In this document: piece by piece, positions 1 to 64,000 of the stretch
How positions within the stretch are numbered: the first letter of the stretch is position 1
Layout of the letters: the number at the start of each line of letters is the position of its first letter
Assembly: GCA_030390025.1 (NCBI GenBank)
Contig: CM059432.1
Coordinates: 21,330,001 to 21,394,000, forward strand
Length of the DNA stretch: 64,000 nt
Reading direction: 5' to 3'
Source: Squalus acanthias
Taxonomy: Eukaryota
The notes under the pieces: generated by a model
What the model was told of the DNA's origin: nothing
The model's database searches: none
What the model saw: only the letters and a program-made list of their open reading frames with translations
Translations under genes and position numbers: made by a program

Positions 1-489
1 AAACTGGAGCTCCTCACAAACAGCATAACGAGCAGCAGAACTTTAGCTGTAGCTAGTTGGCTTTCTGCAACCCAATCATGGTAGACAGTGAGTCATGGAA
101 ATATGAGTATGTGCTCTCATATCTGGCCTTGAGGTAATTCCTTTCAGCAACTGTCATCCCAAGTGGATGGGGGAAGCAAAAAGAGTCTGAAATACAACAT
201 CCTGGTGGTGCTTGCACGTACAACATAAGGAAATAGTTCATGTGAATTAGAGATTCAGTAACTGAAGTTAATGGTTTGAGAATTATCTTCTTGGTCTATT
301 TCACATAATAATTTATTTATGTAAATGTCTTGAGAGTGTCTGTTGCATTCCAGCCTTCAGTTGTCATACTTTGTTTTTCTCTTTCTCAAACAACTATCTG
401 ATTCCCTTTTAACATTTACAACAAAGCATTCTTAAATAAAGTATACAAAAAGTGAGAGAAACCCAGTTATTTCCTGCTGTTTTTTTCTC

Positions 490-665
490 ATAGAACTACA
501 TAGCAGTCACAACAGAGAAGCGGACCATTCGCCCCAACCAGTCTGTGTCTGTGCTTACCCTCCATGGGAGTAAATAGTCCGAATCACATTTACCCACTTG
601 TTCCCATATCCCACTCGTCCCTTTTGATTTCATCCACCTATCCAAACTAATCTTGACCATTAACA
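490..665 (-). mobile_element. Old CR1-like LINE 3' end; appears to continue at ~7393-7680 beyond the Harbinger insertion
   Basis: catagaactacatag tail-like sequence and CR1 3'UTR-like sequence on the minus strand; 7393-7680 resembles a decayed ORF2 C-terminus. Confidence 0.45.
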
Positions 666-979
666 TGGGGGGAATTTTAACCTGGAGGAGCGTGTGGGTT
701 TGGGTTCAGTTGGGTGGCTAAATCCGGCAAAAATGTGAGCACGTCGGGAAGCCGGCTCCAACACGCCAACTTCTGCATTTCACTTCAGCGCGTTAAGCTG
801 TGTGCACGCAACCCCCCCGAGAGAGAGCGAGAGAGAGAGAGAGAGAGAGAGAGGCGGGTTGTCAAATGACATAGGTTAATCGCTCAATTAGAAAGATATT
901 GACATAGGTTATCACATTAACTTTGGGTCAACGAGTTTCCCGGGCTTCCTGGAACGCGTCAGTGAAAGCAAGGCGAGTA

Positions 980-3900
980 CACAGCAGGCAATTGAGGGGA
1001 GCTGAGCGGGGATCAGGAGTGCGGCGAGAGCGGAACAACTCAACACAGGCAGAATTTGAAAGAGCGACATCAGAGTAAAAAACCTAAAGTGATGTCAGCA
1101 CGAGGGAAGGAGCTGATTGGTGAGTAGCTGGTGAGTTTTCTTTACGTTTATTCCTGTTAAGTTCTGCTAAAGAGCGCGGTCGGAGAGAGGCTCTTCAAGT
1201 TATGGGCCGGGGTTAAATAGCTGGTTAGGGATAAAGCAGCAGTCTGGAGATTAGTAACTGTTAATTCTACATTAAATTAGTAACTGTTAATATATTATAT
1301 TAATAACTTGAATTAGGTACATCTTAGTCTTAAGTTTCTGTAACGTTAGTTAATAGTCGAATAAATAAAGGCATGGCGGCTCAGTCCCGCGGAATGTGCA
1401 TCCTGTGCCATGTGGGAAATCCAGGACACTTCCCATGTCCTGGACAACCACGTGTGCAGGAAGTGTCGTCAGCTGGAGGTGCACGAGTTCCGGGTTTCGG
1501 AGCATGAGCAGCAGCTGGCGTCACTGCGGTGCATCCGCGAGGGTGAGAGCTACGTGGATAGCACATTTCAGGAGGTGGTCACCCCGCAGCTGAGGAGTGT
1601 GCAGGCAGAGAGGAAATGGGTGACCGCCAGACAGAAGAGGAGGACCAGGCAGGTTGTGCAGGAGTCCCCCGAGTGCATCTCGCTCTCCAACCAGTATTCT
1701 GTTCTGAGTACTGGTGAGGGCAATGGTTCCTCTGGGGAGTACAGCCAGAGCCAAGTCCACGGCACCATGGGTGTCTCAGCTGTACAGGGGGGGAGGAGGA
1801 AGATAGGGAAAGTAATAGTGATAGGGGATTCGATAGTTAGGGGAGCAGACAGGCGTTTCTGAGGCTGCAGTCATGACTCCAGGATGGTATGTTGCCTCCC
1901 TGGTGCCAGGGTTAAGGATGTTACCGAGTGGCTGCAGAACATTCTGAGGGGGGAGGGTGAAAAGCCAGAGGTCATGGTCCATATTAGTACCAACGACATA
2001 GGTAGAAAAAGGGATGAGGCCCTGAAGGCAGATTTCATGGAGCTAGGAAAGAGATTAAAAAGCAGGACCTCAAGGTAGTAATCTCTGGATTACTCCTGGT
2101 GCCAAATGTGAGTGAGTATAGAAATAGGAGGATAGAGCAGATGAATGCGTGGCTGGAGAGATGGTGCAGGAGGGAGGGCTTCAGATTCCTGGGGCATTGC
2201 GGCTGGTTCTGGGGGTGGTCGTACCTGTACAGGCCGGACGGGTAAACAGCGCGAGAGAAGCGGGAGCAGCGGCGCTGTAAAGAGCGCGAGAGGAGCGGTG
2301 AGAGGAGCGGTGAGAGGAGCGGGAGCAGCGGCGCTGTAAAGAGTGCGAGAGGAGCGGTGAGAGGAGCGGTGAGAGGAGCGGGAGCAGCGGCGCTGTAAAG
2401 AGTGCGAGAGGAGCGGTGAGAGGAGCGGGAGAAGCGGCGCTGTAAAGAGCGCGAGAGGAAGTGGAGGCAGCGGGCCTGGGCAAGACCAGAGTGGGAGCAG
2501 AGCGAGAGAGGCAGCAACTCAACAGAGGCAGAATTCGAAAGAGTGACGTCAGTGTAGAAAAAGTGACGTCGGCACAAGGGAAGGAGCTGATTGGTGAGTA
2601 GCTAGTGAGTTTTTTTTAAGTTTTAAGTTTATTTCTGCTAAGTTAGTTCTTAATCTATTAAATAGAGGTATGGCAGGGCAGCTCAGTCCCGTGGAGTGCA
2701 CATCCTGTGCCACGTGGGATGTCCTGGACGCTTCGCGTAGTCTGGACGACCAACATGTGCAGGAAGTGTCACCAGCTACGGCAGCTGGAGATCCGTGTTT
2801 CAGAGCTTGAGCGGCAGCGGGAGTCACTGCGGTGCATCCGCGAGGCTGAGAGTTATGTGGATAGCACGTTTCTGGAGGTGGTCACCCCGCAGCTTAAGGG
2901 TGTGCAGGCAGAGAGGGAATGAGTGGCCGCCAGACAGAAGAGGAGGACCAAGCAGGTAGTGCAGGAGTCCCCGGAGTGCATCTCACTCTCCAACCAGTAT
3001 TCTGTTCTGAGAACTGGTGGGGGCGATGGTTCCGTCGGGGAGTGCAGCCAGAGCCAAGTCCAAGGCACCACTGGTGGCTCAGCTGCACAGAGGGGGAGGA
3101 AGAAGAGTGGAAGAGCAATAGTGGTAGGGGATTCAATAGTTACTGGAGCAGACAGGCATTTCTGTGGCCCCAGACGTGATTCCAGGCAACAAAAGTCAGA
3201 GCTCCCTGGATGATGAAAGAGACAGAGAGTAAGATGAAGCAGAAAAAGAGCACGTATGACAGATGTCAGGTCAAGAATACATCTGAGAATCAGGCTAACT
3301 ATAGAAAGTTCAGAGGAGAAGTGAAGAAGAAAATAAAAGAGACAAAGAGGGGGTATGAGAATAGAATGGCAGCTAACATAAAAGGTAATCCAAAAGTCTT
3401 CTATAGGCATATAAATAGCAAACGGGTAGTAAGTAGAGGGGTGGGCTTGATTAGGGACCAAACAGGAGACCTATGCATGGAGGCAGAGGGTATGCCTGAG
3501 GTGCTAAGTTAGTACTTTGCATCTGTCTTCATCAAGGAAGAAGATGCTGTCATAGACATAGTGAAGGAGGAGATAGAGGAGATACTGGATGGGAGAAAAA
3601 TTGATAAAGATGAGGTACTAGAAAGGCTGGCTGTACTTAAAGTAGATAAGTCACCAGGACCAGATGTGATGCATCCTAGGACACTGAGGGAAGTGAAGGA
3701 AGAAATTGTGGAGGGACTGGCCATAATATTCCAATCCTCCTTAGAAACGGGGGTGGTGCCAGAGGACTGGAGAATTGCAAATGTTACACCATTGTTCAAA
3801 AGAGGGTGTAAAGATAAACCCAGCAACTATAGGCCAGTCAGTTTAACCTCGGTAATGGGGAAGCTTTTAGAAACAATAATCGGGGACAAAATTAATAGTC

Positions 3901-5201
3901 ACTTGGACAAGTGTGGATCAATTAAGGAAAGCCAGCACAAATTTATTAAAGGCAAATTGTGTTTAACCAACTTGATCGAGTTTTTTGATGCGGTAACAGA
4001 GAGGGTTGATGAGAGCAATGCAGTTGACGTGGTGTACATGGATTTCCAAAAGGCATTTGACAAAGTGCCACATAATAGGCTTGCCAGCAAAGTTGAAGCT
4101 GATTGAATAAAAGGGACAGTGGCAGCATGGATATGAAATTGGCTAAGTGACAGGAAACAGACTGGTGAATGGTTGTTTTTTGGTCTGGAGGAAGGTATAC
4201 AGTGGTGTTCCCCAGGGGTCGGTTCTAGGACCACTGCATTTCTTATCAATGACTTGGATGTGGGTGCACAGGGCACAATTTCAAAATTTGCATATGACAC
4301 AAAACTTGGAAGTATAGTGAACAGTGAGGAGGATAGTGATAGGCTTCAAGAAGACATAGACAGGCTGGTGGAATGGGTGGACACGTGGCAGATGAAATTT
4401 AACGCAGAAAAGTGTGAAGTGATACATTTTGGTAAGAAGAACGAGGTGAGGAAATATAAACTAAAGGGTACAATCCTAAAGGGGGTGCATGAACAGAGAG
4501 ACCTGGGAGTATATGTGCACAAATCGTTGAAGGTGGCAGGGCAGGTTGAGAAAACAGTTAAAAAAGCTTACGGGATCCTGGGCTTCATGAATAGAGGTAT
4601 AGAGTACAAAAGCGTGGAAATTATGATGAAACTGTACAAAACACTGGTTCGGCCTCAACTGGAGTATTGTGTCCAATTCTGGACATCGCACTTTAGGAAG
4701 GATGTGAAGGCCTTAGAGAGGGTGTAGAAAAGATTTACAAGAATGATTCCAGGGATGAGGGACTTCAGTTATTGGAGAAGCTAGAGTTGTTTTCCTTAGA
4801 GCAGAGAAGATTGAGAGGAGATTTGATAGAGGTGTTCAAAATCATGAGGGGTCTGGACAGAGTATATAGAGAGAAACTATTGGCAGAAGAGTCGAGAACC
4901 AGAGGACACAGATTTAAGGTGATTGGCAGAAGAACCAAAGGTGACATGAGGAAAACTTTTTTACGCAGCGAGGGGTTAGAATTTGGAATGCACTGCCTGA
5001 AAGGGTGGTGGATACAGACTTAATCATGGCTTTCAAAAGGGAATTGGATAAGTACCTGAAGGAAAAAATATTGCAGGGCTACATGGAAAGGGCGGGGGAG
5101 TGGGACTAGTTGAAGTGCTCTTGCAGAGAGCCGGCACGGGCTCGACGGGCTGAATGGCCTTTTTCCATGCTGTAACCATTCTATGATTCTATGATTCTAT
5201 G
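980..5201 (+). mobile_element. Composite CR1 LINE: two 5'UTR/ORF1 copies, then internally deleted ORF2 (RT) and (ATTCTATG)n tail
   Basis: ORF1 CxxC zinc finger and SGNH esterase motifs (VIGDSIVRG, CCLPGARV, STNDIG); ORF2 motifs YRPVSLTS, YMDFQKAFDKVPH, FAYDTK, LVRPQLEYC; tail at ~5178-5201; several stops and frameshifts. Confidence 0.92.
2260..2460 (+). repeat. GC-rich minisatellite, 59-bp unit x ~3.5 with 12-bp subunits (gagaggagcggt)
   Basis: gcgggagcagcggcgctgtaaagag recurs at 2260, 2319 and 2378. Confidence 0.9.
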
Positions 5202-5386
5202 ACTGAAGCCATGACAGGGAAAATGACAATAAATACTCAGTACTCACAGCTGCTTTCTTACCTGCTTGTGTGAAAGGGTTTGTTCACAGTACGTGTGCTG
5301 AGAGGTTACATTGCACGCTTTGGAGGTCTCATCTACACTTTGGAGCTCTGATCTATCAGATCAGCATGGGTGCCGCTTACCTGAAC

Positions 5387-6569
5387 CTTAGATGGGGACC
5401 AAGATGACTAGCAGCAGCAGGAGCAGCAGCACCAGCAGGAGCCTGCTACTCATAGACCTACAGCTCCACAGGAGAGAGTGGATTAGCAGAAGAGTGCAGC
5501 TCGAAGGAGGCCATACCTGGCACATAGGGTCTACAGGCAGAGGATAAGCTTCCTCGACATGTCGGAACACCAGTGTCTCAGGAGGCTCAGGCTGTTGCGT
5601 CAGGTGGTGGCAGACATTTTCAACCTGCTGGAACAAGACCTGCTGCCAACTGGACCTGGTGGCCATGCTTTACCAGTGGCTGTCAAAGTCACCACCGCCC
5701 TCAACCCTTTTGCCTCTAGATCCTTCCAGGGATCTGCCGGAGACAGGTGCAGGATCTTGCAGTCAGTGACACGCAAATGCATAAGACAAGTGACTGATGG
5801 CTTGTTTGCCAGGGCAGCCAATTATGTACACTTTGCCTGGAATAACGCCAGTCAGAATGAGTGGGTGCTTGGGTTTGCGGCTCTGGCTGGCTTCCCACAG
5901 GTGCAGGGCATCATCACTGCACACATGTGGCAATTAAGGCACCCCCAGATCTCCCAGAAGAAGTCAACAACCGCAAGGGCTTCCACTTAATCAATATGCA
6001 GCTGGTGTGCAACCACAAAAAGATCTTTAGGCAGGTATGCGCAAGATTCCCTGGCAGCTGCCATGATGCTTTTGTCCTGCGGCAGTCCACCTTCCCTAAT
6101 CTCTTCGCACTTTAAAGCAGAGTTACCGACTGGCTGCTCGGAGACAAGGGATACCCACTTAAAACGTGGCTGATGACGCCTCTCAGAAACCCAAGAATGA
6201 GGCCCAGGAGCGACACAATGAATGCCTTTTGACCACCAGTTGTGTCATCAAATAAGCCATCAGCATGCTGAAGATACACTTCAGGTGCCTGGACAGATCT
6301 GGAGGCGCCCTTTAGTATGCACCAGCCAGGGTCTCCAGAATGGCTATGGTGTGCTGCGCTCTGCACAACATTGCGCAGCAGCGAGGTTTGGACTTGCAGG
6401 AGGAACAAGGCACAGAGCACAGAGCCTTTTGGAGGATTCAGAGGAGGAGGAGGAGGAGGAGGGGGATGAGGAGGACGAGGACGAGAAAGTGGAAGGTGAT
6501 GCGGGCAATGCACCACCAGCAGCACACAATGCTGCCCGGGATGCCCTCATTATTGTGAGACTCACTTAG
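5387..6569 (+). pseudogene. Harbinger (HARBI1-like) DDE transposase, frameshifted
   Basis: Motifs [57 protein letters not shown] and an acidic tail spread over several frames. Confidence 0.9.
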
Positions 6570-7680
6570 GTTCCACCAGTACACCCATCTAACAACCACA
6601 TGGAAAAGTCACTTTTGCCCCCCTCCACCCAATGCCACTAACACAAAGCAGTCCTGCAAACAACCAAGCATCCCTTTCACTGCCCCCATTGCTCGGCATC
6701 AATTTATGTCTTCCCATTCATCATCACACAACTGAATAGGTGAATTGCTAGACAGCAACCAAGAAAGGACAAGATGGGAAAGTGGTGCAAAAGAATAATA
6801 TTCATGTGGTTCAAATAACAACAGAAACTTAACAATCTGACAATGTGTAACACACCCATATGCACACCCTTGTGCAACTACAAACCTTTTCTCTTCCTTT
6901 TCCTAGTACTTCCTGTGCAACCCCTGTGGCTTCAGTAGAGGTAGAGGCAGGCTGCTCAGATCCCTGCTATGACTGTTGAATTGTTCTTGGCCGATGTCGT
7001 CAGGGTTTTGGAGCCTATGAGGACCCTACCAAAGACTGTTCCACCTGCACCTGCGCAGGGGCAGATTTGGCCATCGGGAGACGAGGCAGCATGTGGGGTA
7101 CTGACTGAGGGGCGCGGGGGCAAAGGTTGAGAAGTGGAAGTGCTTTGAGCCGAGTCCCCACTTCCATGTTCCCTTTCCCTTCCTCCCGGCCCCCCAAGCT
7201 CCCCCACCATCAGCCCGCACCCCCCAATCAGGCTGACCTCCGGGTGGGGAACCCGATGGGGAACCCACCCTTTCCGTCGCATGCATGCTGTGGAGTGAAA
7301 ATTCCACAGCGTGCCGGGAAACCCGAACTTCCGGGTTTGCCGCCATCTCCCGGGTCTCCCCCGCACCATGCGGGATGGGACCTGGGAAAATCATATGTTT
7401 CCAACTACCCTGTCCATCCTTTCCTAATTTTAAACACTTCTATCAGAGTGCCCCATAATCTGCATTGTTCGAACAAAAATAGACTAATTTTTTCAAGACT
7501 TTCTTGTATTTTTATTTCTTAATACCAAGCAGGATCCGAGTGAATTTCTGCTGTACCCTCAGTGAAACATCACTATCCTTCCTATAGTGTGGAGACCAAT
7601 ATTGCACATGGTACTCTAACTGAGGTCTTATTAAAGTTTTGTAAAGACTTATCATAATCTCTTGGCTTTTATATTCTATG

Positions 7681-8450
7681 GGGGTGAAATTGGGTATCGC
7701 CCCGTTTGGGGCACTAACCTTTGAAATTTTGAAAATTTACCGACAGGCGTTAAGGATTCTGAACTTCTACTAAATTGGGTGTTAGCGCCCCAGGAAAGAA
7801 GTGGGGCGCTAAATCAAGCGCTAATGAACTCAGTGGGGTGCTTCAGGGGCGCTACCAGCAGAGCGCTAATGAATTTCAGGTGCAATGTATTCAGCAATGA
7901 TCCTTCACACTGGTTCTTCCTGCTCTTAAAGGGGAGGTTGCATCATTGTGCAGATGATACTCATTTTCAGCATTGCTGGCTTTGAGGCGACCTACGAGCA
8001 AGTGAATCCCCTGATGGCTATGGCTGTTCCCACTCCCAGGGAGAGAGCTCGTTGGTTCACAGACGTGGCATTGGAGGCATTGGTGGCTGGAGTGGAGCGA
8101 AGGAGGGCAATGCTGTCCCGGCCACTGGAAGGAGGCCATTGCCCCAGATGTTCAGGGCAATGTGGAGGGAAGTGGCCCAGGAGGTCTTGGCCAGTAGTGT
8201 GGTGGAACGCAGCCTGACACAGTGCCGCAAGAAATTCAACGACCTCAGTCGGGTGGTCAAGGTGAGTACATACTTCAACTGCTCCTACATACCAGCATCT
8301 GAACCTCAGTCTGTGCACACTGCGCCACCACTCACCCACCAAACATCTTCACCTACTCAAACTCACATCCACATCTCATGCCCTGCCTACAATCACAGTT
8401 ATTCAAAGATGGCAGGCATAGCTCCCAAACTCATAGCTGTACTCTGACTC
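7681..8450 (+). mobile_element. Harbinger left end with first exon of the Myb/SANT accessory gene (truncated)
   Basis: GGGGTGAAATTGGG terminus similar to 34213; RARWFTDVALEALV and W.EVAQEV...QCRKKFNDL followed by a GTGAGT donor. Confidence 0.8.
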
Positions 8451-8774
8451 AAAGATTGATCCCTTGGTCGAGTCAACCGATTGTTGCAGGGCCAGCAATA
8501 AGGACAACTGGCCCCGGAGTGTTGCTGGGTTAAGGATGGGAGGATCAACTGTTTTCCCACTCCTGGTTACTATCCAGTGACCCCTGCTGTGCTATTGTGA
8601 GCATCAGGTGAGGGCAGGATCAGGCTTAGCTGTGATGCAGCTTGTGGTGGAATAGCCTGGCAACATTCACTGTCAAGCCTCAGACTCGAATAATGGTGAC
8701 CTGGCTTAGATACTGGAGTATGACTGGCGCCCCTGGAACTGTAGTTCAAATTCAGCAAAAGTTGCTCCCCTGTG

Positions 8775-9455
8775 TTAGCATGCAGGTACAGCTAGCAATT
8801 AGGTTGACAAAAGGCTTGTTGGCCTTTATTGCAAGGGGGTTGGAGTACAAGAGTACAAAAGTAAGGAAGTCTTGCTACAATTGTACAGGGCTTTGGTAAG
8901 ATCACACCTGGAGTATTGTGTACAGTTTTAGTCTCCTTATCTAAGGAAAGATATACTTGCCATCGAGGGAGTGCAACAAAGGTTCACTAGATTGATTCCT
9001 CGGATGGGAGGGTTGTCCTACGATGAGAGATTGAGTAGAATGGGCCTATACTCTCTGGAGTTTGGAAAAATGAGAGGTGATCTGATTGAAAAATGTAAGA
9101 TACTGAGCATGTTTGACAGAGTAGATGCTGAGAGGTTGTTTCCCCTGGCTGGAGAGTCTAGTACTAGGGGGCATAGTCTCAGGATAAGGGGTCGGCCATT
9201 TAAGACTGAGATGAGGAGGAATTTCTTCACTCAGAGGGTTGTGAATCTTTGGAATTCTCTACCTGTGGATGCTCAGTCGTTGAGTATATTCAAGGCTGAG
9301 ATAGAAAGATCTTTGGACTCTCGGGGAATCAAGGGATATGGGGATTGGGCGGGGAAGTGGAGTTGAGGTTGAAGATCAGCCATGATCTTATTGAATGGTG
9401 GAGCAGGCTCGAGTATGGCCTACTCCTGCTCCGATTTCTTATGTTCTATGTTCTT
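8775..9455 (+). mobile_element. CR1 LINE 3' fragment
   Basis: QRFTRLIP, RGDLIE, FFTQRVVNLWNSLP; (TTCTTATG)-type tail. Confidence 0.92.
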
Positions 9456-10242
9456 ATGATATGGTGTGAGTCAGATTTGGATGATAACATTATAATCCTG
9501 ATTCCCTGACCCATGCTCCCATCTGGTGAGGCCCCAATCTGCAAGTGCAGCCTCACTGAATTTGCCCTTATACCCTGGCATGAGTCGACACATTCAGGGG
9601 AGGAATGTAAGGGGTGGGCGGGGGGGGCGGGGGGGGGGGGGGGATGGAAGACTGCAGAGAAAATTGGCGCAGACATAAAAGAAAAACCATGAGTGCTAGA
9701 AATCAGAAATACGAGTTGAAACTGCACAGCAGTTTAGTCAGCATCCGAAAGGGAAAGGCAGGTTAGCATTCTGGGCCGACTCTTTGTTCTCATGAAAGAT
9801 GTTGACTCATTCTGTGCTTTTGAAGCAATTTCTATTGTTACTGATAAAATATTTAGGGATAACTTTCTGATAGTCAAAAAATGTGCGCACTCGGTGTGCG
9901 AGAGCAGCAGCATGTAGTCAGAAGATTATCCCTTTTACCTCAGCGGAACTGTATGGAGCCTTAGGGAGGACCAGAGCGTCTTAATCTCAAGGTCTGTCAG
10001 GCCAGATCTAGGTTAGATGTTAAGAGGTGGTCCTTTTCCCAGAGAATAGTGGAACCGTGGAACAAGCTGCCGTTGTGCTTGTGCATTGAACACTGATTCG
10101 CTGAGTTCCTTCAAGTGAGAGCAGGACCTGTTTCTGGCTGGACCGAAGATCACCTTGAACAAGAGTTAGGTACCGTATAACATTAACCAGGTGTCCTGAC
10201 AATTCTGTTTCTCCATTCTCGAACGGAGAATGTCTTCCCACA

Positions 10243-12323
10243 ATCCGTACAGATTAGTGTGGGTTTAATAGGGTCTGCCTTTTCTAAAGCATACCGTAAT
10301 GCTGCGGCTTCAGCATATTGCGCTGTCTTATGGCCAAGGGGTATGGACAGTAATACTTCTGGATTAAAAGAATAGGAATCTCAAAGTCCCCACTACTATC
10401 CCCGTCCCAGCTGAGGATTGTTGGGATATCCCTTTTTTAATTGTCATTGAAGATCCATCACAGTAAATAACGAGATGATACTCTGTAAGCGGTCTCATAG
10501 GTATTTGTCTGATTCCCTCCTCCGTATCATCATCGTCCATGATGGGGAGATGCCCTAAGTCCATTTCTGGGGAGAGGAATTTAAAAATGAGTGTAGGATC
10601 ATTCAAGAACGATGCCCATTTATCATATCGGATCTGGGTGGCTCTTTTTTCATCAGAGGCCATCCTCAATACTGATCTTAAATTGGGAATCTCAGTATAG
10701 ATGGTAATGGGGTATTTCCCTTGAAGGGTTCTTGCCTTGATGAGGCATTGGACTACCATAGTCATGTCCCTTTCTTTTTTAATGTACCTCCTTTTGGCAT
10801 TGGAAAAGTTATAAGAATGGAACTGAATGGGCCCTATGCTCTTTTCATTATAGAAAACTGCAACTGCCACTTTAGGTGATAACCTGAGATGAATATTGAG
10901 GGGAGCTTGTAGGTCCCTCTGTTCCAGGTCTATGGCTTTTTGTACCTCTCGGCATAATTGTTGCAATTTTGAGTAATCATCTGGTGAAAATATGAATGGT
11001 CCTTTTGCTGCTTCGCCCACTCTAGCATACAGGGGGGCTGAGAGCTCGGCAAAGGTTGGCGTAAAGGATCGAGCAAAATTCAGGAGTCCTAAACTTGCTT
11101 GCAGATTTTTCAGAGTTTTAGGATATTGAATGGTGGCTAATTTTTCTTTATAGGATTGAGTTAATCCTCTACCGTTTCCAGTTATTCGCAGGCCCAGAAA
11201 ATCTACCTCTTCCCTAACTAGTTGACTCTTTTTTATGTTGATTAAGTACCCAGCAGCTGTAAGTCTGGATAAAACACTGTCAATGGCTTTCAAGTGCTCT
11301 TGGAGATTGTCATGTGACAGATATATATCGTCCACATAAGAATTGACGTTAGGTAGGTCTTTTAAAAGGTCAATGATGTGGGCTGAAAAGAGAACGGGAC
11401 TGTTTTGAAATCCCTGGGGCAATCTGGTCCAGCAGTACTGATAACCATCGGGTCCAGTCATCGCTGTTTTTGGCCAATCAGCTTTTTCGATTGGATGTGA
11501 CCAGAAGCCGTTTGCTAGATCAATACAAGATTTATATTTTTCCCTCGTGATTCCAGAGAGAAGGGCTGTGGAATTTTGCTGTTGTGCAGTATGTGGGGCC
11601 GTTACCCTATTTAAGGCTGTAGAATTGACCACTAATCTCCACCTCCCATCTGGTTTAGCAACACCAAACAATGGTGAATTAGTTCTAGGTGCCATTTTGA
11701 TTAAGATACCTTGTTCTGTTAGTTCTTTGAGCGTTGTTAGATCTATTTTTCCTTTGTGGTCTTGAATAGGCCACTGTTTTTTAGGTTTATTCCAGCCAGC
11801 ATCAAGTGGGTGGGGTTTGATGTCTATCTTTCCACATTGATTTGGATGGCGTTGTAGATAAGGGTAATATCTATTAATGAGTTGCTCGAGGAGGTCTTTG
11901 CCTCCCCCCTCTAGGCAAGTTCGATCAAGCTGTGTCCGAACATGTTTTTCCTTGTCACCCTGGTCTGTGGATGCTTCTACAGGTCTGGTTGAGATTTTAA
12001 GGTAATGTTTCATGGTCTGGTTGTCCTATAATGAGGGAACAGGCCAATTGTGGTACCAGTCCTACATCTAGGGTCACCGTGATTTCATATATGGTAATAG
12101 GTATTTTGTAAAAATTAATTATTTTGGTTTTAGCTTGTGTGAATCCCCCTGATGGTCTTTTACAAATTGGGCTCCCCAAATCTGTCCACTTAGTTTTTAT
12201 AATTGCAGGATCTATTACAGTGTAATCAGCTCCCGTATCAAACAGGGCCTTCACTTGTGTGTTTGTGGTCAAGGTTGCCAGGGCATAGGGGAATTCAAGA
12301 GGCCCTGGCTGGGTGCCAGGCCT
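10243..12323 (-). pseudogene. pol: Foamy-like pro-pol (aspartic protease, RT, RNase H), frameshifts at ~12013 and ~10380, truncated within RNase H
   Basis: LFDTGAD protease; IDLANGFWSHPI, YCWTRLPQGFQNSP, YVDDIYLSHD match spumavirus RT; RNase H YCDGS...SIPLGHKTAQYAE...ICTD resembles foamy SIPLGNHTAQMAE...VITD. Confidence 0.95.
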
Positions 12324-15300
12324 TCAATCCTGGGATTGTTCATCCTCAGGATCCTGAGTTTCATTTGCTGCTTTGTCTTTAATTATTTTAACTGATTTTT
12401 GTTCCTCCCTCTTGGGGGTATAATGTTTTCCAGATCCCTTAGGGGGTTTGTCAGACCGTTTATTATCTTGACGATCCTCCTGTTGGGGTGGACGTTGGTT
12501 CTGCCGGGAATCTTTTTGATCCCCATTTCGGTTTTCCCGGTATCCTCCCATGGCTCTCTGATAGTTTTGGCCAGTGTAAAAGCTGTCCCCATGGGGAGTC
12601 CACTGTCCTTCGCTTTCCTTTTGAGGTCTAGCCCCTCGTCTATCCCATCTTTCTGGGGAGAAATATTTCTTGTATTGTGGGCGAGTTGGGGGTGTAAACC
12701 TTCTGGAATACCCTCCTGGGGGTCCCGAGCCACGGGTTTGTGTCTGGGCGGGGTGGACTTGAGACTTGGGTCTATACAGTCCTTGTTTCTGAGTACCAAA
12801 GGTACCTTCTCCGGTTTTTTTATCCCTAGTTTCTGATCTCATTATAGGTTTAGTTTAGGGTAGACCTAAGAGGTCATGGTTTAATTGGATAATGCGATTG
12901 ACATTATCCCATCTTTGTTGGTTATCTCGATAATCTTTTAGAGCACCCTCACAGGCAAGTTTGAGGGCTGTATTTTGGTATTGATTGGCCAGGCAACCAT
13001 GGACAATGTACCAGTTATCCTGTGTAAGTACTTTGCCTAATCTGTAGGTAGCTACCAGCCCTTTAGTTGTGGCTGTATTAGTGAGTATTTCCTTGATGGA
13101 ACCCATTACATGCCCTCCCTGAGTTGCCATGAGAACATAGGCGTATATTTGAACCCAGTTGTTACACTGGTTTAATGGGGGAATTAAGTCTGAACTTAAT
13201 ATCATTTGTAGTAGTTGCCTCAGGTGTTGGGCATTCCAATCTTGGCAACAGGTTTCCAATTTATCAAGGTTAGTTAGAATCCAGCAGGTTTTTTCCTGGC
13301 TGGTGTTTCCCGGTCTACCACACATTGTGTAGATAGAGCTCAGGTTTACTTGACCTAGGGGCGCAATGTGTGATTGCTGGGGTTGGCTTACTGGACATAG
13401 AAACATAGAAACATAGAAAATAGGTACAGGAGTAGACCATTCGGTCCTTCGAGCCTGCACCGCCATTCAATGCGTTCATGGCTGAACATGCTACCTCAGT
13501 ACCCCATTCCTGCTTTCTCGCCATACCCCTTGATCCCCTTAGTTGTGAGTGTTATATCTAACTCCCTTTTGAATATATTTAGCGAACTGGCCTCAACAAC
13601 CTTCTGTGGAAGAGAATTCCATAGATTCACCACTCTCTGGGTGAAGAAGTTCCTCCTCAGCTCAGTCCTAAATGGCTTCCCCTTAATCCTTAGACTGTGA
13701 CCCCTGGTTCTAGTTTTCCCTACCATTGGGAACATTCTGCCCGCATCTAATTTGTCTAAACCAGTCAGGATTTTAAATGTCTCTATAAGATCCCCCCTCA
13801 TTCTTCTGAACTCCAGAGGATACAAGTTCAGTTGACCCAATCTTTCTTGATATGTCAGTCCGGCCATCCCAGGAATCAATCTAGTGAACCTTCGCTGCAC
13901 TCCCTCAATAGCAAGAATGTCCTTCCTTAAGTTAGGTGACCAAAACTGCGCACAATACTCCAGGTGTGGCCTCACCAAGGCCCTGTACAACTGTAGCATC
14001 ACCTCCCTACTCCTGTACTCAAATCCCCTTGCTATGAAGGCCATCATTCCGTTTGCTTTCTTGACTGCCTGCTGCACTTGCATTCCCACCTTCAGTGACT
14101 GATGTACCATGACGCCCAGGTCTCGTTGCACATCCCCTTTCCCTAATCTGCCACCATTCAGGTAATAGTCCGCCTCTCTATTTTTACCACCAAAGTGGAT
14201 AACCTCACATTTATCCACATTGTACTTCATCTGCCATACATTTGCCCATTCACCCAACCTGTCCAAGTCACTCTGTAGCCTCCTAGCATCCTCCTCATTG
14301 TTCACACTGCCTCCCAATTTAGTGTCATCCGCAAATTTGGAGATATTACATTTAATCCCTTCGTCCAAATCATTAATATATAATGTAAACAGCTGGGGTC
14401 CCAGCACCGAACCCTGCGGTACCCCGCTGGTCACTGCCTGCCATTCTGAAAAGTACCCATTTACTCCTACTCTTTGTTTCCTGTGTGCCAACCAGTTCTC
14501 AATCCACGTCAACACATTACCCCCAATCCCATGTGCTTTAACTTTGCTCACCAATCTCTTGTGTGGGACCTTGTCGAAGGCCTTCTGAAAGTCCAAATAC
14601 ACCACATCTACTGGTTCCCCCCTGTCCACCCTATTGGAAACATCCTCAAAAAATTCCAGAAGATTTGTCAAGCATGATTTCCCTTTCACAAATCCATGCT
14701 GACTTGGACCTATCATGTCGCCACTTTCCAAATGGTCTGTTATGACATCTTTAATAATTGCTTCCATCATTTTACCCACGACCGATGTCAGGCTGACCGG
14801 TCTATAATTCCCTGCTTTCTCCCTCCCTCCTTTTTAAAAAAGAGGGGTTACATTGGCCACCCTCCACTCCATCGGAACTGATCCAGAGTCTAAGGAATGT
14901 TGGAAAATGATCGTCAATGCATCCACTATTTCCAAGGCCACCTCCTTAAGTACTCTGGGATGCAGACCATCAGGCCCCGGGGATTTTTCAGCCTTCAGTC
15001 CCATCAATTTTCCCAATACCTTTTCCCGACTAATAAGGATTTCCCTCAGCTCCTCCCTCTTACCAGATCCTCTGACCCCTTTTATTTCCGGCAGGTTGTG
15101 TGTGTCCTCCACAGTAAACACTGAACCAAAGTATTTGTTCAATTGATCCGCCATTTCCTTGTTCCCCATTACGACTTCCCCTGTTTCCGACTGCAGGGGA
15201 CCTACGTTTGTTTTTACTAACCTCTTTCTTTTTACATATTTATAGAAGCTTTTGCAGTCCATTTTAATGTTCTCTGCAAGCTTCCTTTCATATTTTATTT

Positions 15301-16855
15301 TCCCTGCCCTAATCAAACCCTTCGTCCTCCTCTGCTGAGTTTTGAAGTTCTCCCAGTCCCCGGGTTTGCTGCTACTTCTGGCCAATTTGTATGCAACTTC
15401 CTTGGTTTTAATACTATCCCTGATTTCCCTTGTTAGCCATGGTTGAGCCACCTTCCCTTTTTTATTTTTATGCCAGACCGGGATGTACAATTGTTGTAGT
15501 TCATCCATGCGATCTCTAAATGTCTGCCATTGCCCTTCCACTGATAGCCCCTTAAATATCGCTTGCCAATTTAACCTCGCCAATTCACGCCTCATACCCT
15601 CAAAGTTGCCCTTATTTAAGTTCTGGACCATGGTCTCTGACTTAACTGTTTCCTTCTCCATCCTAATGTAGAACTCCACCATACTATGGTCACTCTTCCC
15701 CAGGGGGCCTCGTACCACAAGATTGCTGATTAGTCCCTCCTCATTACACAACACCCAGTCCAGGATGGCCTCCCCTCGAGTTGGTTCCTCAACATATTGG
15801 TTTAGGAAACCATCCCTTAAACACTCCAGGAAATCCTCCTCCACCGTATTGCTTCCAGTTTGAGTAGCCCAATCTATATGCATATTAAAGTCACCCATGA
15901 TAACTGCCGTGCCTTTTTTGCACGCACCTCTGATTTCCTGTTTCATACCCTCCCTCACCTCACTACTGCTGTTTGGAGGTCTGTACACAACTCCCACTAA
16001 CGTTTTCTGCCCTTTGGTGTTCTGCAGCTCAACCCATATTGATTCCACATCCTCCAAGCTGATGTCCTTCCTAGCTATTGCATTAATCTCCTCTTTAACC
16101 AGCAATGCTACCCCACCCCCTTTTCCTTTTATTCTATCCTTTCTGAATGTTGAATACCCCTGGATGTTCAGTTCCCAGCCTTGATTGTTCTGGAGCCACG
16201 TCTCTGTAATCCCAATCACATCGTATCCGTTAACATCTATTTGCACAGTCAATTCATCCACCTTATTACGGATACTCCTTGCATTAAGACACAGAGCCTT
16301 TAGGCTTGTTTTATTAACATCCTTTGTCCTTTTAGACTTATGATTTAGGACCAGTAATCATTGCGCCTCCAGCATTTAGATAAGATTGAGCTAGTGCCTG
16401 TCAGCATTGATTATAATGGATTCTAAGCTGTCTATAGTTTTCTCAAAGATTCTGGTCATTTATTTCATCATGAGCTTGCCACCTTAACCGGAATCCATGG
16501 CCCCCAGGAGCATAGGCTGCTCCGGGTCCTACTATTCGACCATGGTTGCCACCACCTTGTTGGGCACCGTTCATTAGGCCTCCCAATTGTGCGGGTGTGC
16601 ACCTTATCATTAAGGAATTTAGCGTATTTGTAGTATTTGTTTGATTATCCCACTGGATATTCTGTATCCCCTGGTTCTGGGGATCTTCATCAATCGTGCC
16701 ATGAGTTCTAATGGCTCCGTCGGCATCAAAGCCTTCTATTTCAAAAATTATCACTTGGTTTTGTGGAGGTACAGGGATAGGATTATTTCCCCTAATAAAG
16801 CAATCGTTTGAATTTCCTAATAAAAGACTTGGCCAATTCCGACATGGTTTGCCAT
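12324..16855 (-). pseudogene. gag: Foamy-like gag, split by a CR1 insertion, with an in-frame stop at 12855
   Basis: ATG in ACAAAATGGCA at 16855; central region CNNWVQIYAYVLMATQG...GLVATYRLGKVLTQDNWYIVHGCL...HDLLGL resembles the spuma capsid; G/R/Q-rich C-terminus with no CCHC knuckle. Confidence 0.85.
13395..16340 (-). mobile_element. Young 5'-truncated CR1 LINE; near-complete ORF2 (APE endonuclease + RT) with one nonsense codon at 14834
   Basis: LNARSIRNK, ITETWL, GDFN, SDH, YLDFQKAFDKVPH, FADDTK; the 475-aa and 427-aa ORFs share a frame; (TTCTATGT)n tail at ~13395-13420. Confidence 0.96.
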
Positions 16856-17098
16856 TTTGTCAGGACCTAACCTCGGTTAGGGTTTAATATGAACTTTTTC
16901 AGAAATTTCTAGACCTCAATGGTATATTGAGGGAGTTCTGATTTAAGTTCTACAAGGCCTGATCAGGGACTTGTCGTCTCTAGAGACTTAAATCTGGGTC
17001 TTAGTACCACTGTCAGTAAAACACTCCTTCTATACTTAACAATCTACAAGATGGATATAGATATAAATATAATGATAGGTTTTGTAACAACTCGTTAA

Positions 17099-17116
17099 CA
17101 CACACATTGGGCGCCA
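17099..17116 (-). promoter_or_regulatory. Primer-binding site, tRNA-Lys type
   Basis: TGGCGCCCAATGTGTGTG vs tRNA-Lys1,2 PBS TGGCGCCCAACGTGGGGC (14/18, first 10 exact), 2 nt after the LTR-terminal CA. Confidence 0.9.
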
Positions 17117-17118
17117 AC

Positions 17119-18362
17119 TGAAGGGGTAATTACTAGCCCTAGCCCCTTTAGGGCTACCCCGGATCAGGCGTATTCCTCAGACGTTCACTTTCAACTAAAG
17201 TTTGAGGTAGCCGAATCCTAAAGACACTTAATTGGGTCTAAAGGGAAGGAACAACCTAAAGATGTTACCGTCCTCCAGATAGCACTTTTAATAAGTTTAG
17301 CTAGACTGTAACATTCTGGATATTATGAGGGTCCGGAAAACTCCCTCAGAATTCTGCAACTCCTCACCAAAGAGCGTATAGAGATTGAGTTTGCGAGTTT
17401 GATACAGAAGTATTATGTGAGACAATTCTAAAAATACATAGATTTATTAAAGAACCGACATGTAATTACAGTAGGTGTTTCAATCGCAACATTAACAGTT
17501 CCAAAAAGAGAAAGCTTACAATTCTTATTATCAAATCTTAACTTCGCTACATTTTTACAGTTCTTAGTCTTATTCAGAATATCCACCAAAATCAAATACA
17601 GTACTGTTGATTCCCAAGACACAAAGAGTTGTAGACTTACAGAGCCTGCCTCTGAAGTCTGAGAATCGCTTTGGCCCTTTACAGCGAATCTATCATCCCA
17701 TTTGAAAGTTCAATATTTATATCCTTTTTCAGTGGTATTTCCTTTGAAGTTTTCTGCTGATGTAAGCTAATTATCTCTAGTCATTTTTCTGCTGACCCCT
17801 GCTATTCTTACAGTCAGTTCAGCTGGTAGCAATGCAGACTCGTGTCTCTCCTTTAGGTGTTCGAAGCTTACCATAAAAAATGGTGTAGCTGCAGGTGCAT
17901 CTATTTGATGTCATTCTTACCAAGGTCTTTTGTTTGTGTCTTTTTACGACATGTAAATTAAAACACCTCAACCAGGGTGATCTATCCAATTCTTAGTTAC
18001 CTCAGCTGGTTGCAACACAGAATCGTGTCTCCGGTGTTTCATTTGATGTCATTTTTACGAAGGCATATGTTTCTTAATTTTATGTGTTTCTTTCCGAAGT
18101 GTAATTTAGAACACCTTAACAGGGTGTACCATTGTGTTCTTTCCAAAGCTTCAGACTTCAGGAGCCTCCAACCTCCTGTTTCAATAAGGTTAATGATTCA
18201 GTGTCAACAACTTATCTTATCTCAATAGCCTGTATGCTGTTTACAGCTTTAGATTGTTAAGGCTTCCAGATTTCCAAACCCAGTTTGTCATGTTTTAATA
18301 AGGTCAGAATTCTTTCATAGAATGGTGTATTTTTCTGAATAGGCATGGCTCATTCTTTTACA
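17119..18362 (-). repeat. 5' LTR of the foamy-like ERV (~1.24 kb)
   Basis: Ends in CA at 17119; TATAAA 17721-17716; GTAAGT donor 17640-17635; AATAAA 17448-17443; outer TG boundary at 18362 or 18370. Confidence 0.75.
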
Positions 18363-19730
18363 GTGTTACATGCAGTTGTGTGGGACAGGCTGGATGGACT
18401 AGTGGGTCTTTTCCTGTCTGTCATTGTTCGTATGCTCGCATGCCACCCAGTCTGTGCCGCGTCTGATGAAAGTTAAAAAGAATGCATTGTAATACTGTAT
18501 ATTATCACATTGTACTCTGCTTCCCTCAGCTAATGAGCGACAAAAACTCACTTTCGATGGCTGGACAAGTCTGTCTATTGCAGGTTGCTAATCCAATTGT
18601 TAGACAACTCTCGTTTGGGACCTAAACATAACCATTTTATTTTTTGCTGCAAAACATGATTGTGCTTTTTTTAAATTAAAGTACTAAAGGCCCTCTTGGG
18701 ATTTTAAGCACTGTATTGGAATCGATGAGCCTTAACCTCCAAATAATGGATTGCAGTGATACATTGGGATTTTCCCATTTGTTAATTATGAACCTGAATG
18801 ATAATGAAATGGAGAATTTATGATCGCACTGAACAAATAAAGCTTGCTTTCCTATAGATCCATTAAGGGTAAAATGCAACTTTGGCGGGGGATGCAGAAC
18901 ATGCGTTAGTGGATCGATCACCCATTATACACCCCAACTGATTTTCCTTTCCATTGACTTCCATTGTCACCGTGAGACGCTATCCTACCTTTTACTTTCA
19001 GACACTGACTGGTCTGCTACTTATTTCTAGCAGTTTTCTACCGGATTCCAGCTTTTTCGAGTTTTCTTTTAATTTTCCTCTTTGTTCTTTGGAAATTGAG
19101 CCGTGTATCACGCCACTGTCAAAAGAAGCATCACAATGCGGCATTTTCACCGATCGACACAAACAGCTCGTCACTTTAGACAATGGCAATCAAAGAGCTG
19201 CCATTTTCCGTTAATATATCACATAATTTCAGAGTCCGGCACTGAGTATTCTCTTTTCATTATCAAACGGCCTGATATTTGTGATTTTAATTGAATTAAG
19301 ACTGACAGATTGTGCAGTGATGAATCCTTTATTCTCTGGTTTTGGTTCTGGGCAGGGTACAGAAGTCAACAAATCAGAATTTAAATATCACATCTCATTT
19401 TCACACAGCCTGTTCCCTCTAAATATTTGCATAGTGCATTGCAGAATTCATACCCTATTTTCAAAGGGAATTGGAAGTTTTGATGTTGTTGTCATGATTT
19501 TTTTCTACAAAGAGGTGTCATTGTTTCTTTACAGAATCGGCTTAATAAAATTAAATTATTATTGTGCAATTCAAGCAGTTCCAGTTCAAAGATTTCGTAT
19601 TATACGCATAGATATATATTTTGTTGATACAATAGTTTGAATTTGAATTTTTTTTCACAGCGGTCTAGTTTGCATTGTTGCAAATGTTGTATTTTAATTT
19701 GAGTATGAAGTAGTTTGTAATCTAAATGGG

Positions 19731-20410
19731 GTGAAAGAGCAAAGGGATCTCGGCATACACATACACAAATCACTAAAAGTAGCGACACAGATCAATGAGG
19801 CCATAACAAAAGCAAACCAAGCACTAAGATTGATTTCTAGAGGGATAGAATTGAAAAGTAGAGAAGTTATGCTAAACTTGTATCGAACCTTAGTTAAACC
19901 ACACTTGCAGTACTGTGTACAATTCTGGGCTTCATATTATAAAAATGATATAGAGGCACTGGAGAGTGTGCAGAGAAGATTTGCAAGGATGATACCAGAA
20001 ATGCGAGGGTATACATATCAGGAAAGGATGATCAGGCTGGGTCTCTTTTCTCTTGAAAAGAGAAGGCTGAGGGGTGACCTAATAGAGGTCTTTAAAATTA
20101 TGAAAGGTTTTGATAGAGTGGATACAGAGAGAATGTTTCCACTTGTCGGGAAGAGCATAACTAGAGGCCATCAATATAAGATAGTCACCAAGAAATCCAA
20201 TAGGCAATTCAGAAGAAACATCTTTACCCAAAGAGTGGTGAGAATGTGGACCTCGCTACTACAGAGAATGGTTGATGTGAATAGTATAGATGCATTTAAG
20301 GCTAGACAAGCAAATGATGGAGAAGGGAATAGAGGGTTATGCTGATAGAGTTAGCTGATTAAAGATGAGTCGAGTGGAGCATAAATGCCGGCATGGACTG
20401 GTTGGGCCAA
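19731..20410 (+). mobile_element. CR1 LINE 3' fragment
   Basis: 204-aa ORF with QRDLG, LYRTLVKPHLQYC, RRLRGDLIE, FTQRVV. Confidence 0.92.
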
Positions 20411-20639
20411 TTGGCGCGATTGGTGGTGGGACGGGTGGGCAAGTGTTTTTTTCCCCAGCGGGTCAGGACCCTACTGTGAACCCGCCACCACATGCCTTTA
20501 CTAAATGTTGGTTCTGTCAGCGCTGAGTAGACCCAACATGCAGTGGCGGGGGAGCCGATTAAAATCATTAGTGGCTTGTTTACAGCAGTGATTTTTTCCC
20601 CAGCTTTTTGAATTTGGCAGGTCACCCACCGGTTACCCG

Positions 20640-21151
20640 TGTTGAAGTTTCGACTTCCGAGTAAGACTCTTTAAACAATATCGTCAAAGAAGGCTTTATT
20701 ATTTACTTTACTTGCAAGGAGAATGCAACGATGACAGACTGAAGAAATCACAGAAAATGGAAGATCTTATACACTGAAAACACAAGCTTCCCATATCACA
20801 TGACATGTTGTTTAAAGTAAGCTAAGTTACGAGTTAAAAAACATAAGAAATGCCTTACAATGAGACTAGCTAATCTCTACAAAATGGAGTCTGTTTGTCT
20901 GTTCTTCTCCCACCAAGGCCAAGGCACCTGGCTGTTTACTTCACTATTCCTTGGTTATCTCAAGTTGATTAGAAGAAGCATAATTTGTTCTGTACTATGA
21001 AAACAACATAGTCTGCAAAGTTTAATTTCATTTCCATGAGAAGTCATAAACAACTTCTTTCTTTATTCAATACAAGTCAGAGTCGGCCATTTTGGATCAC
21101 TCTTTGTGTCTAGGAAGCCATTTTGTCTGAGACAAAAACTGCACTTCCACA
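20640..21151 (-). repeat. 3' LTR (512 bp)
   Basis: Direct repeat of 27787-28315; adjacent PPT AAAAAAGGGGGGAA at 21165-21152. Confidence 0.97.
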
Positions 21152-21430
21152 TTCCCCCCTTTTTTGTCCTTCTCGGACAAAATAGCTCAATTTAACCCTT
21201 TTGGTCTCTCTTGTCGGTTCCTGTACCAAATTTGGATTTTGGCCAGGGATGGCAACTTCTTTTCTGTTTTAACCATCCTCGGGATTATACCTGTATTGAT
21301 GGCTGACCTTATTTAAGATTGTCTCTCCTTTCTGTCTATCCTTAGGGTTGGGCATGTAATTCTTTCAATTCTAATTTGTCCAGTCTTAATTTTGGCCACT
21401 GTAACTGGCATCATCTTGGTCATCTAATCC

Positions 21431-22829
21431 TTAAAAATTTATCTTACCCAATCGTCTTAGCTCTTCCCCTAGGGGACTGTCCTTCTCTTCCTCTTCATTT
21501 ATTTCCCTCTGTACTATCATACTTCCTCCAGGTATAACTGCCTTACCTAGCCTATTACAACAGCATTTAATCATTGTGACAAACAGAATTACTGCTACCA
21601 TTACTACTAATCCATACAATAATATTTGTCCCATTGATCCCAGCCATCCTCCCAGTATCCAGTCAAACCATCCTTGGTTCTTTGGATTCTTATACTGACT
21701 CACTGCATCTCTTATGTGTTTAACTATGTTAGTTATATTTTCTGAACTGTCTGGGATATAGGTACAACATTCACTCCCTATCAAAGCACAAGTTCCTCCT
21801 TTATTTGCCAACAGATAATCTAATGCCATTCGATTCTGCAATGTCATTACTCTTATAGCTAATATTTCAGCACTCATTTCGGACAATCCTTCCTCAGTTT
21901 AATTTGCCACTTTTTCTATCAGATCTGCTAGCTCGTTTACTGCTCCCATTAACTTCCCTATTCTGTATGGGGCTATTAATACTCCAAAGACTCTTTCATA
22001 AGTTGCTATCTCTCTTTTACTTCTTTGGAATTCATAATGTTCTCCTATATTGTCTAAAATGTGGATATAAGGTACTACATAACCCAAATAGCAGGACCCT
22101 GTCCAGTTATGTGGCAACCATGGATACGCCTTGTTCCCGCATATAAAATAGGTGCAATTATAGGCCGTCAAGTTACCCTCTCCTCCCATCCATATTCGGA
22201 TAGGGCCGCCTGTCCAGTGGGACCTACTGATTTTATTATTTACTTTAGTCCAGTCAAACTGAAAAAATCCCTGCTCAAGCAGGCCAGGAATTGGTGGTTG
22301 CCACATGACTGTTTGATGACAGGAACTCTCTCCGACTTTCTTTTCATCCTGCATCCTGCTTACTGCAGCCTGCTTTTTTTAAACATAATGCCCCTTGTAG
22401 TCTACCGACTCCTGAGGTATTAGTTAATACAAGAAACGGGGGTGTTCGAGTATGATTATAATTGGGCTGATACCACCCCTGGAAGGTGGTTAGGTTATAC
22501 CCTGCTGATCTCCACTGTTCTACATCTGAGGTCTTATCCGGGTCCCTTGAACTGTTTCTTCTTATTACCCATTCTGCTGTTTCGGAAGTATTAAAGGGAA
22601 TTGATCTGAGGGGGGTCCCTCCCGTGGTGTGAATAGGTATATGGGCACAGACCCAACAACTGGATCTACCACTAATTTTAGCATGCTCGTAAGACATGTA
22701 CAAGAAAGTGTTAACGTGTAATTCTCGTTTCTTTCGGGATCCTTCCCCACCTCTTTGGCACGTCATACGTATCAGTCCGATTAATATGCAAAAAATATAA
22801 GTAAAAGCTTCATTGTGTAAGTCCTTCAA
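21431..22829 (-). pseudogene. env: Gamma-type retroviral env, one frameshift (~22350) and one stop (21899)
   Basis: CWVC isomerase motif, RSKR furin site, fusion peptide, ISD LQNRMALDYLLANKGGTC, CX6CC (CALIGSECC), TM anchor. Confidence 0.95.
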
Positions 22830-23312
22830 AATTTAATTTTTTTGACTCCCTTTTTTCTGTCTATTACCCCCCACCCTGTGTTGTTTTGCATTTTACGTTT
22901 CCCTTATCACTTCTATTTGTCTTTTGATGCTTGATATTCGACCTTGCTGGCATTTCTGCTATCTATTCCTGGCTGCATGTTGTCAGTTTCTGTTCTAAGA
23001 ATTAAAACCCATCTTTGAATCTAACAGCTATTTCTTACAATTCCCTTCTTTGAGAAGGAAATAACCCTTATTGACTTCTCACAATCGGCTCTTGACTAAT
23101 CTAGCTAGTTCTTATTGCTCTCTCAACTTGGGCATTAGTTAGTAGGGAGTCTTGAAGATTTCCCCCTTCTAATAGTCCATTCCGGTGTTCCAATTCTGCC
23201 CCGCCTGGGGTATCCTCTGTTTCTTCTATCTTTCCTGATGTTACCCCGCCTGGGGTCTCCTCTACATTGCTTCGGATCTTCTCTTTCGGTGTGCTCAATT
23301 TGTTAGTGCTGG

Positions 23313-23880
23313 TTAGTCATGGGCATGAGTACCCAATTGGCTTGTGTATCTTACTACATAGGTTACATATATCAAATACACTATCATTACAAGTTGGAGA
23401 ACTACCAGAGCGTGTGAAATAATATGAATGTAAGGGTGTGCTGATGTATTAAGCCCAATATCCCACCCGTTGTCCCCTATGCTGTCAATTTCAATATCTA
23501 TTCTCGAGTTGTCTTCCTTCAGAACATAAACATGCTTTAGGGAGGAGTTCAGTCGCATCATGAGCTCACTGATAACCTTAGACAACAGGGGAATGTCGTA
23601 TCTGAATTATGCCACATAATTGTGCAGCTCATACTTAAGTATCTCATTTACTGTCAGTTCACTTGAGCATAGGTTTCGATATTATGTAAAACGTGTTGAT
23701 TGATGGGACAGGTCCTGTTAGATCCGTAAAGCATGGTAGTTGCGGTAGTAGTGACACAGGAGGCACCACCAAAACCACCTCATACTGGATTCGCACTGGT
23801 TTTTCCCACGCTCTGTTACCTACAAAACACAATTATTACAGTCACAGTTAAATTCAGTCTTACAATCATTTCAAGTGACA
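23313..23880 (-). pseudogene. env: Remnant of a second, non-gamma glycoprotein C-terminus (tentatively lokiretrovirus-like env)
   Basis: Cys-rich GGASCVTTT...YGSNRTCPI, then a heptad-like stalk, WDIGLN...HPYIHIISH and a hydrophobic TM ALVVLQLVMIVYLIYVTYVV. Confidence 0.5.
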
Positions 23881-25649
23881 TTACAGTTTAACATCTAATC
23901 AACAAATCATGGACTTAAAAGATTCTCCAGATCTCTCTTTTACTCATATCCATCTTGTGGATAATTCTTACTAAACATGATTTCTCCTTAGCCCTCAATT
24001 GTCCCAATTCAGATTCCAGGTAACTCTCCACTTCAACTTCAATTTCAATCCCTCTAACAGGTACCAGTGTATTTAACTCTATTCTGATTGTTTCATTAAT
24101 TAGATAGTTTCTCGATGGAGTATGTGTCAATGCTTTAAAAGTTGTCTCGCTCTCCTGAGCCACATTAACCATTTCATGTTTTGCTGTTGTCAAGTAACTG
24201 AGCATGTCTGAGACCCGTTCTTCAGTGCAAATTCAACATACATTTCCAGATGGTAATCGCTTCATACGTAACAAATCACATTTGCACACTCATACCGGTA
24301 TTTCAATATCATGCCACATGTGCCTTTCTCGGGCTTTCAGGTATCTTATCATAAGATTGTCTTTGTTCGTCTTCCTCTGCATGGTCCCGATGTCTTGGAT
24401 AGTGGCCAGGCTATCATATTCAGTTTTCTTAAAAAGTTCATTATAGGCAGGGACACAAATGTCTCCAAGAGAAAGCTATCAATTTATTATTCTTAGCTAC
24501 ACTTTCCTGACTTTCACCAGAAAGTTTTTTTAAAATTCCCATTCAGCAGTGTAATTCTCCTGTTTCAATCTTACACCTTCAATCACTTCCTCTCTAATTA
24601 TTATTCATATCTCATTCATGAGCCCTGGAGAAACTTTACTGTCCAGTACAATATTTAAGATTGAAAACATAGATCAAACATTCTCACTAGGTCCAAGTTA
24701 TTAAAACTTTTTATTTATCATTATTTTAGAGGATCTTTTATTTTCCCAAAAGTAACCCAATATATATATAGTGCCTGAGTCCATTTTGTTATTACAACAT
24801 TATCCCAAAATCCAAACAGCAGTACTGTTGAATTGATAGGTTTTGTCAATGTTCAATTTCATTTCTATCAATTTATCTTATCAATTCCAATTTCAGAAAC
24901 AAATGATTACCAGGCTAGGTGGTTTATACAGTGTTTTAACATTAGAGACAGAAGTGCTGCAATTAGTTTACAAGGTAACTTCCATATAACAAAGGAAAGA
25001 AGAGACTCCATTGTGACTCTACTTAGAGCCCAAGGAGTTAATTTTTCAAATCATAATTTTCCTTCTGTCACTGTGGGGAAACATTAACTTAAAATTAATA
25101 ATGTCCAATATCTTTAAATGTCATCTAAAGTTGTTGCTCGGTGAACTTAATCAGCTGTCAGTGGAAAGGGTTAACTCCTTTGCAGGTCTTTAAGAAGGTG
25201 AGCGAAACATTGTCAGGTGCACGCAATTGCATCACTTCACATAAATTTAAAAAAACTTTCCCGATCCAAAAAAGCAGTTGTGTTTTCACACTTTAACTAA
25301 ACACGAACAGAACAGATAAAACAAAACAAAATAGCACATGCTTGCAGAAGCAGTAAATTACATCATATTTCTTATTGTCCTTTCTTCAGATGTCTTTCCA
25401 AAATACTGTAAAAACATTGAATATAACTGGAGAAAAATTAGTTTTTCACATTTAAGCAAATCAAATCAAACTGCGTTGGAAGATTTCACCATAGCAACCG
25501 CGACTCCAAGGTTAAATCTTAGACCGAAACTTAATCTTTTGTTAAACAAACTTTTTGTTGTTCTTCTCAGTTTTTACACACCAGCTTAACTTAAATTGTA
25601 GTTCAAAGTTTTTTTTTCTAATTCTTGGGGCACAATGCTTTCCCTGCAA

Positions 25650-25800
25650 AGTCTGATATAAAATTCCTGTCTATCCCTGACAGTAAAGGCAAATTTCCCT
25701 TGTGATTCCTCTGCCAATGGTATGGACCAGAACCCGTTCTGTATCCAAGACTGTAAATATTTCAAAATCTGGTTTCAGACCATTAAATATCTTATTCAAT
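25650..25800 (-). pseudogene. pol: Short retroviral RT remnant
   Basis: Manual translation LNKIFNGLKPDFEIFTVLD/NGFWSIPLAEESQGKFAFTVRDRQ with one frameshift. Confidence 0.8.
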
Positions 25801-26440
25801 GCGGTCTACACAAATTTACACCAACCAGAATTTCACCGTGCACAATGAAAGTCTGGTTTTTAATAGGTTAATTAACCTCAATAATTCCAATTCAATCCAG
25901 ATCAATTTAAAAAAAAAACTAACCAGTGTCAGTTGGAAAAGAAAGAAACCATAGTCACATTAACAAAGAAACAATTACCCATGACTTGTAAACATTCAAA
26001 TTAATTTTCTTTCCAGGCACATTGGCAACTGTGACTTCAAGGCTGAAGCTTATACCTCTTTTGTAAAACAATTAACAAACTTAAACCAACAACGCTTGAT
26101 TATCATTCAAGACAAGTCTTCAAAGGGTTAAACAGCTTTTAGCTCTCTGTACAAAAGAGTGGGTGGAGCTAAAACATAAACAAAATGACAGACACCTTTT
26201 TTTTTAGACAGATTTTTTCAGACAAAATAATACTGTAACTTAACAAACCTAAACATTCACAGTCAGTTTTTCTTTCACCCTTTTCACACACACTTTCACC
26301 AACTGAGATCCCAGTATTCCTTTTAAGATTCCTTTCACTCAACAAATCTTGTGTATTAGCTTTTATCTCGGCACAGACATTAATAACTTCCATGCCGATA
26401 AAACTTTAAATTTCTTCTTTTTTTACATTCCTTTCAGATT

Positions 26441-27032
26441 TCAATGTCGGTAAATTCCTTCTACATACACCTGTAGTCCCTTTTCTGAACAAATTATTGT
26501 TGCTTGCATTTTGCATAGCAAATCTCTCCCTAAAAGGTTCATAGGAGCATTGTCTGATAGGAGAAAGGCATGTTGGTCAGAGAAATTGTCTGCTTGTATT
26601 GAATAAATAGTATTCTGGTCCGTCGGTGTTGCGGAAGCTGCTTGCTCCATTAAGAGGGAAACTTTATTCTTTTGGTCCCTATTTCTCTCCTGAATTCCTT
26701 TCAGATTTTGTGTCAATTCAGGAGTTGTTTTATGTCTCCAATCTAGGCAGACTAAAGTCAGTGGTTCTTTAAGTTCTGTTCTGAGACCATTTACGAGGGC
26801 ATTGATTAAAGGAATCTGGTAATTTTCTTTGGTCATTCCAATTTGCGAGACAGTCCTCTAGACATGTAATTCTGTCTAGGTTAAAAGTTCCATCAATAGG
26901 GAACGGGTGTTTGTCATTCTTGGTCCATTTAGACCAATCAGACAAATCCCTTGTGGATGTCCGACCACAGTTCTGGAAGATGTAAAAAGCTGGAGTTCCT
27001 TTTTCTGGGATCTTACTCTGTGAAGTTCCCAT
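26441..27032 (-). pseudogene. gag: Internally deleted epsilon-like gag (MA and end of CA) fused to the protease C-terminus
   Basis: MGTSQSK myristoylation signal, FPIDGTFNLD, ALVNGLRTELK, then HAFLLSDNAPMNLLGRDLLCK. Confidence 0.85.
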
Positions 27033-27760
27033 CTTAGTAAAGTTTTAATTATACTAGGCACTCTTCTTCTAAATCGCAAGTTTCACCCTTTACCCCCTTA
27101 CGATTATTTCTGACCATCCAAAGTTCTACAAGACAATAACAAGAACTAACAACAATCAAGACAATTATAAGTAAGATGTAAAAGCCCAAACAGGCAAACA
27201 AATCAAGTAATCAAACATTTAACCTTATACTTTAAACTAAACAAATAGTCAATTCTCAGTTTTGCATTGTTCTCCACTACAAACTGAGTCCTTAACATTT
27301 AACTTATAGTCTATACTCTGCCGCGAGATTCTTTTTTTTTTCTTCTTTCACGGCTCAAGGGGCCCACCCTTGATACTGCAGTTTTAATCTTTTATCTAAA
27401 CCTTTCTGCAGTTTTAATCTTTTAGCGCTTTCTCATAACCTGGTACCTTTACTCAGTCCGGGATACAACCCTGTCGACTTTTTCCCTTGCCTCTTTTGCC
27501 CGATAGTTTTGAAACTTGAGCTGTCAGTATCCTCCTCCTTTTTTTTAACGTTAAAAAAGCAAAAGCTACAAGATTCAACTCAAATCTAAAACACAAGTCT
27601 TAACAATCGCAGTACTCCTGTCGGAAGAAACAGACCACACCAATTCAGTATCTAATGAGAAATCCTTTTTTTGTGATAAAACATCACTGTGGCCATTCAG
27701 GATTTGTCACTAGAAATTCATGGTGTCTTTTGTCCGTGACTTACCGAAAGGTAGCAAGCG

Positions 27761-27778
27761 ATCTCGGTGGGACCTCCA
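27761..27778 (-). promoter_or_regulatory. Primer-binding site, tRNA-Gln
   Basis: TGGAGGTCCCACCGAGAT, the 18-nt complement of the tRNA-Gln 3' end; GTAAGT donor at 27744-27739 just downstream. Confidence 0.93.
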
Positions 27779-27786
27779 AGAAATAC

Positions 27787-28315
27787 TGTCGAAGTTTCGA
27801 CTTCCAAGTAAGACTCTTTAAACAATATCATCAAAGAAGGCTTTATTATTTACTTTACTTGCAAGGAGAATGCAATCATAGCCAAATAGCTACGATGACA
27901 GACTGAAGAAATCACAGAAAATGGAAGATCTTATACACTGAAAACACAAGCTTCCCATATCACATGACATGTTGTTTAAGGTAAGCTAAGTTACGAGTTA
28001 AAAAACATAAGAAATGCCTTACAATGAGACTAGCTAATCTCTACAAAATGGAGTCTGTTTGTCTGTTCTTCTCCCACCAAGGCCAAGGCACCTGGCTGTT
28101 TACTTCACTATTCCTTGGTTATCTCAAGTTGATTAGAAGAAGCATAATTTGTTCTGTACTATGAAAACAACATAGTCTGCAAAGTTTAATTTCATTTCCA
28201 TGAGAAGTCATAAACAACTTCTTTCTTTATTCAATACAAGTCAGAGTCGGCCATTTTGGATCACTCTTTGTGTCTAGGCAGCCATTTTGTCCGAGACAAA
28301 AACTGCACTTCCACA
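27787..28315 (-). repeat. 5' LTR (529 bp)
   Basis: Matches 20640-21151 except about 6 substitutions and a 17-bp indel (counted by eye). Confidence 0.97.
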
Positions 28316-29834
28316 CCCGCTGTGCCTAGACCTCGTCTGTGAAGCTGAGGCGGGAGGTCACTTGCCATTGAATCAGCTGATGAGTTGTCAGCTTCAAATG
28401 TCAAGTCAAAACTCCCAGCTGATTGAGAAATCTTCCCTTAACCACTAGCTTCTCTAAACTGCATTTTCACTACAGATTCAGAATGCTGCAAGTCTTTACA
28501 CAGGTCTCCATCCAGTCTGACCTCATTACTTCTCCCACCATTGGCAGATCACTTCTGTCATCTTTACTTCACCTGCCATCTATTCCATCAGCATGGGTGC
28601 CCTTGAAACTCTCTCACCTTGGTCCTCAGTATCCTATCACGATCAGCCCCAACACCAGCAGCACCAGGCACACCAGCAGCACCAACAACAACACCACCAA
28701 ATTTCCCCGCAATCACCTAATGATGCACAGGATAGAGGGCATCAGCACCCGACCACATTGCTGCCCGGAAGGCCAAGGGTGGCTTCACCATGGTCACATT
28801 TACTTCATTTGATGCTGTACACCCTGGCTGCCACATGATGTGCCAGGTTGGTACCACCCCCCACAAACACCATAAAGCATCCCTGCAATGCCCAAGCCAT
28901 TCCATTCACACTCATCACCATTGCGGGGGGTACCGTTATGTCTCACCATTCACTGCAACTCACTACGCCACTTCCAAAGGTGCACACAAATCTGTCCAAG
29001 AATACAAAGTGTTGAAAAAAAAGTTTCAATGTTTGACACCACATTAACAGAAACTTTACATGAACATTGCATAAAACATCCAAATGCCTACCCTTGTGTG
29101 TTGTTAGTTGGTATGATTGCACTAGGATGAGGGTGAGTGTGAGGGGTGGCTAGTGAAATGGGGATGTGATAATGTAGATAGAGAGGGATGGGTGGAGGTG
29201 CAAGGTAAGTTGGTGTGAGTAAGGATATGCAGGAGTAGGGTAGGGAAGGTAGAGTGATGGGGATGTGATGAGAGGCACAGCAGGATGCAGGTGAGTGTGG
29301 CTTTGTACTAACGTTTCGTGATCTACTGAGATCATTGAAAGGTTTGCGGCACTGCACCCAGGTACTCCTGATGACATCCCTGCTTGTGCCCTCCTGTGCA
29401 ATGTGCAACCAGGCTGTGTTGATCTCCTGGGGAGGTGTCTTCCGCCCATGGGAAGTGAAAAGGACCTCCCCACATGCTGTGACTCCCTCTATAAGCATAT
29501 GGAGGGAGTCATGGGAGAACCCGGGTGCAGCCCTGCGCCTCTGTGCAGTGCTTGTCAGTGTTTGCAGCACCTCAATGCTGTTGAACACTGACAGCACAAC
29601 TGTCAAAATAAAGTTGGCCATGGTCCCTTTAAGGAAACCGGCTGATGACGCATCATCAAATGACGTCACCAGACCCGCTTTCTCTAATTGGTTGGGAAAT
29701 GCACTGGGCGGGCTTAACAAGCCCTATCAAGGGAAATTTATTTCAGAGGCCGGGATGGAGCCAGCAGCGGTTTCGGGACCCGCCACCAACGTTGCCCACC
29801 ACGGACCCGCTGAGCTTAGTAAAATCGCGGCCAA

Positions 29835-30292
29835 TGTATTTATGGCACAGAAACAGGCCACTCAGTCCAACAAAGCCAGTGTTTATGTTCCACACAGCCT
29901 CCTCCCACCCTTCTTCATCTAACCCCATCAACATATCCTTCTATTCCTTTCTCCCTCATGTGCTTATCTAAATTCTCCTTAAATGCATGTATGCTATTTG
30001 CCTCAACTACTCCTTGTGGTAGCGAGTTCCACATTCTAACCATTCTCTGGGTAATGAGGTTTCTCCTGAATTCCCTATTGGATTTATTAGCGACCATCTT
30101 ATATTTATGGCCCCTAGTTCTGGTCTCGCCCGCAAGCGGAATCATCCTCTCTATGTCTACGCTATCAAAATCCTTCATAATCTTAAACACCTCTATCAGG
30201 GCATGCCTTAGTCTTCTCTTTTCTAGAGAAAAGAGCTCCAGCCTGTTCAATCTTTCCTGAGAGGTATAAGCTCTCAGTTTTGGTATCATTCT
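29835..30292 (-). mobile_element. CR1 LINE 3' fragment
   Basis: RLELFSLEKRRLR, TRGHKYK, WNSLPQ. Confidence 0.9.
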
Positions 30293-31023
30293 ATGTAACT
30301 GTAATGTCACACATGTCACCATGTGCACTTCTCCAATCTTCTGACTGGTAGACTGTTTAACGCTTTAGAGACAAGGCCAAATATAAATTGTCAAACTGCT
30401 TTATTTTAGAAACAGCAAGGGAATGCACAGAATACCATTTATTGTAAATCGCACCTTACTTTAACTTAATTCTGTAACATCCTTTGCAACATAAGAAATA
30501 ACAAAATACACCATGCTATCCTTGTTAGTGAACAAAGTGGACTCTTCTACCAGAGAATTCTTTGAAACTAGTTGGCGCTGAACTTAGGTGAGAAACCTTT
30601 CTCTCTCTCTCTAGGTATAGCTGCCTCACTAGCTCGCCCTGACTGTCACAGACCATTTGATTCTTTGTCCCTTTGGCCGGACAGGAAGCCAAGGGCTTGA
30701 CCTCTGACCTTCTTCCAGCTTTCTGCGGCCGGGGATTGACCAGCTGACCTGGCAATTAAACAAGCTACTGCCCTCCTAGGTAAGGGTCCTCTGCAACTAT
30801 CTCTGCGCCTCTCAAATAAATAGGTCACCTTAACATAAGTGGATGTTGACTGGAATGTGTAGGTGTTCCTCCATTGTCTAAGGTTGAAGTCGTATGCAGG
30901 ACGCACCATTTCACTGGCTGGTTTAAGATTTATGATGTGAGCATGCCCTGTGCGCATGCCTACCAGCTCTCTCATTGCTGAGTTGCACAGCAAAGCTTTC
31001 TCTCATACAGCATGACCCACTAC

Positions 31024-31183
31024 GGGTGAAATTCATCTTGGGTGGCAGTGAAAAACAGGCAATAGCGAATCAACAGCTAATCTTTTCGCTGTGGAAACGG
31101 TCAGGCGGAGTGTAAAATGGGCTATCTATTGGCTACTGCCCAACAACAATTGTATTTGTATTGCCCAAGGCCAATTTCACCAC
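31024..31183. mobile_element. Short Harbinger-type MITE, same family as 50017-50187
   Basis: gggtgaaattcatcttggg ... cccaaggccaatttcacc inverted termini. Confidence 0.55.
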
Positions 31184-31329
31184 CACAGCCTTCAGAACAG
31201 GAAGGGGAGAACTTGGAAGACAAAAGTCTTCAATTTATCATTAGGTTACTATTTATTTTGCATACCGATGACTGACAACAGACAACTAGGAATAATTGGT
31301 TTCATTATTCACTTTTTTGGTGTATTTGC

Positions 31330-31800
31330 ACATAAGACTTACAAGACTGGTTCCAGGGATGATGGACTTCAGTTACACGGATAGACTGGAGAAGCTGGGG
31401 TTGTTCTCCTTAGAGCAGAGAAAGTTGAGAGGAGATTTGACAGAGGTGTTCAAAATCATGAGGGGTCTGGACAGAGTAGATAGAGAGAAACTGTTCTCAT
31501 TGGCGGAGGGGTCCAGAACCAGAGGACACAGATTTAAGGTGATTGGCAGAAGAACCAAAGGCGACATGAGGCAAAACTTTTTTACGCAGCGAGTTTTTAG
31601 GATCTGAAATGTACTGCCTGAAAGGGTGGTGGAGGCAGATTCAATTGTGGCTTTCAAAAGGGAATTGGATAAGTACCCGAAGGAAAAAAAAATGCAGGGC
31701 TACGGGGAAAGGGCGGGGGAGTGGGACTAGCTGAAGTGCAGAGATCCGGCATGGGCTTGACAGGCTGAATGGCCTCCTTCTGTGCTGTAACCATTCGATG
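31330..31800 (+). mobile_element. CR1 LINE 3' fragment
   Basis: TRLVPGM, LFSLEQRKLRGD, TRGHRFK; very similar to 4740-5180. Confidence 0.92.
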
Positions 31801-31809
31801 ATAAGAAAA

Positions 31810-32230
31810 TAGGACTTGCATTTATATCGCATTTTATCATACGCTCAGGAAATTCCAAAGCACTTCACAACAAACTTTTGAAGTGCAAGTCACTCTTATT
31901 ATGTAGGCATACACAACAGTCAGTTTGCACTTACCAAGGTCCCACAAACAACAAATGAGATGAATGACTAGTTCCTGGTGGTGTTGGTTGTCGAGGGAAC
32001 ATTGGCCATCAGAAAAATTTCTTACACTTCAGATAGTGCCACGGGATCTTTACATCTACCTGACTGACAGACAGGACCTCGTTTTAACATCTCATCTGAA
32101 AGCTGGCGACACTCACAGTGCAGCAATCCCTCCGCATTACAGTGTCACCCTAGATTACCTGCTCAAGTCCAAAGGTTGGCCTTGAACCCACAGTATTCTG
32201 ACCTACAGATGAGATTACTCAGTCAAGGTG
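31810..32230 (-). mobile_element. Decayed SINE with L2-type tail
   Basis: acttgcatttatat tail at 31815; B-box-like GGTTCAAG on minus near 32185. Confidence 0.45.
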
Positions 32231-34569
32231 ACAGACAGGTAAATATGTAAGAAAGAAAACAGGATGAAAAGCTGAGTTCTAAGGCAAAAATTTGATTGTT
32301 ATACTGGAACACTGGAATGTTTTTGAAAACTGTAGTCCGTTCTGGCAGAAAATAGGGAGTTTTATCGAAGTATTTGAGAGGAATAAGAAAATGCTAGTTA
32401 ATTATAACCTTGACTCCTGTTAATGCAGCTGATAGAGCAATTCTTCCCCGCAATGTTAGCTTATTCTCTGTGACAAGGTCATTAGTCCATGTGATGTATG
32501 ATTATTCCATGTGACAGTGTAATTCTTCCACCGTACCAGGTAATTCCAACTCAAGGTTCTGTAAAGACTACAAATGCTCGAGCTTATTGCGCAGTGCCTC
32601 AGTTTTACAGCCAGCTTCAGGCACAAGGCACCAAGCCACTCCAATTATGTGCGGGCTCCAAAATTACAGGGTGGGGAAATCGTGAGAGACACTTAACGCA
32701 TGTTATTTTAGCGGGGGTGGTGACCCGTGGTTTAAAATAAAGGGGTTAACGTCGCCACTAAAATAAGGGAGAGGGGAATTTCAGACAGACGTGGTAAGCC
32801 TTCATATGCGGTTATTCACAGGTTATTTTCTAAGCTATACGCCCTGGAAATTCCTGGGTTCCTGATGCGGTGGCATAAGTGCCGCTGAAATCGAAGGAGG
32901 CCGAAATCCCGGGTCAGATCATTTAAATAAGATTGGCAGGTCAAGGGACCAATAATGCAACAGTCCCTGTACTATTGGATGTGGAGGCCTGAGGCCCATA
33001 ATGTGCCTGAGGCAACCAGCACATCCCAATGTAGGTGGTGAGTGCAGAGGTGGCTGGCAGTATGCTCACAAGTTGCACACTAGGCTCATTAGGATCCTGA
33101 CTTTTCTGTAAAGACGGCAGCCACGATATAGTGTGGTTGGAATGTCTGAACTGAGCCATGCAGCGGCTGTTTGCAAAGGGCACTGAGAAGGAGGCCATTG
33201 TTTAAAGCTAAATTCCCGCCCACCGTCGCTGCTGCCCCAGCACCCACGACCCGCTGGGGCAAGCAAGCGCCCTTACCCATGCTCCCGTGTCTTCCTGTTC
33301 TCCCTACCCCTTGCCATCCTACCCAGTGCTCTCATCTCCACATTGGAAAATTGCCCGGTGCACAATGGCAAGCTTCACTGGCTCTTGGTGCCTGACATTG
33401 CAGCCCTGGCACTCCTGTCACATTATGGGTGACACACTTGCGAACTAATTGATGTTGTGTTATCTGGCGAGGTCAACCCATTAGTACACAAGTGCATGCA
33501 GCATCTGCGTTGGTGTCACCGTGCATGGGGTGGATCATCTGCCTTTCATTGTCTTATCAGAAATTTCTCAAACTTTAAAAAAAAAACATTCGTAGGATTT
33601 CATTGCAAACCTGTGAAGGGGTGGAACTTCAAACCATCTCAAGAGCAGCTCCAGAACAGCTGATTTTGTAAACCCAATGCTGAAAAGATTGGGAACCCAG
33701 ATGACCCAGTCTATGGTGTTGTTTCTTGATGTCAAATGGCTTTGGAGAGTCCCTCAGGTCGGTTTGAAATTGTTGACCCTACCACCGTTTTCAATATAGC
33801 CACTTCAACTTGGGAAAGCTCCTTATATTTGACATCACTTGAGTGACCCAGCAGAGTAGGAGACCTTGCTGGAGGATCTCAGTGATGAAGACTGACAAAA
33901 GTCAAAGACATTTCTGGTAAGTTTGTTATTTTCATCTATAGTGAAGAGGGAATGCTCTGAAGCATCCCTTTTATACCTACCTTCCACTTTAAGATTTCCT
34001 CTGCTGTAGCCCTGAAACTGTGGGGCTGATTTTCATCTTGCTACTGCCCCTTTTATGCACATTATCAAAAATGTGTTTAGAATGCATGTACGTAAACGCA
34101 CAAAGTGTGGTGAATAAGGTTGGTGAGCTACAAGCACAATTAGTCGTGTGGCAATATGATGTTGTGGCAATAACGGAAACTTGGCTTAAAAACGGTGAGG
34201 ACTGGGCACTTAGGGGTAGAAATTAGGTCGCGCCCCATTTGGGGCGCAAATATCGTCCGAGCGCAAATATTAGCGCCTGGCGCTAATTATCGGCACTGAC
34301 AGGAAACTTCACTTTTACCGCCCCGGGAGGTGAGTGGAGCGCTAAATTAGGCGCTGCACACCTCTCTTAAGGCGCAAAGGCCTAGGAGTGAGGCGCTACC
34401 TCAGCGCACGAGCGCAGCGCAGCTGCTGCCAGTTAGCGAGAGAACACAGACACACTGGCGCCGGACACTTCTTAAAGCGGGTGGGGCCACTTGCTCCCCA
34501 GCCACACCCTGCTCATTGCAGCCTTGAATCTCAGCCTGGAGAGACCTGTAATCCATTTTGCTGCCAAGC

Positions 34570-36392
34570 ATGGAGAGGGTGAGAGAACGCGCTCATCGCT
34601 TCACCGAGCGGGCCTTGGATGCTCTGGTTGGCGCAGTGGAGCGCAGACGATGCATGCTGTTCCCGGAGAGTGGCAGGAGGCCTTTGCCACGCGAGTTCAG
34701 AAGAGTGTGGAGGGAGGTGGCTCAGAGCGTCTCCTCCAGGAGCATGGTGCCCAGGACCCATGTTCAGTGCCGCAAAAAATTCAACGACCTCACTCGGGTC
34801 GTCAGGGTGAGTGGCTTTTTCTCAATACCTCTCCATCCCTCCATCTCAACCTCACTATATGGCCAGAGGGTCTTAAAACCCCAATGCACAACACTCATGC
34901 AACACCTATGGCCCTTTCATCAAACACACACACACATTCCACACTTTGCATACAGTAAGGGCTATTCACCTATGGGAGGCACATCAGGCAAGACCATGGC
35001 TGCATATTGTAAGGGCTATTCACCTATGGGAGGCACATCAGGCAAGACCATGGCTGTATATTTACTCAGATGCTGTCCTTTTTCTTGCAGGCTAAGCTGG
35101 CTCATAATCGGAGACAGCAGCAACGGACGGGTGGAGGGTGGCTTCAGCTGCAACCCCTCAGCGATCTGGAGGAGCGCGTCCACAGGATTGTGGCAAGCCG
35201 GGTGATCGGTCGCGTCGCCACTGGGGACGCCGACCCCGTTGTGGACAGCAATGGTAAGGTCATCACCTTTTTGTCCTCTGTCCTTCCACTTGTCCCTCAC
35301 AATACCAGCCTTTGACACTTTCAATCCAACTTGCTAACTCGCTGCACTTATTCCTCCCTTACTGCCACCCTGTCCTCACGCTAAAGCCACTCTTGTACCT
35401 CCCTGCTTTCAGATGGTGATTCACCAGCTGAGGAGATGGTCCCTGAAGCTGCCACTGGGAGTGATGCTGCAGCTGAGGATGAAGAGGAAGCCGGAGCATC
35501 AGTGCCACCCTCTCCCGAGGAAGCCCATGGCCACACTGGGAACACGCCTTCCCCGGAGGGGAGCAGGGGGGAAGGGGCTGATGATGGTGAAGCTCCAGGA
35601 CCCAGCGGGCTGCAGCAACGCCATGGGGGGGGGAGGGAAGAACGGGAGCCTTCTCCCCAGAGGGAGAGTATGCCAGACACTCCTACTGCAATGGACGCAG
35701 AGGAGGAGCGGCTGATTGCAGAAATGAACAGCCAGGCGGTGGGCATGCACACTGAGCTCATGGGTGCAGTGGGAAGGGTGCCCGAATGCATTGAGGCACT
35801 GGCAAGGAGTATGGAGCACTTCGCTGTAGCACAGGCGGATGCCACACTAAAGCTTAGTGCTGCAATTCAGTCACTGGTTGCCAGGAACCCATCTGAGACT
35901 GCTCTCATGCAGACTCAGATTGAGGCCACGCGAGCACTGACTGCTGCCATCCTCGATGGTTCGTGCACATGTCCCCGGGGCTGTCACCGCGCCGCAGCAG
36001 GCCAGCAATCTGTTCTCCGGCAAATTGCTCCGGATGCTGAAGTGCTGCCCCGTGGGAGTGCCAGTGTGTCGGGCGAGCAGGGAGTTGCTGTCCTCTCTCA
36101 CGATGACAGCATTCCTGCAGCCAACACTGTCACTTCTCCACTGCACTTGCCACCGCCTGTAGGACAGACTGCTGCCGCCCATGCAGAGTTGGTGCAGTCT
36201 GCAGCCGGGCCCTCCAGGCCCAGAAGTGGTCGAGGCCGTCCTTCAGGGGCATCTGCAGTGTCAGGGTCTGACGAGCAGCAGCCTTCCACCAGCCTTGCTG
36301 CAGCCACTGAGGTCCCATTACGGAGGAGCAGTAGGGTTAGAAGGGGGGAAGTGCGCAAGGGAAGGAGATCACCCTCGAAGGGCAAAAAGTAG
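34570..36392 (+). CDS. Harbinger Myb/SANT-like DNA-binding protein, 3 predicted exons (34570-34806, 35091-35253, 35413-36392), 459 aa
   Basis: RAHRFTERALDALV...WREVAQSV...QCRKKFNDL; GT-AG introns of phase 0 and 1 give an uninterrupted frame; basic NLS-like C-terminus. Confidence 0.85.
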
Positions 36393-36686
36393 GAGGTGTG
36401 CCAAAATGCTGGTCATTTTTTTATTAAAGGCCGAGGTTCATGGCCCAACTTTTGTTTAGTGTTTTGGACATTATCTCCAGGTTGTGAGAACCAGTTATGT
36501 TATTGACTGTTTTTTTGTGTTTATTTCTATGAGTTTGTCATGAGGAATTGACACACACAGAGTTTGTACAATAAATAAGTTTCTGTATTCAAAATATACA
36601 TGGCTGGTGGTTGGAATTATTGGTGCCTTGGCCGGCTTAGGGGTTGCGTGCTGGGTTGATTCGTGTTTGTAGCAATGGCAGGGGCC

Positions 36687-37847
36687 CTAGAAGCGGCTTG
36701 CTATTAGTCGTTGACGGACGGCCCTTGCAGTTTGACCATTGTGGGCCGCCCTCCTGCCTTGGTGCTGCTGCTGATCATCGTCCTCGTCCTGTTCCTCCTC
36801 TTCCTCCTCCTCCTCTTGTGGTGCTGCAAGGCCTGGTGGCATTGGCTGCGTCCTGAGGATTGCCATGTTGTGCAACATGCAGCACACGACTACGAAGTTC
36901 GAAACTTGCTCAGGCGAGTACTGCAGGGCTCCTCCGGAATGGTCCAGACAGCGGAATCGTTGTTTCAGCACGCCGATTGTGCGCTCAATAATGTTCCTGG
37001 TTGCTTGATGGCTTTCCTGGTACCGCAGCTCAGCAGGGGTGTTTGGCGCACGGAGCGGTGTCATCAGCCAGGTGCTCAATGCGTACCCCTTGTCCCCCAG
37101 AAGACAACCAACTGGCTGATGCGGTGCCTCGAAAATTTCTGCCACAGTACTCTGGCGCAGGATGAAAGCATCGTGGCAGCTGCCCGGATAGTGGGCATTG
37201 ACAGCGAGAATCACCTGTCTGTGGTCACAGACCAACTGCACATTCAAGGAATGGAACCCCTTTCTGTTCCGGAACTCCTCTGCATTCTCTCGCGGAGCAC
37301 GCAAAGCCACATGCGTGCAGTCAATGGTGCCCTGCACCATGGGGAAGCCCGCTACCCTCGCAAAGCCCATAGCACGGTCATGCTGCTTGTCTGGGGTCAT
37401 AGGGAAAGAGATGAAGTCTCGTCTCCTTCTGAAGAAGGCATTGGTGACCTGCCGGATGCAGCGATGCACCGCAAACTGGGAGATATTGGCGAGGTCCCCA
37501 ACAGCAGCTTGGAATGAGCCAGTGGCGTAGAAGTTCAAAGCCACTGTGACCTTCACTGCCACCGACAGAGACGTCCTGGACCTCAGCTGAGGCTGCAGAT
37601 CTGGCTGCAGCAGGTGGCAGAGCTCAGTGACCACCTCCTTGCTGAATCGCAGCCTTCGCAAACACAGCTCCTCGGACATATGGATGTAGGAGAGCTGTTC
37701 ACGATATACCCTGGGAGGGTAAGCTCTCCTGTACATGCGCCTGATGGCCCTCCTCCGTCTGGCCATCATTGCCACTCTCTGTCTGCGTCTCACTATCCTC
37801 CGATTGAGCTGGAGCAGGACGACGCCCCCAATCATTGCAGCCCCCAT
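36687..37847 (-). CDS. Harbinger DDE transposase (HARBI1 family), intact, 386 aa
   Basis: IDCTH, NRKGFHSLNVQ, PGSCHD, LGDKGY, IERTIG.LKQRF, CCMLHN; no stops. Confidence 0.95.
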   Translation of the reverse strand: MGAAMIGGVVLLQLNRRIVRRRQRVAMMARRRRAIRRMYRRAYPPRVYREQLSYIHMSEELCLRRLRFSKEVVTELCHLLQPDLQPQLRSRTSLSVAVKVTVALNFYATGSFQAAVGDLANISQFAVHRCIRQVTNAFFRRRRDFISFPMTPDKQHDRAMGFARVAGFPMVQGTIDCTHVALRAPRENAEEFRNRKGFHSLNVQLVCDHRQVILAVNAHYPGSCHDAFILRQSTVAEIFEAPHQPVGCLLGDKGYALSTWLMTPLRAPNTPAELRYQESHQATRNIIERTIGVLKQRFRCLDHSGGALQYSPEQVSNFVVVCCMLHNMAILRTQPMPPGLAAPQEEEEEEEEQDEDDDQQQHQGRRAAHNGQTARAVRQRLIASRF

Positions 37848-40800
37848 ATTCTCTTTGCCAGAAAAGTAATGAGGTACAGCAACTAAAGTAGCAGCAAAGT
37901 TAGGATGAACTAGGCCAAACTACCTCACAAAGCGTTGAGTCAATGTAGAAGTCTCTCTCTCTCTCTCTCTCTCCGAATCTCTCTCTCTCTCTCAGAACGA
38001 GTGGTGCATAAATGTCGACCACAGAAAAAGACAGGAAGAGGCCCTCTTTAAATAGCGCCCCCCCCAGCCCCACACCGATTGATAACGTTCCAGTCTTCCG
38101 GTCGTTGGAAGCGCCAGGCGGTAAGGCAGGGGGCGCCACTCAATTTCCGCTCCGGGGCGCCCCAAGGGCGTTGCACCATGGAATGACGTCACAATCTGCG
38201 CGCGCAGGTGGTCGCAGCGGTAAGTTTTAGCGCCGCCGCACAATCTCAAGTTAAGTTCTCGAGCGGCGCAAACAGCGCTGCGCCCGGGCCTTAGCGGCTT
38301 AACGCCCCATTAGCGCCCTCTTAAGGCGCTAACGGGAGGCGCAACCAACTGAATTTTTCCCCCTTAATATTCAAGGGTACAAGGTGTTCAGAAAAGATAG
38401 GGAAGGAAAAAAGGGAGGTGGGGTGGCAGTGCTGATTAAGGAAGACATTGTAGTGTTGGAAAGGGAGGATGTTCTTGAGGGGACAAGGACAGAATCCATT
38501 TGGTTAGAGTTGAGGACCAAAAAGAGTATGATCATGCTATTGGGGGTATTCTACAGGCCTCCAAATAGTGAGAGGGAGGTAGAAGAGCAAATCTGCAGGG
38601 AAATCGCAGAGACATGCAAGAGCTTTAGAGTGGTGATATTGGGGACTTTAATTACCCAAATATCGATTGGGATAATGCTAGGGTAAAGGGAAAGGAGGAG
38701 GAGGAATTTCTGAAATGTGTTAAGGAGAATTTCCTTGACCAGTATGTTCTTGGCCCAACTAGGAAGGAGGCATTGCTGGATCTGGTGCTGGGGAATGAGG
38801 TGGGCCAGGTCGACCAAGTGTCTGTGGGAGAACACTTGGGTACGAGTGATCATCGTATCATAAGATTTAGATTAGCAATGGAGAGGAGCAAGGAACAATC
38901 TAGAGTGGAACTTCTAAACTGGGATAGGGCTAATTTCAATGGGATGCAAAAGGATCCAGCCAGGGTAAAATAGAACCAAAGACTGACAGGAAAAACTGTA
39001 ACGGAACAATGGGTGATCTTTAAGGAGGAGATGTTCCAAGTACAGGCTAGGTACATTCCAACAAGAGGGAAGGGTAAGGGAACCAAAGCAAGGGCTCCTT
39101 GGATGACGAGGGAGATAGAGAAGATGATGAAACAAAAAAAGAGGGTGTATGATGCATGTCAGGTGAATTCTTCAAGGGAGAACCAGATCAAATACATTAA
39201 GTTGAGAGGGGAAGTGAAGATGAAAATAAGATTGGCAAAGAGAGAATATGAGAGTAGAATGGCGGTTAACATAAAAGGGAACCCAAAAATCTTCTACCGG
39301 CATGTAAACATTAAGCGGGTCATAAGAGGCGGGGTAGGGCCTATTAGGGACAAAGAAGGTGATATATGCTTAGAGGTGCAGGACAAGGCTAGAATACTCA
39401 ATGAGTACTTTGTATTGGTGTTTACTAAGGAGGTGGATGCTGACAAAATGTCAGTAGAAGTGGAAAAGGTAGAAGCAATGGAATGGGTGAAAATTGATAG
39501 ACAGGTTGTACTAGAAAGGCTGGGTATGCTTAGAGTAGATAAGTCGCCTGGTCCAGATGGCTTGCATCCCAGGTTGCTAAGGGAATTGGGGGAGGAGATA
39601 GCAGAAGGGCTTGCCATAATTTTCCAATCTTCCCTAGATGCGAGGGAGGTGCCTGAGGATTGGAAATTGGCAAATGTGACACCATTGTTCAAGAAATGGT
39701 GTAAGGACAATCCTAGTAACTACAGGCCAGTCAGTTTAACATTGGTGGTGGGTAAAGTTTTAGAAACAATAATCAAGGAAATAATTAACAGGCACTTGGA
39801 GAGGTTTAAGCTAATTAAGGAGAGCCAACACGGATTTGTAAAAGGCAGATCATGTTTGACTAATCTAATTGAATTTTTTGATGAAGTAACAGGGATGATC
39901 GATGAAGGGAATGCAATGGATGTTGTCTACATGGATTTTAGGAAGGCGTTTGACAAAGTACCACATAGAAGGCTGGTTATCAAAATTGAGGCTCATGGAA
40001 TAGGTGGGTCAGTGGCAGCTTGGATAAGGAATTGGCTTAAGGACAGAAAACAGCGAGTTGTGGTAAATGACTGCTTTTCAGTCTAGAGGATGGTAGACAA
40101 TGGTGTTCCCCAAGGGTCAGTGCTGGGACCACTGCTTTTTTTGATATATATAAATGACCTGGATATTGGAATACAGTGTAGAATTTCTAAATTTGCCGAT
40201 GACACCAAACTTGGGGGTGTGGCAAACAGTGAGGATGATACCAATTGACTGCAACAGGACATAGAAAGGCTAGCAGAATGGGCAGACAAGTGGCAGATGG
40301 AATTTAATACTGAGAAGTGTGAGGTGATGCATTTTGGCAGAAGGAACAGGGAGAGGCAATATACACTTACTGGCACAACTTTAAAGAGTGTGCAGGGACA
40401 GAGGGACCTGGGAGATAATGTGCACAGGTCCCTGAAGGTGGTGGGACATATTGAGAGAGTGGTTAGCAAAGCATATGGGATCTTGGGCTTCATAAATAGA
40501 GGTATTGAGTACAAAAGTAGAGAAGTTATGCTGAACCTTTATAAAGCACTGGTTAGGCCACAACTGGAGTATTGCATCCAGTTCTGGTCACCACACTTTA
40601 GGAAGGATGTGAAGGCACTTGAGAGGGTGCAGAGGAGATTTACCAGAATGGTTCCAGGGATGGGGAATCTTAGCTACAAGGACAGGTTGGAGAAGCTGGA
40701 TTTGTTTTCATTCGAGCAAAGGAGGTTGAGGGGTGATTTGATAGAGGTGTACAAGATTATGATGGGTTTGGATAGGCTAGACGGGGAAAGACTGTTCCCA

Positions 40801-40948
40801 CTAGTTGATGGTAAAAGGACTAGGGGACACAGATTTAAGGTTTTGGGCAAGAGATACAGGAGGGATGTGAGGAAAAGCTTTTTTATGCAGCGAGTGGTGA
40901 GGACCTGGAACTCGCTGCCGACGGAAGTGGTGGAAGCAGAGACACTCA

Positions 40949-41705
40949 GGGCTGGATTTTGTCTTGGGGTCGGGTTGGGGTCGTGTTACCCGCATTTCGT
41001 GTTGCCCCCCCGACTCCAGATTAATGTGGATGAAGGATGCAATTTTCACTTAATTGGGCAATTGAGTTCCAGCATGTGGGAACCCATGAACCAATTAGTG
41101 GTTTCAGTCTGAAAGTCGCCTATGATGATGTCATCATTGCAGGTCAGAGACTGACTGACTGGTCTCAGAGAGTGCCTGGCCTTTGCTGTGAGAGGACCTG
41201 GATGCAAAATGCTCATGAGAGAGAGAGAGAGAATCTTTTTTGCAACCAAGTCCTCCCAGGCAGTCTCTGAAGACATTCAATGCAGCAGCATCAGAGGTGA
41301 CTTTCAGACCTAATACTACTACTACCTTCATCACAATACTACTAATACCTTCATCACATCTCCGTTGTAATAGTGGACCTGCAGCTGATAGTCAGCTATC
41401 CACTTGTGCTCCCGCCAGGTTTCACTGGCGTGTTTCACATCAGGCGTGCTTCACGTCAGAAAAGGGTTAAACTAGCTAAAACGTTTCAAAATGGCATTAC
41501 AGAGTCAATTTAGGGCTTGTTAAGGGCTTTAATGGCCTCTCCCGCCTCATGGAGGCGGGACGGAGTCGGGAACCCCACGACCGATTTTGTCAAAATTGCA
41601 TGGAGGCGGAATGGAGTCGGGATGGGGTCGGCACCCCCGAATCTGCAACTTTAACCCCCCACATGCCTCCAAACCCGACGGCACTGGTAATTGAAAATCC
41701 AGCCC
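40949..41705. mobile_element. Non-autonomous Harbinger-type element (MITE)
   Basis: Perfect TIR GGGCTGGATTTT / AAAATCCAGCCC; interrupts the CR1 3' end; TSD not resolved. Confidence 0.85.
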
Positions 41706-42142
41706 TGTCAATGTTTTCACGGGGAGACTGGATAGGTACTTGAGGGAAATAAACTTGCAGAGCTATGGGGATAGAGCGGGGGAATGGGACTGACTGGATT
41801 GCTCTACAGAGAGCCGGCATGGACTCGATGGGCCAAATGGCCTCCTTCTGTGCCGTTATGACTGTATGATTACAACCAGGCAGAAGTGGGATGAAAATTG
41901 CAGAATTAAAAAAAAACGGTGACTAACAGCAGATCTGCCTGTTCTGATTTTCAGGCAATCCTAATTAGGGGCCTAATTAAAATATTAAACTAAGTGTCAG
42001 ATGATGCAGTTAAGACCCCAACGTGATATTCAGCGCTGCTACCGCTGCCACCGTGGTACAGGACGGGAGGCGGCCATTTCCGATGCTTCTTAAAGGAGAT
42101 ACTCACCTCCTCCTATTTAAAGCACTGCAAAGGCTCAGGAGA

Positions 42143-44465
42143 CAAAGAGAGGGGGCAGTACTTGACCTAATTCCAGGGAATGTAGCCGGGCAAGTGGTAG
42201 AAGTGTCAGTAGGAGAGCATTTTGGTGACAGCGACCATAATTCGGTGAGATTTAAGGTAGTCATGGAAAAGGACAAAGATGGACCGGAAATAAAGGTTCT
42301 AAATTGGGGGAAGGCTGATTTTAATATGATAAGGCAGGATCTAGCCAAAGTGGACTGGGATCAGCTACTTGCAGGAAAATCCACATCAGAGCAGTGGGAG
42401 TCTTTCAGAAAGGAAATAGAGAGAGTACAATGCCAACATGTTCCCGTAAAGGTCAAGGGTGGGACCAGCAAGCCCAGGGAACCCTGGATGTCAAGGGATA
42501 TACAAGAATGGATTAGGAAAAAAGGGAGGCTTTTGGCAGATACAAAGGACTAAAAACAGTGGAAGCCCTAGAGGAGTATAGAAAGTGCAGGGGGGTACTT
42601 AGAAAAGAAATTAGGAGAGCGAAGAGGGGGGCATGAAAAAACACTGGCGGGCAAAATAAAGAAAAATCCCAAGGTGTTTTATAAGTATATTAAGGGCAAG
42701 AGGATAACCAGGGAAAGAGTAGGGCCCATTAGGGACCAAGGTGGCAATCTGTGTGTAGAGCCAGAAGATGTAGGGTGAGGTTTTAAATGAATATTTTGCA
42801 TCTGTGTTCACTATGGAGAAGGACGATGTAGGCATAGAAATCAGGCAGGGGGATTGTGATATACTTGAACAAATTAGTATTGAGAGGGAGGAGGTACTAG
42901 CGATTTTAGCAGGCTTAAAAGTGGATAAATCCCCAGGCCCAGATGAGATGTATCCCAGGCTGCTGTGTGAGGCAAGGGAGGAGATTGCAGGGGCTCTGAC
43001 ACAAATTTTCAGAACCTCTCTGGCCACAGGGGAGGTGCCAGAGAACTGGAAGACAGCTAATGTAGTACCATTATTCAAGAAGGGTAGTAGGGATAAACCA
43101 GGGAATTATAGAACAGTTAGCCTAACATCAGTGGTAGGGAAATTATTGGTAAAAATTCTGAGGGACAGAATTAGTCTCCACTTGGAGAGGCAAGGATTAA
43201 TCAAGGATAGTCAGCATGGCTTTGTCAGGGGGAGATCATGTCTAACCAATTTGATTGAATTTTTTGAGGGGGTGGCTCGGTGTGTTGATGAGGGTAGTGC
43301 AGTTGATGTAGTCTACATGGACTTCAGTAAGGCTTTTGACAAAGTCCCGCATGGGAGACTGGTCAAGAAGGTAAGAGCCCATGGGATCCAGGGCAATTTG
43401 GCACATTGGACCCAAAATTGGCTTAGTGACAGGAGGCAGAGGGTGATGATCGAAGGTTGTTTTTGTGACTGGAAGCCTGTGTCCAGTGGTGTACCGCAGG
43501 GATCGGTGCTGGGTCCTTTGCTGTTTGTAGTGTACATTAATGATTTAGATATGAATATAGGAGGTATGATCAGTAACTTTGCAGATGACACGAAAATTGG
43601 TGGAGTGGTAAATAGCGAGGAGGGAAGCCTCAGGCTACAGGACGATATAGACGAGTTGGTCAGATGGGCAGAACAGTGGCAAATGGAATTTAACCCTGAA
43701 AAGTGTGAGGTGATGCATTTTGGGAGGACTAACAAGGCAAGGGAATACACAATGAATGGTAAGACCCTAGGAGGGACCTTGGTGTGCATGTACATAGATC
43801 CCTGAAGGCAGCAGGACAGGTAGATAAGGTGGTTAAAAAGGCATATGGGATACTTGCCTTCATTAGCCGAGGCATAGAATATAAGAGCAGGGAGGTTATG
43901 ATGGAGCTGTACAAAATGCTGGAATACTGTGTGCAGTTCTGGTCGCCACACTATAGGAAGGATGTGATTGCATTGGAGAGGGTGCAGAGGAGATTCACCA
44001 GGATGTTACCTGGGCTGGAGCGCTTCAGCTATGAAGAGAGACTGGACAGGCTGGGGTTGTTTTCCTTAGAGCAGAGAAGGCTGAGGGGGGACCTGATTGA
44101 GGTGTACAAAATTATGAGGGGCATAGATAGGGTAGATAGAAAGGAACTTTTCCCCTTAGTAGAGGGGTCAATAACCAGGGGGCATAGTTTCAAGGTAAGG
44201 GGCAGGAGGTTTAGAGGGGATTTGAGGAAAAACTTTTTCACCCAGAGGGTGGTTGGAATCTGGAACTCACTGCCTGAAAGGGTGGTAGAGGCAGGAACCC
44301 TCACAACATTCAAGAAGCATTTAGATGAGCACTTGAAATGCCATAGCATACAAGGCTACGGACCAAGTGCTGGAAAATGGGATTAGAATAGCTAGGGCTT
44401 GATGGCCGGCGCGGACACGATGGGCCGAAGGGCCTCTTTCTGTGCTGTATCACTCTGACTCTTTG
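42143..44465 (+). mobile_element. 5'-truncated CR1 LINE ORF2 pseudogene
   Basis: [41 protein letters not shown]; frameshifts. Confidence 0.95.
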
Positions 44466-44489
44466 ACAAACTGGACATCCTTTTAGCAA

Positions 44490-45430
44490 TTCCATTCTGG
44501 CTGGAGGAAGTGGAGCAGAAGCAACAGGTGGAAGGTGCACTGGAGTCCAACTAGAAGGAGATGTGTTCGCAGGAATCCTTCATCTCGCAACAAAGTGTAC
44601 AGGCCCAGTATAACACATCTGCACTTATCTGAGGAGCAGTGCTTTAAGGAGGCTTCTGTGCTCCAGGGAAACTCTCACAGAGTTGTGTTGTCTCCTACAA
44701 CAAGACCTGCAGCCTACTGCCACAGCTGGCACTTGTTGCAGTCAAAGTCACTACAGCCCTGAACATCTTTGCCTTTGGCTCCTTCCAAGCTGCAACATAG
44801 GGAAGCCATCAACAACAGTCAGTTGTAGTTCATGCATGTCTTTTGCAGGCTACTGATGCCATGCTTCTTCACTTTCCTCCATGGACAACATGAAAACAGC
44901 AGGATGGGGCCCTGAGGTTTGCACGCATTGAGGCGTCCCCTAAGTCCAGGGCCTCATTGGCTGCAACCACTTTGCCCTGAGGGCTCCTTCAGACAAGCCC
45001 ACGACTTTCCTGAGTTGCAACTGGTTTGTCGTCACGAGCTGTGCATCATGCAGGTCTGTGCCCACTTTTCTGACGGCTGCCATGATGCATTTATGTTGTG
45101 CCAGTCCTCCATCCCCACTCCCTCCACACTTTTTTCCCTCTGCACAGCAAAGGAGAGGATGGCTGCTTGGCACAAGGGCTAACTCCTGTACACTTAGCTC
45201 AGGATTCCTCTGGGGAGCTCACACTTGGTGGCCAAACTGAGCTACAGTCAGATCCATGGTTCAACTAGACTCTTGATTGAGCAGACCACTGGTGTCCTCA
45301 AGCAACGACTCCACAGCCTGGACAGGTCTGCTGGCTTCCTCCAATACGTCCCAGAAAGAGCATTCCACATGATGGTGGTTTGCTGTATGCTGCGTAGCAT
45401 TGACATCACCCTGCGAGAGAAGCCATCCTG
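44490..45430 (+). pseudogene. Highly decayed Harbinger transposase
   Basis: Fragments QLVCRH, GCHDAFML, IEQTTGVLKQR, VVCCML. Confidence 0.75.
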
Positions 45431-46504
45431 ATAACTCGAACAGCTGCCAACCAGATTTTGGGCTGTACCATCACCACATGGTTACTGATCAGCTTGCCCA
45501 AATGAGGGAAGAGATGGAGTTCAGTCACAAAATAGAGGCAAAGGATTTACACCTATTTTTCCTGTGTATAGTGTCTATTTTGTAGGCATGATTTGTGTGC
45601 TAAACAAAGGAAAATCAACTCTTAAATTTTCTTTACTGGACGGTGGCTATTCCCAGTTGCAGGCAATACTTTTGGGAGGGGAAAACTGGCAGAAGAAAAA
45701 GGGAAAAATAGAAGACAAAATGAATCAGGAAGTAGGGATTATGCAATCACATCGTAGGAAGGGTAGACTAAGGGAGGTAAGCAATCCCTTATTTTTTAGA
45801 TCCTGGGAAAGCATGAGTTGAAATCTGAATTGACATTTAACTCACCAATGCTTTGATGAACTTACTGCCATTGTACTAACCCAGCCCATGCAAATATATG
45901 CTTACTCAGAAGGAGACTGCTGAGCCAAGACTTCAAAGTGCAGCAGCCTAAAGCTAAATATGAGTGAGTGCTATCTGTAATTCATGCAATTATCAATGAG
46001 TTTGTTTGATAAGGTTAAACTTCAGGCACTGTTAGGAACTATTTAGAGGCACATGCCTTCTGGCTTTGTGTGTGTGTGTGTGTGTGTGTGTGGAATCATG
46101 CTCTGTTTGATGGCTTGCAATAAATGATATCCTTCTTTTAACTGCTTAACAAGCTTATTGCATTTGTTACCATGCAGCCAATATTGTTTGAAATGTAATA
46201 GAATTGAGGCTCCCTGTATTACTTCTGTGCTAATATTACGATTATTCATTTGGATCAGCATCAAGTTTTATTAAAGCATAGAACTGACTTCATGGAATGC
46301 AACTTATATGGCTATTTTATTCTGAAATATTTAATCGAAATCTATGGAATTTGCTTGAATACAGGTCACCTCAACACATAACCCCTACACCAACTTGATT
46401 CCTGTCCTCGGGGGTTGGGGAGCGGGGAAATCATAACTACCATTGAGACTGCATGTCTAATTCAAATCAATTACAGACTTTCATTTATTGTTAAGTAAGT
46501 ACTA

Positions 46505-47105
46505 AGAACATAAAAACATAAGAAATAGGAGCAGGAGTAGGCCATTTGGCCCTTTGAGCCTGCTCCGCCATTCAATAAGATCATGGCTGATCTTCTACCT
46601 CATCTCCACTTTCCTGAACTATCCCCATATCCCTTGGTTCCCTTAATATTCAAAAATTTATCGATCTCTGTCTTGAATATACACAACGACTGAGCCTCCA
46701 CAACCCTCTGGGGTAGAGAATTCCAAAGATTCACCACCCTCTGAGTGAAGACATTTTTCCTCATCTCAGTCCTAAATGGCCGACCCCTTATTCTGAGACT
46801 GTGACCCCTGGTTCTAGACTCACCAGACAGGGGAAACATCCTCCCTGCATCTACCCTGTCAAGCCCTGTAAGAATTTTGTATGTTTCAATGCGATCACCT
46901 CTCATTCTTCTAAACTCGAGAGAATATAGGCCTAGTCTACTCAATCTGTCCTCATAGGACAATCCCCCCATCCCAGGAACTAGTCTGGTGAACCTTTGTT
47001 GCACTCCCTCTATGGCAAGTATATCCTTCCTTAGGTAAGGAGACCAAAACTGTACACAATACTCCAGGTGTGATCTCACCAGGGCCCTATATAATTGCAG
47101 TAAGA
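46505..47105 (-). mobile_element. CR1 LINE 3' fragment
   Basis: LYRALVRSHLEYC...FTQRVVNLWNSLP; aacataag tail. Confidence 0.93.
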
Positions 47106-47410
47106 CTATACTGTATTGTGCCAACTTGTAAGTACAGTATATACAAACCCTTAATTTTTAATTTTGGTATGTATTAAAATGCTTTGCCAGGTCAAAAGGT
47201 TTTTTGAAGTGAAATAAAGTTGGTGAATGTAACAGACTGTCTTTCACTGATAAGTGGACATGGAATGTGCTTTGATGTGCTTTACTAAAAGGCAGCAAAC
47301 ATTTGGTGAGCAAATGTGCTTTCAAAAGAAACTGTTGAATTGGAGAGCTGCTTTGTGATGGAGATATTTCAAGAGCTGTGTTTCAGATAAGCAGATACTG
47401 ACAGAACAAA

Positions 47411-48159
47411 TGGTTGTGACTGCAGGGGGTAGTCATAGACAATAGAGATAAACAAACCCCCTTAGATTTGCAGAATTCGTGTCTACAACGAACAGGCCAC
47501 AGGGTTGTGGGACGACTTTTGGTGGCTAAAAGGGAGGAGTCAAACCATGGGAGTTCTGAAATACAGGACGCAACGTAACATGTGAAATGTGACCAAGTGG
47601 TTTACTGCCACTCCTGTAAACTTTTATGAGTGAATGAACAATTTGGGCTTTGATAAAGGCAGCTAATGGGTAACCACACAGGATGTGAGGGTTTGACAGC
47701 TCAAACAACTCAAGTCGAACATTAACGGAACACCTCTCAATCTCTGAATGATTGATTTACTGAGAAAGGCAAGGAAAACTGTATAAAAGACAGTGACTAA
47801 AAATATCAGTACTGCAGTCGACAGGTGAAGAGCTACTGCAGTTGGACGGAAGGGATTGGCTGATCATCTCATCTCGAAGAGCTGCTGCAGTCGAAAGGAA
47901 GTGACATGCAATCAACGCTGGACCGATCATCGGCGGGTGGTTGTATGTATGATTTCCTGTAATATTATTGGTGAACTGCTCGAATAGTGGTTGGGGTTTT
48001 GAATCTGTCTTCGGAACAATAAAAGGTTAAAGACAGAACCCGTGTGTCTGGTGTAATTTCTCATCAGTCTCAAGTCCGAACTCTATAACCTGTTGGTCGG
48101 GGTGAGGGGTAATTCCGCATGTCCTACAAACTTTCTGATGAGACATTAAACCGTAACCA
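47411..48159 (+). repeat. Possible solo LTR
   Basis: TGGTT...AACCA termini, TATAAAA at ~47782, AATAAA at ~48018; no matching TSD. Confidence 0.4.
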
Positions 48160-48194
48160 TTGCACCATTTGAAGAAGAGAAGGGGATTCTCCTG

Positions 48195-48715
48195 GTAAAG
48201 ATTGTGAAGGGGTTGGATCGGGTGGATGCGGGGAGGATGTTCCCGATGACGGGTGAGACTAGAACTAGGGGACATAGTCTTAGAATAAGGGGCTGCTCTT
48301 TCAAAACTGAGATGAGGAGGAACTACTTCACTCAGAGGGTGGTAGGTCCATGGAATATGCTGCCACAAAAAGCTGTAGAAGCTACATCATTAAATAAATT
48401 TAAAACAGAAATAGACAGTTTCCTAGAAGTAAAGGGCATTAAGGGTTACGGGGAGCGGGCAGGAATTTGGACATGAGTCTAGGTTCGGATCGGTCATGGC
48501 CCTGTGGGTAGTGGAGCGGGCCCAGGGACCGTGTAGCCTGATTCTGCTCCTATTTCGTGTGTGCAATTCTGTTAGATGCAGGAGATGGTTCTGTGATAGA
48601 TAGTAGATTGGCGGTTAGGATCAGATCAGCCATGATCTTATTGAATGGCGGAGCAGGCTCGAGGGGCCGATTGGCCTACTCCTGCTCCTATTTCTTATGT
48701 TCTTATGTTCTTATG
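48195..48715 (+). mobile_element. CR1 LINE 3' fragment
   Basis: TRGHSLRI, FTQRVV; (TTCTTATG)n tail. Confidence 0.9.
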
Positions 48716-50016
48716 TTATCCTGACCAACATCCTTCCCCCAACCAACTCCACCAAAAACAGATTTTCCAGCCATTCAATCATTTGCCATTTGTTCCGCTG
48801 TGCACAAAGTTACTGTTGTGTTTGCTTACATGACAACAGCGATTACTACAAAAGGAATACATTGGCTGTGAATTACTTTAGGACATTCTGAGGATGCAAT
48901 GAGGCATAGGAGCATAGGAACAGGAGTAGGCCATTTAGCCCCTCGAGCTTATACTGTCATTCAAAGAGACCATGGCTGATCTGTGACCTAACTTCATATA
49001 CCCACGCACAAGTCCATTTATTTGTGTTAAAAAAGCACGGCCTATATTCAATGAAGTATGGTAAATTGCATGATACATGCAAAGGATGCAAAATGAGTAA
49101 ACATAGATTACAGCATCCCACAAGTGGCCTGAACTAATGTTAATTTTAATCAGATCCACTTGCACAGTTTTGCATTGTGCATTGTGTTAATAGCACATAC
49201 TAAGTAGTCAAATTAAAAACAGTTTTTGTTGTGGGTCCACACCCACTAAAAACTGCATTGAGACTTTCTAAAATAATTTCACAAAGGATCCTCACAACCA
49301 AAAGTCAGAGAAGACCTTTATCCCATCAGTGTGAAGTGCATTTCCCCATAGGTCTCAGATATGAAAGGATAGTGTGCCAACTTGCTAGACAATGTGCTAG
49401 ACCCCAAAAAGTTGCCTTTTGGAACAAGGAATCACTACTGTAAGTCAAATTGAGACCAAGTTTTGTTTCAATTTGATGGCTGGTATCCAAGAAGAATATT
49501 GAAAGGGAGTTGGTGTAATGGAGTCATCAGCAGCATGTGTTCAGATACTAAACAAGTTTAACTGAGCTCTGTACGAATAGACTGGAAAGGTTTGGACAGC
49601 ATATAAAGCCTTAGGGGATATCAAAGTCAGTCATAAAATGGATACTGAAGGTAGCGCTGTAGCCCAGAAAGTGAAGAAAAACTCAGAGGGACCATATTAA
49701 AGAGAATGAGCAAGCAACTGGGCTATATGGTTGCCAGAGAGGTCCTCAAGAAAATGGCAGACACCCTAATAGATCAATACAGTGTAAAGAAGCATGTCAG
49801 ATAATAATTTCAATAATTTCATTATTAGTTGATGTCCAGCTTAAAAACGGAAGTCTAATTTTTTCATTTTTTCCAGTCTGTTCATTAATACTTTTTGTTT
49901 AGTGAGTGCTGATGACATCATGGGGGAAAACTAGGTTGGAAGAGATATTAGCCTTCGAATTACTTAATTAATGAGCCTTTATTCTAATGTTTGGATAATG
50001 ACATTTCAAAGTCATT

Positions 50017-50187
50017 GGGGTAAACATTCATCTTGGGCGATAGGGCAAAACGAGAGATAGCGAAGCAACAGCCAGTTTTACATTCCCCCCGATTTCCTTT
50101 TCCATTAACTTCAGTAGAAAGGAAAATAGGGCGGAGTTGAATTCATACTGCCGATTTGCGCGACCGTCCAAGACAAATTTCTACCCC
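50017..50187. mobile_element. 171-bp Harbinger-type MITE
   Basis: GGGGTAAACATT / AATTTCTACCCC termini, ATT duplicated on both flanks. Confidence 0.7.
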
Positions 50188-50267
50188 ATTGAGTCTGCCA
50201 GTGTAGAACCGAGTAAAGATAGACACAGTTAGAACAATATGATCACTGAAGCACCAGCAGTTAAGAG

Positions 50268-51225
50268 TACGGTAGCATAGTGATTATGTTACTTGACTAG
50301 TAATCCAGAGGCCTGGACTAATGATCTGGAGACATGAGTTCAAATCCCACCACGGCAGCTGGGGAATTTAAATTCAGTTAATTAAATAAAAAGCTAGTAT
50401 CAGTAATGATGACCATGAAACTACTGGATTGTCGTTAAAACCCATTTGGTTCACTAATGTCCTTTAGGGCTGTCTTTACCTGGTCTGGCCTATATGTGAC
50501 TCCAGACCTCCATAGAAGATAGGAGCAGGAGTTGGCCATTCGGCCCCTTGAGCCTGCTCCGCCATTTAATGAGATCATGGCTGATCATCCAAATTCCGTA
50601 CCCTGTCCCTGCTTTATCCCCAGATCCCTTTAGCCTTAAGAAATATATCTATCTCCTTCTTGAATATATTTAATGAATTGGCCTCAACTGCCTTCTGTGG
50701 TAGAGAATTCCACAGGTTCACCACTCTCTGGGTGAAGAAATTCCTCCTCATCTCAGTCCTAAATGGCTTACCCCTTATCCTTAGACTGTGACCTCTTGTT
50801 CTGGACTCCCCCGCCATCGGGAACATCCTTCCTGCATCTAGTCTGTCTAGTCCTGTTAGAATTTTATAAGTTTCAATGAGATCCCCTCTCATTCTTCTAA
50901 ACTCTAGCGAATATAAGCCAGACCCACAACAATGTGGTTGACTCTTAAATGGGCGAGCAAGCCACTCAATTGTATCAAAACCGCTACATAGAAAAATAGG
51001 AGCAGGAGTAGGCCATTCGGCCCTTTGAGCCTGCTCTGCCATTTAATATGATCATGGCTGATCCTCTATCTCAATACCATATTCCTGCTCTTTCCCCATA
51101 CCCGTGACAATGTCAGTACTGTGGGCATACCTTCACCACATGGACTGCAGCGGCTCACCACCACCTTCTCAAGGGCAATTAGGGATGGGCAATAAATGTT
51201 GGCCTGGCCAGTGATGCCCACATCG
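50268..51225 (+). mobile_element. tRNA-derived SINE interrupted by minus-strand CR1 3' fragments (~50510-50920, ~50985-51100)
   Basis: A-box-like GGTAGCATAGTG, B-box GAGTTCAAATCC; LINE-derived tail gggcaattagggatgggcaataaatg. Confidence 0.7.
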
Positions 51226-53254
51226 AACAAATAAATAAAAAAAATACAGAATATAAAAGAAAAAAGGTAATGATGATTCTATATAAAACCTTAATGCATC
51301 TCAGGTAGCGTACTGTGTGCAGTATTGGGCTTCACGCTATACGAAGGACAATGAGGTTTTAGTGAGGGTACAACACAGATTCACTGGGATGCTGCCTAGT
51401 ATGAGGAAATGCTCGGGATGGAGTCTTCTGTCCAATCAACAAATGAGTCTCATAAAGCAGGAAATGCTGGTTATAAAGTGGGAAACATTGCTTATAATGG
51501 GGGAATGTGACTTATAAAGTGAAGAATGCTACTTATAAAATGGGAACACTGCTTGTGAAGGTGGAATGTGATTTATGAAGCAGCTACTTAGCAAACGAAG
51601 ACCATTGCTTATCAGATACAGAATGTTGCTGTAAAGTGGGAAACTATTTCTAAGGGAGAATCATTGCTTTTAAAACGGGAGCATTGCGTGCCACTGGAAA
51701 TGTTTTTGCTAAATTTAGAGAACGGAAGGAAATGGTCTCCAAGGTGTGATTATGATCACAACAGCATACACTATCACTTGTGATTCAAGAAAATATCCCA
51801 GAAAGGACATTAAAAAGCCTTGAATCCCTTAAAATTACCAATTTGTCTGAGAAGAAGCAATTAAACACTTGCTTCCGTAATTACCAGTTTTGCATTTTAA
51901 ATGCAAGCTTGCAAGAGAAATGTGAAATCTCCAAGTTTGGTTGTAAATGGATGCGGTTAAAATCTCACAGACGTTTCTGATGTTGTGTTGCTGGTGGGAG
52001 CCATGCCGGCAGTGTATACTGGAAATTCAGGCACGTTATTGAGATCAAAAAGTTAGACGGAAAATGTGGCTGAGTTACAGTATGAGGTTTCCTGCTGGCA
52101 ATATTAAGGGGGCATCTTGTTATAATTCAGATACCACTCATTTCTAACTTATGTATCTTGCAATTTCTTAGCAGTGCTGGCCTGGACATTCCCACAAGGG
52201 TGCTCCCAGTCTCCCACCGTAATCCCCAGAGAAATGGTGTAAATAATTCCACAATCCAAATAATTGGGAATAAAATGCAAATTTAGACCAAGTTTAGACT
52301 GGTCAGGTTTAGCTGTTCCTTTAAGATACTGGTACTGCTCTTATACAGAATTGGCCAGTTTGAGTCTTTTCTGTGAATGCCCAAGTCCATTTTCAAGACT
52401 TAGATCGATACTTGTTGGGTATCAAGGGATATGGAGCATATGGTTAAAACATGGAGTTGTGATCTAATTGAATGATGGAACAGGCTCAAGGCGCTGAATG
52501 GCCTACTCCTGTTCCTAATGTTCCTACGTTCCAATTTGTATCTGCCATCTCTGGTGGTTTAAGGGAGATATATATATTCATGTTGAATAGTGGAGGGGAG
52601 GGAGAAGATATATTTGAGCTCTTGGCCATTGAGTAAAGAGGTGGGGAGATATGGAGGATGGATCTGTAGACTCCCTACGGCAGTTTTCTTTTAATTTTGA
52701 CTTGAAAGGCTTGAAAGAAAAATAGAAAGTACAATCAGCATATGATTTGAAAAACACAAGCTTCGGCTCCTTGTAATTACAGTTTGAAGAATTTTGTTTG
52801 TATAGAACTCATTCTTTACAATTCAAAATCCATGTTTAGACTCAAATCTTTACCCACAAGAACCGAATTTCACCAGCCACTATCACTCAAATGTTGACAA
52901 ATTGATAGGGAAGGTGTTTTTATCAATTATTTGTAACTGCTTCCATTTTAAGATACCGTGACGTGCATTTTTCTTCCTTCTAAGTGACATGCCACAAATG
53001 GAATTATCATTGCTGTAATAGCATCTATCTCTTATGTGCAGGGAACATTTAACGAACAGTGTCACCAGAGCAGGAGTAATAAGCACTGTGATAATAAAAG
53101 CCAGGCAGCAGGTTTTGTTTGAATGTATTACTTTACACTTATATTACCTGCTTGCAATCATCCTTTTTTGCATGTTGTAACCCCATGAAGTCTATTTAGG
53201 ATTATAGAAACTAATATCACCTTTAGACTACAGTACTGCCAACATCTGCCAAAG

Positions 53255-54680
53255 GAACATAGGAACAGGAGTAGGCCAATCAGCCCCTCGAGCCTACTTC
53301 GCCATTCAATTCATGGCTGATCTGCATTTTAACTCTATTGACCCGCCTTGGTTCCATGGGCGAAAAATTCGGTTGCTTTGCACCTCCCGCTAACGGGGCA
53401 CATAGCAAAGAGCGCCCGGGCGCGGCGCCGCCAACGCCTCCCGCGAAATTCAGCGGGAGGTTAGCGTAGGCGCTAACCGTTAGCGCCCTGTGGCGCTGCA
53501 CCGCCGCCGATGACATCATCGCCGTGCGCAGCGCCCTGCTCGCGCCCCGGCTGCGATCTTCGGAAGCGCCCCCTGACTTACCGTCGGACGCTATGTGCGA
53601 CGGGGTCAGTGGGGCCTACCTGCGGCCGGGGCGGGTCTATTTAAAGGCGAGGTGCCGGGCGGCCATTTTTGTTGCTGGCCGCCTGCCAGCTCCTGCCTCC
53701 GCTCCCGTCCCCGGCCTCCTTTCCCGCCCCCCCGCAGAGTGTCGGCTGCGCTCCATGAGCCCGGCACTTCTCTTGAGTGCCGGGCTCTTTTGACGGCACT
53801 CCCGATCCCCGGGGGCCCAGCTGGGCCCCGGGTCGCGCTGCACAAGGCCCCTCCCCTTTAAGAAGGGGAGGAAGGCCGTAGCGCCGCTATATTCCCTCGC
53901 AGCGCCCCAACAGGGAGGCGGGGTGCTTCCAGTAGCACCCCACTTCCCTCTTGGGGTGCTACCACTCAATTTCGGTCACGGGGGTGCTACTTTTAACGCC
54001 CCGGCGAAGTTAGCGTCCCAAAGGGGGCGCGACTCAATTTTTCGCCCCATATCTCTTAATACCCTTGGCAAACAAAAATCTATCAATCTCAGTTTTGAAA
54101 ATTTGAATTGACCTAGCCTCAACAGCAGAGAGAGTTCCAGATTTCTATTACACTTTTCCTGAAGAAGTACTTCCTAACATCACCCTGAATGGCCTAGCTC
54201 TAATTTTATGGTTATTCCCCCTTTTTCTGGACTGCCCCACCAAAGGAAATGGTTTCTTTCTAGTTACCCTTTCTAGTTCCTCAGAGGGTTGTGAATCTTT
54301 GGAATTCTCTGTCCCAGAGGGCTGTGAATGCTGAGTCTTTGAGTATATTCAAGGCTGAGATAGATAGATTTTTGGACTCATGGGGAATCAAGGGATATGG
54401 AGATCGGGCGGGAAAGTGGAGTTGAGGTCGATGATCAGCCATGACCTTATTGAATGGCAGAGCAGGCTCGAGGGGCCATCAGGCCTACTCCTGCTCTTAT
54501 TTCTTATGTTCTTATGTACCCTATCAAATGCTTTCATCGTCTTATACACCTCAATTATATCACCCCTTAATCTTCTATACTCAAGGAAATACAAGCCTAG
54601 TCTATGTAAACTGACCTCATCATTTAACCCTTTTATCCCCGGTATCATTCTGGTGAATCTGCGCTGCACTCGCTCCAAGG
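53255..54680 (-). mobile_element. CR1 3' fragment containing a MITE and an oppositely oriented CR1 3' end (~54279-54515, +)
   Basis: ERVQRRFTRMIPG, RRLRGDIIE on minus; CR1 tails in both orientations. Confidence 0.8.
53358..54047. mobile_element. 690-bp GC-rich non-autonomous Harbinger (MITE)
   Basis: Perfect TIR GGGCGAAAAATT / AATTTTTCGCCC; CAT TSD at 53355-53357 and 54048-54050. Confidence 0.9.
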
Positions 54681-55928
54681 CTCCCTGAGGTGCAGCAACT
54701 AGATTTTGCAGTGATATCAGGTAACCGAGGTGGTGCTGCTGCTAGAGGAATAGGAATAGGTATCTGTTCCTCCTGAAGCTGAAGTGCCACCACCAATGCA
54801 GTAAAATTTGTTATGTCTACCAGCAAACTGAGTTCAATCTGTCTATACCAGCCTGCAGTGCACCTTTTGTTTTGCAAAGCAAGGCCTTTCCCAATCATTA
54901 GGGTACGTCTTGCGGCCATTAAAAAAACACTGCAAATGCGCTAACTTGCTTAAGGCTTCCTCTGCAGGTGGAGATTGGGGAAATTAGAAGTTAAGCCATT
55001 GCACATATGTGATCCAAACTAACGGTGAATAGGAGCCAGATCATCTGTCTGAACCTCTCAGCACGGTGATAGTCCTGAATGTGTGTGGGGCAAGGAGGTC
55101 CTAAAAGAGATGAAAAAGCACAAGATAGAAATAACAATCAGACTGTTTGTTATAATATTCTGTGTGGATAGTAAAACTATTCAGTGTTATGTACACACAT
55201 TCAGCCAGTACTCAGTGAGGATTTTATTTGTCTCAGATTCTAAGAATTGGCTCTATGGGACATATAGCATTTCTCTCAGGCTTTTCCTTGCACCATATGA
55301 CACCATTTTGGGAATAATATATTTTCAAATAAGACAAAGATGGAATTGTATCACTGTTTTCCTTACTTATTACAGTTTGTCTTTTTCTCAATGTGATCAT
55401 TAATGAAGTGATTATGAAATGCAATTCAAAATATGGTCTCAAAGTGTTCAGATCCTAGTGTCATTAGGCATCTGCATGGAAATACAAATGCCTATGCAAA
55501 ATATTATTTCAAATTTACATTTAAATGTTCATTCATGCTTGGCTGGTTCAGTGATTCTAGTGGTTGAATAATGAGCACTTGACTTCATTCCCAAGGGTTG
55601 TCCTTCTATTTGAACTCAATTGCTTCAGTTGCATAGAAAATGCTTCAAGTCCTTCAGCAGCAAGTTATACTCTGACAAACTGCCACTGGGAATGTTCTAA
55701 TGAGATAGCTGGGTTCTTGATTCCGATTAGTTCATTGGCTATGAAGAGATGATGTTATATAATGCTTTGTGAACTTGACCTAGGAAAAGATCAGAAAGAA
55801 ATACTGAAGGGGCGATATTAACCCTACTACCTGGTGGAAATCATGCAGCATATTCCTCATGATAATAATTGGATCTATGTCCGCACATATTTGCCTGCAG
55901 TATCATAAATTAGATATAGGTTGGGGCA

Positions 55929-56119
55929 TATTTTCTGACTGGCACTGTTCCCACACAAACGCTTAATGTGCTTGCTCAAAATTCCCGAGTGTGCCTTTTA
56001 AAGCACATGCTAATCCATTTAAAGTAAATGGATTAAAGCATGCATTAAAAAAAGTACACGGAGGAATTTAGTACAAACCTATTACACATTAATACAGGAA
56101 CAGTGCCAGTCAGAAAATA
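55929..56119. repeat. Fold-back (palindromic) element
   Basis: Perfect 23-bp inverted arms TATTTTCTGACTGGCACTGTTCC; inner arms taatccattt/aaatggatta. Confidence 0.8.
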
Positions 56120-56154
56120 AACCGCATAATTCCATAGCAATCTGTGTGTGACAT

Positions 56155-56740
56155 CAACAACTTGCAATTATATAGCGCCTTTAACCTAGTAAAACATCCC
56201 AAGGTCCTTCACAGGAGCATTATCAGACAAAAAAAATTGACACCAAGCAAAGAAGGAGAGTTTAGAACAGGTAATGAGGTAGGTTTTAAGGAGTGTCTTA
56301 ATGAGGAGGGAGGTGGCGAGGCAGAGGTTTAGGGAGGGAATTCCAGAGCTTAAGGCCTTGACAGCTGAAGATACCAATGATAGGGCAAAGAAAGTCGGTG
56401 ATGCACAAAAGACCAGAATTGGAGGTACACAGAGTTCTTGGAGGGTTGTAGGGTTGGAGGAGGTTACAAAGATAGGGAGGGGTGAGGCCATGGAGGGAAT
56501 TGAACATGAGGATGAGAATTTTTAAACTGAGGTGTTCATTCAGGGATCAGGAGCCAATGTAGGTCAGCGAGCGCAGGAGTGATGGGCAAACAGGACTTGT
56601 TGCGAGTTAGGATACGGGCAGCAGAGTTTTGAATGAGCTCAAGTGTATGGAGGGTGGAAGATGGGAGGCCGGCCAAGAGAGCATTGGAATAGTCGGGTCT
56701 GGAGGTAACAAATGCCTGGATGAGGGTTTCAGCAGCAGGT
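56155..56740 (-). mobile_element. L2-clade LINE 3' fragment
   Basis: SLHGLTPPYLCNLL...LWNSLP; aacaacttgcaattatatagcgcc tail. Confidence 0.75.
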
Positions 56741-57419
56741 GGGCAGGGGCGGAGACGGGCGCTGTTACAGTGACTTGAGGATCAGTCTTTGGAATGCTAC
56801 AACATTCTACACCACAGAACTATGGAGGTGGGTCTCCACCTGGAGTTCTCCGCACATCAAGCTCCAGATTTCAATCATGTCTCTAAAGATAAAGGCATCT
56901 TCCCAGAGACACACAGAGAAAAAAAACTGTAAGAGTAGTAGTTCTATTTAAATAGGGCCCTTTAGCTTGCTACCTAGAAGCAGGGATGGCTTTACTGTTT
57001 AATAGCATTTCCTTTGTCTTCTTTTGTGGGAGAGCAGGAAAAGGAGAGAGAACAGCACTGAATTCCAGCTGAGTGAATATCAGGAATAAAGGCCTAGAAA
57101 AACAGAAACCAGCAAGTCAATCAAGGGCTAAATATAAATGGGTAGCAGAATGCAATTGGCTTTTGGGACGAATTACGAATACTTCAGATCTGATTTCCGA
57201 AGCTCTCCGCTGGTGGTGTGGAGTCTTGCTGCCAGCAGGCGCATGTTGGATAATTAGGCCCCCAAAATTGTGCTCTCGATTTGCATCCTGCCTGATCTCG
57301 ATTTTGGGGCCAAAAACAAAACGAGGCCACACTCAGCCTCATTTAAATATTTAAATTATATTAAAACAGCTGAACCGTCCCCATTCAAAATATAATTATG
57401 CTCCAAAACTTCACATTTA

Positions 57420-57800
57420 CTGATGCTGACCCAAAAGTGCACACAGCACTCAAACTGTGGCCTAATCAATGTTTTGTACAAATTCATAACATTTGCTTTT
57501 ACACTCAATGCCCCTATTTATAAAATCCAAAATGCTGTTGGCCTTTTTTTATGGATTCATCTAGCTGCACTCACACTTTCAGGAAATCATCTATTTGAAT
57601 CTCTGATGTCTTTTTATTCATTGACAATTTTCTACATCTTTCCGATGAGTGTATACTTTTTGTTTTTATTACCAAAATGTATTACTTCAAACTTGTCCAC
57701 ATGAAATGACACCTGTCACCTGTATGACCATTCTGCAAACCTATCTAGGTCTTCCTGAAATTTTTTACTGTTCTTCTCAGTGTTTTCATAAACCCTAAGT
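57420..57800 (-). mobile_element. Old CR1 RT fragment
   Basis: KFQEDLDRFAEWS followed by a decayed KFEVIHFG motif. Confidence 0.6.
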
Positions 57801-58604
57801 GAACAATTGGTCAAGTTTTCTGTACCCAACCTAACTTCCCCTTTAATGGTGAACTGTAGCCCTTTAAAAGCTGCCTTACTAGATTTTTGATCTCTCCTGG
57901 CAATTGTGCTACAGGCCAAATTCTCTGGGCAAGCTTCTCACGTGTAGAAGCCCATTCAAATTAGGGAAGGGACTTCCATTGCAAAAATCGGCACATTGCA
58001 CCACCTGAGCTGCCTGTGGAAATGAGCTGTGTCATAGGACAGCACGGCCCCGTTTTAGGTATTATTGCAAAATTGGGGCTGAACAAGTTTATTCTGTAAT
58101 GTTATTAGGAATTTATGTAAGATCACGCTCTTCTGTCATTTCAAGAATGACACTATTCGTGATGCCACTGACATTTTTTGAAAGGTGATTTGCTTTCTGA
58201 GGGTAGACAGGTTTCATTGGTTCTGTTTGAATTTATATGAATCGTTGAGTGCTTGTCCATATTGCATTTTATGAGCGCTCAAGTTAGATCAGGAAATGTG
58301 AGATGAAGGGTGGGAAGGCACCTGTGATATAGTTCTGAACTTTGTTCTTTGGGTATGGGCAATTTTAGTAATGCCACAATTATTGTCCATCCTTAATTGC
58401 TCTGAGAAGTTGGTCTGAACATTTCCTTGAACCACTGCAGTTCTTGTAGTGACTGTGTTCCCACAATGGTGTTAAATAGGGAATTCCAGGATTTTGACAC
58501 AATGATGAAGGAATGGTGATTACATATCCAACTCAGAATGCTGTGTGACTTGAAGAGGAAATTGGAAATGATGGTGTTGTCATGGCAATGCTGCTGTTGT
58601 CGTT

Positions 58605-59060
58605 CTCAGTGGTAAGCGTTCTCCAAGGCGGCCTTCGAGATACACGACAGCGCAAAATCATAGAGCAGAAACTGATAGCCAAGTTCCGCACTCATGAGGA
58701 TGGCCTCAATCGCGATATTGGGTTCATGTCACGATACAGAACGTGACTTGACATCATGGCCGGTCTTCCCAGGTGTTTTTTTTTAAAAAAGGCTAACACA
58801 AGAACCTACACAGATTGACAGGATATGCAGCCAGCAGGTGGTTTGACACGTTGGACCCCCTGGGACACATCTCATTGTCTTGGCTATGCTCTTTGATGTA
58901 GGGAAAGATTTGAATATATTTTGTCTGTGTTTAAATTGTGAATTCTGGGAGATTCTCTCACTGCTAAAATTACCTGACGAAGGAGCGAACTGCTCCGAAA
59001 GCTTGTAAAATTAAATAAATCTGTTGGACTATAACCTGGTGTTGTGCGACTTCTCATCTT
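58605..59060 (+). mobile_element. Penelope-like element 3' end (GIY-YIG endonuclease C-terminus + pLTR)
   Basis: LQGGLRDTRQRKIIEQKLIAKFRTHEDGLNRDIGFMSRY from 58621; hammerhead motif and AATAAA downstream. Confidence 0.85.
58970..59008 (+). ncRNA. Minimal type I hammerhead ribozyme
   Basis: CUGACGA core, stem II GGAGC/GCUCC, GAAA, palindromic AAGCUU stem III, stem I UUAC/GUAA. Confidence 0.8.
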
Positions 59061-59220
59061 TCTCAGTGGTAGACATTGCAGTGCTGGCAGCCACACCTGG
59101 TGAGGCCACCTTAAGATTTTGAGCTGTACTTATCACACACTGGCTACATCATTGTGGGTAGCCTGATGTATGTTGGAGGAGATTACTGATGTATGTTGGA
59201 GGAGCTCCGAGAGCGATCAA

Positions 59221-60003
59221 AGCCGAGAAATTCCATGACTCTGCATCCATTTTACAGGTGTAAAAGTGTCCAATATGGTGGGAAGTGTACATGTGCACAT
59301 TCTGAGCCAGAAGTGAGCCACCCGTCGTATTGTTGTATGCATTAAAAGATGCATCCAGGGCCCCTGCCTGAAACTGGTGTTAGGCTCTTTGCATATGTAA
59401 ATCGGGGCCCTAGCCTGTTTGAGGCCCCTTTTGTAAAGGTAGGCTCCCAAGCCGACCAGGTAAATTCAGGTCTACCTGCGGCCTAATCACTCCAGGCTGT
59501 CACCAAAAAAGTAAATGTGGAGCCAGAAGGAGCAGGAGTGCTCCAGCGGCTCCATGTTAAATCATGGGCCGCTGCCGGCCACCGCTCACCCCCCACCCCC
59601 CCCACCTCCTCCCGATTGCCTCCCTCCCTCTCCTGATCTCTTCACCCCTGTCTCTCTCGGTCGCTGCTTCATTTCCTCTCTCAATCACTCCCTCCTCCCC
59701 TCTCCCGATCACTTCCCTGCGCTTTACTGGTTGCTGTCTGCCTTCCCCCCGATCGCTGACCCTCACCTCTTCCAGTGGTCCCCTCCCTCCCGCTTGCTTC
59801 CCCTTCACTCCTGACTGACCCCCCCCCCCCCCCACCCGATCACTTGCCCCCTTCCAAGACCAACCTCAGGGCCACTGTCATCGATGCAGTGGCTCAAAAT
59901 TGAAATATCTTCGGGTTGACGTAAACGAGGCCCACCTGATAGTGGGATCATTCCCTGCACCCAGTTTGCGCCAGCCTGTCGGTGTGAACTAACTTCTCGG
60001 CCC
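59221..60003. mobile_element. Non-autonomous Harbinger-like element
   Basis: Imperfect termini gccgagaaatt / aacttctcggccc; C-rich low-complexity interior. Confidence 0.5.
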
Positions 60004-61298
60004 AGGAGTCTCACCGACATTATGTAGGCCTGTCCATTGGCTTGGTGTTGTTGAGCTATTCACTTGCCCCCTCTGTAATGCACTGTTCCTAATCATTATC
60101 CTTTTATTTGCTGTTATTCTCACCTTATTTTTAAAACTTGCTTCAATCAAAAGTAAAAAAAAAATCAAAAAGACTGCTGTGATTTTAGTGTTGCTGTCAA
60201 CTTACATATGGCATATGAGGGAGAAGGGAATAGAGGGTTATGCTGATAGATTTAGATGAGGAAAGAGGCTCAAGTAGAGCATAAACGCCGGCATGGACTG
60301 GTTGGGCTGAATGGCCTGTTTCTGTGCTGTATATCCTATGTAATCACTGCTTGTAACAACTTTAACTGTACTGAACAGTTACTCTAACCACTTCACATTG
60401 TCTTGTGGGGTAACAATGCTTCTTTTAGGTGTGGTACTCTGTAAAGAACGTACTCCTGAGCAGGCTCTCATTAGTTGAAGATATTTGATTTAGTAAAGTG
60501 AATCTGGCATGAATAACCAGTTGTTTATTCACACACATTAAAAATATAATTGCTGTACTTCATCACCTAACAACAGACATCAGAGGCAATAATCACCTTG
60601 CCACCTCTTAGCTTAATGCAGGTATCAGGACGGAGTTATTGAGGAACTAATGAAATATTTATGCCACAAGCTGCATTTTAATAGATCTTGCTCAAGAATC
60701 CTGCCTTAGGGTGCAATATTTCTTTATCGCTAATACAAACAGCTCAGACAAACCTATACAGAATTAATCATGACATTGGAATTTTCTTACCTGTAAATGT
60801 GCATTAGCTTCAGCGGCAGTTTGCAGATGATCGAGGGCAGTTCCACTTTAGAGTGCAATGAGTCAAGCACAGATTGGTGACGAATATACATAATTCTGCA
60901 GGCAAGAGTGTGTAGATATTAATCTGGTTATTGTTAGCAGGAATGCAGAGTGTCATCCTTGTGACTGTACGTATTTACTTCATGCTGAGGTATTCACTTA
61001 TTTTTACTGCTAGAACGGATCTGAAGTAACGTCTTTCAGTGATGGTGGCAGTCGAAGCAGCAGAGAGAAAGAAAGCAATTACCAAAAGTGGTATTAGCAT
61101 ATGTTGTGCAGCATACAGCATATGGCAAACCACGTATGGAAGGCAACATTTAAAAACTGAATGGCACCCTGTTATTAATTGTCATGGCAATGCATACATA
61201 AATAATGAGGTTTGTTACTGTGGACCTGTTGAGGAACTGTATGCTGTAACTTAAAAGTCACCCAGTTCTCCTATCCGAAGTGGCTATGGAATTATAAC

Positions 61299-64000
61299 AT
61301 TTGGTTGGTTAGCGCCACCCGTTAGCGCCTCCGGGGGGGCACTTAGTGGGTGCTAATGACCTACCGCCCGTGCGCGGCAATTTTAACGCTGCCCACGAAA
61401 TTCAACTGGCGGTTTGAGATGGCGCTAACCACTACCGCCACGATCTCTTGTGCCTGGAGATCATGACGTCATCCAAGCGCGCGTCGCCCCGGTACCGCCC
61501 CGGACCGGAAATTCATTCTCGTCCCCTGCTTCAATGCCTGCCGCTAGGAACGGCAGGTAGAGGGGGACGGTTTGCATCCAGCTGGGAGCTGGGGTGGGGG
61601 GGGTGGGGGGGCGCTATTTAAAGGCGTGCACATCCTTTTTTTTCCTGTCGGCAATCAATTCTGTACACGCAGGTTGAGAGAGGGAGAGAGGCGTTTGGAG
61701 AGATTTGACGGTTTCCTACTTGAAGGAGGTTTGGTCGTCAGCAAGACTTATCAGGTTCCCAATTCTGTAACCTTTAGTACTGCCACATTTAAAAGAGTTA
61801 ATGGGGGCTGTACTGGCACGGGACCTCGCTCTCCAGCTTCACTGTCGGAGGCAGCGGAGGTGGAGAGAGAGAGTGGAAAATGTGGCCAGAGGGAGGAGGG
61901 CCAACAGGGCTCTGCACAGGAGACCTAACCCTCCCAGGGTATTCCGGGAGCAATTCTCAATATCCATCTGTCCGAGGAGCAGTGTTGTAGAAGGCTGCGC
62001 ATCAGCAAGGAGCTGGTCACAGAGCTTTGCCACCTCCTGCAACCAGAGCTCCAGCCTCAGCTCAGGACCAGGACATCTCTGTCGGTGGCAGTGAAGGTCA
62101 CAGTGGCTCTCAATTTCTACGCCAGCAGCTCCTTCCAGGCTTCAATGGGGGATATTGCGAACATCTCCCAGTTTGCTGTTCATTGCTGCATACGGGAGGT
62201 CACAAATGCTCTATACCAAAGGAGAAGGGAGTACATCTCTTTCCCCATGACACGAGACAAACAGCGTGAACACGCATGTGGCATCGCAAGGAGAGCGGGC
62301 TTCCCCATGGTTCAGGGCGCCATTGACTGCATGCACGTGGCATTGCGGGCACCTCATGAAAATGCAGAGGTTTTCCGCAACCACAAAGGCTAGCACTCTC
62401 TGAAGATGCAGTTGGTATGCGACCACAGACAGCGCATCCTCGCTGTCAATACCCGCTATCCTGGCAGCAGCCACAATTCATTCATCCTGCGTCAGACTGG
62501 TGTCCCAGACCTGTTCCAACCACCGCATCAACCTCGTGGCTGGCTCCTCAGGGACAAGGGTTATCCACTCTGCACCTGGCTGATGACACCGCTCCGTAAC
62601 CCCAACACTCCTGCTGATCTCGCCTTCAATGAGAGCCATAGCGCCATTAGGAACCTCATTGAACAGACGATCGGCGTGCTGAAGCAACGGTTTCGGTGTC
62701 TTGACAACTCTGGAGGAGCCCTGCAGTACTCCCTGATCGGGTGTCGGTTTTCATTGTTGTGTGCTGCATGCTTCATAACCTCGCCATTCTGAGGACCCAG
62801 CCAATGCCACCAGGGATTGGTGCACCACCTCAGAGGAGGAAGAGGGAGAGGAGGAGGAGGAGGCGGTGGTGGAGGATGAAGAGGAGGAGGAGCAGCAACA
62901 ACGTGTGAGGGAGCCTCTCAATGTTGCTTCTGCAAGGGCCGTTCGTTAACACCTCATAACACAGCGCTTCCAATGAATGACAGTGAAGATGGCTTTCGGG
63001 ATCAACAACCACATCATTACAGCCATCCTGCAGCCCCTATGAGCGGCCAAAGTTCCAATGAGAAACATGAGGAAATTTGTAACGTTTAAATAAATATTTT
63101 TATTCTTCTGAACAGCTGTGTCTTATTAAGCACAACCAATAACAAACTAACAAAACAATTTATTAAGACAACTGGTTCTTAGCACATCAAAATAATTCTT
63201 AACAAAGTGAACAATATATTTACAAACACATCCAACTTTGGTACAAACACCCCCCTGATTTAGTCAAAAAATTTTAGTTAGTCGGCCTTCAATGATCTCC
63301 CTCCCCTTTGCACTTACCCCCTCCCAACCCTACTGCTCCTCCGTAATGTGGCCCCGGCAAGGCTGGCAGAAGGCTGCTAAATCTCGGAGCCAGAGACTGG
63401 AGATGACTTGCAGGATGCCCTCGACCAGCTCCGAGCCTGGAGAGCCTGGCTGCAGACTGCACCAACTCTGCATGGGCGCAGCAGTCTGGGCTGGCTGGGT
63501 TACAGGCTGTGGCAAGTGCAATGGCAGAGTGGCAGTGGTGGCAGCAGGAATGCTGTCATCCCGAGAGAGGACAGCACCTCCCTGCTCCACCGACACACTG
63601 CCACTCCCCCAGGGCAGAACCACAGCATTTGGAGCAATCTGCTTGAGCACAGATTGCTGGCCTGCTGCGGCACCGTCAGATCCCCAGTGGACTGTGGGTG
63701 ACCCAGTGACGATGGTAGCAGTCAGCGCTTGCGTGGCATCAATCTGAGACTGCATCAGAGCAGTCTGAGATTGGATGGCACCAACCAATGACTCAATTCC
63801 AGCACTAAGCCGTTGCGTTGCCTCGGCCTGTGCTGCAATAGATGCTGCCACCTCACCCATTACACGTGGCATGGGGTCTGGGTTCCTACGGTCTCTCTGC
63901 AAGTCAACCATCCTTTGCAACGAGGCAAGGATGGGCTCGAGGGTTTGCACACAGATGATAGCTGTTCTGGCAGTGGACTCCTCCACGCTCCTAGCCAGTA
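61299..64000. mobile_element. Decayed Harbinger of the same family as 34213-38363, inverted, running off the window
   Basis: Transposase + 61801-62975 with stops and frameshifts (VAVKVTVALNFY, IDCMH, PGSSHN, DKGYP); last Myb exon - 63330-63986 homologous to 35436-36392. Confidence 0.92.

Follow-up and report, generated by a model that had tools for sequence, protein, structure and literature searches.

The retroviral sequence on the minus strand of the window (the whole 64,000-nucleotide stretch of Squalus acanthias DNA that was analyzed) is probably a decayed member of a high-copy, foamy-like endogenous retrovirus (ERV) family, the majority of whose sampled copies have one env deletion in common, and which likely spread within cells and likely made its Gag-Pol by UGA readthrough. 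The window copy itself is dead, an ordinary decayed fragment that is truncated at its 3′ side and interrupted by a CR1 element. The shared env deletion and the in-frame TGA were missed from the window copy alone, because other copies are needed to see them.

Read on the minus strand, the copy begins with a 5′ LTR of 1,244 nt (17119..18362, TG...CA), whose edges were set by the 3′ LTRs of other copies, with which it aligns end to end at 83 to 90% identity. The primer-binding site (PBS; 17099..17116) lies 2 nt past the CA end of the LTR; its sequence is putatively of Lys type. The identical site was found in 13/20 copies, the remaining 7/20 having no match in the stretch searched. The 5′ part of gag (16348..16855) has its start codon at 16855, where nearly all copies covering the site carry an ATG, and its frame is broken near the start in the window copy. 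It is followed by a 5′-truncated, nonretroviral CR1 LINE in the same orientation (13397..16347), whose ORF2 has APE and RT domains (Pfam Exo_endo_phos and RVT_1) and one stop. GGAC flanks this insert on both sides, and other copies align uninterrupted across the insertion point; its nearest named relative is from stingray (74%), with bird and turtle elements at 47 to 53%, as would be expected in a cartilaginous-fish host. Beyond it lie the central (capsid) domain of gag (12858..13396; Pfam Gag_FV_central, 3.3e-14) and a G/R/Q/K/P-rich tail that has no Cys-His box (12327..12857). The frame of the tail, the only one free of shared stops, contains a premature stop in the window copy (12857-12855) at a codon that is sense in 25/26 other covering copies. 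A single TGA (12324..12326), the candidate readthrough codon, stands at the border of gag and pro-pol and is followed by an aspartic protease (12000..12323; DTGA at 12239), with weak RVP and gag-asp_proteas matches. The end of the protease, the RT, the connection domain, and the start of RNase H occupy 10367..12025, with frame shifts at both ends in the window copy and matches to RVT_1 (4e-26) and Spuma_A9PTase (5e-5). This 553-codon frame scored 373 bits (3e-110) against foamy PR-RT structures, compared to 112 for Ty3 and 100 for MLV. The remaining RNase H (10195..10380) has an internal deletion of ∼90 nt, and here the copy stops: its retroviral sequence runs to 10239, and a further 50-nt piece occupies 10244-10195. 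At the truncation point lies a nonretroviral LINE 3′ fragment on the plus strand, with approximate edges (∼9880, or 9850, to 10194), which matched no family copies and gave a weak tblastn match to the end of CR1 ORF2 (E 1.8e-4). Searches of the remainder of the window, and of 30 kb past the window's start, turned up no integrase, env, or 3′ LTR.

Features of Gag and the LTRs were also compared across the family. The Gag tail consists of 10% G, 11% R, 11% Q, 10% K, and 10% P, and contains neither Cys nor a CCHC motif. There is no Gly after the start Met and hence no myristoylation site. The foamy Gag central domain (PF20672) was matched in the family, and the corresponding region of copy L015 matches the PFV Gag structures 5m1h and 8ozk. 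No match to the N-terminal Pfam domain Gag_spuma was obtained at E values up to 1 in the frame of another copy, nor was a CTRS pattern found in Gag; both results could reflect divergence. The family also has an integrase SH3 domain. The motif GGGTG, a foamy feature at the PPT/LTR border (PMC5210030), is present in most of the 3′ LTR starts listed. Target site duplications (TSDs) are 4 nt long, with 8 exact and 2 one-mismatch 4-mers among the 11 copies with both edges. For the 14 LTR pairs above a cut of 400 nt, K2P distances were 0.011 to 0.049 (∼1 to 5% divergence); three pairs fell below the cut, one of them that of L084 (382 nt, K2P 0.40).

These results bear on the initial annotation, which had called a foamy-like retrovirus at 9850..18362. 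The motifs on which it relied were confirmed on the minus strand (YVDD at 11338, DLANGFW at 11521, YCWTRLPQGF at 11437, and, in a different frame, the RNase H motif LGHKTAQYAE at 10338), its capsid-like segment is Gag_FV_central, and its LTR is indeed longer than 1.2 kb. The tail that it described as GR-rich and free of zinc knuckles does lack them and is only modestly G/R-rich (G+R, 21%). The extent holds as far as 10195, the outermost part (9850-10194) being the LINE piece, and the picture of a near-whole copy with few lesions proved wrong, as the whole 3′ half is absent. Of the two profiles it proposed, that for RT gave the RVT_1 match and Gag_spuma gave none in the frame of another copy; the Gag match was to Gag_FV_central.

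The codon at the gag-pol junction was TGA in 26, TGG in 8, TGC in 2, and TCA in 1 of 37 copies, with TGG in 8/9 members of a gag-deleted subclade, and the distance from the stop to the catalytic Asp was 87 nt in 33/37. None of these 37 copies, all outside the env-bearing set, has an in-frame pol ATG before the protease. As judged from these sequences, the common frame of gag and pol, interrupted by one TGA, would likely yield a readthrough Gag-Pol and not a separate foamy Pol. PFV tolerates an in-frame Gag-Pol fusion (PMC3196705). Alternatively, the history of the family could be the same, with Pol translated from a spliced mRNA at an AUG of its own, either in an upstream exon or at an out-of-frame ATG 40 nt past the stop, the TGA then being simply the gag stop. 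We regard this as rather unlikely, but several observations are in its favor. All studied foamy viruses make Pol separately (PMC3705263, PMC8278194). No readthrough structure stands out at the TGA: a hairpin 3′ of it was no more stable than shuffled sequences (z −0.8 to −1.5), and the context of the TGA matched neither of the type II UGA hexamers given in PMC13517186. The only one of the 8 env-bearing loci to cover the junction has the TGA, but a 2-nt gap there creates an in-frame ATG 15 codons before the catalytic position, and the gene model of the salamander relative P0175 has a Met shortly before the protease. Against separate initiation stand the lack of an in-frame ATG in all 37 other copies and their phase, which is exact in 33. 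With the out-of-frame ATG, only ∼15 residues would precede the catalytic Asp. Copy L082, which lost env independently, shares the TGA layout, and in the TGG subclade the stop has been replaced while RT remained under selection.

Evidence on copy number and env loss came from genome-wide searches, whose counts are of candidates and not of copies. First looks gave 471 candidates with pol, 486 with the junction stretch (all 40 that were scored span the junction), and, in the genome-wide LTR search that the initial annotation had proposed, 4,977 with a 401-nt part of the LTR. Foamy-type Env, recognized by Pfam and PDB matches, was found at 8 loci with a first look stricter than the others; the window copy and most others lack it. 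The env-bearing locus that covers the junction has decayed and carries a damaged catalytic codon. Of 38 sampled copies, 33 cease matching an env-bearing locus at positions 872 to 875, a shared edge of the env deletion (4 of them appear to duplicate a single insertion), and in 27/38 the two sides of env are both present within 100 nt. No frame longer than 58 codons follows the env remnant in env-less copies, and no sense frame of at least 70 codons was found between env and the LTR at one env-bearing locus; a profile search with PF03274 (Foamy_BEL) matched nowhere, controls included. In the nucleotide tree, the env-bearing loci, whose pol is 87 to 94% identical, are basal on long branches, and the window copy is nested among env-less copies with a clade support of 0.90. 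This tree is shallow, and it is on this placement that the probable env-less status of the window copy depends, since the copy lacks the env region.

Two further deletions were found among the copies, one in the gag core (8/38 copies; in frame in 4/7 with the start covered) and one form, spanning pro-RT-RH, common to 3 env-bearing loci. In the env-less, gag-deleted subclade, shared RT changes favor third positions (9/7/31), which indicates that Pol stayed under selection after env was lost. In the main group of 24 copies they are not enriched at third positions (36/25/29; pN/pS 0.62), a pattern no less compatible with copying from a few templates, or with help in trans, than with autonomous replication. 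The duplicates L076, L086, and L087 were left out of the site counts, as were L051, L077, and L082 from the main group. Env-less copies could instead have been packaged and spread by env-bearing helpers, through trans complementation and reinfection, like defective interfering genomes. The forms lacking pro-RT-RH or the gag core were clearly copied with outside help, and the slight signal of selection in the main burst would also agree with such helpers. Env-bearing loci, however, are rare (8 versus ∼470 candidates) and occupy long branches at the base of the tree, and RT is under purifying selection in the env-less subclade, although recombination with helpers could mimic this. On balance, we consider spread by helpers improbable and prefer intracellular spread.

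The relationships of the family were examined in an IQ-TREE analysis of RT with 35 rows and 413 columns, the rows having been kept for coverage from 143 (the 62 best by score, then hand-picked). The family forms a clade with five mammalian foamy viruses, Pleurodeles, P0012, and P0014 (support 98/96), outside of which fall the foamy-like ERVs of elephant shark and teleosts; the wider clade of foamy viruses with the shark and teleost elements was supported at 100/100. The RT thus clusters as foamy-like ERVs (FLERVs) do by definition (PMC5512871; clade Tu of PMC6001957). It did not group with the other-ERV or Gypsy-like rows of this tree, which holds no rows named ERV-L or SnRV; the phylogeny that the initial annotation had called for came out on the foamy side. 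P0012 is a 1,687-amino-acid, single-frame Gag-Pol, with which the family grouped weakly (86/53); its Gag had no significant likeness to that of the family (E 1.2). A second Pleurodeles protein, P0176, was considered as a fused Gag-Pol and dropped; it lacks the protease catalytic motif present in P0175 and is probably a gene-model splice. The best RT matches were mammalian foamy Pol proteins (39 to 41%), and no protein in the searched libraries exceeded ∼42%; word-based homologue searches, which are insensitive, gave 1 and 9 matches. The family is thus foamy-like and apparently undescribed, no near-identical described element having been found. The earlier suggestion of an undescribed, deep-branching lineage stands in its first part; deep-branching needs care, as the RT clusters with the foamy viruses of mammals and salamanders. 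To speak of Spumaretrovirinae hallmarks goes too far, since no separately initiated Pol is evident in the gene layout.

It is very unlikely that the family is instead an ERV-L, snakehead-like, or Gypsy element, or one of the described shark elements (ERV-Spuma.0-Sca, CmiFLERV). Class III ERVs such as XtERV-S can likewise lack env and carry an in-frame TGA (PMC8278194), and ERV-Spuma.0-Sca has 293 matches in catshark and annotated gag and pol that are both in frame 3. The foamy Gag and Env Pfam domains, the PDB scores, and the RT tree all argue against this. ERV-Spuma.0-Sca, which clusters with the teleost elements, has LTRs of 866 nt, a pol of 982 codons, and an env of 1.3 kb, and the elephant-shark protein is 34% identical. 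That the copies arose mainly by segmental or assembly duplication is hardly credible and already largely refuted by the TSDs: L075, L076, L086, and L087 do share a gag insertion and form one clade, and L075 and L076 share a flank, but copies have distinct 4-nt TSDs, the two LTRs of each copy resemble one another more than they resemble the LTR of the window copy, the copies lie on many chromosomes, and the flank of the window copy matches no other copy.

Taken together, these data suggest the following history. An enveloped ancestor of ∼12 kb, arranged LTR-gag-TGA-pol-env-LTR, would have entered the germline, and one provirus would then have lost ∼3.2 kb of env, keeping its first ∼92 codons. 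Its capsids would stay in the cell, because foamy Gag, which has no membrane-targeting signal, needs Env to bud, and would reintegrate, giving a star-like burst from one or few sources. Foamy budding is dependent on Env, and primate foamy viruses are able to retrotranspose intracellularly (PMC3705263). Further deletion forms may have been carried along, namely, the in-frame gag-deleted TGG subclade and env-bearing forms without pro-RT-RH, and the window copy, which by its tree position would belong to the burst, would have decayed later. More broadly, and only tentatively, a cartilaginous-fish lineage on the true foamy branch, with foamy Gag, Pol, and Env, may have kept a readthrough Gag-Pol and had no accessory genes, independent Pol having arisen later in the tetrapod/lobe-fin branch, and one env deletion may have led to hundreds of copies as an LTR retrotransposon. 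If true, this would be a naturally occurring instance of a foamy element retrotransposing within the cells of a germline.

Independent Pol is the trait that most distinguishes foamy viruses from other retroviruses, and its origin becomes testable with an element of the foamy clade that has an in-frame UGA and includes a subclade with a natural stop-to-Trp change. In the usual description, endogenous foamy viruses are rare and possess env. Env at ∼8 loci versus ∼470 candidate internal copies suggests that foamy elements can reach high copy number as repeats that probably retrotranspose. By placing a chondrichthyan branch close to the foamy viruses of tetrapods, the family is also relevant to the dating of co-divergence.

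With the mammalian foamy viruses (PFV, SFV, and FFV), the family shares RT at 39 to 41% identity, YVDD, the Gag central domain, the lack of a Cys-His box and of an N-terminal Gly, foamy Env at the env-bearing loci, the integrase SH3 domain, a long LTR, a 4-nt TSD, and a Lys-type PBS. It differs from them in that pol is in frame with gag and has no ATG of its own, in giving no Gag_spuma or CTRS match and showing no bel-like frame, and in that most copies lack env and copy number is high. Late reverse transcription, an internal promoter, and Env-dependent budding are further, biochemical traits of foamy viruses. Magiorkinis and colleagues reportedly described in 2012 env-less ERV "superspreaders" (ERV-L, IAP), in which copy number rose greatly once env had been lost; here, in contrast, the parent is foamy-type and env-bearing relatives persist in the same genome. 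The salamander Pleurodeles model falls in the same RT clade (98/96) with ∼32% RT identity to the family. The salamander and coelacanth FLERVs (NviFLERV and CoeEFV, the latter not in the RT tree; PMC3386198, 10.1101/2020.12.18.423569) share the foamy Gag and Env domains; as described, these elements keep env and carry one or two accessory frames. Among cartilaginous fish, CmiFLERV of the elephant shark (PMC5512871) is a foamy-like ERV in which only pol was detected, and the Callorhinchus milii protein P0015 lies outside the 98/96 clade. ERV-Spuma.0-Sca of the small-spotted catshark (PMC10699275) resembles the present family in its high copy number, in the annotation of gag and pol in a common frame, and in a similar oldest LTR age; according to its annotation table, it has a different layout, with LTR, gag, pol, and env lengths that all differ. 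Finally, XtERV-S and the gamma- and epsilonretroviruses (PMC8278194) also have gag and pol in one frame with one stop, which is TGA in XtERV-S; their Gag-Pol is ERV-L-like or orthoretroviral and their TM of gamma type, whereas the family described here has foamy Gag, Pol, and Env.

The retroviral motifs recognized in the initial annotation, including the YVDD RT, were recovered on the minus strand, where a 553-codon PR-RT frame (12025-10367) matches RVT_1 (4e-26) and, in part, Spuma_A9PTase. Against structures, this frame scored 373 bits with foamy PR-RT versus 112 with Ty3 RT and 100 with MLV RT. The putative capsid-like segment proved to be the foamy Gag central domain by domain match (minus-strand frame 13466-12858), and comparison with family copies placed the LTR, claimed to exceed 1.2 kb, at 18362-17119 on the minus strand, with the PBS sitting 2 nt past it. 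The CR1 reported inside the element is also present, as a 5′-truncated minus-strand copy (13397-16347) that splits gag and is flanked on both sides by GGAC. This CR1 is well kept, with ~950 ORF2 codons and a single stop. Its protein matches an ENA entry at 84%, and its closest named relative is a model from the stingray Hypanus sabinus (74%, with bird and turtle at 47-53%), which favors a cartilaginous fish as host. The proposed element range of 9850..18362 held as far as 10239, the 3′ limit of minus-strand alignment to family copies, plus a separate 50-nt piece to 10195; the remainder is a LINE fragment. The expectation that the element could be reconstructed after repair of a few lesions was not supported. 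The CR1 and the lesions are real (gag has a premature stop, and the frame shifts near its start, at the protease end and in RNase H), but a search of the rest of the window and of the 30 kb past its start recovered neither integrase nor env nor a 3′ LTR.

Other elements share the window. A second, unrelated ERV on the minus strand (20640-28315) has LTRs at 20640-21151 and 27787-28315 whose 529-column alignment contains 6 mismatches and 17 gap positions, TLV_coat env pieces (22378-21434) and a protease remnant (26857-26444), and no long pol frame within its bounds. A Myb/SANT frame at 5388-8447 adjoins transposase-like fragments and long inverted matches occur elsewhere in the window, with similar pieces near 35800-37900 and 61800-63800; we take all of these to be, probably, Harbinger-type DNA transposon copies.

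In a HMMER scan of 1.84 billion representative proteins, the best match was feline foamy Pol (39%), followed by P0012 from Logan (35%) and models from Scyliorhinus torazame (40%) and Callorhinchus milii (34%). P0012, a Gag-Pol of the foamy clade with a length of 1,687 aa, is read as one open frame that no stop interrupts at the junction. The S. torazame model P0014 joins a foamy-like RT to a PR/SET domain under the source label PRDM11, a fusion that is probably a gene-model artefact. The foamy affinity proposed earlier was borne out by an IQ-TREE RT phylogeny, built without named CoeEFV, ERV-L or SnRV rows, which united the window RT with mammalian foamy viruses, Pleurodeles, P0012 and the S. 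torazame model (98/96), the order inside this clade not being resolved. The C. milii and teleost elements fell outside it.

The significance of these observations rests on the family and not on the decayed window copy. A pol-stretch probe returned 471 candidates, an LTR probe 4,977 and a probe spanning the env-deletion junction 486, all being candidates rather than copy numbers. Forty of the pol candidates were scored, at 91-97% identity excluding the window itself; our sample comprises 38 of the 39 other scored loci, the 39th having been retrieved with the env-bearing set. Past RT, sampled copies continue through RNase H, integrase core, SH3 domain, a short spacer and a polypurine tract into the 3′ LTR, ~2.1 kb beyond the window copy's break point. 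These copies have no space for env. Four loci on unplaced contigs (L075, L076, L086 and L087) share a gag insertion, form a single clade and look like segmental or assembly duplicates. When an env-less stretch from pol to PPT was divided into 30 bins, contigs of two DNA runs with other organism labels covered every bin, and the env-deletion junction, at its estimated position, is bridged by two contigs from sequencing run X19. This coverage suggests that the family is shared among related species.

Env does persist at a few loci. The Pfam foamy Env model, in a stricter first look that sets a floor, identified at least 6 loci, and a 5′ env probe identified 6 (7/7 candidates matched), giving 8 when both searches are combined. 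Similarity in the LTR, gag, pol or integrase, at 85-94% in the internal parts, assigns all eight to the family, and the Env fragments they carry hit both PF03408 and structures of foamy gp130. Three of them on different chromosomes (L069, L089 and L091) carry one common deletion running from the gag tail into integrase, with loss of pro-RT-RH, so a form without Pol must have relied on outside help to be copied.

Env was lost largely at one site. In 33/38 copies, four of which appear to be duplicates of a single insertion, the match to one env-bearing locus ends at the same point (872-875), and both env flanks lie within 100 nt of each other in 27/38; the site was beyond the reach of four copies, and one, L082, has a different edge. 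The deletion spans ~3.2 kb and retains the first ~92 env codons within a 110-125-codon frame. All 40 scored candidates of the junction probe span the junction, at 94-100% identity. The env-bearing loci branch at the base of the nucleotide tree, followed by L082 and then by a star-like clade of env-less copies (0.90), in which the window copy is nested beside locus L013 (0.99). L082 (2447-2764), with its distinct deletion edge and its position just outside the main clade, probably lost env independently of the others. Among the 11 copies with both edges, 10 are flanked by target duplications of 4 nt. LTR pairs diverge by 0.011-0.049 (median 0.034, n=14), which would correspond to 11-49 million years if the catshark rate assumed by PMC10699275 (0.5e-9 per site per year) applies here.

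Gag comprises ~525 codons (1,575 nt, ATG to end), its tail lying in the sole frame without shared stops. Among 37 copies, the gag-end codon is TGA in 26, TGG in 8, TGC in 2 and TCA in 1; the protease catalytic Asp lies 87 nt after it in 33/37, and no copy (0/37) has an in-frame ATG between the two. An examination for special RNA structure at the junction demonstrated none. Only one of the eight env-bearing loci covers the junction: TGA is present, a 2-nt gap brings an ATG in frame, and the catalytic codon is damaged. All eight TGG copies belong to one nine-member subclade (0.99; L045, L071-L074, L079, L080, L083 and L085), 8/9 members of which share a 993-nt capsid-core deletion, in frame in four of the seven with the start covered. 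In our interpretation, a short Gag-Pol fusion became fixed in this lineage, which took its Gag from elsewhere. L073 combines TGG with a gag of full length; it may represent the ancestral state or a recombinant.

We compared codon positions in RT across 36 copies. Singleton changes were even (194/212/207), as expected for post-insertion decay, and changes common to at least four copies favored third positions (15/12/33; p 0.002). By group, this bias was absent from the 24-copy main group (36/25/29; pN/pS 0.62) and present in the gag-deleted subclade (9/7/31; 0.32) and the env-bearing loci (1/4/18; 0.27). These patterns suggest that the main burst was copied from a single or few sources and that the gag-deleted subclade went on replicating after env loss with its RT under selection, although CpG decay and helper recombination could contribute to the signals.

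The family probably operates as a foamy virus that became a retrotransposon. It belongs with the foamy-like ERVs, and we keep it out of Spumaretrovirinae proper because a separately started Pol was not found. Our literature search, which covered mainly open papers and left most subscription papers, bioRxiv supplements and Repbase/Dfam outside, turned up neither an env-less foamy family of high copy number nor a readthrough Pol in a foamy-clade element. As described in PMC3705263, foamy viruses lack a Gag-Pol fusion and require Env for budding, and primate foamy viruses are capable of intracellular retrotransposition; an engineered in-frame Gag-Pol is tolerated by PFV (PMC3196705). Of the described chondrichthyan elements, CmiFLERV from elephant shark is known from pol only (PMC5512871), and the catshark ERV-Spuma.0-Sca is annotated with 866-nt LTRs, a shorter pol than the window family and a 1.3-kb env (PMC10699275). 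Since that source likewise annotates Sca gag and pol in one frame, other families may share the in-frame layout. In-frame TGA layouts also occur in XtERV-S (PMC8278194) and in some fish and frog retroviruses, for which the accessible text of PMC13517186 uses neither "foamy" nor "spuma".

Follow-up and report, generated by a model that had tools for sequence, protein, structure and literature searches.

Gag and pol of a foamy-type endogenous retrovirus family in Squalus acanthias lie in one reading frame across a UGA codon

INTRODUCTION

The separate synthesis of Pol is the textbook trait that sets foamy viruses apart from all other retroviruses (PMC3705302). Mammalian foamy viruses, as the preliminary description of the locus studied here also states, translate Pol from a spliced mRNA that supplies an AUG for it (PMC3705302). 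The foamy-like endogenous retroviruses NviFLERV-2, AciFLERV and AliFLERV also carry a pol ATG in another frame than gag, within an overlap in the newt and as TAATG and TGATG in the teleosts, and for NviFLERV-1 the pol start, in an overlapping frame, is given as 'uncertain' (PMC5512871). These newt and teleost elements share a foamy-like Pol and aquatic hosts with the element described below, but differ from it in having their own pol ATG in another frame. A literature search, outside of which the paper of Wang, Chen and Cui (2023, J Virol) falls, yielded no in-frame gag-stop-pol junction in any foamy virus; that paper reportedly deals with endogenous foamy viruses of cartilaginous fish.

A gag gene and a pol gene in one frame, separated by a stop codon, are known from gamma- and epsilonretroviruses, SSSV, SnRV and the class III element XtERV-S, which resemble the present element in this respect but are not foamy viruses. 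In MoMLV, readthrough takes place at a UAG codon that is followed by an 8-nt spacer and a pseudoknot. XtERV-S has a TGA at its gag-pol junction and has been called 'not particularly FV-like' (PMC8278194), and fish and frog retroviruses show UGA-AGA and UGA-AGU at this position (PMC13517186). Here we describe a foamy-type family in which a single TGA separates gag from an in-frame pro-pol region, and we discuss how Pol might be produced from it.

RESULTS

Layout and foamy identity of the element

The window, a stretch of 64,000 nucleotides of Squalus acanthias contig CM059432.1, holds one copy of the element, which is dead and present in many copies. This copy has the following features:

17117..18363, minus strand: 5' LTR of the foamy-like provirus (matched in blastn by both LTRs of another natural copy; LTR pairs in other copies)
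17099..17116, minus strand: primer binding site of the TGGCGCCCAA type (from the sequence; shared by 7 of 10 long copies)
16348..16855, minus strand: 5' part of gag from its ATG, broken in the window copy
13397..16347, minus strand: LINE inserted into gag, in the window copy only (match to other copies interrupted here; LINE-type ORFs at 13496-16357)
12327..13396, minus strand: 3' part of gag, with a foamy capsid-like central domain and a basic C-terminal region (PF20672, E 3.3e-14)
12857-12855, minus strand: premature TAA in the 3' part of gag, window copy
12327..12352, minus strand: 10-bp hairpin, its last base directly before the stop (fold; z -2.97, 5/500 shuffles)
12324..12326, minus strand: TGA that terminates gag at codon 526, followed in frame by pro-pol; context UGA-AGG
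12300..12323, minus strand: hairpin noted in the preliminary description, with zero spacer from the stop
12277..12309, minus strand: competing 8-bp GC stem with a 17-nt loop, 14 nt 3' of the stop, a candidate stimulator (pairing probability; z -3.15, 3/500 shuffles)
12000..12323, minus strand: protease frame without ATG, the DTGAD site being codon 29 past the stop (alignment to HIV-1 protease)
10195..12025, minus strand: reverse transcriptase (RT) and the beginning of RNase H, past which the window copy is truncated (PF00078, PF03539; best matches simian foamy Pol, 38-39%)

The primer binding site is presumably that for tRNA-Lys1,2. The window copy is dead: apart from the LINE and the premature TAA, it has lost its 3' end, and a single extra base near 12015, private to it, disrupts the pro/RT frame.

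The Gag domain, the RT tree, the primer binding site and env-bearing relatives in the same genome show that the element is of the foamy type. Its RT falls inside the foamy-like clade (100/99) as sister to the mammalian foamy viruses (87/83), between these and the newt viruses. The likeness to mammalian foamy viruses (PFV, SFV, FFV; Spumaretrovirinae) extends to the closest named Pol matches (38-39%), the PF20672 Gag domain and the Env of relatives, PF03408 scoring above cut-off at six loci that match the family at ~84-94% in gag/pol. The differences are that mammalian foamy viruses have a spliced, own-AUG pol, whereas here pol lies in frame behind a TGA without an ATG, the protease site reads DTGAD, and most copies lack env. 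In the 10 long copies without env that were examined, the gene has been deleted; the copies that retain it are degraded, and one locus, e20, has only a short stretch between env and the 3' LTR. That pol lacks a separate frame with an AUG of its own counts against calling the element a canonical spumavirus, not against its placement in the foamy lineage. A Scyliorhinus torazame protein was placed in the same RT clade, through which the cartilaginous-fish endogenous foamy viruses and ERV-Spuma.0-Sca (PMC10699275) probably belong to the same broad group. A lokiretrovirus, a member of a group that branches as sister to the remaining retroviruses and has no foamy Gag or Env, was rejected, as both the foamy Gag and Env profiles match and the RT is closest to that of mammalian foamy viruses, in a tree without a named lokiretrovirus. 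Residues 1-700 of a natural gag-pro-RT frame gave no protein homologue in the search, and the viral and metagenome contigs searched held no related loci.

A TGA codon separates gag and pol throughout the family

As shown in the window copy, gag ends with ...EQSQD followed by TGA at 12326-12324 on the minus strand, and the same frame runs on as RPGTQPGPLEFPYALATLTTNTQVKALFDTGAD, in agreement with the preliminary description. The frame upstream of this TGA is true gag, since the PF20672 match (E 3e-14) falls in it, and gag (525 codons), TGA and pro-pol form one reading frame. Among copies with exact flanks, the junction codon was TGA in 103/138, TGG in 31/138 and TGC in 4/138, and in an alignment of 26 copies that starts at the gag ATG, codon 526 was TGA in 22, TGG in three and TGC in one. 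This was the only codon column with a stop in most of the 26 copies, other stops being sporadic and present in at most five copies each. Of 40 further copies picked by their gag domain, 32 had a readable junction, with 25 TGA, one TAA and six sense codons. TGA is in frame both in the basal copy g29 and in the env-bearing copy that has diverged most (LTR pair 87.9%). The TGA is thus the family state and not the result of decay. Decay private to one copy is ruled out by TGA being the majority codon in the aligned and the exact-flank copies, and decay of a CpG in an arginine codon was rejected since none of the 138 exact-flank matches has CGA or CAA.

The sense codons require consideration. If the replicating virus had a single open Gag-Pol frame, the TGA would be a nonsense allele of a Gag-only majority mobilised by Pol from sense copies. 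In line with this, TGG or TGC recurs in 11/90 full-gag copies, the junction position comes 13th in variation among 649 A columns, TGG is found in e22, one of two env-bearing copies whose junction could be read, and a relative in the same clade, P0042 (see below), is a single ORF. However, the most diverged env-bearing copy and basal env-less copies carry TGA, the stop closes an intact gag of 525 codons, and the full-gag sense copies are scattered, forming no clade, and differ in their codons (TGG, TGC, TCA, TTA and GGA). We therefore consider an open frame quite unlikely, although the ancestral junction codon is uncertain, given the TGG of e22 and the repeated appearance of sense codons in the copy tree.

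Pro-pol has no start codon of its own

The preliminary description had found no in-frame pol ATG, and this holds across the family, with none before the protease site in 30/30 aligned copies. The first in-frame ATG past the stop is codon 104 in 18 of these 30, and in four it is found at codon 30, where ATG takes the place of the T codon in the DTG site. An out-of-frame ATG noted in the preliminary description came into frame in 0/30 copies, the interval between stop and protease site being free of indels in all of them; it was rejected as the true start given that there is no common indel and that it sits within the protease N-terminal region. Residue 15 past the stop aligns to residue 10 of HIV-1 protease (best E 4e-4). 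The codons directly 3' of the stop match the protease N-terminus, so translation must enter from upstream.

Because pro-pol lies in frame behind the gag stop and has no start codon, Pol is likely to have been made as a Gag-Pol fusion via low-level readthrough of the UGA. The majority of ribosomes would terminate at the UGA and release a 525-residue Gag, and a few would insert an amino acid and go on to translate ~1,276 pol codons. Such a fusion can work, as prototype foamy Pol is functional when fused to Gag (PMC3705302). Readthrough in a foamy-like lineage, as first proposed, remains the best explanation. Of the sequence outcomes named beforehand as refuting it, a sense codon at the junction and a pol ATG, neither applies to the whole family: TGA prevails, a pol ATG is absent, and a sense codon is confined to a minority of copies. 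The single in-frame stop between gag and pro is a trait of readthrough-type retroviruses, but the UAG, 8-nt spacer and pseudoknot of MoMLV were not found at this junction.

As an alternative, an upstream exon bearing an AUG could be spliced to an acceptor just past the stop. The foamy ancestry would favor this, a weak pol acceptor being known in foamy viruses (PMC3705302), as would an in-phase AG at +16/+17, from which the exon would begin at codon 6, close to where the protease is predicted to start. Yet of the 15 bases upstream of this acceptor only 6 are pyrimidines, and the count is at most 7 for any of the 14 AGs between -150 and +45. The 993-nt gag deletion described below ends in AT..AG, with 5 nt of microhomology, and not in GT..AG, for which reason we rejected it as a retro-copied splice. 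Splicing would also leave the single-ORF relative and the stop loss in protease-keeping derivatives unaccounted for. In contigs of four sequencing runs, two of them presumably RNA, no joint just past the stop was present among those listed, although contigs cannot show absence. We regard a spliced pol mRNA as improbable.

A stem downstream of the stop is the better candidate stimulator

The 60 nt around the stop form the most stable of 332 gag-pol windows in the one copy analyzed (z -3.7, 0/500), the TGA being flanked by two hairpins. The 9-bp hairpin directly 3' of the stop, which the preliminary description put forward as stimulator, is present as described (-15.2 kcal/mol), but its own stability is modest (z -1.65, 10/200 shuffles; z -1.97, 18/500), and in context it is a minor fold, with a mean pairing probability of 0.14-0.35 versus 0.57-0.90 for the downstream stem in 30 copies. 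About 11-12 nt past the stop occupy the mRNA channel of the ribosome (PMC13517186), and a hairpin that starts at the first post-stop base would lie within this covered stretch, which makes it a poor candidate. At readthrough-type junctions a stimulatory structure is expected behind a spacer of at least 8 nt. With the first post-stop bases masked, the downstream 8-bp stem reached a pairing probability of 0.90. If local RNA structure aids readthrough, the predicted stem 14 nt past the stop is probably the helper, rather than the abutting hairpin. The covariation sought in other copies was absent, neither stem showing compensatory pair changes; the commonest stem variant merely changes G-C to G-U. 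Rfam gave no match for the junction structure.

A flanked stop codon could also be bypassed in other ways: by A-to-I editing of UGA to a tryptophan codon, by non-AUG reinitiation or from a small internal promoter. TGG is indeed the commonest alternative codon (31/35), the stop lies between two hairpins, and the yeast element Tca2 has a promoter at its junction (PMC2194720). Against readthrough itself, the gag-UGA-pol junction of Tca2, with a predicted pseudoknot, showed none when only its flanks were present (PMC2194720). Against editing, A>G changes are no commoner than T>C in the family (0.0089 versus 0.0095), editing cannot yield TGC or TCA, and most TGG copies belong to the gag-deletion class; against reinitiation, the first in-frame CTG (codon 15) and TTG (codon 18) already lie within the protease fold. 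We regard such a bypass as very improbable, and readthrough as the preferred reading.

Selection on pol and loss of the stop in deletion derivatives

In RT, shared changes were 16 synonymous to 2 non-synonymous, compared to 64:63 for private changes (p 0.002), and in the RNase H/IN part shared changes were 11:4 (p 0.01). This shows that RT was under purifying selection and, judged from these substitutions, that pol was functional while the lineages diverged. No significant selection emerged in gag (p 0.85), in the first 180 codons of pol (7:3, p 0.16) or in the last IN part (p 0.83), and within the family the tests were mostly neutral, the shared variants in the 12 codons past the stop being uninformative (5:7, p 0.16).

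In the class with the 993-nt in-frame gag deletion, a sense codon replaces the stop in 22/25 copies that keep the protease site versus 2/19 that have lost it, an association that amounts to 3 to 6 changes on the tree and not to 44 events. Five of the TGG copies, all from unplaced contigs, cluster tightly together. In the preferred reading, the family multiplied within the genome once most of env was gone and produced deletion derivatives, one of them without both the capsid region and the stop. The protease of the deletion-TGG lineage shows a 7:4 synonymous excess (binomial p 0.012, post hoc), which is a hint only, and the RT list stands at 5:11.

Origin of the in-frame layout

The 1,687-aa protein P0042, a single ORF with a Gag-like half followed by PR-RT-RH-IN, groups with the element at 97/93 in the RT tree; a search for its close relatives yielded none. 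P0042 is known here as a protein alone, and its gene call may rest on a non-standard code. The preliminary description had suggested that a spliced Pol would be the derived trait. This finds no support in the tree, in which the clade of the element nests, with moderate support, among lineages with an ATG of their own for pol, and a tree that places the element outside all such lineages was rejected (p-AU 0.021); the in-frame layout is therefore more likely the derived one. With moderate support, it appears to have originated inside the foamy lineage, in the clade to which the single-ORF P0042 also belongs. Because the nodes that place the element are unstarred (87/83 and 93/87), the opposite direction, with spliced Pol as derived, keeps some chance, but we consider it rather unlikely.

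DISCUSSION

A wider scenario can be offered tentatively. A branch of true foamy viruses, probably of cartilaginous fish, may have reverted to a Gag-Pol polyprotein, by UGA readthrough in the element described here and by one open frame in P0042. After the loss of env, the family may then have split into complementary defectives, stop-keeping Gag donors and stop-less, capsid-less Pol donors. We hold this scenario as a whole to be possible, if somewhat doubtful.

Were an in-frame gag-stop-pol junction to exist in a natural foamy lineage, it would follow that the separate-Pol trait can be lost, and the element would be the natural counterpart of engineered foamy Gag-Pol fusions. It would also offer a UGA readthrough site that is small enough for a short reporter. 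The order of events, whether fusion or separate Pol came first, becomes testable across the foamy endogenous retroviruses of sharks, rays, coelacanth and amphibians.

A foamy-type gag-stop-pol frame in a dead copy

The frame upstream of the TGA that ends gag in the window copy is foamy-type gag (PF20672 match), and the reverse transcriptase (RT) encoded downstream has simian foamy Pol as its nearest relative (38-39%). The features of the window are as follows:

12326-12324, minus strand: TGA directly after ...EQSQD, followed by an open frame up to the DTGAD protease site
near 12015: 1-base insertion private to this copy
5487-6569 and 7986-8447: ORF fragments with a putative resemblance to a Harbinger-type transposase and to the Myb/SANT partner of such an element
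20640-21024 and 27787-28188: direct repeats, 97-99% alike, flanking a gamma-type env-like ORF (PF00429, 21431-21898)
20640-28188: from its sequence organization, a second, younger LTR element

With a LINE within gag, a premature stop, the private insertion and the 3' end gone, the window copy is dead. As a single dead copy proves nothing, the family was examined.

State of the stop codon across the family

Searching the Squalus acanthias genome with a 701-nt query gave 243 candidates, 40 of them scored at 96-100%. At the 138 places that match the junction flanks exactly, with the stop codon position left free, the codon is TGA in 103, TGG in 31 and TGC in 4, and no other codon occurs. The layout with gag and pro in frame across one TGA, which the preliminary description gave for the window, is real and family-wide. 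In an alignment of 26 copies beginning at the gag ATG, codon 526 was the stop, indels were nearly all private, and other stops were sporadic and mostly at CGA codons. A further 40 copies were chosen by gag domain (9 additional gag-domain matches were left out), and the 32 with a readable junction comprised 25 TGA, 1 TAA, 2 TGG, 2 TGC, 1 GGA and 1 TTA. Two family loci, L011 and L016 (G000:C24), are inverted neighbours ~15 kb apart; in the pro-RT tree they group with each other, and their junction codons differ (TGA versus TGG).

Ten long copies run from an LTR and PBS through gag, a pol of ~1,276 codons and a short remaining stretch to a purine tract and the 3' LTR. LTR pairs were found in nine of them; the main pairs agree at 94-99% in eight of these copies and at 87-93% in the ninth, which is rearranged. 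Foamy Env (PF03408) is present at six loci with ~84-94% gag/pol identity to the family; compared with these, 3-4 kb is missing from the env-less copies, in which env is reduced to its beginning, where it overlaps pol. The junction is lost at four of the six Env loci, in frame with TGA at e17, and TGG at e22.

The 143 distinct copies comprise 90 in which gag is complete (79 TGA, 7 TGG, 4 TGC), 44 with a common in-frame gag deletion of 993 nt (20 TGA, 23 TGG, 1 TGC) and 9 that are unclassed. As a set that takes in almost every exact-flank copy of either kind, it is close to a census rather than a random sample. Within the deletion class, a sense codon occurs in 22 of the 25 copies whose protease site is retained and in 2 of the 19 in which it is gone; since these copies are related and their tree requires just 3 to 6 changes, the association is suggestive and does not amount to a test. 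It would fit a capsid-less element whose sole product, started at the gag ATG, is a Pol fusion. A-to-I editing of the stop is disfavoured, because A>G changes occur at the same rate as T>C changes in the family. A recurrent deletion at ~+90 to +150 takes out the protease site in 40 of the 143 copies, and at L061:1983-2041 contigs of several runs have RNase H-region sequence joined onto early gag, which suggests more deletion derivatives.

Translation of pol

The absence of an in-frame pol ATG, noted earlier for the window, was borne out in 30 of 30 copies from the stop to the catalytic Asp (codon 29), a stretch also free of indels. Residue 15 after the stop aligns with HIV-1 protease residue 10 (weak E-values), so that the protease start is expected about six codons after the stop. 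Of the shared differences between env-bearing and env-less lineages, 16 are synonymous and 2 non-synonymous in RT (p 0.002 relative to private changes); in the RNase H/IN part the counts are 11 and 4 (p 0.01). For gag, for pol codons 1-180 and for the last IN part the same test was not significant. By this pattern Pol was functional while the two lineages diverged. Translation would most simply enter pol from gag. UGA readthrough is the best candidate mechanism for Pol production, and we consider it fairly likely. The same gag-stop-pol layout is described for class III XtERV-S (in the text of PMC8278194) and for aquatic gamma/epsilon-like viruses (in a review, PMC13517186). No in-frame gag-stop-pol foamy virus appeared in the titles and abstract openings surveyed; figures or supplements of Wang 2023 (cartilaginous-fish foamy ERVs) and Chen 2021 may show one.

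In one copy, the 60 nt around the stop ranked first in fold stability among 332 windows. The GC hairpin previously proposed as stimulator does fold (-15.2 kcal/mol, z near -2), but it begins at the first base 3' of the stop, inside the mRNA channel, which is filled by ~11-12 nt after the A-site codon; known stimulators begin after spacers of at least 8 nt (both from sections of the review PMC13517186). An 8-bp stem that begins 14 nt 3' of the stop and competes with this hairpin (z -3.15) is better paired, with a predicted probability of 0.57-0.90 versus 0.14-0.35, and a third hairpin terminates directly 5' of the stop. No covariation was seen in the stems among family copies, which are too alike to show any. 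The previously proposed hairpin is probably not the working element.

Relatives and direction of evolution

The second-best match among cluster representatives was P0042, a Logan protein of 1,687 aa from a 10,956-nt contig. Judged from the protein alone, it has a Gag-like half followed by PR, RT, RNase H and IN in one unbroken ORF. The Gag-like half is a lead only (Atlas features 0.91), and BLAST of the element's Gag against P0042 gave no match; the DTGAD site is shared and the FP motif upstream is similar. No close relatives of P0042 were found in the protein collections; it may belong to a virus that is young or exogenous.

In an RT tree of 29 of 43 rows (near-duplicates and fragments omitted), the element groups with P0042 and a Scyliorhinus protein (97/93). 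Mammalian foamy viruses are the sister group of this clade (87/83), the next branch is a newt element (93/87), and teleost elements lie farther out; P0062, another long single ORF, falls in the wider group. The nodes placing the in-frame clade are unstarred, and 10% of bootstrap trees unite mammals with newt. Those newt and teleost proteins of the tree that include the N-terminus begin with a Met, 19-30 residues ahead of the protease site, and the supplement of PMC5512871 gives an own pol ATG at the junctions of newt NviFLERV-2 and teleost AciFLERV and AliFLERV. The suggestion that spliced Pol is the derived trait is probably the wrong way round: the in-frame clade nests among own-ATG lineages, and forcing it outside them was rejected at p-AU 0.021, in a test devised after the tree was seen. 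On the available sequences the in-frame layout is thus more likely derived than ancestral.

The teleost gag/pol overlap geometry is unlike that of newt and mammals, and the teleost own-ATG layout may be independent of theirs. Stop/start overlaps of the TAATG/TGATG kind serve termination-reinitiation in some RNA viruses. In the literature surveyed, as far as its text goes, no splicing of newt or teleost foamy-like Pol is described. The gag stop of AciFLERV and AliFLERV overlaps the pol start as TAATG and TGATG (PMC5512871 supplement), and by analogy teleost foamy-like Pol may need no splicing either.

What the first reader, a model, noticed from the sequence alone, without database searches (positions are those of the whole stretch)
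23030..25870. Chimeric provirus: RT and second env-like remnant from a different retroviral lineage inside a class I ERV
Seen: between epsilon-like gag/pro and a gamma-type env lie an RT piece reading FTVLD.NGFWSIPL (class I RTs usually read D/NAFFS), a Cys-rich CVTTT..YG..TCPI segment, and a stalk plus TM (WDIGLN..HPYIHIISHALVVLQ) with no ISD or CX6CC. Known: lokiretroviruses have env related to paramyxo/pneumovirus F proteins. Inference, from remembered motif resemblance only: these are lokiretrovirus-like pieces captured by recombination, giving one provirus two unrelated envelope classes. No internal LTR pair or TSD indicating simple nesting was seen.
Basis: partly seen in the sequence, partly recalled or inferred. 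Interest (0 to 1): 0.75.

Follow-up and report, generated by a model that had tools for sequence, protein, structure and literature searches.

The report
Multi-copy two-lineage mosaic retrovirus, not loki
This is a young, defective, multi-copy retrovirus fossil whose polymerase genes are replaced by a dead 3.6-kb block carrying scraps of a second retroviral lineage (likely snakehead-retrovirus-like, not lokiretrovirus), and the same block sits inside several different proviral families, which suggests repeated swapping between distant retroviruses.

Summary
The motifs are real, and the mosaic is not a one-off. It lies in a 7.7-kb provirus (LTRs differ at 6 of 512 sites; 4-bp TSD) and recurs at many loci. 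Between a class I protease and a gamma-type env, RT-RNaseH-IN is replaced by a cassette (26430-22839): a copy of class I leader, a broken RT, 1.8 kb of unknown DNA, and the last ~150 codons of a second env.

The RT is 92-94% identical (DNA) to a separate family in this genome whose motifs match snakehead retrovirus (PQGFH, LLQYVDD), not loki (PFG in 24 of 24). The env scrap belongs to a family that looks F-like, a class also matched by walleye and foamy envs, so it is no loki hallmark. It shows no purifying selection (omega ~1.35) while gag and gamma env do, so there were probably never two working envelopes.

The cassette also sits in other LTR families, including ones with 5-bp TSDs. The scan earlier found SnRV-like, F-env proviruses elsewhere in this genome. 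Cross-class recombinants are published. New variant of a known kind; moderate interest.

The parts
28316..28319 (.). Target-site duplication CCCG (other copy 20636-20639), 4 bp
27787..28315 (-). 5' LTR (TG..CA); 6 substitutions in 512 aligned sites and one 17-nt indel against the 3' LTR
27761..27778 (-). Primer-binding-site-like 18-mer, 8 nt from the LTR (tRNA-Gln type, assignment recalled)
   Evidence: sequence
26463..27032 (-). Class I gag-pro remnant with internal deletions; 89-98% to a parent family that has a class I pol
26040..26430 (-). X1: displaced copy of the class I leader just upstream of the gag ATG (94% to L095); also present in derivatives of the SnRV-like family
25791..26040 (-). 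X2: linker of unknown origin, shared with SnRV-like derivatives (85-90%)
25636..25790 (-). SnRV-like RT remnant, frameshifted and internally deleted; 5 of 20 sister copies keep the PQGFH..LLQYVDD part
23850..25635 (-). Y: 1.8 kb AT-rich segment of unknown origin, evolving neutrally (omega about 1.1); no protein, Rfam or env match
23313..23770 (-). C-terminal remnant (last Cys strands, stalk, TM) of an F-like env of the SnRV-like group, 33-34% to family-B env
22839..23312 (-). Z: 3' part of the cassette, origin unknown; joins the class I genome about 25 nt before the env ATG
21431..22813 (-). Gamma-type env (ISD, CX6CC, TM), broken in this copy by a frameshift and a stop
20640..21151 (-). 3' LTR, preceded by a polypurine tract

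Best explanation
This is one copy of a defective, multi-copy class I ERV whose RT-RNaseH-IN region is replaced by a non-coding 3.6-kb cassette, likely assembled by template switching between co-packaged RNAs of a class I virus and probably SnRV-like (class III) viruses, and likely spread in trans by class I helper proviruses. Shown: the mosaic anatomy, many copies with their own LTR pairs and TSDs, both parent lineages in this genome, and the cassette inside several LTR families. Inferred: the copy of class I leader (X1), present in both the mosaic and SnRV-like derivatives, gave the homology, and perhaps the packaging signal, that let RNAs of two classes meet and recombine; the RT and second-env scraps were dead passengers before the spread; gag and gamma env stayed under selection; RT and integrase came from the class I parent family, which fits the 4-bp TSD.
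For: 40 of 40 scored DNA hits at 95-100% (1299 candidates); 150 of 150 scored protein hits at 94-100% (2310 candidates). 20 of 20 fetched loci carry the cassette, 18 with the window-type gamma env behind it, 14 with window-type LTR matches at both ends. LTR pairs mostly 96-99.6% alike. Cassette RT nests in the family-B clade (100/99), the parent pol in a class I clade (100/100). Parent RT reads DLCSAFFSIPI. X1 maps to the parent leader and is in 9 family-B-type loci, absent from 3. 17 of 20 mosaics show the derived RT deletion and none the undeleted state; the undeleted state with X occurs in 3 family-B loci. Omega: gamma env 0.57 (p 1e-4), gag 0.46 (p 5e-4), env remnant 1.35, Y 1.09. Second sample: 12 of 20 in another class I chassis, 8 in other contexts, 0 window-type. 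The cassette tree needs 8 chassis changes against a minimum of 2.
Against: No tree with SnRV or loki reference sequences was run; lineage rests on motifs read by eye. Both samples are ranked by likeness to the window and are biased. The excess of synonymous changes in gag and env comes from singleton changes (shared ones not significant), and protease shows none (omega 1.5, 15 changes). The packaging role of X1 is untested. Y, X2 and Z, about two thirds of the cassette, have no known source. Starred branches force only 2-3 chassis changes per group. Order and direction of transfer were not tested on a rooted tree.
Confidence: 0.8

Rival explanations
1. Lokiretrovirus pieces were captured by a class I ERV.
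For: NGFW motif occurs in many loki RTs. Donor env family has RxKR, fusion peptide, coiled coil and TM and looks F-like, as described for loki Env (PMC7947760).
Against: 24 of 24 loki RTs shown read PFG(Y/L); the cassette and family B read PQGFH and LLQYVDD like SnRV. Family-B RNase H resembles SnRV's by eye. Top fold hits are walleye epsilonretrovirus and foamy envs. Cartilaginous fish are not in the published loki host list.
Confidence: 0.03
2. A deleted class III element inserted into class I pol at DNA level (nesting); later deletions removed its LTRs and the class I RT, and the product was then amplified.
For: Heavily deleted family-B derivatives carrying X1-X2-RT exist as LTR-bounded elements. 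Nested insertions are common in these loci.
Against: No class III LTR piece at either cassette end. The cassette begins with class I leader sequence. Junctions fall at the end of protease and the end of IN. The same cassette sits in unrelated LTR families.
Confidence: 0.1
3. The cassette is a selected cis-acting RNA module (packaging, dimerisation, export or silencing escape) that each chassis acquired because it raises mobilisation.
For: Found with 12 LTR clusters among 19 loci tested (threshold-dependent); over 2000 first-look candidates; contains a leader copy.
Against: No test of function; no Rfam match; many copies delete parts of Y, the env scrap or X. Passive hitchhiking through shared homology explains the spread. 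Compatible with the best explanation, not exclusive.
Confidence: 0.3
4. The family once expressed two functional envelopes of different classes.
For: Both env types are in sense orientation inside one LTR pair.
Against: Only the C-terminal 120-150 residues match the env profile, with no signal peptide, cleavage site or fusion peptide; shared stop and omega 1.35.
Confidence: 0.04

Closest known systems
Snakehead retrovirus (SnRV) clade ERVs, including the SnRV-like lineage of elephant shark CmiERVs (PMC4977317 passages; PMC12193657 passages)
   Same: Donor RT and RNase H motifs match SnRV by eye; donor elements have 5-bp TSDs.
   Different: Here only scraps survive, inside a class I genome. SnRV env itself was not compared.
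XtERV-S (PMC8278194 passages) and ERV-SA.a-Ppe (bioRxiv 2021.11.23.469661 passages): class III pol with class I env
   Same: Cross-class recombinants in anamniotes.
   Different: Those swap a working gene. Here a class I genome lost its pol and gained dead class III pieces, and the block moved on to other LTR families.
Epsilon-related class I ERVs with gamma-type env in fish and amphibians (bioRxiv 2021.11.23.469661)
   Same: The chassis: parent RT without the gamma-specific insertion after AFTF, env with ISD and CX6CC, 4-bp TSD.
   Different: RT-RNaseH-IN replaced by the cassette; non-autonomous.
Non-autonomous retroviral derivatives such as mouse VL30 (properties recalled; only a search listing seen)
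   Same: LTR-bounded, no working pol, many copies, presumed mobilised by helpers.
   Different: Keeps gag and env under some selection and carries pieces of two retroviral classes.
Lokiretroviruses (PMC7947760)
   Same: F-like env architecture in the donor family; tether plus RNase H.
   Different: RT signature not met; F-like env is also matched by epsilon and foamy envs.

Membership tests
Lokiretrovirus | RT of the loki clade (PFG(Y/L) after the QYTW strand in 24 of 24 published sequences seen) | tested here: not met
   PQGFH in cassette and family B; one stray PFG[YL] match in 50 loci scanned in six frames (L062, which also has PQGFH)
Lokiretrovirus | Env similar to paramyxo/pneumovirus F (SP, RxKR, FP, coiled coil, TM) | tested here: inconclusive
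   Donor family: architecture, Atlas 0.93 to Fusion_gly, Foldseek E 6e-5 on a pLDDT-40 model; no PF00523 hit. Not loki-specific
Lokiretrovirus | RNase H grouping with foamy viruses; IN grouping with CGIN1; smc gene in some | not tested
   No trees; RNase H resembles SnRV by eye
SnRV clade (donor of RT) | RT and RNase H motifs as in SnRV | tested here: met
   By eye: LDIxNGFWSI, QYTWTRxPQGFH, LLQYVDDI..SED, LGLFNxCR, DGSR..TGWA..SAQVAELVAL
SnRV clade (donor of RT) | Supported grouping with SnRV in an RT tree | not testable with these tools
   No tool returned SnRV as a usable sequence; tree lacks it
Class I ERV with gamma-type env (chassis) | TM with ISD and CX6CC | tested here: met
Class I ERV with gamma-type env (chassis) | Class I pol | tested here: met
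   Absent from this copy; parent family with 87-97% protease identity has a class I RT; a related mosaic keeps a class I IN end (MLVIN_C E 2.5e-15)
Non-autonomous ERV family | Many LTR-bounded copies with TSDs and no working pol | tested here: met
Non-autonomous ERV family | Mobilisation in trans by a helper | not testable with these tools
   Inferred from missing RT/IN and the class I parent family

The most novel reading that the evidence does not exclude
A non-coding RNA cassette, built from class I leader plus class III scraps, acts as a mobile packaging or fitness module that has hopped among many LTR families of two retroviral classes in one germ line, showing routine co-packaging and two-way recombination between class I and SnRV-like retroviruses.
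Probability: 0.3. Interest if true: 0.65.

Novelty: new variant of a known kind. Interest (0 to 1): 0.4.

Why it matters
Recombination between distant retroviral classes is known mostly from single env swaps. Here both parent lineages, intermediates and products are in one genome, with young copies and readable junctions, so the rules of cross-class co-packaging could be studied from sequence. It also warns annotators: an F-like env or an NGFW motif does not identify a lokiretrovirus, and RT-based classification would misfile this family.

Tried and rejected
Public protein searches with the env scrap, the 60-aa RT piece and the 517-codon read-through of Y (0 hits in 1.84 billion) found nothing. 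Viral contig scans were empty. PDB sequence search with the 60-aa RT piece ranked MLV first (E 2e-8) above foamy (2e-4); this is against my reading but the PDB lacks SnRV and the longer RT tree separates it from class I. Pfam and PDB profile searches did not detect F in the env family (one Baculo_F hit of 20 members, E 3e-4). First Atlas search (C-terminal half) gave rhabdovirus-like glycoproteins at 0.90-0.92, a weak result that disagrees. Single-sequence fold failed (pLDDT 32). Y as a coding remnant: longest ORF p 0.13, stop-poor stretch p 0.05, no codon-position bias. The 26-nt pattern count (61) was meant as a junction count but the sequence is native to the parent's IN end, so it is rejected; so is my first idea of a microhomology deletion there. 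Rfam: none. Sequencing runs: no RNA holder listed; contigs of 4 runs lay on the element, uninformative on expression; one contig skips the whole provirus but the flanks are repeats. Literature searches listed no description of this mosaic; bioRxiv supplements were not seen, and copies may be among the cartilaginous-fish ERVs of 2021.11.23.469661.

Full report
Observation. The region lies in a minus-strand provirus bounded by LTRs at 27787-28315 and 20640-21151 (6 substitutions in 512 sites, one 17-nt indel) and a 4-bp TSD, CCCG. Pfam finds a retroviral protease upstream, a weak RT hit, and TLV_coat downstream. The host is probably a cartilaginous fish (inference: 3.7-Gb genome; the nearest named pol relative is a shark protein).

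It replicated as a unit. The env-like piece has 40 of 40 scored hits at 95-100% among 1299 candidates; a Y frame has 150 of 150 at 94-100% among 2310. I fetched 20 of the 40. All 20 carry the cassette; 18 have the window-type gamma env behind it, one has lost env, and one (L032) has another class I env, LTR and an integrase end; 14 match the window LTR at both ends. LTR pairs are mostly 96-99.6% alike.

Both parents are in the genome. A search with the RT piece (20 of 150 hits fetched) led to family B: own gag, pol with tether, RNase H and IN, and an env with no Pfam match. The window RT is 92-94% identical to it in DNA. A search with the protease (7 of 150 fetched) led to a class I family with a 1190-aa pol whose RT reads DLCSAFFSIPI. 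In a tree of 21 RT rows (5 candidates dropped for lack of my anchor motif) cassette RTs nest in family B (100/99) and the parent in a class I clade (100/100). Against the parent, the cassette replaces everything from the end of protease to about 25 nt before the env ATG. It is a replacement, not an insertion, and no class III LTR piece borders it.

Lineage of the donor. In the RT alignment of Wang and Han (PMC7947760; main text parts 1-2 of 4, supplement parts 1 and 71 and two searches) SnRV reads ISNGFWSI, QYTWTRLPQGFH, LLQYVDDI..SED and LGLFNFCR, as family B does. All 24 loki RTs on that page read PFG(Y/L). The 5 of 20 mosaics that keep this part read PQGFH. Family-B RNase H also resembles SnRV. 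Elements of the donor group have 5-bp TSDs (4 loci), a length given for class III in PMC8278194 (passages). This is comparison by eye, not a tree with references. Against it, the 60-aa piece hits MLV best in the PDB, which holds no SnRV.

The second env. It aligns to the C-terminal end of a diverse env family in this genome (33% to family B, E 3e-16 in sister copies; alignment; profile iE 9e-22). Full-length relatives have a signal peptide, RxKR site, fusion-peptide-like stretch, coiled coils and TM. The Atlas places one beside Fusion_gly and Baculo_F clusters (0.93). A low-confidence model (pLDDT 40) hits WDSV, WEHV1 and foamy envs and paramyxo/pneumovirus F. So F-like is likely but not loki-specific; foamy Env is linked to F in PMC11468914 (search listing). 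Only about 150 of about 690 codons remain. A stop precedes the TM in 17 of 17 other copies where the codon was readable (19 examined). Crude omega among up to 19 copies: env scrap 1.35, Y 1.09, gamma env 0.57, gag 0.46, protease 1.5 on few changes. 4 of 20 copies keep an open gamma env frame.

The cassette travels. X1 is the class I leader next to the gag ATG (94% to L095) and is also in 9 family-B-type derivatives but not in 3 fuller ones. A small RT deletion marks 17 of 20 mosaics; X with the undeleted RT is seen only in 3 family-B loci, which suggests but does not prove passage through a class III derivative. In a second sample (20 of the 150 hits) 12 sit in another class I chassis, 8 in other contexts, none in the window's. 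19 cassette-bearing loci give 12 LTR clusters at 80% over 60% (threshold-dependent, some LTRs partial), and the window's own cassette core groups with copies of another chassis; the tree needs 8 chassis changes against a minimum of 2.

Mechanism. Most likely, defective RNAs of two classes were co-packaged, helped by the shared leader piece, RT switched templates, and the products were integrated by the helper matching their LTRs. Anatomy, copies and parents are shown; co-packaging, the role of X1 and the order of events are inferred.

Comparison. Class III pol with class I env is published (PMC8278194 passages; bioRxiv 2021.11.23.469661 parts 1-2 of 6 and passages). SnRV-like and epsilon-like ERVs coexist in elephant shark (PMC4977317 passages). 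My searches listed no report of this mosaic. Earlier notes of this scan reached the same SnRV-not-loki verdict for other loci in this genome; none matched this stretch by sequence. Verdict: real, multi-copy, cross-class mosaic; loki and two-envelope claims fail; new variant of a known kind, interest 0.4.

Noticed in passing
L063-L092: At least four divergent subfamilies (30-50% identity) of an F-like env with variable N-terminal heads, no Pfam match, many copies.
   Followed up: partly
L093-L099: A class I ERV family with many near-identical copies and LTR pairs up to 100% alike; several env and LTR variants share one pol.
   Followed up: partly
L058:1563-7156: A further SnRV-like gag and pol piece (63% to family B RT) followed by the cassette and a second F-like TM tail, so two class III RT pieces and two env tails in one LTR pair.
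   Followed up: partly
L116, L117: Cassette joined to the start of a gamma env and to another integrase, inside 428-bp identical LTRs with 4-bp TSDs.
   Followed up: no
L052, L053, L056, L058, L061, L062: Class III chassis have PBS-like 18-mers that look like tRNA-Ser types (assignment recalled).
   Followed up: no
window 28320-29800, and inverted pair 35825-37856 / 61792-63837: Harbinger-like transposon remnants by the look of their frames (name recalled); the provirus is inserted beside one.
   Followed up: no
window 14834-16357, 19698-20345, 29915-30364: CR1/L2-type LINE remnants, many in the window (name recalled).
   Followed up: no
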